Shown: positions 1 to 64,000 of the stretch, piece after piece
Numbering within the stretch: the stretch's first letter is position 1
Layout: the number at the start of each line of letters is the position of its first letter
Source of the DNA: Candidatus Sericytochromatia bacterium
GTDB taxonomy: Bacteria > Cyanobacteriota > Sericytochromatia > S15B-MN24 > VGJW01
Direction of reading: 5' to 3'
DNA length: 64,000 nucleotides
NCBI GenBank assembly: GCA_035285865.1
Contig: JAYKHS010000028.1
Span: 44,044 to 108,043 of the forward strand
Made by a program: the position numbers and the translations under genes
Notes under the pieces: model-generated
What the model saw: the letters and a program-made list of their open reading frames with translations, nothing else
Told to the model about the DNA's origin: nothing
The model's database searches: none

Positions 1-1
1 C

Positions 2-205
2 GACCCGGCCGTCGGTTCCAGTTGTCTTGCCGAGCAGCGGATGCTCGAGAAGATCGGGACGGGCACCATGGTCACGCCCTTCATGCAGGACGGCGATCGC
101 ATCGAGTTGGACCTGCTCCTGCCGGATGGCCGCTCGCTCTGCGGCCGCATCGACCAGAAGGTGGTGCCTGCGGCCCGCCGTGTCGTGGCCGGGAGCGCGG
201 GGTGA
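2..205 (+). CDS. fumarylacetoacetate hydrolase (FAH) family protein, C-terminal fragment (5' end outside window)
   Basis: Frame-2 translation DPAVGSSCLAEQRMLEKIGTGTMVTPFMQDGDRIELDLLLPDGRSLCGRIDQKVVPA matches the conserved C-terminus of fumarylacetoacetases (ML-E...G...F-DGD-V...G...G.C.GKV-PA). Stop TGA at 203-205. Confidence 0.55.
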   Translation, partial: DPAVGSSCLAEQRMLEKIGTGTMVTPFMQDGDRIELDLLLPDGRSLCGRIDQKVVPAARRVVAGSAG

Positions 206-1167
206 GCCCCACGGGTCCTGAAGGCCTGCGCATCCTCGCGTCGGGACTCTTCGATCACGCCGGCACCTTTCCGCCGGCGGCGCTTCCTTTCGACGAGGCT
301 CTGGCCAAGGCTGCGGTCTTTCCGGAACGATTGGTCCGGCCGTGGCTGGTGGCAGCCGATCTCGTCGTGACGATGGCGCAGTTGGCCGAGCTCGACGCGG
401 ACCGCCTGCGCGCGGCTGGTTTCCGGGAGGGCCGCATGCTTCGCTGGGTCGTGCTGGGACCCGTGCTCAAGCCCGATGGGCCGGCCGCCGTGCATGCCGA
501 CCTGCTGGCGTGGCTGGCGGCACCATCGAATCCGTTGTTTCCACAGGTTGTGGCCAGTTACGAGGTCAGGGTCACCTGCCGACCCGGGGCCATCGGTTGG
601 TTGCCCGAAGCCCTCGCGCCCATGGTGTCCGTGCTTGCGGACCGGGGCATTCGTCTCGTCGTCGAGCCGGACTGGGCTCCCGATGACTGGTTGGTCGGTG
701 GATCCCAGCTGGCCGAATGCCTCGCCCGGATGCCTGAGCCTCGCCCCCTGCTCAAGGTCCGCGGATCCGGACCCACCGCCATCGACCTGCCCGCGCTCGC
801 CCATGTGATCGCGCTCGTGGCCCGGCATGGCTTGGGCCTCAAGGCTACTGCGGGCCTCCATCATCCCGTGCGGGAGGAGCGGTGGGGGAACGATCTGGGC
901 TTTCTCTCGCTGGCGGCGGCTTTGCGCTTCAGGCAGGCCCTCGGGAAGGAGGGCTTCCCGGATGCGGCTCTTCTGGCGTGTCTGGCCCAGGACGCTGTCC
1001 CCGGGGAGGATGCGTTCGGTTTCAGCCTGGACCAGGGCCTCGCGTGGAGGACCTGGAGCGTGGACAGCCTTGCCTTGGCCCGGATCGTTGGCCTGCAGCC
1101 GTTCTCGATCGGCAGCTGCAGCCTGGACGAGCCGGATGCGGATCTGGTCCGCGGTTTCGGTCGTTAG
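202..1167 (+). CDS. hypothetical protein (about 321 aa). GTG start overlaps the FAH stop (GTGA).
   Basis: Long ORF in the 22..1167 track frame. GTG at 202 overlaps the upstream stop in the same way as several other gene pairs in this window. No family recognised with confidence. Confidence 0.45.
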   Translation: MSPTGPEGLRILASGLFDHAGTFPPAALPFDEALAKAAVFPERLVRPWLVAADLVVTMAQLAELDADRLRAAGFREGRMLRWVVLGPVLKPDGPAAVHADLLAWLAAPSNPLFPQVVASYEVRVTCRPGAIGWLPEALAPMVSVLADRGIRLVVEPDWAPDDWLVGGSQLAECLARMPEPRPLLKVRGSGPTAIDLPALAHVIALVARHGLGLKATAGLHHPVREERWGNDLGFLSLAAALRFRQALGKEGFPDAALLACLAQDAVPGEDAFGFSLDQGLAWRTWSVDSLALARIVGLQPFSIGSCSLDEPDADLVRGFGR

Positions 1168-1173
1168 GGCGCT

Positions 1174-1827
1174 TCAGCGCACGCCGGCCATGGCGTCCGA
1201 CATCCGGACCAGGCGATGTTCGGTGCCTTCGATGCCCAGCAAGGTCCGCTTGACCAGGTTCAGGGCGCGCAGTTCGGCTGGCGAAGGACGGCCAAAGGGG
1301 CTGCTGTAGAGATCCTCGTGCAGGGCCTTCATCTCGAGGGCGAGCAGACCATGGCGTTCGAGCGCCCGCTCGGTCACGGTCTGGGCGACGCCCATGGCCT
1401 TGCGTCCGTCCGGCATCGGGATGCCTGCCTCGGCGTGCCGGATGGCCTCGAGCACACCTTGCATGTCGGTACGGATGTCCGCCAGAAGACCGATGCCGGT
1501 GAGCATGCGCGTCATCCGCATGTCCTCGTCCGCCTCTTCGCCGGGATCGGGGTAGGTCGCCGGCAGTATTTCCGCCAGGGCGGCCTTGAGCGTTCGGGTG
1601 TCTCGCTCTGCATCCGCGATGACCTGCAGCACCTGGCTCCTCAGCGCCGCGAGGCCCGGGTCTCGACGGCCAATCGAGAGGCTGTCGGGGCGAAGCGTGC
1701 TGCTGGTGCGTGCACGAGGGGTGCCGTCCGTGGTGCGCTCCGAGGTGGTCGGGGCCGTGGTCGGGGAACCGATGAAAAAGGAAAGCAAGGTCTTACTCCG
1801 AACAGTGTCATTGGCCTGGACGGCCAT
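1174..1827 (-). CDS. hypothetical protein, start uncertain
   Basis: ORF 1174..1866 on the minus strand, downstream of selO. The C-terminal two thirds have protein-like composition. The plus-strand ORF over the same DNA is R/G-rich antisense junk. Confidence 0.35.
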   Translation of the reverse strand: MAVQANDTVRSKTLLSFFIGSPTTAPTTSERTTDGTPRARTSSTLRPDSLSIGRRDPGLAALRSQVLQVIADAERDTRTLKAALAEILPATYPDPGEEADEDMRMTRMLTGIGLLADIRTDMQGVLEAIRHAEAGIPMPDGRKAMGVAQTVTERALERHGLLALEMKALHEDLYSSPFGRPSPAELRALNLVKRTLLGIEGTEHRLVRMSDAMAGVR

Positions 1828-1918
1828 ACCGGAGTGTCGCGCGCCTCGCACCGCTTCGTGCGGCATCCTTGGCCAAGGCAGGGTTAAGCGACGCCCAAGG
1901 AATGTTGAACGGGCTGCG

Positions 1919-3475
1919 TCAGGAGCTGCAGGACAGAGTGGCGCAACCGGGCGTGTCGTCGGCCCATCGCGGGGGCTTCGCCATCAGGTCTGCGATGTCG
2001 CCGCGCTCCGTCCACGGGTCTCGCATGGCTTCGGCAAGACGTGCCAGGGGCCGCGTGTCTCCACCTTCCGCCGCACGGATGACCTCGAGCAGGAGATGGT
2101 TCCGCGGCAGCAGGATCGGGTTGCTTCGGTCCATGACGGCCCGACGTTCCGCCGTTGGCCACGCATCCTCCCGGACGCGGGCCTGCCATCGCGCGACCCA
2201 GGTGGCAAGCGCTTCCCGAGCCTTGTCCTCGGCCTCTGACGGCAGGGCGTCGTCCATGGACTCCGCCCGGAATGCCTCGTGAGGGTCCACGCGCCCGAGG
2301 AGCCGATGGAATAGGGTCCGGTCGGCCCGGGATGTCTCCAGCATGGTCCACATGGCCTCGATCAGCGCATCGTCCTCGGCCCCGCGGTGCACGGCCAGGC
2401 CTAGTTTGGCGGCCATCCCGGCACGGTCCAGATCGGCATAACTGCGCTGGTACGCTTCGAGGCCCGCCTCGAGTTCCTTCAGGTCTAGACCGAGCGGCAG
2501 CAGGGCTTCGGCCAGGCGGGCGAGGTTCCATCCCGCGATGAGAGGCTGTCGAGCATAGCAGTAACGCCTGCCGGCGAAGTCCGTCGTGTTGGGCGTGAAG
2601 GCCGGATCGTAGGCGGACAGCCAGCCGAAGGGTCCGTAGTCGATGGTCAGCCCCAGGATGCTCATGTTGTCGGTGTTCATCACGCCATGGACAAACCCCA
2701 GATGCATCCACCGCACGACCATGGCTGCCGTACGGCGACAGACCTCGTGGAACAGCGCCGTCCAGCCTTCACGTCCGGGCGCGCCCAGGCCCGGGTAGAG
2801 CCGATTCAGGACATGGTTGACAAGGGCTTCGAGTTGTTCGGTTTCCTGATGAGCGGCAAGGATCTGGAAGTGGCCGAAGCGAACGAACGAGGGTGCCACG
2901 CGGGTCACGACGGCACCGGGCTCGTGCCGGGGATGGCCATCGTAGAACATGTCCCGGATGACGGGCTCTCCCGTGGCGACGAGGGCGAGGGAGCGCGTGG
3001 TGGGGACGCCCAGAGCGGCCATGGCTTCGCTGCAGAGGTGTTCCCGAATCGAGGAGCGCAGCACGGCGCGCCCGTCGGCATGGCGCGAGTAGGGCGTGCG
3101 ACCGGCTCCCTTGAGCTGCAGGTCCTGCATGGTGCCAGCCACGTCCCGGAGTGCGCCGATGACCGTTGCCCTGCCGTCCCCCAGTTGTCCGGCCCACGTG
3201 CCGAATTGATGGCCGCCGTAGCGTGCGGCCCAGGGCATGGGGGCACCCGGGTCGAGCCGACCACCCAGTTGGGCGATGGTTTCAGCGTCCGGTTCCGCCA
3301 GGCCCAGGCTGTCGGCGAGCGGGCCGGACCAGTCGAGCAGCACGGGTGCCGGTGGAGGTTCAGGAGGCGCAGGCGACCAGATCACGTCTCGGACCTGGCG
3401 CGGCTCCGGCAGGACGTGGTCTTCTCCGGGCAGATCCGTGGCAAAAGGTGAGGGTTGGAGCGGCAGGTACGGCAC
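1919..3475 (-). CDS. selO: protein adenylyltransferase SelO (YdiU/UPF0061 family)
   Basis: 518-aa ORF with the characteristic SelO motifs: GGHQFG...AGQLGDGRA, KGAGRTPYSR.ADGRAVLRSSIREHLCSEAM, and LGVPTTRSLAL. Confidence 0.9.
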   Translation of the reverse strand: MPYLPLQPSPFATDLPGEDHVLPEPRQVRDVIWSPAPPEPPPAPVLLDWSGPLADSLGLAEPDAETIAQLGGRLDPGAPMPWAARYGGHQFGTWAGQLGDGRATVIGALRDVAGTMQDLQLKGAGRTPYSRHADGRAVLRSSIREHLCSEAMAALGVPTTRSLALVATGEPVIRDMFYDGHPRHEPGAVVTRVAPSFVRFGHFQILAAHQETEQLEALVNHVLNRLYPGLGAPGREGWTALFHEVCRRTAAMVVRWMHLGFVHGVMNTDNMSILGLTIDYGPFGWLSAYDPAFTPNTTDFAGRRYCYARQPLIAGWNLARLAEALLPLGLDLKELEAGLEAYQRSYADLDRAGMAAKLGLAVHRGAEDDALIEAMWTMLETSRADRTLFHRLLGRVDPHEAFRAESMDDALPSEAEDKAREALATWVARWQARVREDAWPTAERRAVMDRSNPILLPRNHLLLEVIRAAEGGDTRPLARLAEAMRDPWTERGDIADLMAKPPRWADDTPGCATLSCSS

Positions 3476-3484
3476 GACGGGATC

Positions 3485-4894
3485 CTAGCGCTTCCAGAGG
3501 TTTCGCCACCACGGCTCCGGCGTCGCGGTGGTCCCGAGGCCGGCGTCGCGCCTCAGCTTGGCGGTCGACCATCCTGTCAGGTTGGCGGCCGTGCGAATCT
3601 CCTCTTCCTGACGTCGCCGCAGGGAGTCCTTGTAGGTCTTGCCCTCGGGGCATGCGGCGGGCCCTGTGAAGGGGTGCTGGAGGACGAAGCGGACCTGGAA
3701 GTTCTCGCGATCCCGGGTCTCCTGGAAGATCAGGTCTTCGGGAAAGGTTTCGGCCGAATAGCGGACGTGCAGGCGGGTTACCACCGCATCCACGGGACCG
3801 CCGCCCGGCACGGGCACGCGCCGACGGCCCGGGATCAAGCCGGGGCGTGTGTTCTCGGCACTCTCGTCGTCCAGCCACCATACGCCCAGCTGGCGAAGCT
3901 GGTCGGCGGAGAGCGGGTCCGCGGCGCAGGGATCGCACCACCCCATGTCCCAGAAGTGCTCGGTGAAGACTGCGCGCTGGTCTTCACGCTTCCACGCCGT
4001 CTCGAACATGGCCTTGTAGAACGCCTTGAAGTCCTTCTTCAGATGGACGGGAATCGTCTTGCCGGTCGGCAACTTCACCGTTCGATAGTTGGTGGTCTCG
4101 ACGCGACCCTTTCGGGTGATCGCGTAGACCAGCATGTCCTGGGGGCCCTTGGCGTTGGCCATGCCCAGCCGGATGGGCAACATGAACTTCGGGCTCTCGA
4201 AGGCGAACTGCAGGGGCCGGAGGTGCTGCAGGCCGGTCTTGGCCTGTTCGCCCAGGTTGACCTTGGCGACGAAGAACTTGTGTCCGGTGCGGATGTAGGG
4301 TGCCAGCGCCCTTCGCGCCTTTGGGGGGATTCGGTAGCCGTTCTGGCGCAGCCAGGTCTCGAGGCCCGTGGACTCCCGGGCCGACAGGATCAGGATGTCG
4401 TATTCGCCGACGGTATATTGCGCCTCGATGACGACGCCAAGCTCGGCTGACTTGCGCGCGCTGCCAGCCATCGGGGCCGCTCCTGGGGCCGAGGACATGC
4501 GTTCATCCAGCATCCCCCTGCGGCGGATGTCATTGCAGGGATCGTCGTCGAAGTACTCGACGAGGCGCGGGGCCGTGAAGGCGTCCAGATGATCGAACAC
4601 GGCGCGTTCGGCTACGTTGATCTGTTCGCGTTGCAGCACGGCGGGTACCGGCACGACCATGGCGAACTCCTTGAGCGGTCCCTTGTAGTCGCTGGCCATG
4701 CCGATCACGGTGCGGTTGCCTTCCCGGACCATCACCACCCGCGAGGTCTCGTTGTAGAGGGAGGCATCCGCCTTGGCCACATAGAACCCGCAGAAAGCGC
4801 GGGCCTCAGGCGGTGCGGCAAGGCTGGCCGCGACCAGGAGGGCTGCGAGCAGGGCGGGGCGACGGCGCTCAGGCCGGGGCGACGACGGGGGCAT
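3485..4894 (-). CDS. secreted DUF2330-family protein
   Basis: 469 aa with N-terminal signal peptide (LLAALLVAASLAAPPEARA). The FCGFYVAK motif and overall length are typical of DUF2330 proteins as I remember them. Confidence 0.55.
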   Translation of the reverse strand: MPPSSPRPERRRPALLAALLVAASLAAPPEARAFCGFYVAKADASLYNETSRVVMVREGNRTVIGMASDYKGPLKEFAMVVPVPAVLQREQINVAERAVFDHLDAFTAPRLVEYFDDDPCNDIRRRGMLDERMSSAPGAAPMAGSARKSAELGVVIEAQYTVGEYDILILSARESTGLETWLRQNGYRIPPKARRALAPYIRTGHKFFVAKVNLGEQAKTGLQHLRPLQFAFESPKFMLPIRLGMANAKGPQDMLVYAITRKGRVETTNYRTVKLPTGKTIPVHLKKDFKAFYKAMFETAWKREDQRAVFTEHFWDMGWCDPCAADPLSADQLRQLGVWWLDDESAENTRPGLIPGRRRVPVPGGGPVDAVVTRLHVRYSAETFPEDLIFQETRDRENFQVRFVLQHPFTGPAACPEGKTYKDSLRRRQEEEIRTAANLTGWSTAKLRRDAGLGTTATPEPWWRNLWKR

Positions 4895-5696
4895 CGGGAT
4901 GGCCTCGCAGGGATGAGGGCGGCACGGGCCACTGATGGCGCGTTGCCCGGAGCAGACGATCGAGGACGGGGACGAGCGGTGTACACAGGACGAGCGCCAC
5001 GACAGGGCCGTGCGGACGGTAAAGGCCGTACTGCCAGAAGAATGCGACCAGCGCCACGATGGCGGCGTGCATGAATCTGGCCCATCGGTGATCAGGCGTG
5101 GTGCGCGGGTCGGAAATCATGAAAAACGCGAACAGGATGAGCGAGCCGGTGGTGAATTGATGGCCGAGCACGCCCCAGTTCTGCCCCAGCCAGCCGATCC
5201 GCCCGGCGCAGAGGGCAGACCAGCAAGCGAGGAAGCCGAGCGCGCTGTCCATGCGTCCGGCGCGCAGCGTGACACCCGTGCCCAACATCAGGATCCAGCC
5301 GGCCAGGATCCACGCGTGCCCCCACTGGCCGGGTGAGGTCCACGCACCCGGGAGCAGTGCCATGGCGACGACGACACCCAAGTTGGCCGGATTGAAGAGA
5401 GCCTTGTCCTGCCAACGCAGCGTGAACTTGGCCACGATGCCCAGCGTGGCACAGAGCGGATGAACCCAGAGGTTGTCCGCCCGGACAAGCAGGCTGAGGC
5501 CGAGGCCGGTAATGGCTGCGCTGGCCATATTCCTGCCCTTGCCCAGAAGGCCCTGCCAGGCAAGGGCCGTAGCGAGGCACAGGAGCACTTGCACCGGCTG
5601 CAGGGAAAAGTCTCGGACCAGCACGCCGAAGAGCAGCAGGGATCCAAGGAAAGTCAGTTGCAGGATCCTGGGGTCTTCGTGATGCAGCATCACCAC
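4869..5696 (-). CDS. polytopic membrane protein, possibly NqrB/RnfD-like
   Basis: 275 aa with multiple hydrophobic segments. A C-terminal FFMISDPRTTP motif resembles the FFM-TDP-T signature of the RnfD/NqrB family. Overlaps the DUF2330 gene start by 26 nt. Confidence 0.4.
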   Translation of the reverse strand: MVMLHHEDPRILQLTFLGSLLLFGVLVRDFSLQPVQVLLCLATALAWQGLLGKGRNMASAAITGLGLSLLVRADNLWVHPLCATLGIVAKFTLRWQDKALFNPANLGVVVAMALLPGAWTSPGQWGHAWILAGWILMLGTGVTLRAGRMDSALGFLACWSALCAGRIGWLGQNWGVLGHQFTTGSLILFAFFMISDPRTTPDHRWARFMHAAIVALVAFFWQYGLYRPHGPVVALVLCTPLVPVLDRLLRATRHQWPVPPSSLRGHPDAPVVAPA

Positions 5697-5727
5697 GCGG
5701 CGCAGCCCTCCGACGACGAGGGCAAGT

Positions 5728-6576
5728 CTAGATGCCGCAGTTCGAACAATCCTCGATGGCCGGGACCACGGGATCCAGCGTCACGCCGACCTGGGTCCTG
5801 TCCGTGGAGACCCCTTCGTCCAGCACGAGGTTGAGCGCGATCGGGGAAGCACCCGACCCGGAACTCACGATGGCGTCCGTGTAGCCGAGGACCTTGCGCT
5901 TGGTTGCATCGGGATGCGCATCCCAGGCCACCGCGAACGCCAGATAGCGGTGGGCACCAGTGCCGTCATCCGCCGCGAGGTTTCCGAAGCGCAAGTTCGA
6001 GGGAGCACCTCCGCTCTGGAGCAGCGACTCGCCATCCAGAAAGTCACGGATCATGTAGCGCCGGGGTTCGATGCGGTACTTGTTGGAGTTGCCCAGATCC
6101 AGATAGGCGTTGCCGGCGAGGCTGTCACTGGGATGGCGGGTCGAGCCGTAGCTGCTCGGTGTACCCAGGATGGCGGGCAGGGCGGCTGCGTGAGGGCCGC
6201 TGAACCAGTCGTAGGTTCCGGACTGCAACTGCGAAGCAGTGGAGCCGTTCTGGTAGCTGCCGACCACGTACCAGCCGAGGCGTGCCACTTCGTTTGCCGA
6301 AGTGCCGAAGTCGAAGACGCCGGCCATGACCTTGCCGATGCCCAGATCGCTGGCCAGTCCCTGCGCCTTGCGCACGGTCGGCACGCCCAAGGCGAGGTCG
6401 ACGGAGAAGGTGCCGGCAGATGCGGCCCTGACTTCATCACGCGCCGCCCGTGTTTCCGTAACCCCTGGACGGTCGCCAGGCACTCTCTGCTGCAGGGGTA
6501 ACGCGGCACACCCCGCAGTCGCCGCGATGAGGCCGACGAGGCTCAGTGCACGCCCGGAGACATGGGGTCGGTTCAT
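5728..6576 (-). CDS. lipoprotein, unknown function
   Basis: N-terminal signal with lipobox (LIAATAGC). 282 aa, Gly/Ser-rich. Confidence 0.55.
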   Translation of the reverse strand: MNRPHVSGRALSLVGLIAATAGCAALPLQQRVPGDRPGVTETRAARDEVRAASAGTFSVDLALGVPTVRKAQGLASDLGIGKVMAGVFDFGTSANEVARLGWYVVGSYQNGSTASQLQSGTYDWFSGPHAAALPAILGTPSSYGSTRHPSDSLAGNAYLDLGNSNKYRIEPRRYMIRDFLDGESLLQSGGAPSNLRFGNLAADDGTGAHRYLAFAVAWDAHPDATKRKVLGYTDAIVSSGSGASPIALNLVLDEGVSTDRTQVGVTLDPVVPAIEDCSNCGI

Positions 6577-6606
6577 ATCGTCGACATGCCCGGCAGCCTG
6601 AGGTTT

Positions 6607-7554
6607 CTACCGAAGCTCGGAGAAGTCGTCCATGGCCCACGCCGACAACACGCGCCCCGTCGGCCACAAGCCGATGATGTGTCGCGAACGTCCCGATGGC
6701 GTGTACTTGTGGGCGAGGAAGCCATCCTCGGTCTGCCAGCTGCCGAGGATGGCATTGGGACCTCCCAGAACCCGATCAATCTCCGGCAGAGCGTCAAGTT
6801 TCCTTGTCTCAGGCTCGTAGGCGTGGAGGCCACGGGCCGACTCGAGGAGCAGCCGTCGTCCTGAAGGCGACATGCTGCAAGAGCGAATCGGGCCGAGGTC
6901 TCCCGTCCGCATGGTCCGGATCCGGCCGTCCTCGATGTCGACGAGGGCCACCTCGCCGCGTCGGTTGCGCACGAGTATTGTCCTGATCTCCGCGTCTCCC
7001 CAGGCTTCGGCGAGGCCTCCGCCCGGTGCCGCCCAGGCGGCTACGGTTGGCAGACGTGTCGTCCGGCCGCGCAGGGGCCAAGGACCGTGGTCGGGCCTGG
7101 GCACGCGGTGCCAGAGGCACAGCTGGTCCGGACCGTGGAAGGCGAGGCGCTTGCCGTCCGTCGAGACGGAGACACCCGAGAGGTTTCGCCCCGGCTCGCC
7201 CTCGATCAGGATGTTCCGGGCCGCAAGCATGTCCCATGCCAGAATCCGTCCGTCCCGGTCGTGGAAGATGAAGTTCTCCGGCGGGGGGCCGAGGACCGGA
7301 TTGCCGATACCGCTGCCTGTGCCGCTGATGCGCAGGCATTCGGCCCGCCGAGGAAGCAGCAGGTACAGATTGGAGGCCGTGTCTGCCACGAAGGGCACCG
7401 TGGTGTCGAAAATTCCCGTCGGGCTGGGCTGGCTAGCCTCGGACACCGGGTCGTGAGCGTCGGCAGGGAGGGGCATGGTTCCATCCCCGGGGCCTGCCGC
7501 GCACGCAACCATCGCAAGTAGCCCCACGTGGCGCAGGGTGCAGGGACGCAGCAT
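6607..7554 (-). CDS. lipoprotein, unknown function (possibly beta-propeller-like)
   Basis: Signal with lipobox (LLAMVACAAG). 315 aa. Confidence 0.5.
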   Translation of the reverse strand: MLRPCTLRHVGLLAMVACAAGPGDGTMPLPADAHDPVSEASQPSPTGIFDTTVPFVADTASNLYLLLPRRAECLRISGTGSGIGNPVLGPPPENFIFHDRDGRILAWDMLAARNILIEGEPGRNLSGVSVSTDGKRLAFHGPDQLCLWHRVPRPDHGPWPLRGRTTRLPTVAAWAAPGGGLAEAWGDAEIRTILVRNRRGEVALVDIEDGRIRTMRTGDLGPIRSCSMSPSGRRLLLESARGLHAYEPETRKLDALPEIDRVLGGPNAILGSWQTEDGFLAHKYTPSGRSRHIIGLWPTGRVLSAWAMDDFSELR

Positions 7555-7683
7555 CGGGTCCCATGATCCGGGTGAGAACCTCCCCCTGTCCCTGCTCCAT
7601 CTGACGACCTTTGCCGTCTGATCCGGTAGGGCCCTGCCCTGCCGGGGTACAATCGGGCGCTTTCGTGCGCGTCAGGAGGCTGC

Positions 7684-8655
7684 ATGATGTCCGCAATCGC
7701 CCCTTCCATCCCGGTGGTGCGCCTGGAGGATTACCGCGGTTCGGATCCGGTGCGGCGTGCCCGGTTCGTGCAGGCCCTCGGGGCAGGCCTCGAGCACTAC
7801 GGCTTCGTCACGCTGGATGGTCACGGCGTGGACCACGCGCTCATTCGCAAAGCCTATGGCCTGTTCGCCGAGTTCTTCGCGTTGCCCGAGGAGCTCAAGC
7901 TCACCTATGCCGGGGTCGAGGGCGGCCAGCGCGGTTACACCCCTTACGGCCGTGAACACGCCAAGGACAATCCTGTCGGCGATCTCAAGGAGTTCTGGCA
8001 CGTGGGCCGGGACTTGCCCGAGCAGCATCCTTACCACGGCCACTACCCGGCGAACGTCTGGCCGAGGGAAGTGCCCGAGTTGGCCGAGACCATGCGCATG
8101 CTCTATGGCCAGCTGGATGCCTGCGTCTCCTCGCTGCTCGAGGCCCTCGCCGACTATTTCGGCCTGGCGCGCCGTGCGTTTGCCGACATGGTCGTGGACG
8201 GCAATTCAATCATGCGGGCCATCCACTATCCCCCCGTGGTCGGGACCATTCCGCCCGGGGCCGTGCGCGCAGCCGCCCACGAGGACATCAACATCATCAC
8301 GTTGCTCTGCGAGGCCACGTCATCGGGGCTCGAGCTCCTGACACGGGACGGCGATTGGCTGCCCATCTCGGCACTCGAGGGCCAGATCGTCGTCGACTCG
8401 GGCGACATGCTTCAGCGCGTCACCAACGGCCGGATTCCCGCCACCACCCACCGTGTCGTCAATCCTGACGACGGGCACCAAGGAGCGCGCTACTCGATGC
8501 CGTTCTTCGTGCATCCGTACAGCGCTTGCGATCTGTCCGTCCTCGATGCCTTCGTCACCCCGGAGCAACCCGCGAAGTGGGCCCCGATCACGGCCGATGC
8601 CTACCTGAAGGAACGGTTGCGGCAGATCGGCCTGATGCGGGGCCCCGTGATGTAG
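7684..8655 (+). CDS. 2-oxoglutarate/Fe(II)-dependent oxygenase (isopenicillin N synthase-like family)
   Basis: 323 aa. Typical N-terminal region of this oxygenase family (PVVRLEDY..., FGFV...HGV) and the HxD...H facial triad region (AHEDINIITLL ... ATTHRV). Confidence 0.75.
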   Translation: MMSAIAPSIPVVRLEDYRGSDPVRRARFVQALGAGLEHYGFVTLDGHGVDHALIRKAYGLFAEFFALPEELKLTYAGVEGGQRGYTPYGREHAKDNPVGDLKEFWHVGRDLPEQHPYHGHYPANVWPREVPELAETMRMLYGQLDACVSSLLEALADYFGLARRAFADMVVDGNSIMRAIHYPPVVGTIPPGAVRAAAHEDINIITLLCEATSSGLELLTRDGDWLPISALEGQIVVDSGDMLQRVTNGRIPATTHRVVNPDDGHQGARYSMPFFVHPYSACDLSVLDAFVTPEQPAKWAPITADAYLKERLRQIGLMRGPVM

Positions 8656-8665
8656 CCTTCGGAAA

Positions 8666-9046
8666 TCAGTCGACAGGCGTTCCGGCCGCGGCCCACGCTT
8701 TCAGCATCGCGATCTGGTCCGGGGTGATGGAGCCCGGCTTGCGGGGCGGCATGCGGCCGCTCTCGATGGCGGCGACCAGCCGGTCGATGTTGCCGGAGAT
8801 GGCCTCCGTCCGGGGCGTGCCATCCTTCTCGAACATCGGCAACGGCGCGAAGAGGCGGCCGGCGTTGTGACAGGAGGCGCAGTTGTTCTTCAGCAGAGGC
8901 ACCACGTCCTTCTGGAAGGAGGGAGCCTGCTGGCGGGCGCGCAGAACCGTGGTCGGTGCCTGGCGCAGTCCGGGTTGGGCGCCGCAGCCGGCAATCAGGA
9001 CGGGCAGGACGAGCAGGGCACGGGTGGCGTGAGTCATAAAGGACAT
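8666..9046 (-). CDS. c-type cytochrome lipoprotein (monoheme)
   Basis: 126 aa. Signal with lipobox (LIAGCG). Heme-binding CxxCH motif (CASCH). Confidence 0.7.
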   Translation of the reverse strand: MSFMTHATRALLVLPVLIAGCGAQPGLRQAPTTVLRARQQAPSFQKDVVPLLKNNCASCHNAGRLFAPLPMFEKDGTPRTEAISGNIDRLVAAIESGRMPPRKPGSITPDQIAMLKAWAAAGTPVD

Positions 9047-9054
9047 CAGTGTTC

Positions 9055-9160
9055 TCCGGAAAGGTCTCAGCGAGGACAGGAGAACAGTAACAAGGCCTTG
9101 GGGTGTTAATGAATATTTTGTTTATGGATTGTTTCGATTTTGTTTTTTCAGGGCTGTCCG
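9055..9160. promoter_or_regulatory. AT-rich intergenic region with an inverted repeat: likely promoter/5'UTR of the cytochrome c gene and terminator of the upstream gene
   Basis: Sequence gtgttaatgaatattttgtttatggattgtttcgattttgtttttt is far more AT-rich than the roughly 69% GC background. Inverted repeat gttctcc(N23)ggagaac at about 9051-9087 overlaps the RBS region. Confidence 0.35.
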
Positions 9161-10227
9161 AGGCCGATCTCGGCCACCAGTTGTCCTCCGCTCAGGTCGA
9201 GGCGCGACAGCGGCCACGCCGGGTCGGAGAGCGAGGCAATCGGCAGACGGATGCCATCCTTGGTGACGTCCGCTTCGATGTCCTGAGCACGCAGCTGGTT
9301 GCGGATCGCGTCCCACAAGGCGCGGATGGGGATGTCGGGCTTGAGGATCAGGTGACGGCCGGTGGTGCGTGCGGTCAGCCCCAACTGCAGCCGTGCGTTG
9401 CCGGCGCCGGGCACAAGCGGGCCCAGAATCGCCCCCAGGCCAGGCAGCACGGTGCCTTCCAGGCGCCACTGGCCCTGGCCCGGCTGCAGGCGTTCGATGG
9501 TGATGGCACCGCTCAGGCGGCGCGCGAGCATCTCGCCCACGAGGGCCGGGTCCAGCCGCACCTGAGCCTTACGGTCGCCACTGACGGCCGGAAGGGCCCC
9601 GGGGGTGGCCAGCACGAGTCGGTCCGGACCTTCCGCCCGGATCTCGGGATCGCCTTCGAACGTGACGCCGGGAAGGATGGCCGTCAGCGGCATTTCGAAG
9701 GCTTTCTCGGCTGGATTCCAAGCCACCGGACGACCTCGGGCAGCGGCATCGCGTGCGGCCTTGGCCATGATTCGGTTGTCGAACCAACCCGGTCCGGGAT
9801 GCCGGAACTCGCTCACGACGAGGCGAACCATCTGGCCGCGGACGGCCGGTCGTCCGTCGATGCGGAAGGGAACCCGGACCAGACCGCCGAACATTCGGTA
9901 ACGACCGGCCAGGACGAAACTCTTGCCGTCCGGAGCAAAGGTCATCGACGTTTCCTCGAGGCCTCTCTGGGCCCGCAGCATCTGGTTGACGGCGCGTTCC
10001 ACGAGGACCCGCGACAACTCGATGCCACCTCCGATCCTCAAGTTGCCCGGTCCGGCCGTCCGGACCCGGAGGTCGGCATCCCGAACCGTTGCCCGCCAGT
10101 CCGGACTCAGGACCGGCAGCGTCAAGGTCGGTGCGTTGCCCTTGCGAGGGCGCGCACGACCCGAGGGCCCGCGTGGTGGCGGGGCCGCAAGAAATCGGGA
10201 CAGATCACGGACAAGGGGTCGGGGCAT
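9148..10227 (-). CDS. hypothetical protein
   Basis: ORF 9148..10398. ATG chosen at MPRPLV so as not to overlap msrA. The plus-strand 398-aa ORF on the same DNA has antisense-type composition. Confidence 0.45.
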   Translation of the reverse strand: MPRPLVRDLSRFLAAPPPRGPSGRARPRKGNAPTLTLPVLSPDWRATVRDADLRVRTAGPGNLRIGGGIELSRVLVERAVNQMLRAQRGLEETSMTFAPDGKSFVLAGRYRMFGGLVRVPFRIDGRPAVRGQMVRLVVSEFRHPGPGWFDNRIMAKAARDAAARGRPVAWNPAEKAFEMPLTAILPGVTFEGDPEIRAEGPDRLVLATPGALPAVSGDRKAQVRLDPALVGEMLARRLSGAITIERLQPGQGQWRLEGTVLPGLGAILGPLVPGAGNARLQLGLTARTTGRHLILKPDIPIRALWDAIRNQLRAQDIEADVTKDGIRLPIASLSDPAWPLSRLDLSGGQLVAEIGLGQP

Positions 10228-10325
10228 GGCTTCAGGACTTGTCGGGTCCTGACCACCCGTGCTGGTGTGTACCCGGTTTGTCTTCCGGCGTATTTTTGAT
10301 GAAAAAAGCCTTAAGGCTCCCGAGC

Positions 10326-10874
10326 CTACCGCTCCTTGAGCCGACTGAGGAATTGCTTGCGGAACTTGGCGACCTTGGGCGCGATGACGGCCACGCAATA
10401 GGGCTGCGCCGGGTTCCTCGCCGCGTAATCCTGGTGGTAGGTCTCTGCCGGGTGAAAGACCGTCAGGGGCTTGACCTCGGTCACGAGCGGGTCCGGCCAG
10501 ATGCGGGCGGCGCGTATGCTGGCCATGACCTCGCGCGCCGTGCGCTCCTGGGAGGCGTCATGCGTCAGGATGATCGACCGGTACTGGGTGCCGGAGTCGG
10601 CCCCTTGTCTATTCAGCGTGGTCGGGTCATGGACGGTGAAGAACACCTCGAGCAGATCCCGGTAGGTAATTCGGGCCGGGTCGAAGTCGATGCGGACGAC
10701 CTCGGCGTGGCCCGTGCGGCCTGAGCACACGTCTTTGTAGGTCGGATCGGGCGTGTGGCCACCGGCATATCCGGACACCACGGTCCGGACTCCCTTGAGC
10801 TCGCGAAAGACAGCGTCAAGGCACCAGAAACAGCCGCCGCCGAGCGTGGCCGAGGCCAGCAGAATACCCGTCAT
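10326..10874 (-). CDS. msrA: peptide methionine sulfoxide reductase MsrA
   Basis: GGGCFWC active-site motif. Start taken at MTGILLASATLGGGCFWC. Confidence 0.9.
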   Translation of the reverse strand: MTGILLASATLGGGCFWCLDAVFRELKGVRTVVSGYAGGHTPDPTYKDVCSGRTGHAEVVRIDFDPARITYRDLLEVFFTVHDPTTLNRQGADSGTQYRSIILTHDASQERTAREVMASIRAARIWPDPLVTEVKPLTVFHPAETYHQDYAARNPAQPYCVAVIAPKVAKFRKQFLSRLKER

Positions 10875-10968
10875 GTCGTTTCTTTCCTCGGGCAGCTCGT
10901 TTCCGGGGGGCGGGCGACCCGGGCCCACGAGCAGGCTTGTGTCAATAGCGTATCATGGGAGCTGTCCC

Positions 10969-11049
10969 GGGGGTGTGGCGGAATGGCAGACGCATCCGAC
11001 TCAAAATCGGACGCCGCAAGGCATGTGGGTTCGACTCCCACCACCCCCA
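10969..11049 (+). tRNA. tRNA-Leu (anticodon CAA)
   Basis: Acceptor stem GGGGGTG/CACCCCC pairs perfectly. D-arm GCGGAATGGCAGACGC. Anticodon loop cTCAAaa. Long variable arm typical of class II tRNAs. T-arm GTGGGTTCGACTCCCAC. Discriminator A. CCA not encoded. Confidence 0.85.
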
Positions 11050-11165
11050 CCTCTTCTCCCGTCCGCTGGACGCCCCCCGGTCTGCGCTTCGCGCGCCTTG
11101 CCAGCCGCCTCCTGGGGCGGCGTTTCCCGGGGTTGGTGGCGCAGGTGGCTCGTCGCGGCTTCCTG

Positions 11166-11891
11166 ATGCCTCGGCGCTTGCCTGCACGGGAATGGGAGCT
11201 GGCCGGAATCGGCTGTGGTCAGCCCTTCGAGTTTCTGCCCGGCCTGGCCGGCCTGCGTTGGCCGGCCGCGGGGCCCCGCATCCTGTGCATTCATGGCTGG
11301 GAAGGGCGGTCGAGCCACTTTGTCGCCATCGCGGAGCGTCTGGCCGAATGCGGCTTCGACGTGATGTCGCTGGATGGCCCCGGCCACGGCCGCTCGGCTG
11401 GCAAGTTGGCCCATCCCGTGGCGTTTGCCGAAGCCTTGCTTGCGGTCGATGCGGTCCATGGGCCTTTTCACGCCGCAATCGGGCATTCGATGGGGGTCTC
11501 TGCCCTGCTCTACGCGCGGATGCTCGGCTTGCGGATCGATCGCATGGTCTGCCTGGCCGGTCCTCTGCGCGCAGCCGAGGTCCTTGAGCGATTCATGGAC
11601 ATGATGGAACTGGTCACGCCGGCACGGGAGCGGTTCGTGGCGATGGTGGAGAAGCTCGTGCGCCAGCCCGCGTCTTTGCTCGAGCTCGACCTGCTGGCGC
11701 CTCATCTGGGCGTTCCCGGGCTGATCGTGCACGGGACGGCCGACCCCGATGTTCCCTGGACCGACTCCGAGCAGTTGGCTGCTGCCTGGCCCGATTCGGA
11801 CCTGATGTTGCTCGAGGGCTTCGGCCATCGCCGCATTTTGCGCGAGGAGGCCGTGCTGGATCGCATCGAGGCGTTCCTGCAACTGGCGTGA
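11166..11891 (+). CDS. alpha/beta hydrolase fold protein
   Basis: ILCIHGWEG...HF (HG oxyanion region), nucleophile elbow GHSMG, and C-terminal catalytic His (GFGHRRIL). An alternative in-frame GTG start lies at about 11133. Confidence 0.75.
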   Translation: MPRRLPAREWELAGIGCGQPFEFLPGLAGLRWPAAGPRILCIHGWEGRSSHFVAIAERLAECGFDVMSLDGPGHGRSAGKLAHPVAFAEALLAVDAVHGPFHAAIGHSMGVSALLYARMLGLRIDRMVCLAGPLRAAEVLERFMDMMELVTPARERFVAMVEKLVRQPASLLELDLLAPHLGVPGLIVHGTADPDVPWTDSEQLAAAWPDSDLMLLEGFGHRRILREEAVLDRIEAFLQLA

Positions 11892-11897
11892 GGGAGG

Positions 11898-12938
11898 GTG
11901 CTGATGCGCAAGGCCGAGGGCAGTCGATTCTGGCGTCTCTTCACCATCGTGCAGTTGCTGCTCGTGAAGCCTCGCTGGTTCCGGGACCTGTTGGCGGACC
12001 TCGAAGGTGAAGGGTACCCGGTGGCCGAGAGCACGCTGGGAGAGGACCTTGCCGAGTTGGCCAGGATGGGCTGGCTGACCCCTCCGGGGCGTGGGTCCGG
12101 CAAACCGTACGCGTTGTGTCTGGAGCACGTGCCGCTGTTCCTGCCGGCCCAGGATTCGTTGTTCCTGCGACAAGCCGTCGAGCTCGCCGGACCCCCGGCT
12201 GCGATCCTGAGCGAACGCCTCAAGGCGGTTCTCAAGCGCGTGCCGACGCCTGTTCGAAAGCGGAACAAGGCCCTGGTCTGGCGCCCGCATGACCCTCGAC
12301 CGGACAAGTCCCGTCCGGATATCCTGCTCAGTTTGCTGGGCCCGATGGGCGAGGGGCATCAGTTCCGGTTCCGATACGCCTCCCCGACCCGACGCGAGGA
12401 TCCGGTCTGGTACAGGGCTACGGCGGCCCGGTTCGTCAACGTTGATGGGGCGCTCTGTATCGTGGCGTGCGTTCCTGACCTGCCGACGCGGGATGCCGAG
12501 GGATGCGTGCCCGTCGAGCGCCGGGGCTCCCCCATCCAGCGCGAGTTCCGCCTCGATCGCATCCAGGAAGTGCGGGAGATCGGGGGGAGGCCGGCTCCTT
12601 CCATGCGCATGGAAGACCTCGAGCCGTGTCGCTTCCTGTATCTCGTTTCCGAAAGCTTCCTGAGAATCTGGGCACCGCCACAGAATCATCGGCTGCTGGA
12701 TCCTGCCGACGTCGGCGGGCTGGTCTGTCCGGCCGGGTGGAAGGTCTACCTCGGCGAATCCGTTTCAGCTTTTCGTGCCGCCCGATGGCTGGTGGAGAAG
12801 GGCGACGGGGTCTTCGTTCCCGACCTGCCCGCACCTTACGAACCGGCAGGCCAGACCGGCGAAGTGCGGCAGGTGCTTGCGGAGCATGCGCGCAAGATTG
12901 CGGCTCTTTATGCCGGCAGCGATCCGCTGCCGTCGTAG
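11898..12938 (+). CDS. WYL-domain transcriptional regulator (HTH-WYL-C-terminal extension)
   Basis: N-terminal winged-helix-like segment (RFWRLFTIVQLLL...VAESTLGEDLAELARMGWL). WYL-domain signature W-Y...REFRLDRIQEV (PVWYRATAARFVNVDG ... REFRLDRI). Confidence 0.7.
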   Translation: MLMRKAEGSRFWRLFTIVQLLLVKPRWFRDLLADLEGEGYPVAESTLGEDLAELARMGWLTPPGRGSGKPYALCLEHVPLFLPAQDSLFLRQAVELAGPPAAILSERLKAVLKRVPTPVRKRNKALVWRPHDPRPDKSRPDILLSLLGPMGEGHQFRFRYASPTRREDPVWYRATAARFVNVDGALCIVACVPDLPTRDAEGCVPVERRGSPIQREFRLDRIQEVREIGGRPAPSMRMEDLEPCRFLYLVSESFLRIWAPPQNHRLLDPADVGGLVCPAGWKVYLGESVSAFRAARWLVEKGDGVFVPDLPAPYEPAGQTGEVRQVLAEHARKIAALYAGSDPLPS

Positions 12939-12996
12939 AACCCTGAAAACGCGGAGTCATGTGCGCTGCCGGGCACGCATGCTGGGGCTGTGACCC

Positions 12997-14967
12997 TTGG
13001 TGTCCGGAGGCAACATGTCCGACTCAACCCCGCGCCGTTCGCGCCCGGCTGCCGCCGAATCACCGGATGCGTGGCTGGATCTGCTGACCCGCCTCGTCCA
13101 TCTCGACCTGCGCTGCCTTGGTATCCGGCGCGAGCTTCGACGACAGGCAGAGGCGCTCCAGATGGGAGACCTGCGGGCACCTGCACGAGCTGCGGGGCCG
13201 CTGCGAGATGAGCTGTCGGCGCTCGAGGCCGATGCCGTTCATCTGCGCCAGCTTCTGCCCGAGCAGCCTCGGCTCGAGCGTCTGCTCGAATACCTGGGGC
13301 TGGGGGACGATGGCCGTCACCTGCTCCACCTCATGTTGGTGTGGGATCGCATCGAGGCTCGCTCCATGGTCCTGTCCCAACTCGGGCCGCTGCGGCGTGC
13401 CGGCCGCGCGGCACATCTTCGGTCCGACCATCTCGTCGTCTGGCTGGATCGGGGTGGTCCGCCGACTGGACGCCACGCCACCCTGCTGCACGCAGACCAT
13501 CCGATCTGGGCCTCGGGCGTAGTCGAGCAGAATCGCTCGGGCGTGCATATGTCCGACATCGTCAGGACGTGGTTGCTCGGGGCGGATTGTCCGGGCTTGA
13601 CTGTGATGCGCCGCATCGGCCGTCCGGGTTCCGGGTTGCCGGGCCGTCTCGTCGTCGGTTTGCGGGAGTTGCTCTCGGGGGCCGGACCGCTCGTGCCCGT
13701 GGTCCATCTGCAGGGCTTCGCCGCAGAGCGCGCCGAACAGTTGCTGCGTTCTGCCTGGCGTGGCGTCACGGTCGTCCGGCTCGACTGGACCGTGCGTCCT
13801 GATTTCACCGCAGCTGGCCTTGCCGCGCCCGTGCGCGAGGCATGGGTCCACGCGGCGCCCTTGGTCGTGCTGCTGCCGGCATGTCCGCGCACCGGGTCCG
13901 ATCGGCAGACCATCCAGGACGTCATCCGATTCCAGATCGAGGCCCGAAGGCTCGCGGTTCCCCTGGTCCTCGTGACGCCTCCGGGTGGCATCTCGTTCCT
14001 GCCCCTGCTGCCACACGCCGCGACGCTTCTGCCCGAGTCCGGGGGTTCGCGGTCCGGCCTCCGCGACCACGCTGCGCGTCCCGTCCCGGATGCACGCCGG
14101 CAGGCGTATCCGTTCGAGGAGGGTCCTGCGGTGGCCACCCGGACTGGGCGCAAGCGTCGTCCTGCGCGCCCCGTGGCTGCAGAGGGCCCGACGCTCGCGT
14201 CTCTCGTCCTCGCACCGGATCTGCGCGAACAGGTGGAAGAGTTGTGCTTTGCCGCCAGGGCCGGGGCCGAAAGGCTGTCGGCCGTGCGCCTCGGACCTGC
14301 CCCGTGGGGCAAGGCCGTGGTGGCGCTGTTCGCCGGCCCCCCGGGGACGGGCAAGACGCTGCTGGCGACCGCGCTTGCCCAGCACTTGGGGCGACCGCTT
14401 GTGACCCGGACGCTGGGGCAACTGCTGGACAAGTTCGTCGGTGAGTCCGAGAAGCAGGTCGAGGCTCTGTTCTCGGAGGCACGCGAGCAAAATGCCGTGC
14501 TCTTCCTCGACGAAGTCGATGCCATGCTGGCTGCCCGTGGGGGGCACGCGCTACAGCGTCACGATGACCGCCTGGTCAACCACCTCCTCGTTCTCCTCGA
14601 GGCGCATGAAGGCCTCGTGCTCATGGCCACGAACCGTGCGGACATCCTCGATGAGGCCGTGCGCAGGCGCGTGATGTTCACGCTGACGTTCCGAGACCCC
14701 GGACCCGTGGAGGTCGAGGCGCTTTGGCGCCTTCATCTCGCACACCCGGACCTGCCGCTGGCCCCGGACCTGGACTTGACCGGCCTCGCCAGACGCTATC
14801 CCTTGCGGGGCGGCTATATCCTGCAAGCCTGCCGCAAGGCGGCCATACGTGGAGCGATGCGCGGCGAGACCATCGATCAGGCCATGCTCGAACATCTGGC
14901 TGCCGAGGCCTTTCAGCAGGCGGGAACGGGACGCGGCCGGCCGATGGGGTTCGGCCGGGGCGCCTGA
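12997..14967 (+). CDS. AAA+ ATPase with a large N-terminal domain of unknown function
   Basis: C-terminal AAA module: Walker A GPPGTGKT, Walker B VLFLDEVD, sensor-1 ATNR, arginine region RRRV. About 400 N-terminal residues have no recognised family. An alternative start lies at MSDST (13015). Confidence 0.8.
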   Translation: MVSGGNMSDSTPRRSRPAAAESPDAWLDLLTRLVHLDLRCLGIRRELRRQAEALQMGDLRAPARAAGPLRDELSALEADAVHLRQLLPEQPRLERLLEYLGLGDDGRHLLHLMLVWDRIEARSMVLSQLGPLRRAGRAAHLRSDHLVVWLDRGGPPTGRHATLLHADHPIWASGVVEQNRSGVHMSDIVRTWLLGADCPGLTVMRRIGRPGSGLPGRLVVGLRELLSGAGPLVPVVHLQGFAAERAEQLLRSAWRGVTVVRLDWTVRPDFTAAGLAAPVREAWVHAAPLVVLLPACPRTGSDRQTIQDVIRFQIEARRLAVPLVLVTPPGGISFLPLLPHAATLLPESGGSRSGLRDHAARPVPDARRQAYPFEEGPAVATRTGRKRRPARPVAAEGPTLASLVLAPDLREQVEELCFAARAGAERLSAVRLGPAPWGKAVVALFAGPPGTGKTLLATALAQHLGRPLVTRTLGQLLDKFVGESEKQVEALFSEAREQNAVLFLDEVDAMLAARGGHALQRHDDRLVNHLLVLLEAHEGLVLMATNRADILDEAVRRRVMFTLTFRDPGPVEVEALWRLHLAHPDLPLAPDLDLTGLARRYPLRGGYILQACRKAAIRGAMRGETIDQAMLEHLAAEAFQQAGTGRGRPMGFGRGA

Positions 14968-14969
14968 GC

Positions 14970-15857
<888 letters not shown>

Positions 15858-15975
15858 GGCTTTGCTCCGCAAGGCTCGGACCCGAATGGGCCCCCATGAC
15901 CTCAGATTCGGCCGGGATGCGGTTTTCTTGAGTCTAAAGGCTGCTACAATCCGCCTCGGGTGACCGCCATCACGC

Positions 15976-17274
15976 TTGCCGTCACGCCGCGAGGGGGTGA
16001 GGGCCATCGGCGAGGAGAAGACCGAGCCCGCGACAGACCACAAGCGCCAGGAAGCGCGTCAGCGTGGTCAGGTCCTCAAGAGCCAGGACGTCATCATCGC
16101 CGTGCTGCTTTTTGCCGTGGCCTACAGCCTCGGGGCGCTGGGCGGTTTCTGGTACAAGACCCTTTACGGCTACGTCCTCGAGACCATCGAGTCTGTTCCT
16201 TCCCATGCCGCACTCGACTTCAACCTTGCGATGCGGCTCGTAGGCAAGGGCCTGCTGGTCGTCTTCATGTGCTCGGCTCCGATTGCCGCCATCGCATTCC
16301 TGATGACGTGGCTGGCGAACCTGCTGCAGGTCGGCGTGCTGTTCACCACCAAGCCCCTGTCCTTCGAAGAGGGCATCAAGAAGCTCAACCCGATCGCCGG
16401 CTTCAAGAAGATCTTCTCGATGAAGCAGGTCATCGAGGTTATCAAGGCCTTCGTCAAGATCATCGTGATCGGCTGGGTGATCTATGGCGTCATCCGCGAT
16501 GCACTCGGCGTCATCCTGAGGTCGACGGAGATGCATCCCGCAGGGGCTCTGGGCTTTGCCGGAACCCTGATCGAGGCCATCGGCAAGAAGGTGGCTCTCG
16601 CCATGGTGCTGATTGCCGTCCTCGACTACTTCCTGCAGCGCTGGCAGTACGAGAAGTCGCTGCGCATGAGCCACAAGGAGATCAAGGAGGAATACAAGAA
16701 GCTCGAGGGGGATCCCCTGGTGAAGGCCCGTCAGCGCCAGAAGCAGATGGAGATGGCCATGAGCGCGATGCGGGGCAATGTCGAGATGGCCGATGTCGTG
16801 GTCACGAACCCCACGCACCTTGCCGTTGCCTTGGCCTACAAGCCCACGCAAGGCATCCGGACGCCCAGGGTCGTCGCCAAGGGCCAGGACAGGGCGGCAC
16901 TTGAGATCCGGCGCATCGCGCAGGAGAACTTCATCCTCGTGGTCGAGGACATCGACGTGGCCCGGACGCTCTATGGTCAAGTCAAGGTCGACCAGGACAT
17001 CCCTCCCGAACTCTTCCAGGCGGTGGCAAAGATCATCGCGCTGCTCTTCAAGGGGCGGCGACGTCCTGGCCCCGTGCGGCCGGGTGCCGCTGCCCCGCCA
17101 CCGGCACCGACCGCCATCGACTTTCTGGGTTCGGGGCCTCGGCTTGACGAGGCCGAAGTGGCGGCCATGGCCGACGCAGCGCAACGCGAACTTGAGCGCA
17201 TGGCCCGGGAGCAGGAGAGCCTGCGTCTGCCCCCCCCGGACGATGGACCGACATCGCCCGGCGTTCCGGTGTGA
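15976..17274 (+). CDS. flhB: FlhB/YscU-family export-apparatus switch protein (full length, with Pro-rich C-terminal extension)
   Basis: N-terminus EKTEPATDHKRQEARQRGQVLKSQDV. Four TM segments. Autocleavage motif NPTH (VVTNPTHLAVAL). C-terminal extension rich in P/A. Confidence 0.8.
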   Translation: MPSRREGVRAIGEEKTEPATDHKRQEARQRGQVLKSQDVIIAVLLFAVAYSLGALGGFWYKTLYGYVLETIESVPSHAALDFNLAMRLVGKGLLVVFMCSAPIAAIAFLMTWLANLLQVGVLFTTKPLSFEEGIKKLNPIAGFKKIFSMKQVIEVIKAFVKIIVIGWVIYGVIRDALGVILRSTEMHPAGALGFAGTLIEAIGKKVALAMVLIAVLDYFLQRWQYEKSLRMSHKEIKEEYKKLEGDPLVKARQRQKQMEMAMSAMRGNVEMADVVVTNPTHLAVALAYKPTQGIRTPRVVAKGQDRAALEIRRIAQENFILVVEDIDVARTLYGQVKVDQDIPPELFQAVAKIIALLFKGRRRPGPVRPGAAAPPPAPTAIDFLGSGPRLDEAEVAAMADAAQRELERMAREQESLRLPPPDDGPTSPGVPV

Positions 17275-17349
17275 GCAGGTGAGGCGAGGGGTAGGGAACC
17301 CCTAGTCCTTCCGGTTCGTCATCGGGTGGAAGGGTGGAGGTTTCCGAAG

Positions 17350-18474
17350 ATGCACCTCTTGCGCAGGTCCCTGTTGTCCGCTCTGTTTGCCGCAGGCCTC
17401 GGGGTTTCCAATGCCGGCCCCGCCTGGGCCGGGCAGCTCGCGGACGCACGTCGCCACATCGAGCGCGAGGACTACAGACGGGCCATCGACGTCCTTGCCG
17501 AGTACACTCAGAAGTTTCCCAATGAGCCCCGGGGCTGGGCGCTGCTCGCCGACTGCTACCAAGGCATCTTTCCCCCGCGGGTCTCGGATGCCGAGGATGC
17601 CTTGAACCGGAAGGCCGCCGCCGAGAACAAGCGCAGCGCCATCTATCAGAGCTTCCAGAAGCTGGAGGCATCCGCGCTGTATCAGAAGATGATCAAGGAC
17701 GATCCGGAAGATCCGGTGGCGAACCTGCTGCTGGCGATTGCCCTCGTGGTGAATGACCGCGATGGCAATCGAGCCAAGGTTCAATTGGAGCGTTTCCTTG
17801 AGTTGGGGGGGGCGTCGGCCGATCTCGCGGACGCCGCGCTGGGCGCCCAAGGTCTGGTTTACACCGCGACCAAGCAGTGGGATGAGGCGCGCCTTGCTTA
17901 TGAGCGCCTGAAGCAGCGCACGGGCAGCACCTTTGCCATGGTCAAGCTGCGTGAGGTGAGCCGGCTCGAGGCCGAAGATCGGGACGCCCGGTATGCGGCT
18001 GCAAACGACCCCGCGCGGGTGGCGGAGCGGCGCTACCTCCAGCTGATCGAGGGTGCCAAGGGCCTGATTGCCGAGGGCAACAGCTCGGGGGCGGTAGACC
18101 TGCTGGAAGAGGCTGTCAAGCTGCGTCCGGAGGGCAAGGAGGCACCTCCGCTTCTGGACGAGGCTCGCATCCAGGGTGCCAAGGAGATGTTTGCCAAGGG
18201 CAAGCAGCTGACGGACGACAGCAAGTACGCCCAGGCATACGGATGTTTCGAACGGGCCATCCAGCTCGATCCGACCAACGAGGATGCCGTGCTCGGCTTG
18301 AAGCACGTTCAGAAGAGCCTGTCGGAGCTCGAGGGTCCCAAGGTGGTTCGGCGGATCATCAGTGCGACGGAAAGCGTCGAGGCCTCCGCTTCCGTTCCGC
18401 CCTCTCCCTCCGTGGTGGTGACGCCACCGGCCAAGCCGCCCGCGAAGGGGCCGGCCAAGCCGGCGGGCAAGTAG
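17350..18474 (+). CDS. secreted TPR-repeat protein
   Basis: Signal peptide (LLSALFAAGLGVSNAGPAWA). Several TPR-like helical repeats. Lys/Pro-rich C-terminus. Confidence 0.6.
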   Translation: MHLLRRSLLSALFAAGLGVSNAGPAWAGQLADARRHIEREDYRRAIDVLAEYTQKFPNEPRGWALLADCYQGIFPPRVSDAEDALNRKAAAENKRSAIYQSFQKLEASALYQKMIKDDPEDPVANLLLAIALVVNDRDGNRAKVQLERFLELGGASADLADAALGAQGLVYTATKQWDEARLAYERLKQRTGSTFAMVKLREVSRLEAEDRDARYAAANDPARVAERRYLQLIEGAKGLIAEGNSSGAVDLLEEAVKLRPEGKEAPPLLDEARIQGAKEMFAKGKQLTDDSKYAQAYGCFERAIQLDPTNEDAVLGLKHVQKSLSELEGPKVVRRIISATESVEASASVPPSPSVVVTPPAKPPAKGPAKPAGK

Positions 18475-18527
18475 ACAGGACCGTTGGCCCGGTGGCCTTC
18501 CGTCACCGGGCCAACGACCTCCTGCGT

Positions 18528-21206
18528 TCAGCGTTGGGCTGCTGCGGTGCCTTCGGCTTCAATGACGGCATGTGCCGCCGCCAGCCGGGCGATGGGTACC
18601 CGGTAGGGCGAGCAGCTCACGTAGTCGAGGCCCAGGCCGTGGGCAAAGGCGATCGAGGCGGGATCGCCCCCGTGTTCGCCGCAGATGCCCGTCTTGAGGT
18701 TCGCGCGCGTGGCCTTGCCGCCCTGCATCGCGAACCGCATCAACTGGCCCACGCCTTCCGTGTCCAGGACCTGGAAGGGGTTCGCGGGCAGCAGCTTGTG
18801 CTCCAGGTAATGGAACAGGAAGCTGCGCTCGGCGTCATCACGCGAGTAGCCCCAGGTCATCTGTGTCAGGTCGTTCGTGCCGAAGCTGAAGAACTCGGCA
18901 TCCTCGGCCAGTGTGCCGGCGACGAGCGCTGCGCGCGGCACCTCAATCATCGTGCCGAACAGCACGGGCACCGTCATGCCACGGCGCGCCTGGACCTCGG
19001 CCGCCACCTGCTCGAGCTGGGCCTTGGCAGCTTTGAGCTCGGCAGGGTGGCCGACGAGCGGCACCATGATCTCGGGCGCGCAGCGCAGACCTTCGGTCAG
19101 GACATCACAGGCCGCATCGAGGATGGCCCGCACCTGCATCGTGTTGATGTCGGGGCGCGTGATGCCGAGTCGGCATCCCCTGAGGCCCATCATCGGGTTG
19201 ACCTCGTGCATGGACTCGATCTGGCGAAGCATCCGCTGCTTTTCGGTGATCTCGTGGGCCGGGGCGCCGACGGCACGCAGGGCCGAGAGTTCCTCGTGCA
19301 ACTTCGTCGCGTTGGGCAGGAACTCATGCAGCGGGGGGTCGAGCAGGCGGATGGTGACAGGGTAGCCCTGCATCGCCCGGAAGATGCCCACGAAGTCCTG
19401 GCGCTGGAAGCCTTCCAGCGTGGCGAGGGCTGCCTGGCGCTCCTTCTCGGTGGCGCCCAGGATCATCTGCTGGACCACGGGCAGCCTGTCCGGGGCGAAG
19501 AACATGTGCTCCGACCGGCACAGGCCGATGCCCTCTGCACCGAATGCCCGCGCGCGCTCGGCGTCGTCCGGCGTATCGGCGTTCGCCCGAACCCCGAGGC
19601 GACGGGTCTCGTCAGCCCAGCGCATGATCTGCTGGAACTCGGTGCTGGGCTCCGGGGGAAGGGTCGGAACCAGGCCCCTGAGGACCTCTCCCGTCTCGCC
19701 GTTGATGGAGACGGCATCCCCCTTGTGCAGCACGGTGCCGTCCGGACACGTCAGGGTTCCTGCCTGCACGTCCACTTGCAGGGCTTCGCAGCCGACGACG
19801 CAGGGCTTGCCCATTCCCCGGGCGACGACGGCAGCATGGCTGGTGTTGCCACCGCGGCTCGTCAGCACGCCCTTGGCGGAGATCATGCCGTGGATGTCGT
19901 CCGGACAGGTCTCGGGCCTGACGAGGATGACCCCCTTGCCTTTCTCGGCCCACGCCACGGCCTCGTCCGGATCGAAGACGATCACGCCGCCGACCGTGCC
20001 AGGCGAGGCGGCAAGACCAGTGGCCAGAACTTCCGGGCTGAAGGAAGGATCGAGGCGCGGCAGCAGCATCTGGATGACGTGACCGGCATTCAGGCGCCGC
20101 ACGGCCTCGCGGGGCGTGATCAGGCCCTCACGGTACATGTCATGGGCGATGCGGGCTGCGGCAGCACCCGTTCGCTTGCCGTTGCGGGTCTGCAGCATGT
20201 AGAGGCGACCACGCTCGATGGTGAACTCGAGGTCCTGCATGTCCCGATAGTGGGTTTCCAGCATGCGGGCGACCTGGCGAAGTTGCGCCGCGGCCTCGGG
20301 AATCGTCGCGTCCAGTTCGTCGATGGGGCGGGGGGTCCGGATGCCGGCGACGACGTCCTCGCCTTGCGCGTTGGTCAGGAACTCGCCGTAGAGGCGTGCC
20401 TCGCCGGTATTGGGGTTGCGGGTGAAGCAGACCCCCGTGGCAGAATCCTCGCCCATGTTGCCGAAGACCATGGCCTGCACGTTCACCGCCGTCCCGAGGT
20501 CGTTGGGGATGCCTTCATGGCGGCGATACGTGACAGCCCGATCGCTGTTCCAGCTCCGGAAGACGGCCTCGATGGCCATCTTGAGCTGCTGCCAGGGGTC
20601 CTCGGGGAACGGGATTCCCAGCTCTCGCTCCACCAGGGCGAGGTAGGCTTCGGCCACGTCCTTGAGCGTCGCGGCATCGAGATCCGTGTCCAGCTTCGCG
20701 CCGACCTTGTGCTTGTACTGCTCCAGCAGGTACTCGAAGTTCCCGAGGCGCAGGCCGAGAACGACATTGCTGAACATCCCGATGAAGCGGCGGTACGCAT
20801 CCCACGCGAATCGGGCATTACCGGTCTGCTCGGTGACACCGGCGACGGTCGCACGGTTCAGTCCGAGGTTGAGGATCGTGTCCATCATCCCGGGCATCGA
20901 GAACTTGGCACCGCTCCGGACGCTGACCAGAAGGGGGTTGGCCGGATCCCCGAAGCGCTTGGTCGTGGTCTTCTCGACCTCGACCATCGCCTGGCGGATT
21001 TCGTCCTCGAGACCGTCGAGCTTGCGGTCGCCGCTTGCCAGGTAATCGAGGCAGACGGCCGTCGTGATGGTGAAGCCGGGCGGCACGGGCAGGCCTTGCG
21101 CAGCCATCTCGGCGAGGCCGGCGCCCTTGCCTCCCAGCAGGTCTCGGGACAGGCCCCTGCCGTCGCGGAAAAGCACGACACGGCGAGTGTCGGTCACTGT
21201 GGACAT
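18528..21206 (-). CDS. ppdK: pyruvate, phosphate dikinase
   Basis: About 890 aa. N-terminal PPDK nucleotide-binding region (GGKGAGLAEM...GLPVPPGFTITT). Central phosphohistidine region (GGNTSHAAVVARGMGKPCVVG). C-terminal PEP-utilising TIM barrel. Confidence 0.9.
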   Translation of the reverse strand: MSTVTDTRRVVLFRDGRGLSRDLLGGKGAGLAEMAAQGLPVPPGFTITTAVCLDYLASGDRKLDGLEDEIRQAMVEVEKTTTKRFGDPANPLLVSVRSGAKFSMPGMMDTILNLGLNRATVAGVTEQTGNARFAWDAYRRFIGMFSNVVLGLRLGNFEYLLEQYKHKVGAKLDTDLDAATLKDVAEAYLALVERELGIPFPEDPWQQLKMAIEAVFRSWNSDRAVTYRRHEGIPNDLGTAVNVQAMVFGNMGEDSATGVCFTRNPNTGEARLYGEFLTNAQGEDVVAGIRTPRPIDELDATIPEAAAQLRQVARMLETHYRDMQDLEFTIERGRLYMLQTRNGKRTGAAAARIAHDMYREGLITPREAVRRLNAGHVIQMLLPRLDPSFSPEVLATGLAASPGTVGGVIVFDPDEAVAWAEKGKGVILVRPETCPDDIHGMISAKGVLTSRGGNTSHAAVVARGMGKPCVVGCEALQVDVQAGTLTCPDGTVLHKGDAVSINGETGEVLRGLVPTLPPEPSTEFQQIMRWADETRRLGVRANADTPDDAERARAFGAEGIGLCRSEHMFFAPDRLPVVQQMILGATEKERQAALATLEGFQRQDFVGIFRAMQGYPVTIRLLDPPLHEFLPNATKLHEELSALRAVGAPAHEITEKQRMLRQIESMHEVNPMMGLRGCRLGITRPDINTMQVRAILDAACDVLTEGLRCAPEIMVPLVGHPAELKAAKAQLEQVAAEVQARRGMTVPVLFGTMIEVPRAALVAGTLAEDAEFFSFGTNDLTQMTWGYSRDDAERSFLFHYLEHKLLPANPFQVLDTEGVGQLMRFAMQGGKATRANLKTGICGEHGGDPASIAFAHGLGLDYVSCSPYRVPIARLAAAHAVIEAEGTAAAQR

Positions 21207-21290
21207 CGTTGTCTCCTCAGGTTGTCGGCCGCGCATCATCGAGCGGTCGGGTCGGTGGGTTATTGGGCAGCAATGAGGCTGCCGGTGGTT

Positions 21291-22190
21291 CTAGACGTAG
21301 GTTTCCTTGCGTTGGGTCAGTTCGAGGATTTCCGCGGCCGTTTCTTCGATGGCCTTGTGCGTCACGTCCACCACGGGACAACGCAGCTTGCGGAAGATGG
21401 TTTCGGCATAGTCGAGCTCGTCCGAGATGTGTTGGGCGCTGGCATAGGAGGCCGAACCCGTCAGGCCCAGGTTCTGCAGGCGCTGGGTGCGGATGTCTTG
21501 CAGCGTCGCGGGGTTCAGCGTCAGCCCGATGACGCGGCCCGCAGGCAGGGCGAAAAGTTCCTTGGGAGGTTGCACGCCCAGCACGAGTGGCACGTTGCTG
21601 GTCTTCAGGCCCCGGACCTGAGCGAGGTACATGCTGGTCGGCGTCTTGGACGTGCGGCTCACGCCGACGAGCACCAGATCGGCGAGGGCCAGGCCCTTGG
21701 GGTCCTTGCCGTCGTCGTACCGGATGGCGAACTCGATGGCTTCCATGCGGTTGAAGTAGGCTTCGTCCTTCTGGTGGAGCAGCCCGGCCTCGAAGTGGGG
21801 CTCGGCACCCAGGATGAGGCCCAGGACATTGATCAGAGCACCCAGGATATCCACGGTCGGGATGCCCTTGCGCTTGGCCTCGGCCTGCAGGGTTTCTCTC
21901 AAGCGCACGTCGACGATGGTGTAGGCCAGCACGCAGCGTGTCTGGGTGGCCAGCGTGACCATGCCGGTGATCTGCTCGATCGTTCGGGCGCGAGGCAGGC
22001 GCACCAGCTTGATGGGGTGGCCCTTGAACTGCAGGGCAGCCGCGCGCGCCACGAGCTCGGCCGTCTCTCCCGAGGCGTCCGAGACCGTGTAGACGGTCAA
22101 CGTTGCCCCATCCACAGCTGTTCCTCCGGGCCGCAAGGCCCAGTGGCATGCTATCGCCCGCGCCCCGGGTGCGTAAAGCATGGCGGGCAT
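21291..22190 (-). CDS. pyruvate, phosphate dikinase regulatory protein (bifunctional kinase/pyrophosphorylase, DUF299/PSRP)
   Basis: TVYTVSDASGETAE N-terminal signature. P-loop-like GVSRTSKTPTS. Located directly downstream of ppdK. The true start may be an internal GTG/TTG near VDGATLTVY. Confidence 0.8.
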   Translation of the reverse strand: MPAMLYAPGARAIACHWALRPGGTAVDGATLTVYTVSDASGETAELVARAAALQFKGHPIKLVRLPRARTIEQITGMVTLATQTRCVLAYTIVDVRLRETLQAEAKRKGIPTVDILGALINVLGLILGAEPHFEAGLLHQKDEAYFNRMEAIEFAIRYDDGKDPKGLALADLVLVGVSRTSKTPTSMYLAQVRGLKTSNVPLVLGVQPPKELFALPAGRVIGLTLNPATLQDIRTQRLQNLGLTGSASYASAQHISDELDYAETIFRKLRCPVVDVTHKAIEETAAEILELTQRKETYV

Positions 22191-22213
22191 TGTGAGAAGA
22201 GGGACTGCGGGGT

Positions 22214-22717
22214 ATGGAAGTTCAGGATGGTAACTTCCCCATGACCGAACGCCACGTCCTTAGCCGCCTCATCATCACGGAGGAGCTTGGTGCCCTCATG
22301 ACGCAGCAAGTCACCGAGCTTGCTGCGGAGGAGTCGATCGTGGGCTGCGCTGTTCTGGACGCCAGCGGCCTTACCTTGGCGCATGCCGGCGAGGGTCGGA
22401 TGGGAGACCCCGGCGTGGCGGCGCTGGTTGCCGCGTCCTTCCGAACCCTTGCGGAGCTTGCGAAGATGACGGGTGAGAATGCCCCCCAGACTTTCGTGTT
22501 GCCCGGAGTCGACACGAGGACCCTGTGTTTCCGGCTCGAGTCGGGTGACTTCCTGATCGTTCAGGCCACGGCAGCGACACCTGTCGAGGAGCTTGAGGCC
22601 ACCCTGCTTCCGGTGGAGCACGATCTCGGGGCCGCGCTGACGACGGCGCGTCTGGGGCCCGCTCCGGAACCGCTGCCTGACGCCTCGGCCCTCGACAACC
22701 TCTTCGGCGATCTCTAG
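22214..22717 (+). CDS. mglB: Roadblock/LC7-domain protein, MglB-like (putative GTPase-activating partner)
   Basis: Roadblock-like core (ESIVGCAVLDASGLTLAHAG...FLIVQA). C-terminal tail LPDASALDNLFGDL closely resembles the MglB C-terminus (...DDDIDNLFSE). Immediately upstream of the MglA-like gene, as in myxobacterial mglBA. Confidence 0.7.
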   Translation: MEVQDGNFPMTERHVLSRLIITEELGALMTQQVTELAAEESIVGCAVLDASGLTLAHAGEGRMGDPGVAALVAASFRTLAELAKMTGENAPQTFVLPGVDTRTLCFRLESGDFLIVQATAATPVEELEATLLPVEHDLGAALTTARLGPAPEPLPDASALDNLFGDL

Positions 22718-22726
22718 GCGATTCCG

Positions 22727-23308
22727 GTGGCCGTCCTCCACTACGGCAGGCGAGAGATCCGCTCCCGGGTGGCCTATTTCGGTCCCGTGGGCTCGGGCAA
22801 GGCCTCGAATCTCTTGGCGTTGCAGGACCTCTGGCCCGTTGAGCGCCGGGGAGCCGTCGTCGAGGCGACCCCGGAAAGCGAACGCGCCGTGCGTTGTTTG
22901 CGCCTGCCCATGCTGGGTGACCCGGTCGGCGACTGGTCGGTGCGGTTCGAGGCCTTCACGGTGCCCGGGCAGGCCCAGTTTCCGAGCACGCGGGCGAATC
23001 TGCTGGCCGGCGCCGACGGAGTCGTTTTCGTGGCCGACGCCGCCCCTGCCAGAAGAGAAGCGAACGTCGCCGCCTGGCACGAGTTGTTGGTCCACGTCGT
23101 GGCACAGGGCATCGATCCCGAGCGGATGCCCATCGTCATCCAGATCAACCACGCCGATGTCCGCGACGCCTTGGGCGTGGGGGAGATTGCGTCGCAACTC
23201 GGGGTCGAAGTCCGCCCTTCCTTCATGGCCATCGCCCGGGACGGCAGAGGTGTGCTCGAGGCCTGGATGGCAGTCGAGGGCCTGATCCGCATGGACTGGC
23301 GTTCATGA
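22727..23308 (+). CDS. mglA: MglA-like small Ras-family GTPase
   Basis: 193 aa. Aligns along its whole length with M. xanthus MglA: YGRREIRSRVAYFGPVGSGKASNL vs [24 protein letters not shown]. Conserved Arg (ESERAVRC). FTVPGQ. VDGVVFVAD. IVIQINHADV (NKxD-like). The P-loop reads GKA instead of GK[ST]. Confidence 0.85.
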   Translation: MAVLHYGRREIRSRVAYFGPVGSGKASNLLALQDLWPVERRGAVVEATPESERAVRCLRLPMLGDPVGDWSVRFEAFTVPGQAQFPSTRANLLAGADGVVFVADAAPARREANVAAWHELLVHVVAQGIDPERMPIVIQINHADVRDALGVGEIASQLGVEVRPSFMAIARDGRGVLEAWMAVEGLIRMDWRS

Positions 23309-25245
23309 AGGCCGCCTCCTCTGGCATCGGCAGCGCCCGGCCAGGCAATCTGTGGCGCGAGGCCGACGGACTGTACGACTTCATGAGCCGTGCGGTTCTC
23401 CTGCTGGTCGCCGAGCTCGATGATGCCGACGTGGCCTTCATGGTGCGGGAGGACCCTTCGCTGCCGTGGCGGGTGTCTGCGTCCCGTCCCGAATGGGAGG
23501 CCCAGTTGACGATGGCCTCGATGAGCGGTTTGCTGGCCGGCGTTCCGGCGCAGGGCTTCGAGGGATGGCAGGTTCGCGATCTGGAAGTCGAGAAGCCCGT
23601 GGCTGCCCGGCTGCTGACACGGGGCCCGGCACCGGCACAGGAATCCTGCGATGGCCTGGCGGCCGGCATCTCCCTCGTCATCGCACGGGACCGTCTGGCT
23701 CGGGCGGATGCCGGCATCGGCGAGATCGGGCGGGTGGTCCAGGCCTTGCGCCAGTTGGCTTCCAACATCCACCAGGCCGAGGATCTTTCGCTGCTGGCCG
23801 AGGTCGTCTGTGCCTCGGTGGCTCGTGCCACGGGCGCAGAGGTGGTGGCGCTCTACCAGCTCGAGGGCGATGCCTTCCGATTGACCGAGGAAATCGGCGT
23901 GCATCGCCCGGGCGTTTCCGGCATGGCGGCTGCACTGGCTGCATCGCTTGCGCCGCGGCAGCCCATTCCCCGGGATGAGGCGGGCTTTCTCTCCCAGGCG
24001 CTTTGGGAGGGGCGTCCGGTGGCCATTCCCAATATGGCGGCTGCTGACGGCGCGCGTGTCGGGCTTGGCCATTTGGGGCTGATGTCCGCGATGGCGGCCC
24101 CGCTGCTGACGCCTCTGGACGACTTGGGCGTCCTGCTCGTGGGCAGCCGTGCACCGCGCCTCTTCAGTCCGACCGAATTGTCCGAGTTGTCCGAGCTGGC
24201 CCAGGCGGCGTCGGGAGCCTTGCTGACGTGGCGGCTCCACGCGCGTGCCCAGGAGGAGTCGCGCAAGGCCAGCGAGCTCATCGCCCGGTTGCATGACCTG
24301 ACGCGCGCGACCCGTGAGGTCGGCAAGACGCTTGAGGCCAAGCACGCCTGCGAGGCCTGCGTGCGCCTGCTCCCGCAGTTCATGCGCCCTGCGGAGTGGG
24401 TTGATTGCTACCTCATCGAGGGCGACGCATGGCGGCTGGTGGCTGGCTCCAGTCCGCAGGACGCCAGCCCTCCCGAGTCCTGGCTCTACTACCTTGATCG
24501 TTCGGGCTATCCGCCGTCCTTGCGGCTCGAGTCCGATGCGCTGGCGGGCACCGGATTCGAGGATGCCGGACAGGTCCTGCTGTTTCCGATGCGCATGCAG
24601 CAGACCCTGCTTGGCCTGGTCGTCGTGGCGACGGAGCGCGACCTTGCCATGACCGGTCGGGACATGGCCGAGACGCTGGTGGCCCATGCGGCGTCGGCAG
24701 TCTTCAATGCCGAGCAGTGGCGACGGGCGCATGAGCGATCTATCACGGACCCGCTCACGGGGGTCCACAACCGTCGGCACTTTGTCGACGTCTTCGAGCA
24801 GGAACTGGCCAAGGCCGCCCGTTATCACCGGGAGTTCAGCGTGATTCTGCTCGACATCGATCACTTCAAGATGATCAACGATCGCCTGGGTCATCTGGCC
24901 GGGGACCAGATCCTGCGCGAGGTTGCGGCCCTGTTGCGCGACAACGTGCGCAAGGTCGATCTGGTCGCGCGCTACGGTGGGGAAGAATTCGCGTTGCTGT
25001 TGCCGGAGACCGGGGATGATGGTGCTCGTGCACTGGCCGAAAAGTTGCGGCATCGTTTCGAGGCACATCCCTTCAGCGACCAGGATCTGATGCCCGGGCG
25101 ACAGGTCACGGCCAGTTTCGGGCATGCCTCCTTTGGGCTGGACGGCACGACTGCCGAGCAGCTGCTGCAGGCCGCGGACGAGGCTTTGTATGCCGCCAAG
25201 CGGGATGGCAGGAACCGGGTAGGTTCGCCGTCGAGGAGAGCGTGA
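23305..25245 (+). CDS. GAF-domain-containing diguanylate cyclase (GGDEF)
   Basis: Two GAF-like regions followed by a GGDEF domain with intact active site (RYGGEEFALLLPE) and DxLTG region (ITDPLTGVHNRR). ATG overlaps the mglA-like stop (ATGA). Confidence 0.85.
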   Translation: MKAASSGIGSARPGNLWREADGLYDFMSRAVLLLVAELDDADVAFMVREDPSLPWRVSASRPEWEAQLTMASMSGLLAGVPAQGFEGWQVRDLEVEKPVAARLLTRGPAPAQESCDGLAAGISLVIARDRLARADAGIGEIGRVVQALRQLASNIHQAEDLSLLAEVVCASVARATGAEVVALYQLEGDAFRLTEEIGVHRPGVSGMAAALAASLAPRQPIPRDEAGFLSQALWEGRPVAIPNMAAADGARVGLGHLGLMSAMAAPLLTPLDDLGVLLVGSRAPRLFSPTELSELSELAQAASGALLTWRLHARAQEESRKASELIARLHDLTRATREVGKTLEAKHACEACVRLLPQFMRPAEWVDCYLIEGDAWRLVAGSSPQDASPPESWLYYLDRSGYPPSLRLESDALAGTGFEDAGQVLLFPMRMQQTLLGLVVVATERDLAMTGRDMAETLVAHAASAVFNAEQWRRAHERSITDPLTGVHNRRHFVDVFEQELAKAARYHREFSVILLDIDHFKMINDRLGHLAGDQILREVAALLRDNVRKVDLVARYGGEEFALLLPETGDDGARALAEKLRHRFEAHPFSDQDLMPGRQVTASFGHASFGLDGTTAEQLLQAADEALYAAKRDGRNRVGSPSRRA

Positions 25246-26018
25246 GCGTGGGCGATCAGTGGAAGAGCTCGGGACCCTTGCCGCCCGGTCAGACCGGCAA
25301 GCTTCGCGGCACGGGGACGCAGCGCCTCGCTTCTGGCGATGCCGTACAGGTCTCCGCCGGCGTCACCGCAGGAGGGGTGCCTTGGGATCGGGCTGCCATC
25401 GAGCGAGCCGGAGAGCTGGCTGTCCTCGTGGCGATGGGACGGCGCCTTCTGGCGGATTACGCCCGCCCGCTCGAGGCACTCAGGCTGGTGCTGCAATTGT
25501 TGCGTCCGGATGCGGATGCCGGCGGGCTCCTCGCCCACTACGGCGAGGCCGAGCGGGGCTATCTGGAGGGCCTCGTCCGGCATGTGTCGCCCAAGGCTGA
25601 CCTTCGTCGCCGCATGGAGATGGCCGGCTTGCAGATGGAAGGTGCCCGGCAGGGCATCGAGGACTTCGCCCGTCGCCTCGACGAGGCCTTGGTCTATCTC
25701 GGGGACGAGGGCATGTCCGCTTTTCGGGACCTGCGCACGGAGAGCCTGCGGGGTGTCCTGCATCCCGTCACGGTCCTGCATGCTGCCTTCGAGGCCGACT
25801 CCTACCTGCGCGAGCTGTTCCCGCCTCCGCGCATCAAGCTGCCGACGGGCACCGGTCCGCTTGTCGCCCCCGCCACCGCCACTGCCGTTCCTGTCCAAGA
25901 GTCGGTGCAGCCCCAGCGATCCGTGACCGGTGGCTTGGGCCAGGCCCTAGGCGACGGCCTGGGGCGTTTCGTTCGCAGTGCGACCCAGAGCCTTCGGCCG
26001 CCCAATCACCCCGGCTGA
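25242..26018 (+). CDS. hypothetical protein, GTG start overlapping the GGDEF stop
   Basis: 258-aa ORF with protein-like composition. Its GTGA overlap with the preceding stop suggests it is the fourth gene of the mglB-mglA-GGDEF operon. Confidence 0.5.
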   Translation: MSVGDQWKSSGPLPPGQTGKLRGTGTQRLASGDAVQVSAGVTAGGVPWDRAAIERAGELAVLVAMGRRLLADYARPLEALRLVLQLLRPDADAGGLLAHYGEAERGYLEGLVRHVSPKADLRRRMEMAGLQMEGARQGIEDFARRLDEALVYLGDEGMSAFRDLRTESLRGVLHPVTVLHAAFEADSYLRELFPPPRIKLPTGTGPLVAPATATAVPVQESVQPQRSVTGGLGQALGDGLGRFVRSATQSLRPPNHPG

Positions 26019-26033
26019 ATCTGACCTGCTCTT

Positions 26034-26816
26034 TCAGGGACGGAGGAGGCGCATCGTCAGGATGCTGCCCTCATAGAGGAGCAACAGCATCCCGGCCATC
26101 ATGACCTGGGACAGCACGTCGGGCGATGGGGAGATCACGGCCCCGAGAATGAAGGCCCCGAGAATGGCCGGCCGCCGGAATGCAGTCAGTTGGCGCCATG
26201 TCACGAATCCGGCAAGGCCAAGCGCAACCAGGACGACTGGCAGTTCGAAAACCACGCCCGTGGCGAAGAGGAACAGCGCACAGAAATCCAAGACGGAGGC
26301 GACCGTCAGCATCGGCATGATGCTGGTCGGGGTGAAGGCGACCAGAAATTGGAAACCGATGGGCAGCAGGGCGAAGTAGGAGAAGGAGAGTCCGGCGGCG
26401 AAGAGGACCACGGCCCCGATGACGAGCGGCACGGCCAGACGCCGCTCTGCCGGCTTGAGGCCGGGTCTGATGAAGGCCATGACCTGCCAGAGGATGACCG
26501 GCAGCGCGACCGTAAGGCCTCCCAGGCCCGACATGTGCAGGGTCGCGAGGAAGTATTCGGCCGGACGGGTGGTCACCAGTTTGCCAAGGCCGCCAAGGGG
26601 ACCCTCGACCGGGGCCAGCACCAGCGGGATCAGTTGATCGTGCAGGCCGAAACAGCCTAGGAAGCCGACCACGAGGGCCGCGATCGAGACGAGCAGCCGA
26701 TGGCGCAGCTCTTCCAGATGCTCGACAGGACTCATCTCGCCCTGTTTGCGCCGCGGTTCGCTGGCCGCCGGGGTGGTCACGGCGGGTGAAGGAGTCAGGG
26801 GCGCCTGAGGTTCCAT
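26034..26816 (-). CDS. tatC: twin-arginine translocase subunit TatC
   Basis: 260 aa from MEPQAPL. Six TM helices. TatC signatures EHLEELRHRL, FxFAT-type motif (ALFLFATGVVFELPVV), and PD.S/GM.LL C-terminus (SPSPDVLSQVMMAGMLLLLYE). Confidence 0.85.
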   Translation of the reverse strand: MEPQAPLTPSPAVTTPAASEPRRKQGEMSPVEHLEELRHRLLVSIAALVVGFLGCFGLHDQLIPLVLAPVEGPLGGLGKLVTTRPAEYFLATLHMSGLGGLTVALPVILWQVMAFIRPGLKPAERRLAVPLVIGAVVLFAAGLSFSYFALLPIGFQFLVAFTPTSIMPMLTVASVLDFCALFLFATGVVFELPVVLVALGLAGFVTWRQLTAFRRPAILGAFILGAVISPSPDVLSQVMMAGMLLLLYEGSILTMRLLRP

Positions 26817-27424
26817 GACTGTCGCGATCCGTGCTTGGGGGGGCGCATGTGGCTCATGATGCGCCGCATGCGGCCGGGACCGGAAGAGGGTTCCGCGAGA
26901 AAGCGCACGGCAAATGTCTGATGGCCGACCTTGCGCAGGACGCGGATACGCTCTTCGAGCGCGCCGTCTCTCAACTCGAGCGTCACCGAGACGTCCTTGC
27001 CGACCGGCAGCGAGACGGGGCTGTGGAGCAGCATGCCGCCGCTGCTGACGTTCAGGGTGTGGCCTCTCGCCACGGCGCGCTCGAGCCTGAGGATGGCCGG
27101 GACCATCGCATCGAGACGCAGGGCGCCACGCTGGTCCCGGGAGGCCAGAGGGGCCGTTCCGGGCCTGGCTTTCCCGAGACCGAACTCGGGCAGAGCGGTT
27201 CGTATCTCCAGACGCTGACGCGCATGGATGAGCGGGACCTCGACAATGCCGGTCTGGCCATTGGGCCAGGTGATGACCACGTGGTCGGGCATCTCGACCG
27301 GTACGGGGAGTGCAAGCGTCACCTGACCCGCCATCACGGAACGGACCTGACCCTTGAGCAACAGCGGGCCCCACTGGACGTGGACCGGTTGTCCCGCTTC
27401 GAGGGGAACTCCGTCCGGGGTCAC
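26795..27424 (-). CDS. PilZ-domain protein (putative c-di-GMP receptor)
   Basis: RxxxR motif (ARQRLEIR) followed about 40 aa later by the (D/N)xSxxG motif (LNVSSGGMLL). 209 aa. Confidence 0.55.
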   Translation of the reverse strand: MTPDGVPLEAGQPVHVQWGPLLLKGQVRSVMAGQVTLALPVPVEMPDHVVITWPNGQTGIVEVPLIHARQRLEIRTALPEFGLGKARPGTAPLASRDQRGALRLDAMVPAILRLERAVARGHTLNVSSGGMLLHSPVSLPVGKDVSVTLELRDGALEERIRVLRKVGHQTFAVRFLAEPSSGPGRMRRIMSHMRPPKHGSRQSWNLRRP

Positions 27425-27987
27425 GGCTGGGGATGCTGGCTGGGCTCGATGAGCCCGTAGTTGCCGTCGCGCCTGTGGTAGATGACGGCAAACTGGCCTG
27501 TCAGCCGATTGTGGAAAGTCAGGAAGTCCTTGCCCGAGAGGTCGAGCTGATAGGCGGCATCTTCGGGGGCGAGGTCCAGCACGACGGCGTCGCGGATCCG
27601 AACGATCTGCGGAGCTTCGTCCACTTGCGTGGGTTCGATGGCGGCTTCCTCGGCCACGACGGCAACCGTCTTGGTCCGGGCGTGGCGCCTGTCCTCGAGG
27701 CGCTGCTTGTGGCGCTTGAGCTGTCGGGCAATCTTGTCCGAAACCAGATCGATCGACGCATACATGTCCGTCGAGGCTTCCTCGCCCCGAATCAGGGTGC
27801 CGTTGGCATGCAGCGTCACTTCCACGATCTGGTTCTCGGAAACGGACGGGTTGCGGATGACCGTCAACTCCACATGGGCTTGGCGGATGTCCTCCATGAA
27901 ATGGGTCACGCGGCCCAGTTTTTCGCGGGCGTAATCCTTCAGGGCGTCCGTGATGACGATGTTCTTGCCCTTGATCACCAGTTCCAT
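27421..27987 (-). CDS. hpf: ribosome hibernation promoting factor (long HPF)
   Basis: MELVIKGKNIVITDALKDYAREKLGRV N-terminus typical of HPF/RaiA. C-terminal extension as in long HPFs. Confidence 0.85.
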   Translation of the reverse strand: MELVIKGKNIVITDALKDYAREKLGRVTHFMEDIRQAHVELTVIRNPSVSENQIVEVTLHANGTLIRGEEASTDMYASIDLVSDKIARQLKRHKQRLEDRRHARTKTVAVVAEEAAIEPTQVDEAPQIVRIRDAVVLDLAPEDAAYQLDLSGKDFLTFHNRLTGQFAVIYHRRDGNYGLIEPSQHPQP

Positions 27988-28089
27988 CGGCAGGGTCCTC
28001 GCGGCGTGGGTGGGAGTCGGAAGAGGGGCGTGGCCCAGGCTAACCGTCGGGACCGGCCGACACAAGGCCCGGACCCCCGGCACGCCGTC

Positions 28090-28356
28090 TCAGCGGGGTT
28101 CGATCAAAAACTTGATGGCTGTGCGCTCCTCGCCTTCGATGGTGATGTCGATGAAGCCGGGGATGCACACCAGATCCATGCCCGCCGGGGCCACGTAACC
28201 TCGGGCGATGGCGATGGCCTTTACCGCTTGGTTGATGGCTCCGGCACCGATGGCCTGCATCTCGGCGCGCCCCTTTTCACGCAGGGCACCGGCCAATGCG
28301 CCGGCGACGGAGGAAGGGTTCGACTTCGCCGAGACCTTGAAGACGTTGGCGTCCAC
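28090..28356 (-). CDS. spoVS: SpoVS-family protein
   Basis: 88 aa from a GTG start. FKVSAKSNPSSVAGALAGALRE ... AINQAVKAIAIARGYVAPAGMDLVCIPGFIDITIEGEERTAIKFLIE aligns along its whole length with B. subtilis SpoVS. Confidence 0.75.
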   Translation of the reverse strand: MDANVFKVSAKSNPSSVAGALAGALREKGRAEMQAIGAGAINQAVKAIAIARGYVAPAGMDLVCIPGFIDITIEGEERTAIKFLIEPR

Positions 28357-28382
28357 CGTGGGGTCCTGTTCGTGCGGTGTGT

Positions 28383-29174
28383 TCAGCGATGTTGGATGCG
28401 TTCGATCCGGAGCGTCCTGCCGGACGACGGATCCATCTGGAGCCAGGCGGCACAGAAGACGGTCGGCCCGTCGGCCACCTCGAACCTGACGGGAAGTTGT
28501 TCGCGCATCCGCCGTAGCGACTGCTCGGGTTTCATGCCCACCACGGAGTCCCATGGACCGGTCATGCCGACATCTCCCATGTACCCGGTTCCCGAGGGAA
28601 AGATACGCTCGTCCGCCGTCTGGACATGCGTGTGGCTGCCGGTCACCGCAGCGACACGTCCATCCATGTGGCGGGCCAGTGCCTGCTTCTCGGCCGTCGC
28701 CTCGGCGTGGACATCCACGAGGATCAGGTCCGCCTCGGCTTCATCGAGGGCGGCAATTTCGGCATCCGCCGCGCGGAACGGACAGTCGGACAGGCCCATG
28801 AACGCACGGCCCTGCAGCTGGAAAAGACCGATGCCGTGGCCTCGCACCATGTGGATGAGTCGGGATTTGCCGGGCGTGCCGGGCGGATAGTTGGCCGGTC
28901 GGACGATGTCGTCGCAGTGGTCGATGAACTCGAAGATTTCCTTCTTGTCCCACGCATGGTTGCCGAGGGTAATCAGGTCGACACCGGCATCCTTCAGTGC
29001 GTGGTAGCTGCGCATTGACAGGCCGAAGCCCCGATCCGCGTTTTCACCGTTTGCGATGACCAGATCCACGGGCCGTTCGCCGCGGACTCGGCGGATGCCC
29101 TCCGCGGCCGCCGCAATCCCGGGGCTGCCCACGACATCCCCGAGCACGAGGATGCCGAGGGTCTCAGCGGGCAT
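28383..29174 (-). CDS. ymdB: YmdB-family metallophosphoesterase (2',3'-cyclic nucleotide phosphodiesterase-like)
   Basis: ILVLGDVVGSPG, IANGENA, and GNHAWDKKE metal-binding motifs of the YmdB/TIGR00282 family. Lies downstream of rny, as in Bacillus. Confidence 0.8.
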   Translation of the reverse strand: MPAETLGILVLGDVVGSPGIAAAAEGIRRVRGERPVDLVIANGENADRGFGLSMRSYHALKDAGVDLITLGNHAWDKKEIFEFIDHCDDIVRPANYPPGTPGKSRLIHMVRGHGIGLFQLQGRAFMGLSDCPFRAADAEIAALDEAEADLILVDVHAEATAEKQALARHMDGRVAAVTGSHTHVQTADERIFPSGTGYMGDVGMTGPWDSVVGMKPEQSLRRMREQLPVRFEVADGPTVFCAAWLQMDPSSGRTLRIERIQHR

Positions 29175-30711
29175 GCTCGGTGCTCCGCGTTTCCCGGATC
29201 ACGATGACCTTGATCTGGCCGGGGTACTGGAGCTCGTCCTCGATGCGTCGTGCGATGTCACGAGCCAGCCGGGCGGCCATCAGATCGTCGACATGCTCGG
29301 GAGCCACCACGACACGGATCTCGCGTCCCGCCTGGACTGCGAAGACCTTCTCCACGCCCTCGAAGGATCTGGCGATGGTCTCGAGGCCTTCCATCCGCTT
29401 TATGTAAATATCTACGTTCTCTCGACGGGCACCCGGTCGTGCAGCTGAGACGGCGTCGGCGACCTGGACGAGGACGGCTTCGGCGGACTGGGGTTCCACG
29501 TCGTGATGGTGGGCGCGGATGGCGTGTACGACGGCATCCGACTCGCCATGCCGGGCGGCAAGGTCGGCACCGATGACCGCGTGGGCCCCTTCCTGCTCGT
29601 GCGAGACGGCTTTGCCCAGATCGTGAAAGAGTGCGGCGCGCTTGGTCGTCTCGACATCGGCTCCGACCTCCGCCGCCAGTGCTGCTGCCACGTGGGCCAC
29701 CTCCCGGGCGTGGGCCAGGACGTTCTGGCCATAGCTCGTGCGGTACCGGAGGCGGCCAAGGGTGCGGACGATCTCGGGGTGAACGCCCACGATGCCCAGG
29801 TCAATCAGGGCTTTTTCCCCTTCGGTCCGCAGGCCGTCCTCGACTTCCTCGCGGGCCTTGGCCACCTGCTCCTCGATGCGGCTGGGATGGAAGCGGCCGT
29901 CGGCAATCATGCGCTCGAGGGCGACACGGGCAATCTCGCGCCGGACCGGGTCGAAGGATGACAGCACGATGGCTTCGGGCGTGTCGTCGATGATGAGGTC
30001 GATGCCCGTGGCGTTCTCGATGGCACGGATGTTGCGGCCCTCGCGACCGATGATTCTGCCCTTGGTTTCTTCCGAGGGAAGGGGGACGACCGAGACCGTT
30101 CGTTCTATGCAGTGGTCGACCGCCGTGCGCTGGATGGCCGTGGTGACGATGTCCCGGGCCTTCAGGGCGACCTGATCGCGCAATTCCTGCTCGGCACGGG
30201 CCAGGCGCTCGCTGCGTTCGCGCTGCAGACTCTCCTCGAGCCGGGCAAGCAACTGCTGGCGGGCGACGTCACGGGACAGGCCGGCGACTTCGGCAAGCTT
30301 CTCTTCATGCTCCCGGCGCACCGTGTCCAGACTGGCAGCCCGGTCGTCGAGGTCTCGCTGGTTGCGCTCGAGCTTCGCCTTCTCTTCACGGAGGGCCTGC
30401 CAGTCGCGATTGAGTATCTCGCGATCGGCCTGAGTGGCCCTCTCGGCCTCGTTCCGGGCCTCAAGCCGTGCTTGGGCTCGGGCGGCTTCGATGGCTGCCT
30501 CCTGTGTCTGGGCGAAGGCCTCGTGATCCCGCCGGGCAATCAGTTGCCTACTTTCGGCATCGCGTTCGGCGAGCGCCAGCCGGGTGCGGGCCTCGGAAAC
30601 GCGCATCTGGCCCCACAGGATGGCCAGCGCGGCCCCGATCGAGGAAGCCACGGACACGATGATGGGCAGGGACGTGGACACGGATGCGGGACCTTCGAGG
30701 CTGGAGCGCAA
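29164..30711 (-). CDS. rny: ribonuclease Y
   Basis: N-terminal TM helix. Long coiled-coil region. KH domain (VSVVPLPSEETKGRIIGREGRNIRAIE). HD domain (...YGQNVLAHAREVAHVAAALA...FHDLGKA). Confidence 0.9.
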   Translation of the reverse strand: MRSSLEGPASVSTSLPIIVSVASSIGAALAILWGQMRVSEARTRLALAERDAESRQLIARRDHEAFAQTQEAAIEAARAQARLEARNEAERATQADREILNRDWQALREEKAKLERNQRDLDDRAASLDTVRREHEEKLAEVAGLSRDVARQQLLARLEESLQRERSERLARAEQELRDQVALKARDIVTTAIQRTAVDHCIERTVSVVPLPSEETKGRIIGREGRNIRAIENATGIDLIIDDTPEAIVLSSFDPVRREIARVALERMIADGRFHPSRIEEQVAKAREEVEDGLRTEGEKALIDLGIVGVHPEIVRTLGRLRYRTSYGQNVLAHAREVAHVAAALAAEVGADVETTKRAALFHDLGKAVSHEQEGAHAVIGADLAARHGESDAVVHAIRAHHHDVEPQSAEAVLVQVADAVSAARPGARRENVDIYIKRMEGLETIARSFEGVEKVFAVQAGREIRVVVAPEHVDDLMAARLARDIARRIEDELQYPGQIKVIVIRETRSTEHAR

Positions 30712-30944
30712 CGCGGGCTTGCCGACTGGTCATGATAGCACGCACTCCCTGTCCGATCCGGCCGTGCGGTCCGATCGGGCAGCGGGGCACGATGGCCCCA
30801 TGATCGAGGCCGAGGTGCACCGGAACGACGAACTGCTGATGCGCCGGACCTTTGCCGACGGGGCGCTCTCGCTCGAGGCCGTGCTGCGTCGGCTCGAGTT
30901 CTACGTTGTCGGCGAGCAGCTCAATGCCAGCGGCGAGTGCCTGC

Positions 30945-31958
30945 TCAGGGTCCGGTTCGGCGACGGGGGAGCGCCGGATCGACCGCAAGGAAGTGATCCC
31001 ACCCCCGGCTCGTGAGTCGCCTGCGGCTGCCCTCGGTCACCAGCCACGCTCCCTGTCCCGCCGTGACGGAGCCCAGCTCGCGCCAGCCCGGGGGCAGCGC
31101 GGCTTCAGGGGGGACGCAGGCGACAAGCCCGTAATCCTCGCCGCCGGCAAGCTGCCACTGCCGAACGTCGGCTTCCGCGGCAACGGCCAATGCTTCCAGT
31201 GTGTCGTCTCCGGCCAGCTGTGCGTCCCGGATCTCGATGGCGACTCCTGAGGCCTCGGCGAGGGTTGCGGCAGAGGTGGCGAGGCCGTCCGAGTCGTCCA
31301 TCAGGGCGAGACGCTCCATTTCGTACCAGGCGTCTGGCCAGGATGCCGGCTCAGGCCTGCGCTGGGCCTGCTCGGCACGGATGCGCACGGGCTCGGGGAT
31401 GGCGGCCTCGGGATGCCGGAGGCACCACAGCCCCGCCGCGGCCCAGCCGAAGGGTCCGGACGCCACCAGTCGATCGCCGGGCCGCGCCGATCCACGGAGT
31501 ACAGGGCGTAGCGTGGCACCCACGACCGTGACCGAGAGGCTGATGGGGCCTCGGCTGCCCGTGGTGTCACCTCCGACGACCGGCACGCCGAAGTGTCGGC
31601 ATGCGTCGGCGAGTCCTGAGGCGAAGGCTTCCAGCCAGCTGGTCTCGAGATCGCCGGGAAGGGCCAGTCCAAGCACGCTCCAGAGTGGGTGCCCCCCCAT
31701 GGCCCGGATATCCGAGACGTTCACGGCCAGTGCTTTCCAGGCGAGGTCTTCCGGGCTGAATGTGGCCCGCGTGAAGTGGATGTCTTCCACGAGCAAGTCG
31801 ACCGTGGTCAGCAGGGACGTGTCTGAGGGTATGCGCGTCACGGCCGCGTCATCTCCGATGCCGATCCAGGAAGCGGGCAGGCCGGTCCCGTCGAGATGTC
31901 GGGAAAGCACGTCGAGAATGCCGGCCTCCTTGATGGCGGCAAGGGTGGTTTTCTTCAT
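30945..31958 (-). CDS. thiL: thiamine-monophosphate kinase
   Basis: AIR-synthase-related fold signatures (GIGDDAAV, DLLVEDIHF, VVGGDTTGS). Start at MKKTTLAAIKEAG. Confidence 0.8.
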   Translation of the reverse strand: MKKTTLAAIKEAGILDVLSRHLDGTGLPASWIGIGDDAAVTRIPSDTSLLTTVDLLVEDIHFTRATFSPEDLAWKALAVNVSDIRAMGGHPLWSVLGLALPGDLETSWLEAFASGLADACRHFGVPVVGGDTTGSRGPISLSVTVVGATLRPVLRGSARPGDRLVASGPFGWAAAGLWCLRHPEAAIPEPVRIRAEQAQRRPEPASWPDAWYEMERLALMDDSDGLATSAATLAEASGVAIEIRDAQLAGDDTLEALAVAAEADVRQWQLAGGEDYGLVACVPPEAALPPGWRELGSVTAGQGAWLVTEGSRRRLTSRGWDHFLAVDPALPRRRTGP

Positions 31959-32089
31959 CTCTTCTTGACTCGGCTTTGGGCAAGTCTTGGGGTGATTCTC
32001 CAGATAATGAAGGCAGGACCCCAGACGTGACGATCTCCTCCGAAGCCTACCCCACTCCCGGCCAGTGCCGCACGGGGGAGACGGACCGC

Positions 32090-33139
32090 GTGCGTCGTGC
32101 ATGTGGGGGCCCCTTGCTCGCCGCGATCGTGGCGCTGGCCACCACGGCTTGCGGTGTCACCGGAACCGGCATCCGCGATCTGGACCGTCCTGCCGCGGCC
32201 GCCCCCGATTTGCTGCCTGCGTTCGGTGGACAGGCCCAGCTCCTTCAGGGGGCTCCGGGTGGCGAGGCCTCCTGGCTTCGTCTCCAGGACGGCGCGCATC
32301 TGGTTGTCGTGGCCTCCGATCGACCCGGCGATCGGCATCTCTTCTTCGCGACCAGTGCCGACGGCCGCAACTGGTCGGCTTTCGTGCCGTTCACGACGGG
32401 CGCGCTGACGGACGTCGAGCCGGTGCTCTTCGCCTCTGCCCGCGGTGTCGAGTGCGTGTTTGCCTCCAATCGATGGCTTGCGCAGTACGCCCTCTACCGC
32501 ACGACTTTCCGCGACGGGCGCTGGTCTGAGCCGGTTCGCCTCGAACTGGGGGCTGGTCCGCACCGTGCGCCGGCCGTCGTTCGCTCCGGGGACCGTTGGC
32601 TGCTTGCCTGGCAGGGACCCGATGGCGTGCGGGTGGCGTCCTCCGCGGACGGTCAGGCTTTCGGTCAGGGACGACTGGTTTTGGCGCAGCATGGTGATCC
32701 GACGGTGGCCGCGGTCGGTCAGCGGGTCGTCCTCGTGGCGCACCAGCGCAAGGCGCTGACGGCAAGCGTGCTCGACGGCGAGACATGGTCCGTGCCGGCA
32801 CGGGTGCCCCTCGCGGCTCCGGCCTGGTCCCCGGCATTGGCCTCCGTGGCGACCGGAAGCGTGGCGCTGGCTTATGCGACCGCCCCCTCGGATCAGGCAC
32901 CGGCTGCCCTGGGCCTTGCCCGCTGGGCAGATGCGCGCTGGACCGACATGGGCCGTGCGCTGTCCACGTCTGCCGAACTGGCCGCACCGGCATGGTGTGC
33001 CGGTCCCCAAGCACCCTTGTCGCTTCTGCTGGGTATGGACCTTTCAGGTCTCCAGCAGGGTCTCGCCCGTGTCACGTGGTCCTCCTTCCCGGAGGACGCC
33101 TCTGCCTCGTCGCCCGCCGGAGGTCCCGTCAACCCATGA
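32090..33139 (+). CDS. lipoprotein, unknown function
   Basis: GTG start gives MRRACGGPLLAAIVALATTACG lipoprotein signal. The stop overlaps the start of the next gene (ATGA). Confidence 0.5.
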   Translation: MRRACGGPLLAAIVALATTACGVTGTGIRDLDRPAAAAPDLLPAFGGQAQLLQGAPGGEASWLRLQDGAHLVVVASDRPGDRHLFFATSADGRNWSAFVPFTTGALTDVEPVLFASARGVECVFASNRWLAQYALYRTTFRDGRWSEPVRLELGAGPHRAPAVVRSGDRWLLAWQGPDGVRVASSADGQAFGQGRLVLAQHGDPTVAAVGQRVVLVAHQRKALTASVLDGETWSVPARVPLAAPAWSPALASVATGSVALAYATAPSDQAPAALGLARWADARWTDMGRALSTSAELAAPAWCAGPQAPLSLLLGMDLSGLQQGLARVTWSSFPEDASASSPAGGPVNP

Positions 33140-34458
33140 GTGCATCCATGACTGCCGATCGCCGCCTGCTGGGCGAAGTGCTCGTCTCCGGCCAGTTCAT
33201 CACGGCCGAGGACCTCAATCGGGCCTTGTCCGAGCAGCGGGCCACCAACGAGCGCTTGGGCGAGGTGCTGGTCCGTCTCGGCATCCTGTCCGAAATGGAG
33301 TTGCATGCGGTCCTCGCCTATCAGGGCGTAGGTGACATGACGCCAGCGGAGCAGGGCGCCGCGGTCCGCTACAAGTTGGGTGAGCTCCTGCTCAAGGCGC
33401 GTCGCGTCAGCAAGCCCCAGCTGGAGCTTGCGCTCGCCGAGCAGGAGCGTACCAACGAACGCCTCGGCGAGGTGCTGCTGCGACTCGGTCTGATCTCCGG
33501 CTCCGAACTCGAAGCCGTGTTGACGTGGCAGGATGATCATTCCCGTCAGGGGGCCAAGGCCGTTCGCTTCGTGCTGGGCGAGGTGCTGGTCGCCTCGAAG
33601 GTCATCACCCGCGATCAGCTCGAGCAGGCCTTGGCCGAGCAGCAGCTCTCGCGTCGCCAGATCGGGGAAATCCTCGTCGAGGCGGGTTTCGTCAAGCAGA
33701 ACCAGATCCTCGAGGCCCTGCGCATTCAGGGCAAGCTGGTCGCAGCCTCGGTCATCGGCATCATCGGGGCCGCGGCACTGACGGGCTGCGGGACCGGAGC
33801 GAGCCTGACGGGCATGAGCGTGTCGGGACTGGCTGTCGATGCCAAGGGTAACCCCGTGGACAATGTCCGCGGGTCGCGCATTCCCTACAGCACGATGGTC
33901 CGGGATGTCCGGACCGTCGCCGGCATGCAGGCCACCCAGGACTTCGCCGATGGGTCCCGGACCGTCAAGGACGTGCCCTGGTTCCACCAGGCGGCCGTGA
34001 CGCGGGACGGTTCGCCGGACAACACCTGCGCTCAGGCCGCGATGTCCAGCGTGCTTCACTATTGGCAGGGCGACGCAGCACCCGCCTATCAGCAGGTGGT
34101 CAACGAATCGAACTACTTCAATCTCGCGACCAACCAAGGCACCATCACCGAGTACCTCAAGAAGAAGGGCCTCTCGGTCAAGGCTTACAAGAACGGGACG
34201 GTCAACTACCTGAAGAGTGCGGTGGACTCCGGAAAACCCGTCATCTGCATGTTGCAGTTCGAGGTGCCGCACTACATCGTCGTGGTGGGCTACAACGAAG
34301 CTCAGGGCACCATCATCTACCACGATTCGATCGACGGTCCCAATCAGACCCTGTCGGAGCGCAAGTTCCTCAAGCACTGGCACCAGACGTCCATGAAGGA
34401 CATGCCGCTGCTGGGCGGAGGCAACTACGTGGGGCTTGCCATCGAAGCCTCCCGCTGA
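33136..34458 (+). CDS. protein with six tandem T2SSE_N/MshEN-like repeats, a TM/lipobox-like segment and a C-terminal papain-like C39-type peptidase domain
   Basis: Six repeats of LGE(V/I)L(V/L)..G.I(S/T)..(Q/E)L..AL..Q. Hydrophobic segment ending LTGCG. C-terminal domain with candidate catalytic Cys (DNTCAQAAMSSVLHYW) and His (HYIVVVGYNEAQGTIIYHDS), as in C39-like peptidases. Confidence 0.65.
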   Translation: MSASMTADRRLLGEVLVSGQFITAEDLNRALSEQRATNERLGEVLVRLGILSEMELHAVLAYQGVGDMTPAEQGAAVRYKLGELLLKARRVSKPQLELALAEQERTNERLGEVLLRLGLISGSELEAVLTWQDDHSRQGAKAVRFVLGEVLVASKVITRDQLEQALAEQQLSRRQIGEILVEAGFVKQNQILEALRIQGKLVAASVIGIIGAAALTGCGTGASLTGMSVSGLAVDAKGNPVDNVRGSRIPYSTMVRDVRTVAGMQATQDFADGSRTVKDVPWFHQAAVTRDGSPDNTCAQAAMSSVLHYWQGDAAPAYQQVVNESNYFNLATNQGTITEYLKKKGLSVKAYKNGTVNYLKSAVDSGKPVICMLQFEVPHYIVVVGYNEAQGTIIYHDSIDGPNQTLSERKFLKHWHQTSMKDMPLLGGGNYVGLAIEASR

Positions 34459-34525
34459 CGGGATTCGGCGGCCTCTCCGCCCCCTTGACGGCAGGCCTGT
34501 CCAAGGGGGAACATGCCAATCCCCG

Positions 34526-34598
34526 GGGCGATTAGCTCAGTTGGTCAGAGCGCACGGTTCACATCCGTGAGGTCCACGGTTCAAGTCCGTGATCGCCC
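34526..34598 (+). tRNA. tRNA-Val (anticodon CAC)
   Basis: Acceptor GGGCGAT/ATCGCCC. D-arm GCTCAGTTGGTCAGAGC. Anticodon stem-loop CACGG-TTCACAT-CCGTG. T-arm CACGGTTCAAGTCCGTG. Discriminator A. Confidence 0.85.
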
Positions 34599-34605
34599 AC
34601 CTCCA

Positions 34606-34638
34606 AGGTCGTCGGTGACTATCCGACGACCTTTTGCT
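34606..34638 (+). terminator. rho-independent terminator after tRNA-Val
   Basis: GGTCGTCGG-tgactat-CCGACGACC hairpin followed by TTTTGCTT. Confidence 0.55.
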
Positions 34639-34727
34639 TCGGCAGGTCTCCGGTTTTTGGTCGAAGCTTCAGCGCATCTTTGTTTCTGCTTAAGAAACCG
34701 CCCTCTCCGGCTGCCGACAACTCTTGC

Positions 34728-35507
34728 ATGAATCCCTCCTTCCTTCGCCGTGTCCGCCGACTCCCGGCTGCGCTCGGGGCGGTCGTCGCCTTGATGGGCC
34801 TTGTCGGTTGCGGACGCCCTGCGACGACTTCCGCGGTGCCCCGCGGTCCGGTCGCGCCCATGCTGCAGCCGTCGCCCCAGCAGCCCGTGCCCGGCCAGGA
34901 CGGGGCCCGGATGGCGACCGAGATCCGCGGTCGGGTCGGCATGGCCTATCAGGGTGCCACGTCCATCCAAGCCAGCCTGAAGTCTTACATCCACAACGTT
35001 CAGACGGGCAAGACGGCCCGCTACGTGCTTGACAGCTGGTTCCAGAAGCCCGGTCGTTCCGCCTACAAGGTCCGTGAGTCGACCGAGGCCAGCACTATTG
35101 GCACCAAGATGATCGTCGACGGCAACGGACAGGTGCAGGTGCGCACCAAGTTCGCCGGCTTCTGGGTCAACACCACCCTGCCAGAAACCGACGAGCGGAC
35201 AAGGACCGCGCGCGGAGACGGGATGTCGGATACCGCCTTGCCGCGCATGATGCAGGTTTTGCTCGATCCGCAGGCCCAGGTACAGTTCCTTGGTCAGGCT
35301 CAGGTGGCCGGCCGTCAGGTCTCGATTCTGGAACTCCGCAGCGCGATGATGCTGCCGCGCGTCACACACGAGCGCTATGCCATCGACATGGCGACAGGCA
35401 TGCCCTACAGCCGCGAGTGCTACGAGGCCGGCAAGCTGACCTATCAGCTGACCATCGAACAGGTCCGCCTCAACCAGCCCGATCCGGCCGCCTTCCTGCT
35501 GCAATGA
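34728..35507 (+). CDS. lipoprotein, unknown function
   Basis: MNPSFLRRVRRLPAALGAVVALMGLVGCG lipoprotein signal. The stop overlaps the rsmG start (ATGA). Confidence 0.5.
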   Translation: MNPSFLRRVRRLPAALGAVVALMGLVGCGRPATTSAVPRGPVAPMLQPSPQQPVPGQDGARMATEIRGRVGMAYQGATSIQASLKSYIHNVQTGKTARYVLDSWFQKPGRSAYKVRESTEASTIGTKMIVDGNGQVQVRTKFAGFWVNTTLPETDERTRTARGDGMSDTALPRMMQVLLDPQAQVQFLGQAQVAGRQVSILELRSAMMLPRVTHERYAIDMATGMPYSRECYEAGKLTYQLTIEQVRLNQPDPAAFLLQ

Positions 35508-36253
35508 ACACGACGCCCGATCCGGGCGACCTTCCGTGGTCGGATAAGGACGATGCCTGGCTGGAGGCCTTGGGCATCTCGCACCTGCCCGATGTTTGCG
35601 GGGCACTCGGCCGTTACCGCATCTTGCTCGAGGAGGCAAATGCGCGCCTGAATCTGACTCGGGTAGAGGGTCCGGAGGATTTCCTGCGCAAGCATGCACT
35701 TGATGCCCTGGCCTTTCTCGCCGCGGTGCCGGCCGAATGGCGGGACCGCCCTTGCTCCGTGCTTGATGTCGGGACGGGGGGGGGGCTTCCGGGCATTCCG
35801 CTGTTGCTTGCCTGCCCCTCGTGGCAGGGTGTTCTGCTGGATGCCACGCGCAAGAAGGTCGAGGCCGTCCAATCCTTTCTGGACCCACTTGGCCTTTCGG
35901 ACAGGGCTCGGGCCTTGTGGGGTCGGGCCGAGGATCCTGCCTGCCTGCCGGGCATGTCGTTCGGATTGGTCGTGGCGCGTGCGGTCAAGGATCTTGCGCT
36001 GCTTGCCACCTGGTGTGCTCCGTATGTGGCGCCGGGAGGACGCCTGGTCGTCTCCAAGGGGCCTCGGGGTCCCGAGGAGCTTGCGGGTGCTCGGACTGCG
36101 CTGTCCAGGGTCGGTCTGCGCCTCGTCGAGAGCCGGGAAGTCGCGCTGCCCGGGGGTGCCGGAAGCCGCTGGCTGATGGCGTTCGAGCGGCCGCTCGCGC
36201 CGTCTTCCCGACGTCATGGCGTCGATAGGAAAACGCAAGACGAGGGTATGTAG
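35504..36253 (+). CDS. rsmG: 16S rRNA (guanine527-N7)-methyltransferase RsmG/GidB
   Basis: SAM-binding motif LDVGTGGGLPGIPLLLA and overall GidB-like layout (NLT..., VVARAV). Confidence 0.8.
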   Translation: MNTTPDPGDLPWSDKDDAWLEALGISHLPDVCGALGRYRILLEEANARLNLTRVEGPEDFLRKHALDALAFLAAVPAEWRDRPCSVLDVGTGGGLPGIPLLLACPSWQGVLLDATRKKVEAVQSFLDPLGLSDRARALWGRAEDPACLPGMSFGLVVARAVKDLALLATWCAPYVAPGGRLVVSKGPRGPEELAGARTALSRVGLRLVESREVALPGGAGSRWLMAFERPLAPSSRRHGVDRKTQDEGM

Positions 36254-36298
36254 GATGATGGCGGGAGCCTCGAGAGAGGCACCCGGACGAGGTCATCC

Positions 36299-36706
36299 AT
36301 GAAGAACTTCGCCGTGGTTCAAGACCACTTCCGGAAACTCCGCTGCGCGCATTGCAGCGAGTCTTTCCAGCCGGAGGGCGTTCACCTTCTCCGAGAAGAG
36401 CGTGACTACTGGGTCGTGAAGGTCCATTGCAACGCTTGCGACCAGCCTGCTGGCGTGGCCATCGTGGGCGTGGAATACGATAATCGCGAACCCGAGATGC
36501 CCCTCGCGGCGCGGCGACCGGCGGGGCTTCCCTTGCGCCCCTTGGCGCGTGCCAAGGCAGTCTTTACCGATGCGCGCGAGGAAGAGCGCTTTTCCCGGAT
36601 GGAGCCGATCACCGAGGATGAGGTCCTCGATGTCCATCGCTTCCTTAACGAACTCGGGTCCGACTGGTCGAGCCAGTTGCGGCGTGCAGGGCGCGGACGG
36701 TCCTGA
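36299..36706 (+). CDS. hypothetical small protein with two CxxC pairs (zinc-ribbon-like)
   Basis: CAHCSES ... CNACDQP. 135 aa. Reasonable composition. Confidence 0.4.
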   Translation: MKNFAVVQDHFRKLRCAHCSESFQPEGVHLLREERDYWVVKVHCNACDQPAGVAIVGVEYDNREPEMPLAARRPAGLPLRPLARAKAVFTDAREEERFSRMEPITEDEVLDVHRFLNELGSDWSSQLRRAGRGRS

Positions 36707-36755
36707 GTTCGGGTATCGGCTGGTCGTGGGGCGCCCCCGGGAAGCCGGTGCGCCC

Positions 36756-37688
36756 TTAGTGCATGCTCCACGTGCGTGAGGCTGCCACGCGGCCGATATT
36801 CTGCCTGAGTCGCTGGCCAATGCCAGGCTCCGCTGCGACCAGGCGAGCATAGTCCTCCAGGAGAAAGACCAGGGCCTTGCTGGCGGCGACAGCCGTGACC
36901 GTGGCACTGCGCACGGGTTTGCTCTGGATCAGGGCTGTCTCACCGACGATCTGATCCGGACCCAGACGCGCGAGCGCGAACGGACGACCATTCTGAATCA
37001 CGGAGACCTCGAGTTGGCCTTCGAGGATCAACAGGAAGCTCGTGGCCGGATCTCCGGTCTGGAAGAGCTCCATGCCTTCGGCAAGAGGGACCACGCGTGC
37101 CACGGACTCGAGGGCGAGGCGTTGTTCATCCGTCAGACCCGAGAAGACCGGATGCCGCCGGATGCGTTCGAGTCGCGCCGCGCGCTCCTCCGAGATGCCC
37201 GTGGGTTTGGGCATCGCGAACTTGCCAGTCTTCGGGGCCTGAGCGTTGGCTGGTTCGGGCTCAGGCTTCTTCTTGGACTGGCTCGCCCACTCCCGCGTGG
37301 CCACGACCCGCCCGAGGTTGCTCCGAAGCGTCCTGCCCAGCTTGGGGTCCTGCTCGCTCAGCGCCTGATAGCCTGCGTACATGAAGCGATAGAGCTTGGC
37401 ATCGGAAACGGCCACGACATCGGCTCGTCGTTCGGTGTCGTGCTGGATCAGGGGCATCTCGCCCACAAGCTGTCCCGGAGCGATGGTGGCGACCGCCATG
37501 TCCTGAACCCGCACCTCGAGACGGCCTTCCACCAGCATGAAGAAGGCGTCTGCCTCGTCTCCCGTTCGGATGACGGCCTGACCCGCCTTTGCCGTGACCC
37601 GTTCCGCAATGGCAAAAAGCGCATCCAACTCAGCGGCCGAGAGGCCCATGAACGCAGGCAGCATCTGCAATCGGGCATGGTTCAACAT
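36756..37688 (-). CDS. tandem cyclic-nucleotide-binding (cNMP/CAP-family effector) domain protein
   Basis: Two copies of the cNMP-binding core (GDEADAFFMLVEGRLEV ... GEMPLIQ and GDPATSFLLILEGQLEV ... GETALIQ). No DNA-binding domain detected. Confidence 0.7.
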   Translation of the reverse strand: MLNHARLQMLPAFMGLSAAELDALFAIAERVTAKAGQAVIRTGDEADAFFMLVEGRLEVRVQDMAVATIAPGQLVGEMPLIQHDTERRADVVAVSDAKLYRFMYAGYQALSEQDPKLGRTLRSNLGRVVATREWASQSKKKPEPEPANAQAPKTGKFAMPKPTGISEERAARLERIRRHPVFSGLTDEQRLALESVARVVPLAEGMELFQTGDPATSFLLILEGQLEVSVIQNGRPFALARLGPDQIVGETALIQSKPVRSATVTAVAASKALVFLLEDYARLVAAEPGIGQRLRQNIGRVAASRTWSMH

Positions 37689-37775
37689 CCTGCGGCTTCC
37701 TCTGCCATGCACCTACCCGTCCGGAGAGCAGGTAAACGGGGGTGGCGACGGCCACAGACGGACCCACGGTCGTCG

Positions 37776-39782
37776 GTGCATCGTCAAACCGTGCTGCAAC
37801 GTCGACGTGTCGCCCGAGGACGGCACTTGCCCGTGGTCGCGGCCCTGCTCTGGGTCGCGGACCTCCCCGTTGCGCGCGCGGCACCCGGGCCTGTGGCTGG
37901 TCCCGTGGCGCCTGCCGTGCACGAACGCCTCGGGGAGCTGCGTCTGGTGGGGCTGGCCGGGGTTGTCCGCAGCAGGTTCAAGTTGTCGAATCCGGATCGC
38001 GAGGTCCTGGACCTGTTCGGTGTGCAGCCTCCTCCGGCCTACTGCGCCTCGCGCGTCTGGGAGGATGCTCGTGGCCGGGTGCTTTTGCGCAGCGGTTGGG
38101 ATGCTGCGCTGCGCCGCTGGCGCTTCGTCCGTTCTGCCGGAGACGGCGCGGGTGCCGACGTCGAGGATGCCGGCGGCACGTTGGTCTTCCGTGGGCCGGG
38201 GCTGCACGCCGCCCTGAAGGGTGCATTCGCCCCCGTGATGATGCGTCCGAATGGACGTACCGGTGCGACGGCCTCGGTCGGCGTTGCACCCGGCACGGCG
38301 ACCGCCGGGACGCCGCGTCCGACGGGCCCTGCGGTCCCGACTGCGCCACCCGTTCGTCTGGTCACGCGGCCTTTCGACCCACCCGAGCCATTGGCAACAT
38401 GGGGGCCGTTGCTGCCTCTGTGGCAACCCGCGCCCCGTGCATCCGTCCGACCGATCCCATCCGTGCGTCCTGCGAATCCGACACCTGCTCCCAGGCACTC
38501 AATGCTTCCGCCGGCGACGGCGGCCGTTGCTGTCGTCCTGCCACCGCTTCCGCTACCCCCGTTGCATGGCGTTCATCCTCGTCAGACCGTGCGGACTGGC
38601 CCGGAGTTGTTGGGCCCCTTCCTGCCGGCCATGTATCTCGGACCTCCGGTGCCCCGGGCCGTTGGGCAGCCAGCGGTCGGGGCTGCCGACGGTGGGCCGC
38701 ATGGGCGTGCCCTTGCTGCAAACGGATCTTCTCGACCGGCGTGGGAAGTCGTCCGTCACGGTACCGATGACGAGGGTGAACCGGATGTGCTGGCGCAGGC
38801 ACCTTGGCCGCGGTCGCCGCAGCGCATCGAGCGACTGTCGCTCCGGAAGCAGCGCCAGGACACGGTCTTCGAGGTCGTGGCAGCCGGGGCGCTGACGGTC
38901 TGGATGGAGGCCCAGCCCCGTGACGCGCGCTGGATCCTGCGCTTCCCCAGGGCCGAAGTCCCGGCGGCCCCGCCACGTCCGCGCGGGGCGACGCGCCGAC
39001 TTGCGCTCGGGCGCGACACGCGATCGTGGATACTCACGCTGGAACTGGATCCCGGCCAGTATGACGTCGAGGAGACGCGCATCAATGATGGTCGCGGCCT
39101 GCAATTGCGTTTCCATCGCCGCAGAACCGTGCCGGGGGATCGACCGGTGGTCGTGCTCGATCCGGGTCACGGCGGGGCGGACCCTGGTGCACGGGGCCCG
39201 ATGGGGGTCACGGAGAGTCAGGTCACGCTCGACGTGTCCCGACGCCTGCGTCCCCTCCTGGAACATGCCGGCTTCCACGTGGTGCCCACCCGGACGATCG
39301 ATGCCGCCGTTCGCCTCGGCGATCGCGCAGCACTTGCCGAAAGCCTGGACGCCACTGCCCTGATCAGCATCCATTGCAATTCCAGCCCGTTGCGCGAGGC
39401 CCGGGGCATCGAGACGTGGTTCCGCCACGAGGCCGGGTCGGGGCTCGCGCGCAAGGTGCACGAAGCGCTGGTCAAGGCCACGGGGCGTCCAGATCGAGGT
39501 GTCCGCCAGGGGCGTCTGATGGTGCTCAAGACGCCCGGCCTGCCGGGTGTCCTGGTGGAGATAGGGTTCCTGTCCCATCCCGACGAGGGCAACAGGCTCC
39601 TCGACGAGGAGCATCAGGCCCAGATGGCCGAGGGACTGGCACGCGGCCTTCGGCTGCTGGTCGAATCTGGCGAAGGAGCTGGAACCGTGGGGCGGCGGCG
39701 TCTACAGGACCAGCGAACTGGTGAGCCAAAGGTAGGAGCCCTTGGCATTCCCGAAAAGGCCCCCCACCGTCCCCGTGGCTAG
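37776..39782 (+). CDS. amiC: N-acetylmuramoyl-L-alanine amidase (AMIN-like N-region + Amidase_3 catalytic domain). Start uncertain.
   Basis: C-terminal Amidase_3 motifs (VVLDPGHGG.DPGA, SIHCNS, ETWF). Candidate Tat-like signal (QRRRVARGRHLPVVAALLWVA) if the GTG at 37776 is the start. The upstream part of the 922-aa ORF is antisense to the cNMP gene and is not considered coding. Confidence 0.65.
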   Translation: MHRQTVLQRRRVARGRHLPVVAALLWVADLPVARAAPGPVAGPVAPAVHERLGELRLVGLAGVVRSRFKLSNPDREVLDLFGVQPPPAYCASRVWEDARGRVLLRSGWDAALRRWRFVRSAGDGAGADVEDAGGTLVFRGPGLHAALKGAFAPVMMRPNGRTGATASVGVAPGTATAGTPRPTGPAVPTAPPVRLVTRPFDPPEPLATWGPLLPLWQPAPRASVRPIPSVRPANPTPAPRHSMLPPATAAVAVVLPPLPLPPLHGVHPRQTVRTGPELLGPFLPAMYLGPPVPRAVGQPAVGAADGGPHGRALAANGSSRPAWEVVRHGTDDEGEPDVLAQAPWPRSPQRIERLSLRKQRQDTVFEVVAAGALTVWMEAQPRDARWILRFPRAEVPAAPPRPRGATRRLALGRDTRSWILTLELDPGQYDVEETRINDGRGLQLRFHRRRTVPGDRPVVVLDPGHGGADPGARGPMGVTESQVTLDVSRRLRPLLEHAGFHVVPTRTIDAAVRLGDRAALAESLDATALISIHCNSSPLREARGIETWFRHEAGSGLARKVHEALVKATGRPDRGVRQGRLMVLKTPGLPGVLVEIGFLSHPDEGNRLLDEEHQAQMAEGLARGLRLLVESGEGAGTVGRRRLQDQRTGEPKVGALGIPEKAPHRPRG

Positions 39783-41114
39783 ATCCAGCCTGAAGAAGCG
39801 CAGATCCAATCCGAGGCCCACGCCACCCATCGGATAGGCACCGCCGAGGCGGACACCGGTGCGCAGGGCCAGCCAGCGTCCCAGCGGCCGGCCTTCGAGG
39901 CCCATGGATACCTGAGGGTTGCGTGAGACCCCGAAGCCCTCGCCAAGTCCCTGGGAAAGATCCATGGCGAAGCTGTAGGGAGACCGGGCATCTCCGAGAA
40001 TGTCCGACAGCCTGCCGCGCAGGCCGAGGTCGCCTTCCCAGGCGAGGCCACCGCGCAGCAGCAGTGGCACGGTGACCGTTCGCCGAGCTTCACCGTCTCG
40101 TGAGCCGATTCCGTACTGCGTGACGTCCGAAAAGTCCGGGGCCTTGGGCGTGCCGCCCGAGAGGTCCAGCCCCAGGGTGGTCGGCGGCAGGACCAGGTCG
40201 ACGGTCTTGTCCGTCCAAGGGCCTGCCTGCAAGGTGCTGCCGATGTTCGCTGCCATGACGCTCCACGTGACGTTGTCATTCCAGCGATTGGCGAAGCCGA
40301 TGTCGAACAGCAGGCTTTCCTGCGGCCGGGGTGGCGCGATGGCCGTCGGTGCGGAGAGCACGCCTTCGTAGCGGAGGTGACCATTGGCTGACAGACGTCC
40401 CTCCTCGTCGACCGTAAGGGCAGAACCCGAGGCCTCCGTGACGGAAGCAAATGCCATCGCCGGGATATAGCGCGCCGTGATCCCCAGGGACGAGGCCTTG
40501 CCCAAGCCCAGGGGCAGGGGAATGGCGTGCGAGACGGCGACATTCGCGACGCCGTAGGCTGCTGCCCCCTGCAAGCCGGCGAGCGGAATCGAGGAGGCGT
40601 TGGCGTTGCCACGCAGGAGGAGGTCGACGAGCCCTCGGGGAATGCCGATGTTGCGGATGCTGGTGTCGAGGGTGGCCGAGATGCCGGTGCGGAGGAACGG
40701 ACTGGCAACGGCGACGCGCACCCCGCCATCCCCGATCAGGCCCACGCCTTCTTCGGGGAGACCGGCAGCGAACGTGGCCCATTCCGCCTCTGTGAACGTG
40801 CGGCGCTTGCCATCAGCATCCGGCAGCAGGGTGCGCAGCGTGTCGAAGGAGGCAAAGGTGTTGCCTAATCCGGCGCCGACGCTGGAACTGAACAGCAGGA
40901 AATTGCCCGGCGCGCGCCGAGGCATGGCCAGCAGGGCAGGGTTCCACAGGCCTTGATCGGCTTCGTCCGCGATGGCGGATTGGGCGCCACCCATGCCCAT
41001 CGCCCTTGCCGTGCTGCTGCCTGAGGCTGAGGCCGGGTTCGCCAGGCCGGCAAGGCTCAGCAGGGCGAGGCCAAGGCCGGCCACGACGGGCTTGCGGTTG
41101 CGCAAGGGCATCAT
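39702..41114 (-). CDS. outer membrane beta-barrel protein (putative)
   Basis: Signal peptide (LALLSLAGLANPASA). Gly/aromatic-rich. Alternating amphipathic strands. Confidence 0.5.
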   Translation of the reverse strand: MMPLRNRKPVVAGLGLALLSLAGLANPASASGSSTARAMGMGGAQSAIADEADQGLWNPALLAMPRRAPGNFLLFSSSVGAGLGNTFASFDTLRTLLPDADGKRRTFTEAEWATFAAGLPEEGVGLIGDGGVRVAVASPFLRTGISATLDTSIRNIGIPRGLVDLLLRGNANASSIPLAGLQGAAAYGVANVAVSHAIPLPLGLGKASSLGITARYIPAMAFASVTEASGSALTVDEEGRLSANGHLRYEGVLSAPTAIAPPRPQESLLFDIGFANRWNDNVTWSVMAANIGSTLQAGPWTDKTVDLVLPPTTLGLDLSGGTPKAPDFSDVTQYGIGSRDGEARRTVTVPLLLRGGLAWEGDLGLRGRLSDILGDARSPYSFAMDLSQGLGEGFGVSRNPQVSMGLEGRPLGRWLALRTGVRLGGAYPMGGVGLGLDLRFFRLDLATGTVGGLFGNAKGSYLWLTSSLVL

Positions 41115-43570
41115 CGGGCACCTCCCGAGGCCTTGAGCAGCTCGGGTGACAGGAGGACGCCGAGGTAGGCCTTGAGGCGGAGGCGCAACTCTGCCGAGTT
41201 CCGGATCTCGAGTGCTTGGCCGTTGCTTCCCGACGAAACCGCACGGATGCTCAGGTTACGGATGTCCGGCAGCGCGGCCACCTCGTCCGGTCCGAGATCC
41301 AACAGCGACACCGCCGTACTGCCGTCCGCGCTACCTAGGCGCAGCGTCCGCGAAAACGCCGCGCTGCCGTCCTGTTTCAGAAAGTCCAACAGGATGTCGA
41401 TGGGCAGGCCCCAGCCGTTGTCGATGCGGAACTCGAGCGACACGCGGCGTAGATGCTTGCGCAACTGGTCCAGCGTCGTGGCGTCCAAGCTGGCGGACAG
41501 GTCGAGCGGGCTGGTCGAGGCCGGCGGCCCGGGCCGCTGTCTGCCGGGGCCGAACTCGTTGTAGCGCAGGGCCAGTGGCATGGCCAGCTTCAGGGAACCG
41601 CCCATCCGGTCGGCACGGGTCAGGCGCACGGAGGCCCCCTCCCCCACGAGGAGGCGGGAGTTGATGCGCAGTTCATCGATGCCCAGCGCGATCAAGTCCA
41701 GCAGGTCGGTGTTCCGTTCGTTCAGTTCCAGGACCGTGGATTGCGTGGCCGCAGGCGCACCGGCAGCGAATGCCCCGTCGAAGGCGTCGGGTCCGGTCGT
41801 CTCGAAGCGGACGGAGGCTGTCGCCGGGCAGCCGTTGCTGCCGGGAAAGAGGTCCGCACAAGTCTGGGCCGAGGCCGAAGCCGAGATGCTCGCTTCGAGG
41901 CGTGGGTCGAACCGTCCGACGATGCCACTGGCATTGTCGAGGCGGACTTGCATCGTGAAACGCCCCGGCAGGATGCCGTAATCAAGGAAGTCCGAGGGCA
42001 GAGCGATGGGTGCTTGCGCCGGTACGGCCTCGGTTCTGTCGATCTTCGCCTGCAAGGTCGTGATGCCGATAGGCGAAAGCGAGACCGTGCCCGACGCTTC
42101 CTGGCTGGTGACGAGGGTTGCGGGCACCCGGACGCCGCCGCGAAGGTGACTGCGGTCTGCCGTCGTGGCCAGAAGGTTCACCTGGGCCGCGATGGCGATG
42201 CCCTTGATGGGCGTGCCTTGGTCATCCGTCAGGGCCCGGGGACGCATCTTCGTGCCGGCGAGGTCCAGCGTCCACGTGACGGTCTGTCGTGCGTTGATGC
42301 CGAGGCGCAGGCCGCCGCCCGGCAGCGTGCTCGAGGGAGGGGCAGTGCCCGCATCGACCGTGGCTCGGGCCGACGTGAGGTTTTCGAGACCCTCGAATGT
42401 CAGGTCCAGGTCCAGATCGGCATCGAGGCCGTTGGCCATCGTCAGCCGCAGCGAGCCCGAGGCGAGGTCGACTTCCTCCAGGTCCAGGATGCCCTGGTCC
42501 TGCGGCAGCTGAGCAGCGATGTCGACGGCCTTGCGGATGGCCTGCTTCAAGGCGTCGGGAGTCGGGAATCGCGGTGAACCGGCGTCATTGCGGCCCATCG
42601 CGGGCAGGTTCACGTCCACCTCGTCGGGCAAGATGGTCACGGCCGTCGTGCCCACGGCAAACGAACCGTTGTCGAGGTCGATGTCTCCGATGCGTGTGCC
42701 CACCGGCACCGTGCCGCTGATCCGGACGGCCATAGAAAGGGGGGGCAGGAGCTCACCGGTCAACGGCATGGTGACGTTCGCCGCGCTCTTGGCTCCGATG
42801 GCACGCACTACGCGTTGCAACTCCGTGCCGGCCCTGTCCGTCAGCACCATGGTCAAGTTCGCGTTCGTGACTGTGTCGTTGGTGATGGGGATGACCAGCT
42901 CGGAACCTGCTTTGAGGCGCATCGCCACGACTTCCGGGGGCATCTCGACCGGAATGCGGGTGGTGGGGCTGGGCCCGAAGGCCAGTTCGGGCACAGTCAC
43001 ATTGGTGAGGAGAGGGTTTGCCAAGGCCGTCGCGAGCGGGATGTTCACGGGGCCGGCGATGGGATCCACGACGGGAATGTTCACGTTGCCGAGGCCCGTG
43101 TCTGCGAGAAGGATTGGAGCTGGGGCAGGCACGGTCGTGCTCAGGTCCGGCAGATTGATGGGCGCGGACGGGATGTCGAAGCTGAGCGGGATGGGGATGT
43201 CCTTGTCGAGGAACGTGCCGAGTTCGACGGGTCCGAAGGTGGCCACCTCGGAAGCGTAGGTCGGAACGTCGTTGGAGTCCGTCGACCAGGAGCTGGCAGC
43301 CGGACCCTTGGCAAGTGACTTCTGGAAGACCAGGTCCCCGAAAGTGGCCTTCGTGTCGCCGAGTTGCACCGTCAGGGCCACGGGGAAGTCCGGCAGTGCC
43401 GACAGGAAGTCAGGGGAGGACTTGCCCTCGCTGTCGGTGGTCTTCGGGATGCGATCCGCCAGGTACAGCACGTCCTGAATGCCGCAGCCGGCGAGCACCA
43501 TCGCGAGTGCGGAGGCAGCGGTCAGGAGGGACGGGCTCTGGCGCAAGCAGGGATCCTCCATCGTGCTACC
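41111..43570 (-). CDS. large lipoprotein (about 819 aa), unknown function
   Basis: Lipobox LAMVLAGCG after MEDPCLRQ. The stop overlaps the downstream OMP start by 4 nt. The ORF track extends 180 aa further upstream, but that stretch is R/P-rich low-complexity and was excluded. Confidence 0.55.
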   Translation of the reverse strand, partial: GSTMEDPCLRQSPSLLTAASALAMVLAGCGIQDVLYLADRIPKTTDSEGKSSPDFLSALPDFPVALTVQLGDTKATFGDLVFQKSLAKGPAASSWSTDSNDVPTYASEVATFGPVELGTFLDKDIPIPLSFDIPSAPINLPDLSTTVPAPAPILLADTGLGNVNIPVVDPIAGPVNIPLATALANPLLTNVTVPELAFGPSPTTRIPVEMPPEVVAMRLKAGSELVIPITNDTVTNANLTMVLTDRAGTELQRVVRAIGAKSAANVTMPLTGELLPPLSMAVRISGTVPVGTRIGDIDLDNGSFAVGTTAVTILPDEVDVNLPAMGRNDAGSPRFPTPDALKQAIRKAVDIAAQLPQDQGILDLEEVDLASGSLRLTMANGLDADLDLDLTFEGLENLTSARATVDAGTAPPSSTLPGGGLRLGINARQTVTWTLDLAGTKMRPRALTDDQGTPIKGIAIAAQVNLLATTADRSHLRGGVRVPATLVTSQEASGTVSLSPIGITTLQAKIDRTEAVPAQAPIALPSDFLDYGILPGRFTMQVRLDNASGIVGRFDPRLEASISASASAQTCADLFPGSNGCPATASVRFETTGPDAFDGAFAAGAPAATQSTVLELNERNTDLLDLIALGIDELRINSRLLVGEGASVRLTRADRMGGSLKLAMPLALRYNEFGPGRQRPGPPASTSPLDLSASLDATTLDQLRKHLRRVSLEFRIDNGWGLPIDILLDFLKQDGSAAFSRTLRLGSADGSTAVSLLDLGPDEVAALPDIRNLSIRAVSSGSNGQALEIRNSAELRLRLKAYLGVLLSPELLKASGGAR

Positions 43571-43580
43571 ATCGGTGCAC

Positions 43581-44553
43581 CATGATAGATCACGGGGACG
43601 GACCGTTCCTTCCTGCCGATTGGGAGGCGGGCTGGCAGGTCTGGCTGCGTGCCGCATTGTGGCAGCGGGCCGTTGCGGAACAGGGCGCAGGGGATGCCGC
43701 CCGTCGGGCTGTCCTCCAGCGGCAGGTCCCCGATGTCGCGCCCCTCGTCTCGGCGGACTGGGTCGGCGCTTTTGCGGGCACGGGCTCCGCGCCTCCCTGG
43801 CCGGGCGGCTTGCCCGAGAAGCTTGCCGGGATGCTTGAGGAGCTCGAGGCTGCCCTGCTGCGGATCGGTTTCTGCGAGGTGCCCTCGGCCTACATGGCCT
43901 GGTTGGACCCGGGCTGGGGCGCGTGGCCGCCGGCGGCGCTTGCGCCGCGCCCTGTGGAGCGCGACGAGACCGGCTTCGTGCCGTTGCCCGTCGGTGAGGT
44001 CGCGCTGCCCCTTGCCTGGCCTGCGGCCATCGCGTCGGTGGGCCAGCCCGTGGGAGGTTGTCCGCCCAGGGACTGGTCTGCATTGCTCCTGCTGGCGCGG
44101 TCACTGCGCCGCGCCCGGGCCGGGATGCCGGCCGTCCTGGACCTCGGGGAAGAGTTCCCCCGTGGCGCTGTCGTTGCCGGAGTGGCCGAGCGGTTGCATG
44201 AAGGTCTGCTGGCCTCGGCCCTGCCCGTCTCCGCGTTGGCCGACGTCAGGGCCGGAATCGGAGCCCTGGGTGACGGAGCGGTGCTTCGCGGAGGTGCGCT
44301 TTATGCGGTCCTCGACGGCTTGCGTGAGGAGCCCGTGATGCCCTGGGAGCTCCAAGCGGGTGCTTGGCTGGCCTTTCGCACCATGAGGGCTGGATGGTCG
44401 GCCCAGGCCCTTGCGCATGCCGGAAGCCCGGCCGAGGCCACCGAACGCCTGGGAGCGATGGTCGGGGCCTTCATGGAGCTCGTGCGCAAGTCCCTGGAGA
44501 CGGCTGCGCTGCATCGCCTGTTGCGGGATGCCGTGCCCGGGAGGCCCGCATGA
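43581..44553 (+). CDS. hypothetical protein
   Basis: 324 aa from MIDHGDGPF. The stop overlaps the dcd start (ATGA). Confidence 0.45.
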
Positions 44554-45170
44554 TTCTGAACGAGCGGGACCTGCTCGAGCGCCTGACGACGTCGGATGAG
44601 CATCGGCGCGTGGTGGTCACGCCCATCATCGAGCCGCGCGAGCAATTCGGTCCTACATCTCTGGACATCCGCCTCGGCACCGACTTCAAGGTGGTCGACG
44701 TAGCCAATCTGACCCATCTGGACCCGGCCCGGACCATGGCCGACGAGCCCGTGCCCATGCGGGCCTACGAGGTGCGTCCGGGCAAGGCGTTCATCCTGCA
44801 TCCGGGCGAGTTCGCGCTGGGGGCGAGTCTCGAGTTCGTGCGCATCCCCGAGGATATTTCCGTCCGGGTCGAGGGGCGCTCGAGCTGGGGGCGGCTCGGC
44901 CTGCTCATTCACGCCACGGCGGGCTTCGTGGACCCCGGATTTTCGGGCAGCATCACCTTCGAACTCAACAACATCAGCCGAGTGCCCATCGCCCTGTACC
45001 CCGGCGTCCGCATTGCCCAGCTCTGCTTCTTCGAAGGACGTCCCACAGGCCTTCCATACGATCGCAAGACTTACACCAAGTACTCGGGCAAGACCGGCGC
45101 CTATGGCTCGAATGTCCATCGGGATCCGGAATATGCCCGGTTTCGTGATGCGGGGCCGGCCACGCCGTGA
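44550..45170 (+). CDS. dcd: dCTP deaminase
   Basis: MILNERDL N-terminus. Trimeric dUTPase-like motifs (VDPGFSGSITFELNN, RIAQL). About 206 aa. Confidence 0.85.
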   Translation: MILNERDLLERLTTSDEHRRVVVTPIIEPREQFGPTSLDIRLGTDFKVVDVANLTHLDPARTMADEPVPMRAYEVRPGKAFILHPGEFALGASLEFVRIPEDISVRVEGRSSWGRLGLLIHATAGFVDPGFSGSITFELNNISRVPIALYPGVRIAQLCFFEGRPTGLPYDRKTYTKYSGKTGAYGSNVHRDPEYARFRDAGPATP

Positions 45171-48010
45171 GGCCGCCTGTCCCCTGGCTGGTGCTTGCGG
45201 GGCTGCTGAGCGCGTTGGTGGCACCCGTCGCCCGGGCAGCCAATCGTCCGGTTGTCGGACTGCCGAACGGGGGGATTTCGCGCGTGAGGCATGAGGCCAC
45301 CGAGGGAATTTCAGTCGCGCGCCTGCCCAGTGGCCTGACGCTCGTCCACAAGCGGATGCCCTCCCGGGACCTTGTCGCCGTGAGTGCGTGGGTGCATGTG
45401 GGCAGTCGTCATGAGGATCCGGTCCAGGCCGGAATCAGCCATGACCTCGAACATCTGCTCTCTCGAGGCACGAAGAAGCGGCGCGAGCTCGAGGACCGTC
45501 TCGAGATCTTTTCGATGGGCGGTCTCCACGGCGCAGATACCTTCTATGACCGCACCACCTACCACGCCGTGGTGCCGCAGGCCGGATTCCCGGCGGCCCT
45601 CGATGCGCTGGCGGACAGCCTGAGCAACCCCCTCTTTCCTGAAGAGGGGATCGCCAAGGAGCGCAAGGTGGTCGGCGAGGAAATCGCGCGTATGGTCGAC
45701 CGTCCCGAGACCGCATCCTGGCGAGCTTCCTGGGCACTTGCCTTTGGTCGTCATCCTTATGGTAGGCCCGTCATCGGCGAGCTGGCGAACCTGGAAGGGC
45801 TGGACCGGGAGGATTTCGTGTCCCATCACCGGCGCTGGTACCGACCCGCCAACATGGTGGTGGTCGTGGCCGGACCCTTGCCCTTTGCCGAGGTCGTGGC
45901 CGAGCTGGCCCGTCAGTTTCCCCCCGAAGAGGCTGCTCAGCCTGCCCTGCCGGCTGAGGCCACTCCTTCCTGGTCCTTCCGTGGCTTTCAGAGCCTTCGG
46001 CAGGTCCAGGATGTTCCCGAGCCATCTCTCGACGCGGTCGTGGTCGTGCCGGGGGTGCGCCATCCGGATCGCTGGGCGCTCGAGTTGCTGGCTGCCCTGA
46101 TGGGTGGGGATGGCGGTGCGACGCTATGGCAGGAGCTCGTGGTGGGAGATGGCAAGCCCGCGACGTCGGCATGGTCGGGCTTGCAGTTGCTGGAGCAGCA
46201 CGGGGTCCTCTGGTGCTCCGTTCGGCCGCGCGCGTCGGCCGAGGCCCCCCGCGCCGAGGCTGCCTTGTGGACGGCCATGGCCCGATATCGCGATACCCTG
46301 CCGGACCCGAAGGTCCTTGCGGGCTGGAAGGAGTCGCTCCGGCGAGCGCGGAGCATGGAGCGGGAGACGCCCTTGGGCCTCGCGCGCTGGCTGGGGGAGG
46401 CAGCTGTGCTCGGCAGCCTCGATTCGGGCCTCGAGGATGTACGCCGGTTGGATGCCGTGACCCCCGAGGACATCCGCCGCGTAGCCCGCAGATACTTGCG
46501 TCGGGACAACCTGACGCTCGTGCTGACGATGCCGGCTGCCCGTGCCGGCGATGCCGGCGAGGATCCGGCGGCGACTGCAGCCGCGGCCCGGCAGCTGGCC
46601 TTGCTCGAGCCGTCCGATGATGCTGAGGGGGCTGCGACGATCTGGGCCGAGACGGCACCGTGGACGGCTGCCAGGGAGCGGAAAGCCGAGACGACGTCCG
46701 CGTCTGTTCTCGCTGCGCCGGAAGTCCGGCGGCATGTCCTCGCCAATGGTCTGGTCGTTCTGCATGAGCGACGTCCGGGCGTCGAGATGGCTGGGTTTTC
46801 TCTGCAGATCCGGGGGGGAGCGGCGGATGACGCACCCGAGGAAGCAGGTGCCTCGGCCCTGCTGGGCGAGGTCTTGCAAGAGGGGACTGTCCGTCTGGAT
46901 CAGGCAGCATTGGCCGCTGCCTGGCGACGTCTCGGCAATGCGTGGAGCATCGGGGCGGACCGCGAGTCATTGGCCGTCGGCGCATCCGTACTTGGCGAGG
47001 ATCTGCCCGAGGCACTGGGTCTGGCGCTCGAGGTGGTGACGACGCCGCGACTTGAGCCGGCTGGCCTCGCCCGGGCCAAGGATCGTCTGCGCGACCGTAT
47101 GGATCGCGAGCGGGAAGACCCGGCAATCCGTGCGGGAAGGGCCCTGATCGAGGTCGTCTGGGGGGACGGACCCTACGGCCTGCCCGTGTCCGGAACGCCC
47201 GAGGCCCTCGCCGCTGCCACCCCGGAGCGTTTGCGGGCGTTGCTTGCGCAGCGCGCCATCCCCACGGGGTGCGTGCTCTCTATCGTGGATGGGCGTTCGT
47301 GGGCAGAGTTGGCGCCCTTGTTGGCAAAGCACGCCGCGTGGACTCCCGCTCGGGATGGCGTCTCCGCGGCCGATGCAGCCCCCGTCCCGCCCCGGGTGCC
47401 CGTGGCACCGCTGGCGCCGGCATTGGTCAAGCGCCGTACGTTGCATGTGCCCCTCGATCGGCAGCAGGTCCATGTGGCCGTCGGTTTTCCCTTGCCTGCA
47501 GCCGGGCATCCCGATGCGCTCGCGCTACGGGTGCTGGTCGGTGGCCTCGCGTTCGACGGGTTCGTGGATCTGGTCTATCGGAAGCCTCTGGCCTACAGCA
47601 CCGGAGGGGGCGCCACCCTGCTCGGGCGGGCGGGACTGGCCCAGTTGACGTTGGCGACCCGTGCAGACGGAGTGGACGAGGCTGTTCGGGAGTTGGTGAC
47701 ACGCTGGCAGCGCGCGGCGCGCGAGGGGCTGTCTCCGGAATCCTTCCGCAGGGCCAGGGTCCGCCTTGAAGGTGGCCTCGCGCTCAGGGACCAGCAGGCC
47801 GGCCAGGCAGCCGCCGCCCGGGCCACCTGGTATCGGCAGGGCCTCGGGGAAGACGAGCTTGCGGCGACGCGTGCAGAGTTGGCTCGGGTCGACGAGGCGA
47901 CGGTGCGTCGTGTCGCCAGGACCTGGCTCGTTCCCGGTCGGATGGTCGTGGCCGTTGCCGGACCCGTTGCCCCTCGGGGCAGCAAGGGTCCGAAAGCCGC
48001 GCACCCCTAG
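45167..48010 (+). CDS. M16-family zinc metallopeptidase (two tandem M16 units, secreted)
   Basis: Signal peptide. Inverted zinc-binding motif HxxEH (GISHDLEHLL). 947 aa, consistent with a fused active plus inactive M16 pair. GTG start overlaps the dcd stop. Confidence 0.8.
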   Translation: MRPPVPWLVLAGLLSALVAPVARAANRPVVGLPNGGISRVRHEATEGISVARLPSGLTLVHKRMPSRDLVAVSAWVHVGSRHEDPVQAGISHDLEHLLSRGTKKRRELEDRLEIFSMGGLHGADTFYDRTTYHAVVPQAGFPAALDALADSLSNPLFPEEGIAKERKVVGEEIARMVDRPETASWRASWALAFGRHPYGRPVIGELANLEGLDREDFVSHHRRWYRPANMVVVVAGPLPFAEVVAELARQFPPEEAAQPALPAEATPSWSFRGFQSLRQVQDVPEPSLDAVVVVPGVRHPDRWALELLAALMGGDGGATLWQELVVGDGKPATSAWSGLQLLEQHGVLWCSVRPRASAEAPRAEAALWTAMARYRDTLPDPKVLAGWKESLRRARSMERETPLGLARWLGEAAVLGSLDSGLEDVRRLDAVTPEDIRRVARRYLRRDNLTLVLTMPAARAGDAGEDPAATAAAARQLALLEPSDDAEGAATIWAETAPWTAARERKAETTSASVLAAPEVRRHVLANGLVVLHERRPGVEMAGFSLQIRGGAADDAPEEAGASALLGEVLQEGTVRLDQAALAAAWRRLGNAWSIGADRESLAVGASVLGEDLPEALGLALEVVTTPRLEPAGLARAKDRLRDRMDREREDPAIRAGRALIEVVWGDGPYGLPVSGTPEALAAATPERLRALLAQRAIPTGCVLSIVDGRSWAELAPLLAKHAAWTPARDGVSAADAAPVPPRVPVAPLAPALVKRRTLHVPLDRQQVHVAVGFPLPAAGHPDALALRVLVGGLAFDGFVDLVYRKPLAYSTGGGATLLGRAGLAQLTLATRADGVDEAVRELVTRWQRAAREGLSPESFRRARVRLEGGLALRDQQAGQAAAARATWYRQGLGEDELAATRAELARVDEATVRRVARTWLVPGRMVVAVAGPVAPRGSKGPKAAHP

Positions 48011-49080
48011 TCCAGGGCAACCGCTGCCACGGGTGGGCCGGGCAGGGTGTCGACCCAGCGTGCGGCGAGCAGGGTCGAACCGCTCCAAGTCAGGGCGAAG
48101 ACCTGGTTCGGTCCTTCGTGGGCGACATGTAGGCCTCGGGCATCTGCCACGAGGCTGCGTGCCCCGTTCGCGCCGCTGGCATAGGATTGGCTTCGGCCAT
48201 CGGTTTCGATGAGCACGATTCGGCCGGCGTCCGGAAAGCTGACGGCAGCCTTCCCGTCCGGTGCCACGGCGAGGTCCGCGGGTTGTCCCCCGCCCGTGAC
48301 GGTGCCGATGCTGACGAGGGTGGCGCTGTCGCCACGAGCCGAGGCCAGTCGGACCAGTGCCGCCCGACCGGTGTCGAGCAGCACGATGCCCCCGTTGCTG
48401 TCCGGTACGGCCCGCACGGGGCGGATGCTCCCCGTCACGGGCACCGGTGCCGCTTGCAGGGCTCCGTCCCGAACGATTTCGAGCCGTCCGTCCTCCGCAA
48501 CGATCCATGATTCGTCTTGTGCCTGACGGGGACAGGCAAGCACGACAGGGCGCGCACCCGAGGGCGACAGGGCCACCCTCTGGATCCGTCCGCTGCGGAG
48601 ATCGACCAAGGCCACGGCGCGCTCGTCGGGCAGCAGGACGTGGGCGGTAAGGCCGGAGGTGCCGATGGCGACGTCCGAGGGGCTGCCCCCGACCCCCACG
48701 GTGCGGGTCACCCGAAGCGTGCCGGCGTCCACGATGGCGACCGAACGAGCTTCGGGCTGGATGGCCACGACCTGGCGCATCACGGGGCTCCACGCCATGC
48801 GGGTGGCACCTGCCTCGAGCCAGACCTGGCCCAGCGTGCTGCGCAGGCCCTCTCGGTCCAGTTCGAAGATGCGGCGCTGCGCGGGGACCGAGACCCAGAG
48901 TCGTGCGGGCTGGGCCAGAAGATAGATAGGATTGCGGCATCCTGCCGTCAGCAGGATGAGCACGGCCAGCACGGACAGCGTGACGTGGCGCACGGCCCGA
49001 GTGGTCGGCGAGGGACGGGAGACGAGATGGGACAAGGCTTTTCCTGCTTGACGGCCAGTGGGGTTATTTGTTAAATCCAT
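48007..49080 (-). CDS. lipoprotein with YVTN-type beta-propeller-like repeats. Start uncertain.
   Basis: Lipobox LILLTAGC. Repeated ...V..D..G..V.V... units. An alternative GTG start at about 49002 gives a shorter signal peptide. Confidence 0.5.
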   Translation of the reverse strand: MDLTNNPTGRQAGKALSHLVSRPSPTTRAVRHVTLSVLAVLILLTAGCRNPIYLLAQPARLWVSVPAQRRIFELDREGLRSTLGQVWLEAGATRMAWSPVMRQVVAIQPEARSVAIVDAGTLRVTRTVGVGGSPSDVAIGTSGLTAHVLLPDERAVALVDLRSGRIQRVALSPSGARPVVLACPRQAQDESWIVAEDGRLEIVRDGALQAAPVPVTGSIRPVRAVPDSNGGIVLLDTGRAALVRLASARGDSATLVSIGTVTGGGQPADLAVAPDGKAAVSFPDAGRIVLIETDGRSQSYASGANGARSLVADARGLHVAHEGPNQVFALTWSGSTLLAARWVDTLPGPPVAAVALD

Positions 49081-49125
49081 GTTTAGGGTCCATCGAGACC
49101 CTTTCACATACAGTCGAGGTAACCC

Positions 49126-49500
49126 ATGATTCGCTCCATCTCCGTGGCCATCGCCACGTTGTCGTTCGTTCTTGCCGGTTGCGGCAGCACCATGCCGGCC
49201 CAGGCCCCGGTTTCCAACAACACCAAGGTCACGGCCAACACGATGTTCCAGCCCCAGATCGGCACCGGTGAGATCCTGGTCAAGTTCGCTCCCCGGGTGT
49301 CCGTGGCTGCCGTCCAGCAGTTCCAGGTCACCCATCGTCTGCGCAGCCGTCGCGTCATCGAGGGCATCGGCGTCCACGTCTTCGAGATCGTGGATGGTTC
49401 CGGCATGATGGCCAAGCTCGACGAGATTCGTCGTTCTTCGCTGGTCTCCTACGCCGAGCCCAACCAGCAGGTCCGGGTTCAGCCGATCCTCGGCCAATAA
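49126..49500 (+). CDS. small lipoprotein with peptidase-inhibitor-I9 / subtilisin-propeptide-like fold (putative)
   Basis: Lipobox FVLAGCG. ILVKFAPRVSVAAVQQFQVTHRLRSRRVIEGIGVHVFEIVDG ... VSYAEPNQQV resembles the I9 propeptide pattern. Confidence 0.45.
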   Translation: MIRSISVAIATLSFVLAGCGSTMPAQAPVSNNTKVTANTMFQPQIGTGEILVKFAPRVSVAAVQQFQVTHRLRSRRVIEGIGVHVFEIVDGSGMMAKLDEIRRSSLVSYAEPNQQVRVQPILGQ

Positions 49501-50002
49501 CGCCGAAGCCGCCGTTTCGAGGGGTTCGACCGCAAGGCCGGACCCCTCTCTTCTCGGGGCCTCAGGCGATGCGGTCGACGCCGGCGAGGTGCTGTCGGCG
49601 GGAGAGGTCCGCGACCATGCCCTGGACTCGGGCGTGGGTCAGGGCCGCGACGACGGGTCCTTCGCTGGCGGGCACGTGCTCGAGCGTGGCCAAGGCGATG
49701 CTGCGCAGGTGCTCCATCGTGTGGGGGTCGCGGCCCAGCCGCTGGAGGATGGCCTGAAAGATGCGCTCGGCGCGAACCTGAACTTTCTGGGGTGTTTCCA
49801 GGGGACCGGGGCCTTCCGCGACCTGCGCGGCGCGTGGAGCAACGGAGTTCCGCGGCTTGTCTGCCCACGGACGCACCCCGTCACCGGACATCGTCACGGA
49901 AGTCATGCGCACGACCTGTCACTCCCTGATTCAGGGACCCGGGCCATCCTGGCTCGGATCGCAACGGTCGATCCGGGGTCCCGGGAAAATTATCGGCCGG
50001 GC

Positions 50003-50509
50003 TCAGAAGTTCTTGAGCGTCAGCACCCTTACCGGATGGTTGCCGCGCTTGCCCGTGCCACCGATAAGGTACTGGCCTTCAGTCGAGGTGTTGCTGTAGG
50101 CAATGGCGCCGTAACTTGCGGTCGACACCGGGTCGAGCCGATTGCCCAGTTCGTTCGCGTAGACGTGGTCATTGGGGGTGTCGTCGCAAGCCAAGGACGT
50201 GTTGACCGCCTGCTGCGTTCCCCAAGGGGTGGGCGGGTAGGTGTCGTTCGGCAGGTAGTCTTCGCTGCCCCCGATGAAAGCGTGTCCGTCGACCGAGGTC
50301 CGGAGCGTGGCCGGGTAGTGGTTGTTGATGTCCGAGCCCCAGACCTCAATGGCCTGTTGCACGATCCGGAGGTTGTTCTGGACATTCGCGTTCCGCGACT
50401 TGTCCTGGGCCCCTGCGTAGTTGGGGATGGCTACTGCTGCAAGGATTCCGATGATGACCACGACGACCAGCAGTTCGATCATCGTGAAGCCCCGAGGGGG
50501 GGCGTGCAT
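50003..50509 (-). CDS. type IV pilin / pseudopilin (prepilin-type N-terminal methylation domain)
   Basis: Class III signal: G-FTMIELLVVVVIIGILAAVAIPNY. Confidence 0.8.
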   Translation of the reverse strand: MHAPPRGFTMIELLVVVVIIGILAAVAIPNYAGAQDKSRNANVQNNLRIVQQAIEVWGSDINNHYPATLRTSVDGHAFIGGSEDYLPNDTYPPTPWGTQQAVNTSLACDDTPNDHVYANELGNRLDPVSTASYGAIAYSNTSTEGQYLIGGTGKRGNHPVRVLTLKNF

Positions 50510-50575
50510 GAATCTGCGAGACACGGGGTTGTTGTTCCCCGTGCCTCGCGACACTAACCTGCAACCCCGGGCAGA

Positions 50576-51694
50576 TCAGGAGCCGGCAGCCACTCCGCCG
50601 TAGGGAACTTCCACGATCTGGGCCTTGGGGCCTTCCACGCCTTTGAAGCCATCGTCGGCCACTACCGGGGCGGGCGGCGCTGGTGCCGGTCCCGGTTCCG
50701 GCGCGGGGACGGGAGAGGGTACGGGAGCGGGTGCCGGAGCCGGCTTCTTCTCCTCTTCCTCTTCTTTCTTCGTCGTCACGATGACTGGAGCGGGGAAGAC
50801 GGGAGCGGGAGCCGGCGACTGCGGGGCCGGCTGGTTGACGACGGGACCGGGTTCGGCCTGCGTGGGCTTCTTGCGGACTGTATTCCAGAGATCCCCGAAG
50901 GCCTTGGCCAGTTCGGCGAGCGCGGTAAGGCCGTTTGCCACGTCCTGAATACCGGTTCCCTTCCCACCATTGCCTTGAGCCTTTCCATTGCCCTGCGCCT
51001 GGCCAGAGCCCTGGGTCTCGCCGCTGTTCTGCGCGGGAGCCGAACCGCCGGATGCCGGTGCCGGGCTCGACGGGGCCGCCGGCTGGTTCTGTTGCTGGGC
51101 TGGCGGCTTGCCGCCGGCCACGACCTTGGGCATGAAGATCTCGACCTTGGCCGAACGATCCGTCTGATCGTTGTTGTCAAGCGGCTTGCCGGGGTTGCTG
51201 GGCGTACCGGCCCCCTTGCTCTTGATGGCGCTCGCAGGAACATCGATGCCCTGCTTGGCGAGGAATGCCTTCACGTGCGCCGCCGTCTCGGTGGCGCGAC
51301 GGGCAGACAGACCCTGGTTGTCGTAGCTGCTCTTGGTCCCTGCGTTGGAGGCGTAGCCCGTGACGTCGATGCGGAATCCGGGGTCGGCCAGCAGGGTCTT
51401 CTGTTGTTCGGGCGACATCATCTTGAAGTCCGCCGAGAACTGGTTGAGCATCTTGTCCAGATCCTGCGTGCCGCCCCGCGGATCGGACTTGCCGGTCTGG
51501 AAGAGAGCTTGGCCGCTGTAGGCCGGACGACTACCCGACACCGCGCTGGAAGAGATCGACGAGACGTCGCCTACGGCCTGGCTCCGGGGCGCGTTTGCAG
51601 GCGCACCCTGCGACGCCGGCGGGGCCGAGACCGTCGTGCGCCCCGTCTGGGACGACAGCGGCTGGGTGGACTTGCCCGTGACGTTGTTCAACAT
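50576..51694 (-). CDS. OmpA-like peptidoglycan-binding domain protein with Pro/Ala/Gln-rich low-complexity regions
   Basis: OmpA-like core (DVTGYASNAGTKSSYDNQGLSARRATETAAHVKAFLAKQG...AKVEIF). Flanking PAPAP and QGNGKAQGNG repeats. Confidence 0.55.
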   Translation of the reverse strand: MLNNVTGKSTQPLSSQTGRTTVSAPPASQGAPANAPRSQAVGDVSSISSSAVSGSRPAYSGQALFQTGKSDPRGGTQDLDKMLNQFSADFKMMSPEQQKTLLADPGFRIDVTGYASNAGTKSSYDNQGLSARRATETAAHVKAFLAKQGIDVPASAIKSKGAGTPSNPGKPLDNNDQTDRSAKVEIFMPKVVAGGKPPAQQQNQPAAPSSPAPASGGSAPAQNSGETQGSGQAQGNGKAQGNGGKGTGIQDVANGLTALAELAKAFGDLWNTVRKKPTQAEPGPVVNQPAPQSPAPAPVFPAPVIVTTKKEEEEEKKPAPAPAPVPSPVPAPEPGPAPAPPAPVVADDGFKGVEGPKAQIVEVPYGGVAAGS

Positions 51695-51767
51695 GGCCCG
51701 CGACTCCTTCCGTACCTGACGGTTTATGCCTGTCTCGCCGGAGAGGACTGCGGAAGTTACAGGGATT

Positions 51768-53084
51768 TCACGAAGATTTGACGCTCGGTCCGCGTGGCAT
51801 GCCGGTGAGCAGGAGCCAGCCCAGCAGCAGCATGATGCCCTGGCTACCGAGCGCAAGCCTGAAGCGGTCTTCACCAAGTCCTTGTCCCAGCGTGACGGTC
51901 ACGCCCCATACCAAGGGGCCGACGACGGCCGCAGCGCGGCCCACGAGGGCCCAGATGCCGAAGACCGTGCCGTGCGTCTCAGGTGGGGCCAACTGGCTCA
52001 GATAGGGGCGGACGATGGTGCCCGTCCCCCCCATGCACCAGCCGATGGCCGGACCCACCACCCAGCGGAAGAGGTCGGCGTCCCGGATGCCCACGGCAAG
52101 GGCCAAGGCCACCGCCCATGAGCCGAGACAGAGGTGCAGCGCCCTGCCGGGCCCCCATGCGTCGGTCATTCTGCCCCACGCGAAGGCCCCGCCAATGGCG
52201 ACGATCGTGCTTGTCGCCAACAACAGTTCCACATCGCTTCCCGCCTTGAGGCCGATGGCCCGCGTGGCGTAAGTGGCCATGAACAAGATGACGGTGTTGA
52301 CGGCATCCATGAAAAGCAGGTTCGCCAGCATGAAGCGCCCCAGGCCCGGATGTCGGGTTGGCGACAGGGTATCCCGAATCATGCGGAAGGTTTCCCGAAG
52401 GCCTTCCGGGGCAGGTTCACGGACGGGTGCCCGGTCAGGCAGGAGCAGGAATGCCGGTATGGCGAAGAGCAGGTAAAGCAAGGCCGATGGCACGAAGGCT
52501 GCCTCGGGACCACCGCTTCCCCATGGCATGCTCCAGGGGCCCAGTCTTCCGCTGACGAAGGAACCGACCACGGCAAGGCCCAGCAGCGTGCCCATGAACC
52601 CCACACCGATCCCGGCAGCCGACCATCGGCCGCGATCGGCAGGAGCCGCAAGGTCCGGAAGAAGCCCGTGGTAGACGGACTGGGACAGCTGGAACCCGAT
52701 GATCGAGACGCCGAGGAGCGTTGCCGCGACCCAGGTTCCGGCCTGATGGCCCGCCCAGGGGACCAGAATCGTGACGCCGATGCACAGCAGGGCCCACCCT
52801 CGCAACAGCACCATGCGCCGGCCGGTGCGGTCCGACCAGGCGCCCTGCAGGGGGGCGATGACAGCCACCACCACCATGGCCATCGTGACGGTCCAGGCCC
52901 AGAGGCTGTCCGAGGCGCCCAGCACGTCTTGCAGGAACAACTGCCCGTGGATGGACAGCACATCGATGCTCCAGATGATGTACGCGAAGTCGTACAACAC
53001 CCAGGCCCTCAGGGCCTTCACGTCGCTTTCGGCAGGGCCGGACGTCACGGTGCCCGGGAGGCCGCTCAGCCCGGCTTCTTCCAC
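51768..53084 (-). CDS. MFS transporter
   Basis: 12 predicted TM segments. MFS loop motif (SDRTGRRMVLL). Confidence 0.8.
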   Translation of the reverse strand: MEEAGLSGLPGTVTSGPAESDVKALRAWVLYDFAYIIWSIDVLSIHGQLFLQDVLGASDSLWAWTVTMAMVVVAVIAPLQGAWSDRTGRRMVLLRGWALLCIGVTILVPWAGHQAGTWVAATLLGVSIIGFQLSQSVYHGLLPDLAAPADRGRWSAAGIGVGFMGTLLGLAVVGSFVSGRLGPWSMPWGSGGPEAAFVPSALLYLLFAIPAFLLLPDRAPVREPAPEGLRETFRMIRDTLSPTRHPGLGRFMLANLLFMDAVNTVILFMATYATRAIGLKAGSDVELLLATSTIVAIGGAFAWGRMTDAWGPGRALHLCLGSWAVALALAVGIRDADLFRWVVGPAIGWCMGGTGTIVRPYLSQLAPPETHGTVFGIWALVGRAAAVVGPLVWGVTVTLGQGLGEDRFRLALGSQGIMLLLGWLLLTGMPRGPSVKSS

Positions 53085-53650
53085 GTGCCCCCCGATTCGA
53101 TCCGACGGCGGACATTGCGTGCGATGTCACGAGTACCTTGCTGTTGCAGGCCCGAGATGACCCAGCCCGGGATCAGGTTGCCTGTCGTGTCGACCCCCAA
53201 GGCATATTCCAAACAGGCGCCTTCGCCGAGAGGATGCATCTGCCAGCGTCCTTCGAGCCGGCGGAAAGGCGTCCGGACCTGGACCCAGCGAATGGTGCGC
53301 GTGGCAGGAACACCCCAGCGCCGAATCGTCAGGTCCGGCGCGAAGGGAACCTGGCTGACCATCCGCAACACGGTGCCGTCCGGTTGCTCGCCAAGAACCC
53401 GCACCGAGTGCAAGCTGGGCATGAAGTCGGCCAACTTGGCCGGATCCGCAAGGATCTTGAAGCACTCATCCGGGGAAGCCTTGGCCCAGAAGCGGAGGAC
53501 CGATCCCCTGAGGCCGTCGGCGTGTTCGAAGTTCCGGGTGAGGACCTGACCTGACTGCAACCGGGCGGCGTCCGCCTCACTGGGTACGGCGATCGTTTCG
53601 GGCAGCCCCGATTCGCCGCTCTCGGCCCAAGCGGGCTGTTGCAGCAGCAC
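53066..53650 (-). CDS. SRPBCC (START/Bet v1-like, polyketide-cyclase-like) domain protein. Start unresolved.
   Basis: C-terminal about 150 aa have an SRPBCC-like pattern. No ATG/GTG is available downstream of the motB stop, so the start may be a rare codon. The ORF track's upstream extension overlaps motB out of frame and was excluded. Confidence 0.4.
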   Translation of the reverse strand: MLLQQPAWAESGESGLPETIAVPSEADAARLQSGQVLTRNFEHADGLRGSVLRFWAKASPDECFKILADPAKLADFMPSLHSVRVLGEQPDGTVLRMVSQVPFAPDLTIRRWGVPATRTIRWVQVRTPFRRLEGRWQMHPLGEGACLEYALGVDTTGNLIPGWVISGLQQQGTRDIARNVRRRIESGGTWKKPG

Positions 53651-53705
53651 GGACAACAGGAGCGCCGTGAGCAGCTGGCCCGGATTGGAGAAGAAGTTGC
53701 CCGCC

Positions 53706-54542
53706 TTAGAAGTTGTTGCCGAAAGGATTGCTGATACCACCGTTGTTGAAGGGATTCTGGAAGTTGCCCGGAGTCGGATAGCTGTATCCCGGGGCCACCA
53801 GCTGGTCGGAGGGTGTCGGGCTGGGCGTGAGTGCTGCCTTGGGGGCATCGGCGGACACGACGAGGTCCACACGCCTGTTGAGGGCGCGGTGCTGGGCCGT
53901 ATCGTTCGGGAAAAGCGGGCGGAACTCCGCATAGCTCGTGGCCGAGAGGCGCTTGGGCGCAATCTTGCCTTCGCGAACGAGAAACTCCACGACCTTGATG
54001 GAACGATCGCCTGCAAGTCGCCAATTGGTGCCCGCTGCCCCGCCCGGCGAGATATTGTCGGTGTGTCCCTCGACGCTGATGGCATTGGGCATCTTCTGCA
54101 GGGCCTGGGCCGCCTTGCGCAGGGCTTGCTTGAGCGCCGGCTTCAGGTCCGTGGAATTTGCATCGAAGAAGGCCGTGTCGTACAGGCTGATGACGAGACC
54201 CCGATCCTGAAGGTCGACGCGAACCTGGGAGCGTCCGTCGAACTTCGCGATGGCCTGCTTGACCCGTGCCTGCGCCTCCTGGATCTGGTCCGTCTTCACG
54301 GTGGCCGGGGTGTTCGCGAAGATGTCCTGGCCTTCCTTCTTCTTGATGCTCGAGGCCTGCTTCATGGACTGGGTGATCTTGGCGAAGTTCTCCACCGAGA
54401 TACGGCTCGACATCGCGTACATGACGACGAAGAAGACCATCAGGAGGGTGATGAAGTCCGCGTAGGTAATGAGCCACCGTTCGCGGTCGTTATGCTGCTC
54501 TTCTTCCCCTTCGCGCTGAAGGCGCCAGTCCTTGGCCCTCAT
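53706..54542 (-). CDS. motB: MotB-family stator protein with OmpA-like C-terminal domain
   Basis: N-terminal plug/TM (WLITYADFITLLMVFFVVMYA). C-terminal OmpA-like PG-binding domain (ISVEGHTDN...RRVDLVV). Confidence 0.8.
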   Translation of the reverse strand: MRAKDWRLQREGEEEQHNDRERWLITYADFITLLMVFFVVMYAMSSRISVENFAKITQSMKQASSIKKKEGQDIFANTPATVKTDQIQEAQARVKQAIAKFDGRSQVRVDLQDRGLVISLYDTAFFDANSTDLKPALKQALRKAAQALQKMPNAISVEGHTDNISPGGAAGTNWRLAGDRSIKVVEFLVREGKIAPKRLSATSYAEFRPLFPNDTAQHRALNRRVDLVVSADAPKAALTPSPTPSDQLVAPGYSYPTPGNFQNPFNNGGISNPFGNNF

Positions 54543-54545
54543 GCG

Positions 54546-55394
54546 TCAGCCCTCGTCGTACTGGGGCACGGCCATCTCGGGTTCTGCACCGCCGAGGCCC
54601 GCCGTGGGGCCTGCGTTGCGTCGGGTCTTTGCCGAGGCCCGGATCGTCTTGCGGGTGGACGGGGGCAGGCTGACCTGAAGGCGTTCGTTGATCAGCCTCG
54701 GGTTCGCACCCGCTTGCATGGCGAGGATGATCTCGACCATGACCCAGCGGATGCGCAGTTCCTCCTCCGAGTTCTTGCGCAGCTTGTTGGCCAGCGGCAG
54801 AAAGAACAGGTTGGCGGCACCGACACCATAGAGGGTGGCCACCATGGCCGTCGCGATTTCGGGGCCGAGTTGCTCCGGTTTGTCGAGGTTTCCGAGGACG
54901 GAGACCATGCTCAGGACCGTACCGAGGATGCCCAAGGTCGGACAGTAGGCCCCCAAGGACTCAAATACCGCAATGTTGGTACGGTGTCGGCCCCGTATCG
55001 CGAGCATCTCGGCCTCGAGCAGGTCCTGGATCTCCTGAGAGTCGAAGCCTTCCGTGATGTACTGCATCCCGCGCTTCAGGAACGGATCCTCGATGTTGCC
55101 GATGTCCTTCATCGTGCCCTGGATGCCGGCCGTGCGCAGACGGGTGGAGAGCTTCATGAGCTTGGCCACCACTTCGACCATCTCGATGCTGGCAGGTTTG
55201 AGCGCTTCCCAAGTCAGGCGCGGGATGGCCAGGACCCGATCGGCGGGAAAGGACATGAACGCCGCAGTTGCCGACCCGCCCAGCACGATGACGAAGGCAT
55301 GCCACGACCACAGGGCGGCGGCGCTGCCGCCTTGCAGGGCCAGGGCGCTGAGCAGGAAGAAGATGAGGGCCACGAGGCCGAACATGTTCCGCAT
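54546..55394 (-). CDS. motA: MotA/TolQ/ExbB-family proton channel (MotA-like)
   Basis: 282 aa. Four TM segments. Conserved C-terminal channel helices (GILGTVLSMVSVLGNL ... ATAMVATLYGVGAANLFFLPLANKL). Confidence 0.8.
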   Translation of the reverse strand: MRNMFGLVALIFFLLSALALQGGSAAALWSWHAFVIVLGGSATAAFMSFPADRVLAIPRLTWEALKPASIEMVEVVAKLMKLSTRLRTAGIQGTMKDIGNIEDPFLKRGMQYITEGFDSQEIQDLLEAEMLAIRGRHRTNIAVFESLGAYCPTLGILGTVLSMVSVLGNLDKPEQLGPEIATAMVATLYGVGAANLFFLPLANKLRKNSEEELRIRWVMVEIILAMQAGANPRLINERLQVSLPPSTRKTIRASAKTRRNAGPTAGLGGAEPEMAVPQYDEG

Positions 55395-55444
55395 CGCCGT
55401 TTCCTCGGTCGGTCAGGGCACCCTAGGATACCCGACCGTTGCCT

Positions 55445-64000: not shown

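Follow-up and report, generated by a model that had tools for sequence, protein, structure and literature searches.

Four consecutive + strand genes in the 64,000-nucleotide stretch of Sericytochromatia DNA analysed here (the window) encode an MglB-like Roadblock protein, an MglA-like G protein, a diguanylate cyclase (DGC) and a lineage-specific protein, X, and functional coupling within one operon is likely. The interpretation preferred here, held tentatively and at somewhat less than even confidence, is that of a lineage-specific Sericytochromatia operon that couples an MglB/MglA-type pair to a soluble, predicted competent DGC with sensor domains, by the mechanism laid out below. Cell polarity in bacteria has MglA/MglB as its model system, while the change between motile and sessile life is governed mainly by c-di-GMP. 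Each is known to affect the other in Myxococcus and Bdellovibrio, but a direct molecular link between this G protein and a cyclase, or a direct MglA-DGC contact, is not known. The block offers a good lead, short of proof, towards G-protein control of c-di-GMP.

Regarding its layout, the mglB-like gene (22214..22717; longest ORF 167 aa) is followed after a gap of 9 nt by the mglA-like gene (22727..23308; 193 aa, GTG start), then by the dgc gene (23305..25245; 646 aa) and gene X (25242..26018; 258 aa), whose GTG start overlaps the stop codon of the dgc gene. All four ORFs called by the first-pass annotation were found at these coordinates, and their GC content at the third codon position, 0.78-0.84, fits coding sequence. 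The stop/start overlaps that it had described as linking the last three genes, 4 nt each, were read directly from the sequence as ATGA (23305-23308) and GTGA (25242-25245); an SD-like GAGGAGAG lies upstream of the gene X start. No terminator-like sites occur between the block genes, and the region in total has 3, in line with the 2.1 expected by chance. Upstream, a PPDK regulatory protein gene lies on the - strand, with a probable TTG start at 22100; the orthologous gene calls at locus L001 give a 269-aa PPDK regulator, a 158-aa first gene and a 138-bp gap between them. Orthologues of gene 1 begin at the residue equivalent to 22241, so its probable true start is the ATG at 22241 (158 aa) and not 22214. 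The divergent intergenic region of about 140 bp between the two genes (22101..22240) holds the block promoter only presumptively, since no sigma-70 consensus was found upstream of the mglB-like gene.

As for the product of gene 1, its profile and tail identify it by homology as an MglB-family Roadblock protein. Its Pfam matches, Robl_LC7 (E 1e-3) and LAMTOR5 (E 2e-4), are both sub-threshold, and the orthologue from the sister clade described below matches Robl_LC7 with E 1e-4. With a profile built from five orthologues, the best 8 matches are solved MglB structures, followed by dynein Roadblock proteins; the same profile matches M. xanthus MglB over almost the full length (E 1.4e-5), and hhalign against 60 MglB sequences returned a probability of 90%. 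The single-sequence AF2 model is poor (pLDDT 41), with an order of secondary-structure elements that fits a Roadblock fold. The protein ends in the acidic C-terminal tail ALDNLFGDL (22688-22714); this tail, PDASALDNLFGDL, is kept in both clades and is similar to those of MglB proteins whose genes adjoin a canonical mglA (DDIDNLFS and SLDKLFGPL, for example), which together with the structure matches bears out the earlier description of a Roadblock/LC7 protein with an MglB-type tail. A role for the MglB Ct-helix has been described (PMC6785124).

The product of gene 2 belongs to the MglA family and is of the Group-1 type. It aligns with MglA without gaps over residues 1-188 (phmmer against the PDB, E 5e-30, four MglA entries), the homology takes in the bacterial insertion between G1 and G2, and its best solved-structure homologues are all MglA; an exhaustive search returned 4344 family matches. 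The claim of a GTPase aligning with MglA along its whole length therefore stands. The family criterion of an mglB homologue within four genes agrees with this assignment, the MglB-like gene ending just upstream, at the 9-nt gap.

Within this MglA-type protein, several nucleotide-binding motifs are degenerate. The P-loop reads GPVGSGKAS (22781-22807), switch I ERAV (22880-22891) where ERT is expected, and G4 NHAD (23147-23158) where NKxD is expected; G3 is the Group-1 motif TVPGQ (22958-22972). GPVGSGKA, which departs from GxxxxGK[S/T], is shared by the window protein and its two close orthologues, and GKA together with NHAD occurs in all three window-clade GTPase sequences. Of the 154 proteins closest to gene 2, drawn from a library of 1.84 billion, GK[T/S] is found in 148 and NKxD in 144. 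P-loop Thr26 and switch-I Thr54, both of which provide Mg2+-coordinating hydroxyls, are Ala in the window protein, while Lys25, the intrinsic arginine Arg53, Gln82 and the Asn and Asp of G4 are kept. Losses of the P-loop Thr and of the G4 Lys extend to the whole window clade; the switch-I Thr, adjacent to Arg53, is lost in the window GTPase, with Thr at this position in one close orthologue (P0002) and Ser in the other (P0003), and in the latter G3 is TIPGH, the catalytic Gln being replaced by His. Substitutions at the equivalent positions, Ras S17 and MglA T26/27, disable nucleotide handling. The first-pass annotation overlooked GKA for GK[S/T], ERAV for ERT and NHAD for NKxD. It had suggested that a Ras-like GTPase switch may directly gate c-di-GMP synthesis; with no P-loop Thr, switch-I Thr or G4 Lys in the window protein, normal GTP/GDP cycling is doubtful.

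The degenerate GTPase is still constrained, given a dN/dS of 0.11-0.23 within the window clade, next to 0.06-0.10 for gene 1 in the same clade and 0.11-0.13 for gene X; these values are rough, as dS is saturated (about 1-2). The mglA-like gene is the fastest-evolving of the block in the window clade, with 59% identity between the window and L003, versus 68-77% for the others. Motif losses combined with purifying selection indicate that the window-clade GTPase is probably a non-cycling, pseudo-GTPase-like subunit and not a classical switch.

The third gene encodes a predicted soluble DGC, for which a crude hydrophobicity scan gave no obvious transmembrane segment. Its GGDEF domain (residues 480-638, 24742-25218) matches PF00990 (E 8e-50) and TIGR00254 (E 9e-53); the active site, GGEEF (residues 558-562, 24976-24990), is intact, as had been noted before, and an I-site RKVD of the RxxD type (residues 549-552, 24949-24960) lies five residues upstream of it, both motifs being kept in 6/6 orthologues. 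The GAF-GAF-GGDEF architecture proposed earlier holds for the GGDEF domain and for one Pfam GAF (residues 160-306, 23782-24222); the second GAF does not find support, residues about 307-470 having no match in Pfam and no sequence match in the PDB, and this highly conserved stretch is referred to here as the middle domain. Residues 1-157 (23305-23775) are modelled as a small domain that may be GAF-like or Roadblock-like, plus a long helix. This N-terminal domain is the fastest-evolving part of the DGC in both clades (65-66% identity vs 78-90% elsewhere), so its divergence is not specific to GTPase degeneration.

Finally, protein X is, as first described, a 258-aa protein of no recognised kind: it has no family in Pfam or NCBIfam, and its homologues are confined to this lineage. 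A core of about 150 aa is kept in both clades, the ends being poorly conserved and gap-rich; identity with the sister-clade counterpart is 34-38%, and in the sister clade a paralogue follows.

The gene order in relatives, on which the first-pass proposal depended, is preserved: Roadblock-GTPase-DGC-X is intact in the window clade (loci L001, L003, L092 and L093) and in a divergent Sericytochromatia sister clade (L088, L090 and L091), where the DGC is 48-50% identical. The sister-clade GTPase is a canonical MglA, with GKT, ERT, TVPGQ and NKRD and 54% identity to M. xanthus MglA, which makes the association between a true MglA and this DGC ancestral. No assembly has a frameshift or stop, the start/stop overlaps are kept, and the block is contiguous despite the insertion or loss of neighbouring genes; at L088, Fic and PG_binding genes are inserted upstream and additional genes are found downstream. 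It should be noted that synteny among these genomes covers the whole neighbourhood, reaching from the PPDK regulator as far as TatC, PilZ and HPF, so that the conserved order is weaker evidence than it appears and may in part reflect inheritance. The carriers belong to two clades only and come from a few samples, which is not enough for covariation analysis.

Also conserved beside the block, at 0.8 kb, is a gene for a PilZ protein in which the RxxxR and NxSxxG motifs are both intact. The flhB gene lies 5 kb upstream of the block. RomR, Frz and type IV pilus genes were not found among the window ORFs scanned (to about 32 kb). Outside this lineage, 80 canonical MglA loci of other phyla were compared: in no case is a GGDEF gene adjacent, a single locus has one 6 kb away on the other strand, and no GGDEF fusion appeared among the closest relatives; the MglA-DGC linkage is lineage-restricted and no general MglA trait. 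MglA-like domains elsewhere are fused to Ser/Thr kinases and to histidine-kinase domains, in one case a GAF-containing histidine kinase, which makes the wiring of a G protein to an enzyme a recurring design.

In the mechanism tentatively preferred here, the four genes would be co-transcribed, and the Roadblock dimer and the G protein would form a complex that binds the N-terminal sensor region of the cyclase, the candidate docking sites being the small GAF/Roadblock-like domain and the middle domain with its very high conservation. Binding would determine the place or the time of activity of the cyclase dimer, and the c-di-GMP produced might feed local receptors, such as the nearby PilZ protein, and so control polarity or motility. 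Ancestrally, as represented by the sister clade, the G protein would be a canonical, GTP/GDP-cycling MglA; in the window clade, having lost Mg2+/phosphate and guanine contacts, it would most likely act as a non-cycling regulatory or adaptor subunit and not as a timer switch.

A possible but rather less probable explanation is that the four proteins serve the same pathway with no physical gating, c-di-GMP acting upstream of or parallel to MglA/MglB and the operon ensuring only co-expression; the allocation of polar landmarks or the control of a pilus or flagellum could be the routes. The PilZ protein with RxxxR and NxSxxG beside the block and flhB 5 kb upstream fit this explanation, as do two precedents: DmxA, with two GAF domains and a GGDEF domain, is needed for the allocation of RomR, MglB and MglA (PMC11255338), and in Bdellovibrio c-di-GMP proteins take part in a RomR/MglA hub in which direct MglA-CdgA binding is absent (PMC3983030, PMC11025332). 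However, translational coupling through 4-nt overlaps and the integrity of the block amid changed flanks suggest stoichiometric partners, and a GTPase that is degenerate yet constrained is hard to fit into a polarity oscillator that stands on its own and depends on GTP cycling.

Going further in the opposite direction, the MglA-derived G protein and its Roadblock partner might be dedicated regulatory subunits of the DGC, a bacterial "G-protein-coupled cyclase" that would be cycling in the sister clade and a constitutive pseudo-GTPase in the window clade; this is considered unlikely. The logic, by analogy, would resemble the control of adenylyl cyclase by G-alpha.

Inherited synteny without functional coupling, with the window-clade mglA-like gene as the decaying remnant of a polarity module, placed beside a DGC gene by chance, is quite improbable. 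It would account for the collinearity from the PPDK regulator to HPF in all loci, for the fast evolution of the GTPase (the 59% identity given above), for the His in place of the catalytic Gln in one orthologue and for the lack of GGDEF adjacency in the 80 canonical MglA loci; against it, frameshifts and stops are absent across assemblies, the dN/dS of 0.11-0.23, rough as it is, points to constraint, GKA and NHAD are fixed, and not random, across three lineages, and the overlaps are kept, the block staying contiguous where its flanks are remodelled. Least probable is that the window GTPase is still a working GTP/GDP switch, with non-canonical chemistry, and gates the cyclase as originally proposed; Thr26 could, for example, be replaced by Ser27 or water, and the base could be stacked on by His142. 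In favour, the protein keeps Lys25, Arg53, Gln82 and, in G4, the Asn and Asp, the MglB protein with its C-terminal tail is well conserved, and the G4 Lys is missing also from MglA proteins of Groups 2 and 3, among which CvnD9 (Group 2) nevertheless has GTPase activity (PMC4316618). Against it, the positions of Thr26 and Thr54 are both Ala in the window, and the motifs of the L003 orthologue read GKAA and TIPGH, so that conservation within the window clade extends to neither Ser27 nor Gln82.

In conclusion, returning to the preferred reading of an operon-encoded coupling, a true MglA, a Roadblock partner and a predicted active DGC in a conserved operon offer a defined four-protein system for in vitro study, and canonical and degenerate versions of the G protein side by side would be a rare case of a bacterial small GTPase turned pseudo-GTPase with its partners kept. 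The block is confined to a few uncultured Sericytochromatia, and each functional step, from protein-protein contact to the direction of control and the output, is one that we infer.

Regarding known systems, the wiring had been thought undescribed; a literature search found no published description of an mglBA-GGDEF operon, and to that extent the claim holds, but small GTPases tied to c-di-GMP enzymes have already been published, the related ideas being the Rup GTPases beside DGC/PDE genes, the conservons, DmxA and the Bdellovibrio MglA/RomR/CdgA hub. Like mglBA of M. xanthus and T. thermophilus, the block has mglB before mglA, a Roadblock partner with an acidic C-terminal tail and a G protein with full-length homology, TVPGQ in G3 and the intrinsic Arg; unlike them, it continues with a DGC gene and gene X, and its window-clade G protein has neither the P-loop Thr nor the G4 Lys, the switch-I Thr being absent as well in the window.

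Actinobacterial conservons (AGPS), in which a Roadblock protein and a GTPase are paired with a histidine kinase (PMC13343842), are likewise four-gene operons of a Roadblock protein, an MglA-family GTPase, a sensor-type enzyme and an unknown protein (PMC4316618, PMC13343842). They comprise the CvnA histidine kinase, the CvnB Roadblock protein, the DUF742 protein CvnC and the CvnD GTPase, whereas the enzyme here is a GGDEF cyclase and the GTPase is of the Group-1 type, TVPGQ with Arg, unlike the Group 2 conservon GTPase (GTPGQ, NxFD); phylum and gene order differ too, and the likeness is in layout only. Membership was rejected, the four genes having no HisKA, HATPase_c or DUF742 match and G3 being TVPGQ. 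Group 1 Rup GTPase genes adjoin a DGC/PDE fusion or a histidine kinase, and one signalling system has been predicted (PMC4316618); these neighbourhoods (Wuichet & Sogaard-Andersen 2014) resemble the block in placing a small Ras-superfamily GTPase gene beside a c-di-GMP enzyme gene. Rup proteins, however, are not MglA-family and never MglB-coupled, and the enzymes that they partner differ in the N-terminal region, which carries an invariant Gln; a Rup system was rejected, the best solved-structure homologues of the window GTPase all being MglA and an MglB gene being adjacent.

The closest functional parallels in which GAF-containing DGCs or c-di-GMP proteins are tied to MglA/MglB are M. xanthus DmxA (TMD-GAFx2-GGDEF), needed for the correct allocation of RomR, MglB and MglA (PMC11255338), and the Bdellovibrio hub of CdgA, DgcB and RomR, which ties the MglA polarity module to c-di-GMP with no direct binding of MglA to CdgA (PMC3983030, PMC11025332). 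DmxA is membrane-anchored and acts upstream through RomR allocation, whereas the window DGC has no obvious transmembrane segment; and the genes of DmxA and of the Bdellovibrio hub are unlinked to mglBA, whereas the window DGC is encoded in the same operon.

The four plus-strand genes at 22214-26018 (together, the block) are best read as an operon, specific to the lineage, in which an MglB/MglA-type G-protein pair is coupled to a diguanylate cyclase (DGC) with sensor domains. All four open reading frames proposed in the first-pass annotation were found, namely gene 1 (mglB-like, 22214-22717), gene 2 (mglA-like GTPase, 22727-23308), gene 3 (DGC, 23305-25245) and gene 4 (X, 25242-26018), and the stop/start overlaps claimed for them, ATGA at 23305-23308 and GTGA at 25242-25245, are read directly from the sequence; genes 1 and 2 are spaced by 9 nt. 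The third-codon-position GC of the block genes (0.78-0.84) matches that of real genes of the same genome, and the G+C of the window is 64-71% throughout. Gene calls in orthologous loci start gene 1 at the equivalent of 22241, which is probably the true start and gives a product of 158 aa; since the same calls start the divergent PPDK-regulator gene at ~22100, a putative promoter region of ~140 bp lies between the two. A promoter scan of the block region returned no match, no terminator-like sites occurred between the block genes in a scan that was overall at chance level, and the DNA downstream of gene 4 folds no better than shuffled sequence. A 1333-aa plus-strand ORF (18243-22244), which runs antisense to ppdk and the PPDK-regulator gene and overlaps the start of gene 1, was rejected as a gene; it is a shadow ORF of the sort common in high-GC DNA.

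Regarding gene 1, Pfam returned Robl_LC7 and LAMTOR5, both below threshold, the single sequence had no match in the PDB, and its single-sequence AF2 model (pLDDT 41) was too poor for a fold search. A profile of MglB, built from the ORFs that immediately precede 60 canonical MglA genes, matched it with 15-18 bits in hmmsearch and with an hhalign probability of 90% over residues 22-115; in turn, the profile of five gene 1 orthologues from both clades that carry the block had solved MglB structures as its first eight PDB matches, the best being Myxococcus xanthus MglB (E 1.4e-5, matched over nearly the full length), with dynein Roadblock proteins ranking after the MglBs. The acidic C-terminal tail, PDASALDNLFGDL, is conserved and resembles the tails of MglB proteins encoded beside canonical MglA; in MglB, the C-terminal helix binds an allosteric pocket on MglA (PMC6785124). 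On these profile and structure matches and on its tail, gene 1 can be assigned to the MglB family of Roadblock proteins, which bears out the Roadblock/LC7 identity and MglB-type tail first proposed for it.

As for gene 2, its product is 100% identical to the hypothetical protein VKO64_11415 of a Candidatus Sericytochromatia MAG, and the whole-length homology to MglA that had been claimed holds, with an ungapped alignment to MglA residues 1-188 (E 5e-30). Of the Group-1 MglA hallmarks defined by Wuichet and Sogaard-Andersen (PMC4316618), it has TVPGQ in G3 and an intrinsic arginine, the adjacent G2 Thr being replaced by Ala. Its nucleotide motifs, as read from the alignment, are degenerate, a correction to the first-pass annotation: the P-loop is GPVGSGKA instead of the usual GK[S/T], switch I is ERAV instead of ERT, and G4 is NHAD instead of NKxD. 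GKA and NHAD are common to gene 2 and its two close orthologues, one of which has GKAA and TIPGH and hence lacks the catalytic Gln. In 1.84 billion representative proteins, searched exhaustively with HMMER, there were 4344 relatives, and a single cluster exceeded 42% identity; in the 154 closest sequences, GK[T/S] is present in 148 and NKxD in 144, and only the three Sericytochromatia proteins combine GKA with NHAD. These changes recur in independent assemblies and are therefore not sequencing errors. The gene is not a pseudogene, its dN/dS being 0.11 and 0.23 against the related loci L001 and L003, respectively (0.06-0.14 for the neighbours; dS is saturated). The consequences assigned to the P-loop and switch-I substitutions are those expected from Ras and MglA mutants in general.

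The DGC has a GGDEF domain (E 8e-50) with the active site GGEEF at residues 558-562 and the RxxD I-site RKVD at residues 549-552, both kept in six orthologues. The GAF-GAF-GGDEF architecture claimed for it stands as to the GGDEF domain, the intact GGEEF and one GAF domain, located by Pfam at residues 160-306; the second GAF is unverified, because residues 307-470 had no Pfam match and no PDB sequence match. This middle domain, 84-94% identical among window-clade members and 56-60% identical across the two clades, is the best-conserved part of the sensor region and may be the real ligand-binding or partner-binding site. Residues 1-157, modelled with seven homologues (pLDDT 81.5), form two N-terminal helices, a beta-beta-alpha-beta-beta core and a long helix; a structure search with this N-terminal domain was ambiguous between GAF and Roadblock, and its identity as an MglB-like Roadblock was not supported by sequence (hhalign probability 0.1%). 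Co-acceleration of this domain with the degenerate GTPase is unsupported, since it evolves equally fast in the sister clade. A crude hydrophobicity scan of the DGC revealed no obvious transmembrane segment.

Gene 4 has no family in Pfam or NCBIfam, in agreement with the initial reading, and no homologues were found outside the lineage; the four block products had no informative matches in these two databases beyond those assigned. A conserved core of gene 4 is common to both clades; the sister clade has a paralogue (27% identity, E 2e-18) directly 3' of the first copy (9796-10566 in locus L088, 3293-3988 in L090), and the window clade has a single copy.

Comparison of gene order, proposed in the first-pass annotation as a check, found the block in two Sericytochromatia clades. 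Within the window clade it occurs in L001 and L003 and in two loci from JGI metagenomes (L092, L093), and a search with the DGC sensor region located it in a more divergent sister clade (L088/L089, L090, L091), where the DGC is 48-50% identical to that of the window and gene spacing is 0-124 nt; when metagenomes were scanned with an alignment of the DGC N-terminal region, only 3 loci came up, all of groups already known. The sister-clade GTPase has fully canonical motifs (GPGFCGKT, ETERT, TVPGQ, NKRD) and 54% identity with M. xanthus MglA. The window GTPase is just 30-34% identical to these syntenic proteins, and the flanking housekeeping proteins share 54-76% identity between clades. The canonical MglA in the same block indicates that the pairing of a true MglA/MglB with this DGC is ancestral, and the sequence comparisons indicate that very rapid evolution of the window-clade G protein followed, with loss of key motifs. 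Conserved order alone is weak evidence because the entire neighbourhood is collinear (PPDK and its regulator upstream; TatC, PilZ, HPF, SpoVS, YmdB and RNase Y downstream). In L088, the block is contiguous despite Fic and PG_binding genes inserted upstream and extra genes downstream.

Right 3' of the block, the minus strand carries a tightly packed unit (26034-28083) of hpf (27421-28083), a PilZ-domain gene (26795-27424) and tatC. The PilZ protein retains the c-di-GMP-binding motifs RxxxR (RGALR) and NxSxxG (NVSSGG), and its gene lies beside the block in every locus reaching past the block, with only 32% identity between clades; the protein is a candidate for reading the DGC product locally. 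On the other side, flhB (PF01312, E 4e-112) and, directly after it, a gene for a TPR protein (15976-18474, plus strand) lie 4-6 kb upstream of the block; this flagellar export gene means that the organism has flagellar genes, and the pair is conserved in related MAG loci. The window ORFs scanned (up to ~32 kb) included no type IV pilus, Frz or RomR genes. Unrelated neighbours are a SelO protein adenylyltransferase (1919-3475, minus strand), a DUF2330 protein (3485-4894, minus strand) and an AAA ATPase with a long N-terminal region (12997-14967, plus strand).

Beyond the lineage, the background set comprised 80 loci of canonical MglA in other phyla, at 30-39% identity and with flanks of up to 8 kb; they came from a genome contig scan with a three-sequence GTPase alignment, which was dominated by the family-wide pattern DGVVFVAD and returned canonical MglA loci only, no close relatives. 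A GGDEF gene occurred in the flanks of 1 of the 80, 6 kb off and on the other strand; GGDEF linkage is not a general MglA trait. No GGDEF fusions were found among the 154 closest MglA-domain proteins by BLASTP, nor any GGDEF by Pfam among 105 longer MglA-domain proteins, of which 3 had Ser/Thr kinase domains and 3, one of them also with GAF, had histidine-kinase domains. Among the nearest relatives (P0006-P0154), the majority are 300-1400 aa long, with the MglA domain at the N-terminus and proline-rich tails, and a few are fusions to Ser/Thr kinase domains (P0043, P0087, P0096) and to GAF-HisKA-HATPase (P0062); this fusion class seems large and little described. Another locus, L006 (1696-7282), has a distant MglA-like gene (38% identity) amid PatA_N (PATAN) proteins, an MglB-sized ORF and cheR/cheB, a layout that agrees with the published link between PATAN and MglA proteins of Groups 1 and 5.

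As for the mechanism, we tentatively favour a model in which the Roadblock/G-protein complex physically controls the cyclase, acting on the N-terminal or middle sensor domain of the DGC by recruitment or allostery; the ancestral G protein would cycle GTP and GDP, and the window form would be a pseudo-GTPase-like subunit that does not cycle. The main rival, somewhat less probable in our estimate, is that two parts of one polarity/motility pathway are co-expressed but make no contact, as for the M. xanthus DGC DmxA (TMD-GAFx2-GGDEF), needed for the symmetric allocation of RomR, MglB and MglA (PMC11255338). Pure synteny, by which the genes would simply be neighbours, is improbable given the start/stop overlaps, the purifying selection and the integrity of the block. 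Least probable of all is that the window GTPase still works as a non-canonical switch, because both Mg2+-ligand hydroxyls are lost and the candidate compensating residues are not conserved across the window clade. The first-pass interpretation, a Ras-like GTPase switch directly gating c-di-GMP synthesis, is overall partly supported.

Regarding known systems, no paper describing an mglBA-GGDEF operon, or MglA in Sericytochromatia, was found in the literature library searched. The first-pass remark that such a wiring is not known to have been described holds for the operon within that library, but related links between G proteins and signalling enzymes, and between MglA and c-di-GMP, have been published. 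In Bdellovibrio, the degenerate GGDEF receptor CdgA is bound by RomR and by an MglA-binding TPR protein (PMC3983030), and DgcB is near the RomR hub (PMC11025332). Conservons combine a Group 2 MglA protein with CvnC, a histidine kinase and a Roadblock protein (PMC4316618; PMC13343842). Both the conservon and the Rup system (other small GTPases near DGC/PDE genes) were considered and rejected as family assignments. In conclusion, the block is probably a further case of MglA/MglB-type G-protein modules wired to signalling enzymes, a kind already known.

Follow-up and report, generated by a model that had tools for sequence, protein, structure and literature searches.

Organization of the locus

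The window, a stretch of 64,000 nucleotides from Candidatus Sericytochromatia bacterium, carries a run of four forward-strand genes coding for a Roadblock/LC7 protein, an MglA-like small G protein (hereinafter the GTPase), a GAF-GGDEF protein and a fourth conserved protein, with a PilZ gene further downstream on the opposite strand. The genes, along with the motifs of the GTPase, are:

22241..22717, + strand: putative Roadblock/LC7 (MglB-like) partner, 158 aa; ends 9 nt 5' of the GTPase start
22727..23308, + strand: MglA-like small G protein, 193 aa, GTG start, with a remodelled catalytic and Mg2+ site
22781..22807, + strand: P-loop G19-P-V21-G-S-G24-K25-A26-S27; V21 is the Ras G12/MglA G21 position
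22874..22903, + strand: switch I/beta2, E50-S-E-R53-A54-V-R56-C57-L58-R59, placed from the alignment tables
22958..22972, + strand: G3 motif T78-V-P-G81-Q82 (TVPGQ, residues 78-82), the group-1 signature of MglA, retained
23147..23158, + strand: G4 motif, reading N141-H142-A143-D144 where NKxD would be canonical; guanine-specifying Asp kept, Lys lost
23305..25245, + strand: diguanylate cyclase of GAF-GGDEF architecture, 646 aa; start ATG and GTPase stop share the sequence ATGA
25242..26018, + strand: conserved fourth gene of the cassette, 258 aa, overlapping the stop of the cyclase gene at its start
26795..27424, - strand: 209-aa protein with a PilZ domain (Pfam PilZ, 9e-09) that carries RxxxR and NxSxxG

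The mechanically called Roadblock ORF begins at 22214; the starts of its orthologs support the Met at 22241. Across all relatives, the Roadblock gene lies upstream of the GTPase gene and the cyclase occupies the identical position, the whole Roadblock-GTPase-GAF/GGDEF-fourth gene series being kept in every case with overlapping stops and starts. The four genes form a translationally coupled cassette. A scan of the cassette for promoters and terminators gave no signal above shuffles.

The cyclase is recognized by the Pfam GGDEF (PF00990; 7.8e-50, 169 bits) and GAF (8e-11) models as well as by NCBIfam TIGR00254 (178 bits), and its translation reads an intact RYGGEEF motif preceded at a distance of five residues by RKVD, where the RxxD inhibitory site normally occurs. 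The fourth protein has no Pfam or NCBIfam matches; its orthologs, at the same position, are 255-261 aa long and show a dN/dS of about 0.11-0.13. The PilZ gene is a conserved neighbor in three related loci (L081, L083 and L085), and its product might be part of the same system.

The GTPase and its Roadblock partner

The original prediction had called the product of 22727..23308 MglA-like, and this identification is well supported. It is homologous to MglA over residues 1-188 (phmmer against MglA from the PDB, E~5e-30), and its AF2 model (pLDDT 86) superimposes on M. xanthus MglA (6H17) with a Foldseek TM-score of 0.94 and an rmsd of 1.6 A. When the two proteins are aligned with HMMER, A26 falls opposite T26 of M. 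xanthus MglA (Ras S17), S27 opposite T27, R53 opposite R53 and Q82 opposite Q82. Pfam models place it below their gathering thresholds (Arf PF00025, 20.1 vs 22.3; Ras PF00071, 13.6 vs 21.6), and the match begins only at residue 71, leaving the N-terminal P-loop region unmatched; canonical MglAs score 24-36 bits on the Arf model. NCBIfam holds no MglA model, and neither the canonical proteins nor those of the clade of the window protein attain any of its cut-offs. The 64-kb window has no second MglA.

Of the features that define group-1 MglAs, the GTPase has the full-length likeness in sequence and fold, R53, TVPGQ and a coupled Roadblock gene within four genes; it lacks GxxxxGK[S/T], Thr54, Asp58 and [NT]KxD. 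R53 and TVPGQ fit the group-1 definition of the published classification (PMC4316618), and the protein is best explained as a derived offshoot of the group-1 branch, restricted to one lineage.

The partner presents a different picture. Its AF2 model has an alpha-beta-beta-alpha-beta-beta-beta-alpha topology, with LAMTOR2/p14 and M. xanthus MglB as the best Foldseek matches (TMt 0.78-0.87), and its C-terminus (LDNLFGDL) resembles the Ct-helix of MxMglB (IDNLFSE). At the sequence level it gives only weak Robl_LC7 and LAMTOR5 matches below the Pfam cut-offs (Robl_LC7, 18.9 vs 23), no match in searches against the PDB, and an insignificant hhalign probability of 2.7% against MxMglB. Hence, its predicted membership of the Roadblock/MglB-like proteins comes from comparison of the modelled fold, sequence-level membership having failed.

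Remodelling of the nucleotide- and Mg2+-binding site

Residues 18-29 of the GTPase read FGPVGSGKASNL, with G19 encoded by GGT (22781-83), V21 by GTG (22787-89), K25 by AAG (22799-801), A26 by GCC (22802-04) and S27 by TCG (22805-07). The residue following the P-loop lysine (K+1) is thus A26, which stands where canonical MglA has the Mg2+-coordinating Thr26. The original prediction had singled out this non-canonical P-loop (GSGKAS), and we find the absence of the K+1 hydroxyl to be heritable. Ala occupies K+1 in all five variants of a clade comprising proteins from three Candidatus Sericytochromatia MAGs and two JGI lake-metagenome contigs, the latter having been retrieved with a pattern that excluded the P-loop. 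The uniform GK[ST] among orthologs that would have betrayed an error was not seen. By comparison, Thr or Ser stands here in some 350 canonical MglAs with one degenerate exception: K+1 is Thr in 150, Ser in 1 and Gly in 1 (the fully degenerate protein) of the 152 closest non-clade relatives, and Thr in all 80 of the MglA loci sampled from GTDB genomes as well as in 119/119 relatives of P0005, a protein of the Gemmatimonadota type that served as the query for that set. The Ala codon is GCC in all three independently assembled MAGs despite their mutual synonymous divergence of about 1 or more.

It had also been proposed that the Ser at +2 might compensate. This is not supported: one ortholog (P0003) reads GKAA, and Ser27 occurs in canonical MglAs that retain Thr26 (17/155 and 30/119), which makes it ordinary family variation. 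On these grounds we rejected it as a substitute Mg2+ ligand.

V21 is the same change as in the engineered GTPase-negative MglA G21V, the equivalent of Ras G12V, in which GAP-stimulated hydrolysis is lost. Val at this position is seen in none of the other relatives (0/152 and 0/119, i.e. 0/271).

The switch I segment, in which ESERAVRC spans residues 50-57 and the R53 codon lies at 22883-85, differs from MglA in T54 to A, F56 to R, F57 to C, D58 to L and F59 to R. For the roles of T54, D58 and the three Phe residues we relied on the published structures: Thr26 and Thr54 are the Mg2+ ligands in TtMglA-GppNHp (PMC3199381), and Thr54 and Asp58 coordinate Mg2+ in MxMglA-GTPgammaS (PMC6785124). At position 54, the window protein has Ala, P0002 and L088 have Thr and P0003 has Ser; at position 58, the window protein has Leu and its orthologs Met or Trp, such that the Mg2+-site residues 26/54/58 read A/A/L in the former and A/T/M or A/S/W in the latter. 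Asp58 is otherwise nearly universal (151/155, 80/80 and 119/119 in the other sequences). Phe57, a part of the MglB-contacting Phe56/57/59 patch, has given way to Cys or Tyr throughout the clade, with Arg at positions 56 and 59.

The intrinsic Arg and the Gln of the PGQ motif are retained, as had been noted earlier, with both aligning to their counterparts in MglA. The orthologs show TIPGQ or, in P0003, TIPGH at G3; hence Gln82 is kept in four of the five variants and replaced in the fifth by His, the residue that serves catalysis in translational GTPases. All clade members have NHAD at G4, and His at 142 is confined to the clade. A preference for a non-guanine nucleotide was rejected as the main idea on account of the invariance of Asn141 and Asp144.

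Taken together, these comparisons indicate a coordinated remodelling that goes beyond A26 to include V21, A54, L58, NHAD and the loss of Phe57 along with Arg at 56 and 59. The residues invariant throughout the clade are G19, G24, K25, N28, R53, T78, P80, G81, N141 and D144.

Phyletic distribution and selection

The clade is tiny and confined to uncultured Sericytochromatia. A profile search of contigs with the clade alignment, in which matches were dominated by the generic MglA peptide DGVVFVAD and which served only as a control sample, recovered only canonical MglAs of at most 37% identity and no Sericytochromatia genomes. The nearest canonical relative checked lies in a PATAN/CheR/CheB gene context.

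Throughout the clade the gene is an intact ORF of 193 codons, with overall identity of 59-84%. Its dN/dS of 0.10-0.23, with dS near saturation, marks it as functional. Purifying selection acts here on a protein that joins a G-domain fold to degenerate catalytic motifs, as expected of a pseudo-GTPase. Four of the six Mg2+/catalytic columns vary within the clade (positions 27, 54, 58 and 82) vs 8 of the remaining 49 columns conserved across the family (Fisher p = 0.017, a thin statistic from five closely related sequences), which argues for a relaxation of constraint specific to the predicted Mg2+/catalytic positions.

In P0135, a relative that has degenerated further still, even the P-loop Lys is gone. 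A neighbor-joining tree places this protein with the clade, which is a hint only and may reflect long-branch attraction. P0135 suggests a lineage drifting away from catalysis.

Functional interpretation

We propose, with a probability of about 0.55, that the GTPase is a nucleotide-binding but hydrolysis-deficient MglA derivative encoded in a cassette with its Roadblock partner and cyclase. It retains the G-domain fold along with the core that contacts the nucleotide (GxxxxGK, R53, the backbone of TxPG, N141 and D144) and would have lost the machinery for Mg2+-dependent GTP hydrolysis. Guanine nucleotide is most likely still bound, and GTP hydrolysis is probably very slow or nil given V21, A26, A54 and L58. 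Instead of a GAP-timed switch, the protein would act as a long-lived GTP-state module or as one whose binding reports the GTP/GDP ratio. Its beta2 partner surface appears to have been rebuilt, with the Phe patch giving way to Arg-x-x-Arg and an MglB-like Roadblock partner being co-encoded. The likeliest output would be control of c-di-GMP synthesis and not polarity of T4P or a gliding motor, the cyclase being assigned as the effector from gene order. The altered Mg2+ or nucleotide handling suggested originally is the best reading, and the regulatory rather than motor-polarity role proposed with it is consistent with the presence of a diguanylate cyclase in the operon.

Precedents exist for binding under these circumstances. 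EDTA has no effect on the off-rates of GDP and GppNHp from TtMglA, and MglA-GDP lacks Mg2+ (PMC3199381); nucleotide binding by MglA being Mg2+-independent, losing Mg2+ ligands need not abolish it. The K+1 hydroxyl is lost naturally only in NMP kinases, which may have Gly at this position; there, its absence has been proposed to keep futile hydrolysis down with nucleotide still bound (PMC9599734). On the other side, R53 is invariant and Gln82 persists in four of the five variants, which one would not expect of a protein to which hydrolysis was of no use at all.

The first alternative is a still-working GTPase switch with hydrolysis as its timer and Mg2+ held unconventionally by water, the phosphates, other residues or groups supplied in trans by the Roadblock, cyclase or fourth proteins. 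R53, T78, P80 and G81 are invariant and residue 82 is Gln or His; further, MglB-type GAPs reposition residues of MglA (PMC3199381, PMC6785124), and a co-evolved partner could rescue activity. GTPase activity also survives in MglA group 2, whose members lack the G4 Lys: CvnD9 is active (PMC4316618). Nonetheless, five independent changes converge on the catalytic centre, including the classical GTPase-negative V21, and the variation at positions 27, 54, 58 and 82 argues for relaxed constraint. If Asp58 is the MglA counterpart of the Walker-B Asp, both members of the K+1/Asp pair are lost, and replacing either has been reported to abolish P-loop NTPase activity (PMC9599734). We regard such a switch as unlikely, at perhaps a little over one chance in five.

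Alternatively, the G domain might bind no nucleotide and serve as a scaffold or adaptor, with the P-loop remnants kept for stability of the fold. The M. xanthus MglA variants T26N, K142A, N141A and D144A yield no stable protein and T26/27N has lowered affinity for GTP (PMC3000849); therefore, nucleotide binding by the GTPase is not guaranteed. The alteration of G1, G2 and G4 alike, the missing P-loop Lys of P0135 and the failure of the Pfam GTPase models on the N-terminal P-loop region point the same way. However, the invariance of GxxxxGK, N28, R53, N141 and D144 at 59-84% identity is hard to explain in an unbound protein, and the Mg2+-independence of binding in canonical MglA (PMC3199381) removes the need to assume that binding was lost with the metal site. 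We consider this scenario doubtful.

A more speculative proposal, which we would call a long shot, is that the GTPase is naturally independent of Mg2+. The former metal site would be occupied or neutralized by R56 and R59, the conserved arginines that stand in for beta2 phenylalanines on either side of the lost Asp58, with GTP bound metal-free; lacking hydrolysis, the occupancy of the protein would track the cellular GTP/GDP pool, and together with its Roadblock partner it might gate the diguanylate cyclase, whose substrate is GTP, as a sensor of GTP supply for the synthesis of c-di-GMP.

Finally, the view that the Ala stems from faulty sequencing or assembly, or that the gene is a pseudogene in decay, conceivable in that a single ACC to GCC transition gives Ala and the source is a metagenome-assembled genome, is refuted by the identical Ala codon in three MAGs, Logan read assemblies and two JGI contigs, the intact ORFs under purifying selection and the conserved, translationally coupled operon.

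Relationship to known systems and implications

With the MglA/MglB pairs of M. xanthus and Thermus thermophilus (6H17, 6IZW, 3T12), the system encoded in the window shares homology, fold, Arg53, TVPGQ and an adjacent Roadblock gene whose product ends in a comparable DNLF-containing C-terminal helix. It differs in having Ala at K+1, V21, NHAD and no T54 or D58, in the Cys/Tyr at position 57 and Arg at 56 and 59 of the MglB-binding patch, and in an operon that carries a GAF-GGDEF cyclase rather than a motility or chemosensory context. The engineered MglA variants G21V, T26N and T26/27N, which are GTPase-negative or impaired in nucleotide affinity, are matched by the natural V21 and the absence of the Thr26 hydroxyl; in the window protein, however, the changes are combined, conserved and under purifying selection, and the residue is Ala, not Asn. 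One natural MglA with a non-Gly residue at position 21 works in a network tied to c-di-GMP signalling, but there the GGDEF-like protein is linked indirectly, via RomR and a TPR protein, and not through an operon.

In the survey by Wuichet and Sogaard-Andersen (2015), group 2/3 MglAs of the conservon CvnD type resemble the clade in lacking the G4 Lys, and the genes of group-1 Rup GTPases adjoin diguanylate cyclase/phosphodiesterase output genes. Both are described there with GTPGQ or DxxG and without Arg53, unlike the R53 and TVPGQ of our clade, and the text consulted describes no departure from GxxxxGK[ST] in either. Our literature searches for an mglB-mglA-GGDEF operon and for an MglA with a non-canonical K+1 residue likewise found none. 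Among eukaryotic G proteins, Rnd and RhoH are hydrolysis-deficient, with catalytic residues lost and nucleotide binding retained. These and the NMP kinases belong to unrelated lineages with other folds or subfamilies and resemble the GTPase solely in mechanism.

Few positions in P-loop NTPases are as strongly conserved as the Ser/Thr that follows the P-loop lysine, and a recent comparative study centers a proposed universal mechanism of catalysis on this residue and the Walker-B Asp with which it is paired. The GTPase is a bacterial Ras-like G protein that has lost the K+1 hydroxyl and the other two predicted Mg2+-site residues and has acquired a G12V-like change, yet is maintained by purifying selection with a Roadblock partner. 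If it indeed binds nucleotide without hydrolyzing it, it would be the first pseudo-GTPase to be described in the MglA family, to judge from our searches. In that case it would offer a natural test of how far the MglA/MglB module works without a GTPase cycle, and a direct, operon-level link between that module and c-di-GMP synthesis.

An MglA-like GTPase with an alanine in its P-loop

22727..23308, + strand: MglA-like GTPase ORF, GTG start, 193 aa

The original prediction had noted that the P-loop lysine of this GTPase is followed by alanine, and its description was accurate: residues 18-29 read FGPVGSGKASNL, the alanine is encoded by GCC at 22802-22804, and both the ORF codons and the alignment with MglA confirm the GKA. 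In a phmmer search against the PDB sequences, M. xanthus and T. thermophilus MglA gave full-length matches (residues 1-188, E ~5e-30, 33% identity), the alignment pairing A26 with Thr26, S27 with Thr27, R53 with Arg53 and Q82 with Gln82. When an AlphaFold2 model (pLDDT 86, pTM 0.87) is fitted to M. xanthus MglA-GTPgammaS (6H17), the TM is 0.94 and the rmsd 1.6 A, and all 14 top Foldseek matches are MglA structures. The protein falls below the Pfam Arf and Ras cut-offs, which canonical MglAs pass, and a Candidatus Sericytochromatia MAG contains an identical sequence under the annotation 'hypothetical'.

Only two more 90%-identity clusters in a collection of 5.8 billion protein clusters belong with the window protein, namely P0002 (84% identity) and P0003 (60%), both from other Sericytochromatia MAGs. 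When 1.84 billion cluster representatives were searched exhaustively with HMMER, this clade was a single representative at 393 bits, with the next match falling to 156 bits. A metagenome scan with a back-translated N-terminal peptide devoid of any functional motif (AVLHYGRREI) matched only two of 241 million records, both of them contigs bearing the clade gene at 93% identity to P0002. All five variants have GKA (GSGKAS in four, GAGKAA in one) rather than the GK[ST] that had been proposed as the sign of a sequencing error, and GCC encodes the alanine in all three MAG genes compared at the codon level despite a synonymous divergence of ~1 or more, which together exclude such an error. Pseudogene decay is likewise excluded by a pairwise dN/dS of 0.10-0.23 for the GTPase gene, a rough value given dS near saturation, which resembles that of its neighbours.

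Outside the clade the position after the lysine is almost always threonine: all but two of the other 152 closest relatives (150) have it, the exceptions carrying serine and glycine (the latter has lost the P-loop lysine too), as do 80/80 MglA loci of GTDB genomes and 119/119 relatives of P0005, a canonical MglA. The suggestion that Ser27 makes up for the missing Thr26 is not supported because P0003 has alanine at both positions and Ser27 is common alongside a retained Thr26 (17/155 and 30/119 canonical MglAs); it is ordinary family variation.

Most of the tabulated closest non-clade relatives from the representative search (P0006-P0154; 142 of 155) exceed 230 aa, with an N-terminal MglA domain and a long C-terminal extension. 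One of these, P0029 (832 aa), has Q53, A54 and R82 in the G domain, followed by a Ser/Thr-kinase-like region with HRDVKPDN and a TPR-like C-terminal region, both judged by eye. Another MglA-like protein, P0135 (372 aa; Logan contigs L090 1838-2956 and L091 416-1534), has 42% identity to P0003 and, like the clade, carries W58 and R56. In its wholly degenerate P-loop (GAGCGT) the lysine is missing, G3 and G4 have lost the catalytic Gln and the Lys, respectively (SVPGG, NQTD), and there is a C-terminal transmembrane helix. Its gene is flanked by lgt and a recJ-like gene, a context unrelated to that of the clade, with no Roadblock or GGDEF neighbour at the locus. In a neighbour-joining tree P0135 falls with the clade, possibly through long-branch attraction, and it may represent a sister lineage further advanced in decay.

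Remodelling of the active site

Among the columns with 85% or more conservation across 150 canonical relatives, V16A, Y18F, T26A, T27S/A, T49P, F57C/Y, D58L/M/W, L76A, Y85F, V92L, S105A, K142H, R143A and N159x are altered in all clade members, while T54 and Q82 are altered in some: residue 54 is A in the window protein and T or S in the other members, and residue 82 is H in P0003. G19, P20, G24, K25, N28, R53, T78, P80, G81, R89, D97, N141, D144, A170 and G173 are invariant. Position 21, equivalent to Ras Gly12, is valine in the window protein and P0002 and in none of the 152 and 119 other relatives. The catalytic, Mg2+ and guanine site of the window protein carries five changes (V21, A26, A54, L58 and H142), and its partner surface is rebuilt as R56-C57-L58-R59.

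In known structures, the Mg2+ ligands are Thr26 and Thr54 in TtMglA-GppNHp-MglB (PMC3199381) and Thr54 and Asp58 in MxMglA-GTPgammaS-MglB (PMC6785124), and the beta2 residues Phe56, Phe57 and Phe59 make up the hydrophobic MglB-binding patch after the beta2-screw movement (PMC3199381, PMC6785124). G21V in MglA, like R53A, abolishes intrinsic and GAP-stimulated hydrolysis; T26N, K142A, N141A and D144A yielded no stable MglA in M. xanthus (PMC3000849).

Clade variation affects 4/6 Mg2+/catalytic columns against 8/49 other family-conserved columns (Fisher p = 0.017), a pattern that fits relaxed constraint on catalysis. The GTPase is also the fastest-evolving of the four genes in its cassette (59% amino acid identity between the window and L083, a related-MAG locus, against 68-77% for the other three), with a root-to-tip distance ~1.5-2 SD above canonical MglAs in the neighbour-joining tree. 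Judged by these alignments, the P-loop alanine is one element of a coordinated remodelling. The proposal of altered Mg or nucleotide handling holds in part but was too narrow, as the whole Mg2+ site, the G12V-like position, G4 and the partner surface have all changed.

A conserved cassette with a diguanylate cyclase

22241..22717, + strand: Roadblock/MglB-like gene, ending 9 nt before the GTPase start
Start overlapping the GTPase stop (ATGA): GAF-GGDEF cyclase, 646 aa, Pfam GGDEF 7.8e-50
25242..26018, + strand: fourth cassette gene, 258 aa, start overlapping the cyclase stop
26795..27424, - strand: PilZ-domain protein with RxxxR and NxSxxG motifs, between tatC and hpf

The Roadblock protein is under the Pfam cut-offs for Robl_LC7 and LAMTOR5 and has no sequence-level match in PDB. 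Its AlphaFold model (pLDDT 72) has the Roadblock topology with a short C-terminal helix and resembles LAMTOR2/p14 and the MglBs of M. xanthus and T. thermophilus (TMt 0.78-0.87). The C-terminus, ...PDASALDNLFGDL, is similar to the Ct-helix of MxMglB (...SDDDIDNLFSE, checked against 6H5B_B), an allosteric MglA binder. Its distribution is as narrow as that of the GTPase: the entire protein collection contains four clusters of this partner. The cyclase has an intact GGEEF motif, preceded at a distance of five residues by RKVD, where an RxxD inhibitory site is normally found. The fourth protein has no Pfam or NCBIfam match; it is translationally coupled to the cyclase and conserved (68-83% identity, dN/dS ~0.12).

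The four genes recur with identical overlaps in every relative, and the flanks are conserved as well, with PPDK and its regulator at one end and tatC, the PilZ gene and hpf at the opposite end. The PilZ gene, which lies on the opposite strand and downstream of the cyclase by ~1.5 kb, is kept in related MAGs, and its product is a candidate c-di-GMP receptor for the cassette product. We found no second MglA within the 64-kb window, and no type IV pilus or gliding genes in Pfam scans of 20 other window ORFs. Two very long ORFs, 18243..22244 (+, 1333 aa; antisense to PPDK) and 22774..25125 (-, 783 aa; antisense to the GTPase and cyclase genes), are artefacts of the 67% G+C and not genes, and the tatC ORF as called (26034..27491, -) is over-extended across the PilZ gene.

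Elsewhere in the window, at a distance of ~10 kb from the cassette, a 557-aa protein (32785..34458, +) has a weak match to PATAN (DUF4388/PatA_N), a domain frequent near MglA/MglB genes, together with DUF2949 and a C39-like peptidase domain. A further second-messenger component near the cassette is a protein with two cyclic-nucleotide-binding domains (36756..37712, -). An FlhB/YscU-family export protein (15976..17274, +) is followed by a TPR protein (17326..18474, +) and adjoined by a XerC-like integrase (14970..16043, -), an arrangement kept in related MAGs that points to flagellar or type III export machinery in this Sericytochromatia lineage.

Proposed function and relation to known MglAs

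Natural losses of the residue after the P-loop lysine in NMP kinases have been argued to suppress futile hydrolysis with nucleotide still bound (PMC9599734), and MglA binds GDP without Mg2+, release of GDP and GppNHp being unaffected by EDTA (PMC3199381). Because of these precedents, loss of Thr26, Thr54 and Asp58 would be expected to cripple Mg2+-dependent catalysis rather than binding; V21 would be a further classical GTPase-negative change. Since GxxxxGK, R53, N141 and D144 are invariant, guanine nucleotide is probably still bound; the NHAD motif keeps the guanine-specifying Asp, with affinity probably weakened or exchange faster. The lost Mg2+ ligands, V21, the invariant core and the relaxed catalytic columns lead us to favour a nucleotide-binding, hydrolysis-deficient MglA derivative which, with its co-evolved Roadblock partner, would control the diguanylate cyclase translated with it.

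Against this stands mainly the retention of R53 and Q/H82, which keeps an unconventional but active GTPase a serious rival, though one of low probability. A nucleotide-free scaffold, which would forgo the binding for which the invariant residues argue, is somewhat less likely again.

Single aspects of the window protein have precedents. It resembles the group-1 MglAs of Wuichet and Sogaard-Andersen in Arg53, TVPGQ and a coupled MglB but lacks the canonical G1, G2-Thr and G4 that are highly conserved there. Group 2/3 proteins lack the G4 Lys, CvnD9 being active nonetheless (Wuichet and Sogaard-Andersen); group-1 Rup genes adjoin cyclase/phosphodiesterase genes; and Bdellovibrio MglA, with S21 and no MglB, belongs to a hub that includes a c-di-GMP receptor. 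P0005, of Gemmatimonadota type and the nearest of the canonical relatives examined, differs in its PATAN-MglA-MglB-PATAN/TPR-CheR-CheB context, from which the cyclase is absent. The literature searched yielded neither an MglA-family protein with a dismantled Mg2+ site nor an mglB-mglA-GGDEF operon. This variant MglA/MglB module, which occurs in no more than a handful of uncultured Sericytochromatia, would be moderately surprising to specialists.

Follow-up and report, generated by a model that had tools for sequence, protein, structure and literature searches.

The stretch of DNA analysed here (the window, 64,000 nucleotides from a Candidatus Sericytochromatia bacterium) carries on its forward strand the MshEN-C39 gene (33136..34458), which encodes a 440-residue precursor in which three MshEN_N modules precede a lipoprotein-type signal peptide, followed by a tether and then by a C39-like peptidase domain. 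Its start codon ATG (33136-33138) shares bases with the TGA (33137-33139) of the gene upstream, giving ATGA at 33136-33139, and a Shine-Dalgarno-like GGAGG (33119..33123, forward strand) can be read 12 nt ahead of the ATG, still inside the final part of the upstream gene. A first-pass annotation had reported both an overlap of this ATG with the stop of an upstream lipoprotein gene and a fusion of MshEN-type repeats to a C39-like domain in the open reading frame 33136-34458; the overlap is evident in the sequence, and the fusion is real. The individual parts are known; their combination (MshEN_N x3, lipoprotein signal peptide and C39-like peptidase) appears to be new, as no account of such an architecture turned up in the literature. 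Approximately 70 full-length homologues have 42-93% identity, with two outliers at 28-33%, and all are from Candidatus Sericytochromatia-type MAGs. Conservation of individual residues is reported for an alignment of 66 MshEN-C39 homologues. Mean identity is 60-63% in the MshEN_N modules, which are the best-conserved region of the protein, 52% in the peptidase and 27% in the tether. The Sericytochromatia, a non-photosynthetic sister lineage of the cyanobacteria, are known here from MAGs only.

The N-terminal region contains six 24-residue motifs (first residues 11, 40, 80, 109, 146 and 175), forming three pairs with partners exactly 29 residues apart, each pair being a 53-residue unit (24 residues, a 5-residue spacer and 24 residues). 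All three modules lie on the forward strand. Module 1 (33166..33324, residues 11-63) consists of the motifs LLGEVLVSGQFITAEDLNRALSEQ and RLGEVLVRLGILSEMELHAVLAYQ with the spacer RATNE, module 2 (33373..33531, residues 80-132) of KLGELLLKARRVSKPQLELALAEQ and RLGEVLLRLGLISGSELEAVLTWQ with the spacer ERTNE, and module 3 (33571..33729, residues 146-198) of VLGEVLVASKVITRDQLEQALAEQ and QIGEILVEAGFVKQNQILEALRIQ with the spacer QLSRR, ending 2 residues short of the h-region of the signal peptide. The linkers between modules are 12-19 residues long in nearly all homologues. The NCBIfam model NF053729 (cyclic di-GMP-binding domain, MshE-related) matches in three stretches (155.8 bits against a cut-off of 38, E 1.7e-46), and each of the three modules passes it. 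PDB sequence matches of the repeats are to Thermus thermophilus PilF, with its three GSPII domains, and to MshE (5HTL); module 2 aligns to the c-di-GMP-binding GSPII-B domain of PilF (8PDK), and module 3 to residues 8-58 of 5HTL. A search for a loose form of the motif in all six frames across the entire window gave five matches in the open reading frame 33136-34458, all in one frame, and one spurious match elsewhere. The earlier reading as six MshEN/T2SSE_N-like repeats holds with respect to the MshEN-type motifs, but these form three two-motif modules, and the suggested comparison with Pfam T2SSE_N (PF05157) gave no match to the 440-residue protein at E<=1. The MshEN_C subdomain is absent, and the 53-residue MshEN_N subdomain is present alone, three times. 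Judged from sequence, the repeats are three four-helix MshEN_N modules of the c-di-GMP-binding type. An MshEN-type motif match also exists in the N-terminal part of the tyrosine kinase EpsG (TIGR03029), and in such tyrosine kinases the matching region adjoins a membrane segment.

In the MshEN motif, positions L2, G3, L17, L21 and Q24 contact the ligand and L6 packs the bundle core; mutation of L2, G3, L17 or L21 costs more than 10-fold in affinity, and isolated MshEN_N binds c-di-GMP with a KD of 0.35 uM (PMC5013675). In each of the six motifs, L2, G3, L6, L17, L21 and Q24 hardly vary among the 66 homologues, so that the contacting residues, on which the earlier proposal of c-di-GMP binding depended, are retained. 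Position 1 of the motif may be R, K or L, an Arg there is dispensable, and a hydrophobic residue can raise affinity (PMC11731258). In this protein position 1 of motifs 1-6 is L, R, K, R, V and Q, and across the family it is M/L/K/R, R/K, R/K, K/R, L/M and Q; module 2 thus has R/K at position 1 of both motifs family-wide, and the Gln of motif 6, invariant in the 66 sequences, falls outside R/K/L. The turn Gly at position 10 is found only in motifs 2, 4 and 6, the odd motifs having Q, K or R. The consensus has hydrophobic residues at positions 11-12. Position 11 of motif 3 is R/K, resembling the I19R change of XpsE, an MshEN-like non-binder (PMC5013675), and PilF GSPII-C tolerates K at position 11 (alignment; binding data from PMC11731258). 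In PilF, c-di-GMP is bound by two of the three domains, GSPII-A being the non-binder (PMC11731258). The published relaxed c-di-GMP motif pattern fits motifs 2 and 4 only. Module 2, and probably module 1, would give the best fit to the consensus, and we infer that one or more of the modules bind c-di-GMP.

Module 3 is followed by a predicted lipoprotein-type signal peptide (33733..33789, forward strand), consisting of K200, a 17-residue h-region (LVAASVIGIIGAAALTG, residues 201-217, preceded by the basic residues R196 and K200) and the lipobox L-T-G-C218 (Cys codon 33787-33789). L-T-G-C218 satisfies the lipobox pattern [LVI][ASTVI][GAS]C after a short h-region and basic residues; of the 66 sequences, all have Cys218 and 64 have G217. 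The signal peptide begins at residue 200, behind the three modules, and not at the precursor N-terminus. From the first residue of motif 6 to Cys218 the protein spans 44 residues in 65/66 sequences, and the span from Cys218 to Gln285 of the peptidase varies from 52 to 89 residues across the family. The intervening tether (33790..33960, forward strand, residues 219-275) is variable and Gly/Ser/Thr/Pro-rich, and includes a small beta-rich segment that extends the mature part at its N-terminus; the AF2 pLDDT of the tether is below 50 over the first 8 residues and 66-84 afterwards. The first-pass annotation had recorded a hydrophobic segment, which is indeed present, but had missed its character as a lipoprotein-type signal peptide whose lipobox Cys is invariant, and this changes the likely mechanism. 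C39-only paralogues (L049, L051-L053, L056-L058, L060 and L061) are ordinary lipoproteins, and their signal peptide, lipobox and C-xPPxVPxQ motif recur behind two, three or four MshEN_N in fused paralogues. By these shared features the internal signal peptide is homologous to the N-terminal signal peptides of the C39-only lipoproteins; the invariant Cys218 could have some other role. No case of a natural folded 200-residue domain preceding a lipoprotein signal peptide was found in the literature. Hayashi et al., in 1985, reportedly observed that internalized prolipoprotein signal sequences are processed, which would speak for the feasibility of the arrangement.

The C-terminal domain (33961..34455, forward strand, residues 276-440) carries the catalytic Cys, His and third acidic residue, together with the oxyanion Gln, in the expected order, namely Gln285 (codon 33988-33990), Cys298 (DNTC, 34027-34029), His379 (HYIVVVGY, 34270-34272) and Asp397 (HDS, 34324-34326), and all four are invariant in the 66 homologues. 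The HMM comparison proposed in the first-pass annotation gave matches above cut-off both to Pfam Peptidase_C39_2 (PF13529; 44.1 bits against 24, E 4e-11) and to Peptidase_C39 (PF03412; 29.1 bits against 22), as it did to Peptidase_C70 (29.2 bits against 19), and a PDB profile search with the domain found 3ERV at 1.2e-7. The AF2 model (pLDDT 84.6) is matched by Foldseek to the papain-fold proteins 3ERV (2.5e-5) and ComA-PEP, LahT150 and PCAT1 (7e-5 to 4e-4), all with probability 1.00; the Foldseek matches also include the pseudomurein endoisopeptidase PeiR, and the Foldseek and profile matches include papain-like toxin/immunity pairs (9L5U) and CdiA-CT toxins. By sequence and model, the domain is a papain-fold peptidase of the C39-like type whose Gln/Cys/His/Asp set is intact, as its spaced Cys and His had suggested.

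The gene upstream (32090..33139, forward strand) encodes a protein with a signal peptide, a lipobox (ATTAC, Cys21 codon 32150-32152), a BNR/Asp-box (SADGRNW at 32354) and a beta-propeller fold. Its earlier assignment as a lipoprotein is upheld by the lipobox Cys, which aligns in 16/16 sequences (the window and 15 orthologues), and its pairing with the MshEN-C39 gene is conserved in relatives. Pfam BNR_2 matches this protein weakly, a PDB-sequence profile search finds sialidase Asp-box regions, and Foldseek of the AF2 model (pLDDT 69, core 73-94) finds PLL/PHL lectins and GH33 sialidases (E 3e-8 to 1e-6). The propeller gene lies directly upstream of the MshEN-C39 gene in loci L001-L005 and in 16 GTDB loci; it is kept beside orthologues of at least 43% identity and is absent from a clade of 33-35% identity and from many homologues. 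The N-terminal region of the propeller protein contains a Gly-Gly that the aligned orthologues do not conserve.

Across the class, the MshEN-C39 locus keeps its synteny with housekeeping genes. A GAF-GGDEF gene (23305-25245, with GGEEF and an RxxD I-site) and a PilZ gene (26795-27424, reverse strand, with RxxxR and NxSxxG) lie 5.7-9.8 kb upstream, and these motifs indicate that the organism uses c-di-GMP signalling. The first-pass annotation had linked these genes to the locus; the genes exist, but hpf, ymdB, the RNase Y gene and thiL intervene on the other strand in the window, as does recA in L001 and L002, and a functional link is circumstantial. An AMIN-Amidase_3 gene lies approximately 3 kb downstream of the locus, here and in L001, and this synteny does not reach more distant orthologues.

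The switch between motile and attached life is under c-di-GMP control. With moderate confidence, we propose from sequence and structural models that the MshEN-C39 gene encodes a c-di-GMP-controlled prolipoprotein, the precursor of a C39-like protease with a cytoplasmic MshEN_N extension of approximately 200 residues. The N-terminus would remain in the cytoplasm and bind c-di-GMP at one or more modules, and the C-terminal part would be translocated, with Cys218 diacylglycerol-modified by Lgt. By acting on the signal peptide, c-di-GMP would decide between two fates: either the precursor is held at the inner membrane, or LspA cuts it and a mature lipoprotein peptidase is set free. This peptidase would cleave a protein of the envelope or a peptide of the cell wall, with the co-expressed propeller lipoprotein as its putative partner, regulator or substrate. 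Since the last c-di-GMP half-site lies 2 residues from the h-region, its register with the lipobox is fixed and the tether is loose, the messenger most likely acts on the signal peptide, with direct allosteric regulation of the peptidase domain being the less likely mode. The earlier suggestion of a possibly c-di-GMP-responsive envelope protease was a fair reading, as the membrane segment would leave the sensor on the cytoplasmic side and the peptidase on the outer side. Were LspA to cut constitutively, sensor and enzyme would be separated, and control by c-di-GMP would then require an unprecedented mechanism.

Many further exported domains are headed by the module of three MshEN_N and a signal peptide (224 clusters at E<1e-30), and the MshEN_N x3 module occurs in hundreds of protein clusters in several phyla. 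C-terminal domains across this class are typically exported and include Big, fn3, beta-helix, multihaem cytochrome c and SLT domains. In 17 non-C39 proteins, three MshEN_N lead into an h-region of 13 residues, a length insufficient for a transmembrane helix, and then into L-[ST]-[AG]-C-GGG; the h-region is 13-14 residues long in fused paralogues and other class members. We tentatively suggest that MshEN_N triplets may be ligand-controlled N-terminal extensions of Sec and lipoprotein signal peptides, in which c-di-GMP occupancy at the boundary to the h-region gates processing, release or export of the attached envelope protein, a possibility that we consider less probable than the account of the MshEN-C39 protein itself. 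The gated cargo would be a C39-like lipoprotein protease here, and elsewhere an adhesin-like Big/fn3 protein, a beta-helix enzyme, a cytochrome or a lytic transglycosylase.

The best-surviving alternative, possible though on the unlikely side, concerns the substrate only and not the regulation. The mature enzyme may be a peptidoglycan-peptide endopeptidase, like endolysin C39_2 domains or the lipoprotein MepS, a role suited by a lipoprotein location beside the wall. Peptidase_C39_2 is catalogued among the catalytic domains of endolysins, PeiR is among the structural matches, and the AMIN-Amidase_3 gene is nearby. However, the amidase synteny is lost with distance, a Pfam scan found no cell-wall-binding domain in the MshEN-C39 protein, and the best sequence and fold matches are 3ERV, whose function is unknown, and the leader-peptide proteases ComA, LahT150 and PCAT1.

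Slightly less probable, and in our view unlikely, is an uncleaved signal-anchor, in which the hydrophobic segment is a permanent single-pass anchor and c-di-GMP switches the periplasmic peptidase by changing the oligomeric state or conformation, as a one-polypeptide LapD-LapG. This would fit the N-in/C-out topology, with a cytoplasmic c-di-GMP receptor beside an extracytoplasmic cysteine peptidase, and has parallels in NfrB, in which MshEN-type motifs follow two predicted TM helices (PMC8669469), in the motif match of the EpsG N-terminus, and in LapD/LapG, where a periplasmic cysteine protease is known to be under inside-out control (PMC3032545, PMC3032553). Against it, a tether of 52-89 residues with 27% identity makes rigid transmission unlikely, an h-region of 17 residues (13-14 in fused paralogues and other class members) is short for a stable anchor, and the invariant lipobox Cys shared with true lipoprotein paralogues is left unexplained.

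That the modules are degenerate, having lost c-di-GMP binding and serving as a cytoplasmic scaffold or oligomerisation domain or binding another ligand such as 3'3'-cGAMP, is improbable. The deviations from consensus at position 10 (motifs 1, 3 and 5), position 11 (motif 3) and position 1 (motif 6), the non-binders PilF GSPII-A and XpsE, and the reported capacity of MshEN to bind cGAMP as well (PMC5013675) are consistent with such a loss. They are outweighed by the near invariance of Q24 and of the four residues with more than 10-fold effects on affinity, by the match of each module to NCBI's curated domain model, by the dispensability of the position-1 Arg and the gain in affinity that a hydrophobic residue there can bring, and by the conservation of the modules, which exceeds that of every other region of the protein.

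A toxin/immunity or protease/inhibitor pair, in which the propeller lipoprotein would be the cognate inhibitor of a C39-like domain acting as a harmful papain-like effector, is very improbable: 9L5U and CdiA-CT toxins are among the matches and the two genes are tightly coupled, but PADLOC gave no match, no secretion-system or polymorphic-toxin context is visible at the window locus or L001-L005, the locus is syntenic with housekeeping genes, and many homologues lack the partner. The double-glycine leader processing that the first-pass annotation had associated with C39 peptidases is scarcely credible, despite the Peptidase_C39 match and a fold closest to ComA, LahT150 and PCAT1, since such leaders are removed cytoplasmically by the transporter-borne peptidase domain of PCATs, whereas this domain is of the C39_2 branch and on the exported side of a signal peptide, has no ABC domain in the protein or its neighbours (window and L001-L005), and has a partner without a conserved Gly-Gly site.

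If, as in the preferred account, the MshEN_N module controls signal-peptide processing or release, it would represent a new regulatory principle for lipoprotein and secretory-protein maturation, and a previously unrecognised post-translational second-messenger control over which proteins reach the cell envelope. It would also provide a first functional handle on c-di-GMP signalling in Sericytochromatia. To our knowledge, few routes are known for c-di-GMP signals across the inner membrane, LapD/LapG being the textbook one.

The MshEN-C39 protein resembles several known systems in part. Like V. cholerae MshE, the GSPII domains of PilF and E. coli NfrB, it has 24+5+24 motifs in a 53-residue four-helix unit with conserved Leu, Gly and Gln contact positions, and the unit is triplicated as in T. 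thermophilus PilF (GSPII-A/B/C). Unlike these MshEN receptors, it has MshEN_N alone without MshEN_C and no Pfam T2SSE_N match, its odd motifs lack Gly10 and motif 6 starts with Gln, and its output is an exported peptidase behind a signal peptide rather than an ATPase or glycosyltransferase. The peptidase shares the papain fold, and the order of Q..DNTC, HY.VV.GY and HDS, with C39/C39_2 proteins (ComA, PCAT1, LahT150, B. anthracis 3ERV, FapD and endolysins). In contrast to C39 proper, it is not an N-terminal cytoplasmic domain of an ABC exporter but is exported and apparently lipid-anchored, with an extra beta-rich N-terminal extension and no known double-glycine substrate. As in ordinary prolipoproteins (Lgt/LspA substrates), a basic n-region, short h-region, lipobox Cys and flexible tether are present, and the post-Cys motif is shared with the C39-only Sericytochromatia paralogues; the signal peptide, however, starts at residue 200 behind three folded cytoplasmic domains. 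In Pseudomonas fluorescens, the inner-membrane c-di-GMP receptor LapD decides the action of the periplasmic cysteine protease LapG on envelope proteins (PMC3032545, PMC3032553). The likeness to the MshEN-C39 protein would be in logic only, with c-di-GMP inside deciding the action of a cysteine protease outside. The receptor here is MshEN_N and not a degenerate GGDEF-EAL protein with HAMP, the protease is C39-like, and no LapG-type protease or LapD receptor family was found in a Pfam scan at E<=1. Both functions are in one precursor, linked via a lipoprotein signal peptide and not through a periplasmic docking domain. The MshEN-C39 locus would thus offer a second, differently built trans-membrane route, in which an MshEN-type receptor is joined to the export signal of a cysteine protease.

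The MshEN-C39 gene (33136-34458, + strand) encodes a protein of 440 residues, in which MshEN_N modules are followed by a hydrophobic segment, a tether and a C39-like peptidase domain. It shares an ATGA with the upstream lipoprotein gene, the ATG (33136-33138) running into that gene's TGA (33137-33139), and a GGAGG is located 12 nt 5' of the ATG. An exact look-up of the window protein found no record; its closest homologue (P0001, 93% identity) is also 440 aa long and has the same start, which is therefore well supported. Full-length homologues are confined to Candidatus Sericytochromatia-type MAGs, including ones labelled Tanganyikabacteria and Blackallbacteria, with three genomes of this type 90-93% identical to the window, and the family is annotated in databases only as 'C39 family peptidase'. 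The repeats, the C39-like domain and the coupled lipoprotein gene that had been noticed by eye were all borne out.

The hydrophobic segment comprises K200, 17 uncharged residues (LVAASVIGIIGAAALTG) and Cys218, and ends in L-T-G-C, a textbook lipobox, with Cys218 conserved in all 66 full-length homologues and Gly217 in 64 of them. The stretch that follows is Gly/Ser/Thr/Pro-rich, typical of lipoprotein tethers. As judged from these features and, above all, from comparison with paralogues, the segment is a lipoprotein signal peptide. Residues 219-235 (17 after Cys218) are uncharged and basic residues lie on the N-terminal side of the segment, suggesting an N-in/C-out orientation. C39-only paralogues in other Sericytochromatia genomes (L049, L051-L053, L056-L058, L060 and L061) are ordinary lipoproteins with a short N-terminal signal peptide (e.g. 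..LLLLSAC/SPPVVPTQ and ..SLFLMAC/QPPTVPLQ) and an in-frame stop 6-36 codons upstream of the start, and a search for a separate MshEN gene nearby, as a test for gene fission, found none. Fused paralogues carry two (L040, L041, L047, L048, L050), three (L036, L037, L039) or four (the L024 clade) MshEN_N modules before the signal peptide, and share with the C39-only paralogues an h-region of 13-14 residues, the lipobox and a C-xPPxVPxQ motif, suggesting that the fusion proteins are lipoprotein precursors with a sensor added before the signal peptide. Several such C39-like lipoproteins, unfused or with 2, 3 or 4 modules, occur in Sericytochromatia genomes, with at least four copies in JADMKE01 (MAG_89). 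The four-module paralogue (L024, 4962-6488) is followed on its 3' side by a conserved 422-aa protein (L024, 6609-7877; also in L022, L023, L025 and L030) containing the Cys/His motifs GKGTCAAAS and GHAMALVG, which looks like another papain-type peptidase.

The distance from the start of the sixth MshEN_N motif to the lipobox Cys is 44 residues in 65/66 sequences, and the last c-di-GMP half-site (Gln198) stops two residues short of the h-region. By contrast, the stretch from the lipobox Cys to the oxyanion Gln varies from 52 to 89 residues, with a mean identity of 27%. The sensor is thus in rigid register with the signal peptide, and its connection to the enzyme is loose. In the mechanism that we propose, c-di-GMP would be bound by the cytoplasmic modules, Cys218 of the exported peptidase precursor would be lipidated, LspA would cut the precursor, and control would be exerted at the signal peptide, through retention versus LspA-dependent release of the lipoprotein peptidase. 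Because the sensor-signal peptide register is fixed and the enzyme tether floppy, this seems likelier than allostery transmitted by the tether. Lipidation of Cys218 is probable, while the chances of LspA cleavage are about even; in a rival model, the signal anchor stays uncleaved and the switch is oligomeric. Prolipoprotein signal sequences placed internally can reportedly (1985) undergo modification and processing, and a literature search for internal lipoboxes or internal signal peptides found no relevant match. Control of the protein's output by c-di-GMP is about as likely as not.

The same arrangement extends beyond this family. When 1.84 billion representative proteins were searched with a profile built from residues 1-225, there were 224 matches at E<1e-30. 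In ~110 of the sequences inspected, the last motif runs directly into a short hydrophobic stretch, followed by a lipobox or by a c-region of small residues that would suit signal peptidase I; the lipobox often reads L-T-A-C-GGGG and comes after a hydrophobic stretch of just 13 residues (17 non-C39 proteins). After the signal come domains of the kinds typical of exported proteins (Big_7, Big_13, fn3, beta-helix/pectate-lyase-like, paired-CXXCH cytochromes, SLT and C39_2), and the class members tested contain three c-di-GMP motif domains by NCBIfam. Proteins with three MshEN_N modules and a short hydrophobic segment (P0074-P0272; e.g. P0142, P0161, P0137, P0140 and P0113) come from MAGs labelled Nitrospirota, proteobacteria, Acidobacteriota and Desulfosarcinaceae. 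AXA-like signal-peptide ends occur among them besides lipoboxes, and the commonest member is ~365 aa long, its C-terminal ~160 aa forming an unassigned domain.

The window protein has six motifs of 24 residues each, beginning at residues 11, 40, 80, 109, 146 and 175 and forming three pairs with a within-pair offset of exactly 29 residues; a 24 + 5 + 24 layout defines the 53-residue MshEN_N unit (PMC5013675). Pfam T2SSE_N, the model against which the first-pass annotation had proposed to check the repeats, gave no match to the protein, and it was instead the NCBIfam model NF053729 ('cyclic di-GMP-binding domain, MshE-related') that matched strongly, with 155.8 bits (cut-off 38 bits) over three stretches. 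The inter-module linkers are only 12-19 residues long in nearly all homologues, which, together with the missing T2SSE_N match, indicates that only the N-terminal, ligand-binding MshEN_N subdomain is present. The top PDB sequence matches for the repeats are Thermus thermophilus PilF, which likewise has three such domains, and Vibrio cholerae MshE. When the 64 kb were scanned in six frames with a loose motif, there were five matches inside the MshEN-C39 ORF and a single one, spurious, outside it. Within the protein, conservation is highest in the modules, with 60-63% mean identity to the window protein versus 52% for the peptidase. All six motifs have L2, G3, L6, L17, L21 and Q24 almost without exception across the 66 homologues; in MshEN, the contacts to c-di-GMP are made by L2, G3, L17, L21 and Q24, L6 is a packing residue of the bundle core, single mutations of conserved hydrophobic residues reduce affinity more than 10-fold, and isolated MshEN_N binds c-di-GMP with a KD of 0.35 uM (PMC5013675). 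Other positions vary, and the modules might be degenerate and not bind c-di-GMP: motifs 2-4 have R/K at position 1, motifs 1 and 5 a hydrophobic residue and motif 6 an invariant Gln; only the even-numbered motifs have the turn Gly at position 10, and motif 3 has R/K at position 11. PilF does not need Arg at position 1, where Lys or Leu gives higher affinity, and only two of its three domains bind c-di-GMP (PMC11731258). Because PilF tolerates position-1 changes and two of its three domains bind, at least one module of the window protein is likely to bind c-di-GMP, and we expect module 2 to be the best candidate.

The C-terminal domain is a cysteine peptidase of the papain fold, and its catalytic set is intact. 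Residues 276-440 match Pfam Peptidase_C39_2 (44.1 bits), Peptidase_C39 (29.1) and Peptidase_C70 (29.2), all above cut-offs, and the domain profile matches the Bacillus anthracis 'putative C39-like peptidase' 3ERV among PDB sequences (1.2e-7). The AlphaFold model of residues 219-440 (pLDDT 84.6) structurally matches 3ERV, the ComA peptidase domain, LahT150 and PCAT1, and further a papain-like toxin, the phytochelatin-synthase-like Alr0975 and staphopain. Gln285, Asp295-Asn-Thr-Cys298, His379 and Asp397-Ser398 are invariant in 66/66 sequences, and the protein is very likely an active exported cysteine peptidase. Its substrate may be a protein, with the cell wall as the rival candidate.

The upstream gene (32090-33139, + strand) encodes an Asp-box lipoprotein with a beta-propeller fold, whose structure model, built with 10 database sequences and of only moderate confidence (pLDDT 69), matches PLL/PHL lectins and GH33 sialidases. 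An active sialidase was rejected, as neither an Arg triad nor Tyr/Glu is invariant among the orthologues; besides the lipobox Cys, invariance is limited to columns of Gly, Ser, Asp, Trp, Pro, Asn and Leu, and the protein is probably non-catalytic. The partner is directly 5' of the MshEN-C39 gene in every locus with an orthologue at least 43% identical, whereas the clade at 33-35% identity lacks it. A toxin/inhibitor pair is merely unlikely, as the evidence against it is negative and weak; there was no PADLOC match for anti-phage defence. Double-glycine cleavage of the partner was also rejected, because a Gly-Gly close to the N-terminus occurs in some orthologues only, being missing in L007 (at that site), L009, L010, L013 and L014. 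The core of the first-pass interpretation, a possibly c-di-GMP-responsive envelope protease, is plausible, but a canonical double-glycine leader peptidase can be set aside, as there is no transporter and the compartment is wrong.

A divergent thiL lies upstream of the locus. Further upstream, at 5.7-9.8 kb, are a GAF-GGDEF gene (23305-25245, + strand; intact GGEEF and RxxD I-site) and a PilZ gene (26795-27424, - strand; RxxxR and NxSxxG) that abuts tatC; the two genes show that the organism has c-di-GMP signalling. The genes between these and the locus are hpf, ymdB, the RNase Y gene and thiL, with recA in addition in L001 and L002. The PilZ-tatC-hpf arrangement is also present in L001 and L004, and TatC occupies residues 257-466 of a 485-aa ORF (26034-27491). 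Two very long ORFs overlap at 18243-22244 (+, 1333 aa) and 18528-21239 (-, 903 aa), the former with no Pfam match at E<=0.001. Downstream, tRNA-Val(CAC) (34526-34601) begins 67 nt after the MshEN-C39 stop, followed by a lipoprotein gene (34728-35507; signal peptide ending LVGC) that has counterparts in no genomes but the three closest and has no Pfam, NCBIfam or PADLOC match. The genes 3' of MshEN-C39 vary among loci and are kept in the closest relatives only, and are therefore not part of the system. In L002, an integrase, HTH genes and a PD-(D/E)XK gene downstream of the orthologue suggest an island. The window ORF 36756-37712 (-) matches a cNMP_binding gene of L001 by position only, and the C-terminal translation of ORF 37014-39782 (+) looks like an N-acetylmuramoyl-L-alanine amidase, its L001 counterpart carrying AMIN and Amidase_3; since the two overlap on opposite strands, the amidase start has to be well inside the listed ORF. 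No c-di-GMP riboswitch or other RNA element was found near the operon, only two tRNAs in the window reaching Rfam gathering scores; no sigma-70 promoters were found, and terminator-like sites are at chance level.

Published MshEN fusions include ATPases, glycosyltransferases, REC, HD-GYP, CheA/CheX, cyclases and Ser/Thr kinases, exported proteins and peptidases not being named in these lists, and a literature search for MshEN with a peptidase, lipoprotein or signal peptide found no match. New here are the recognition of the membrane segment as a putative lipoprotein signal peptide, and of the same sensor module before many exported proteins. The locus combines two known kinds of protein, an MshEN receptor and a C39-like peptidase. 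In function, the window protein has its analogue in LapD/LapG (PMC3032545, PMC3032553), but it carries none of the features of the LapD and LapG families.
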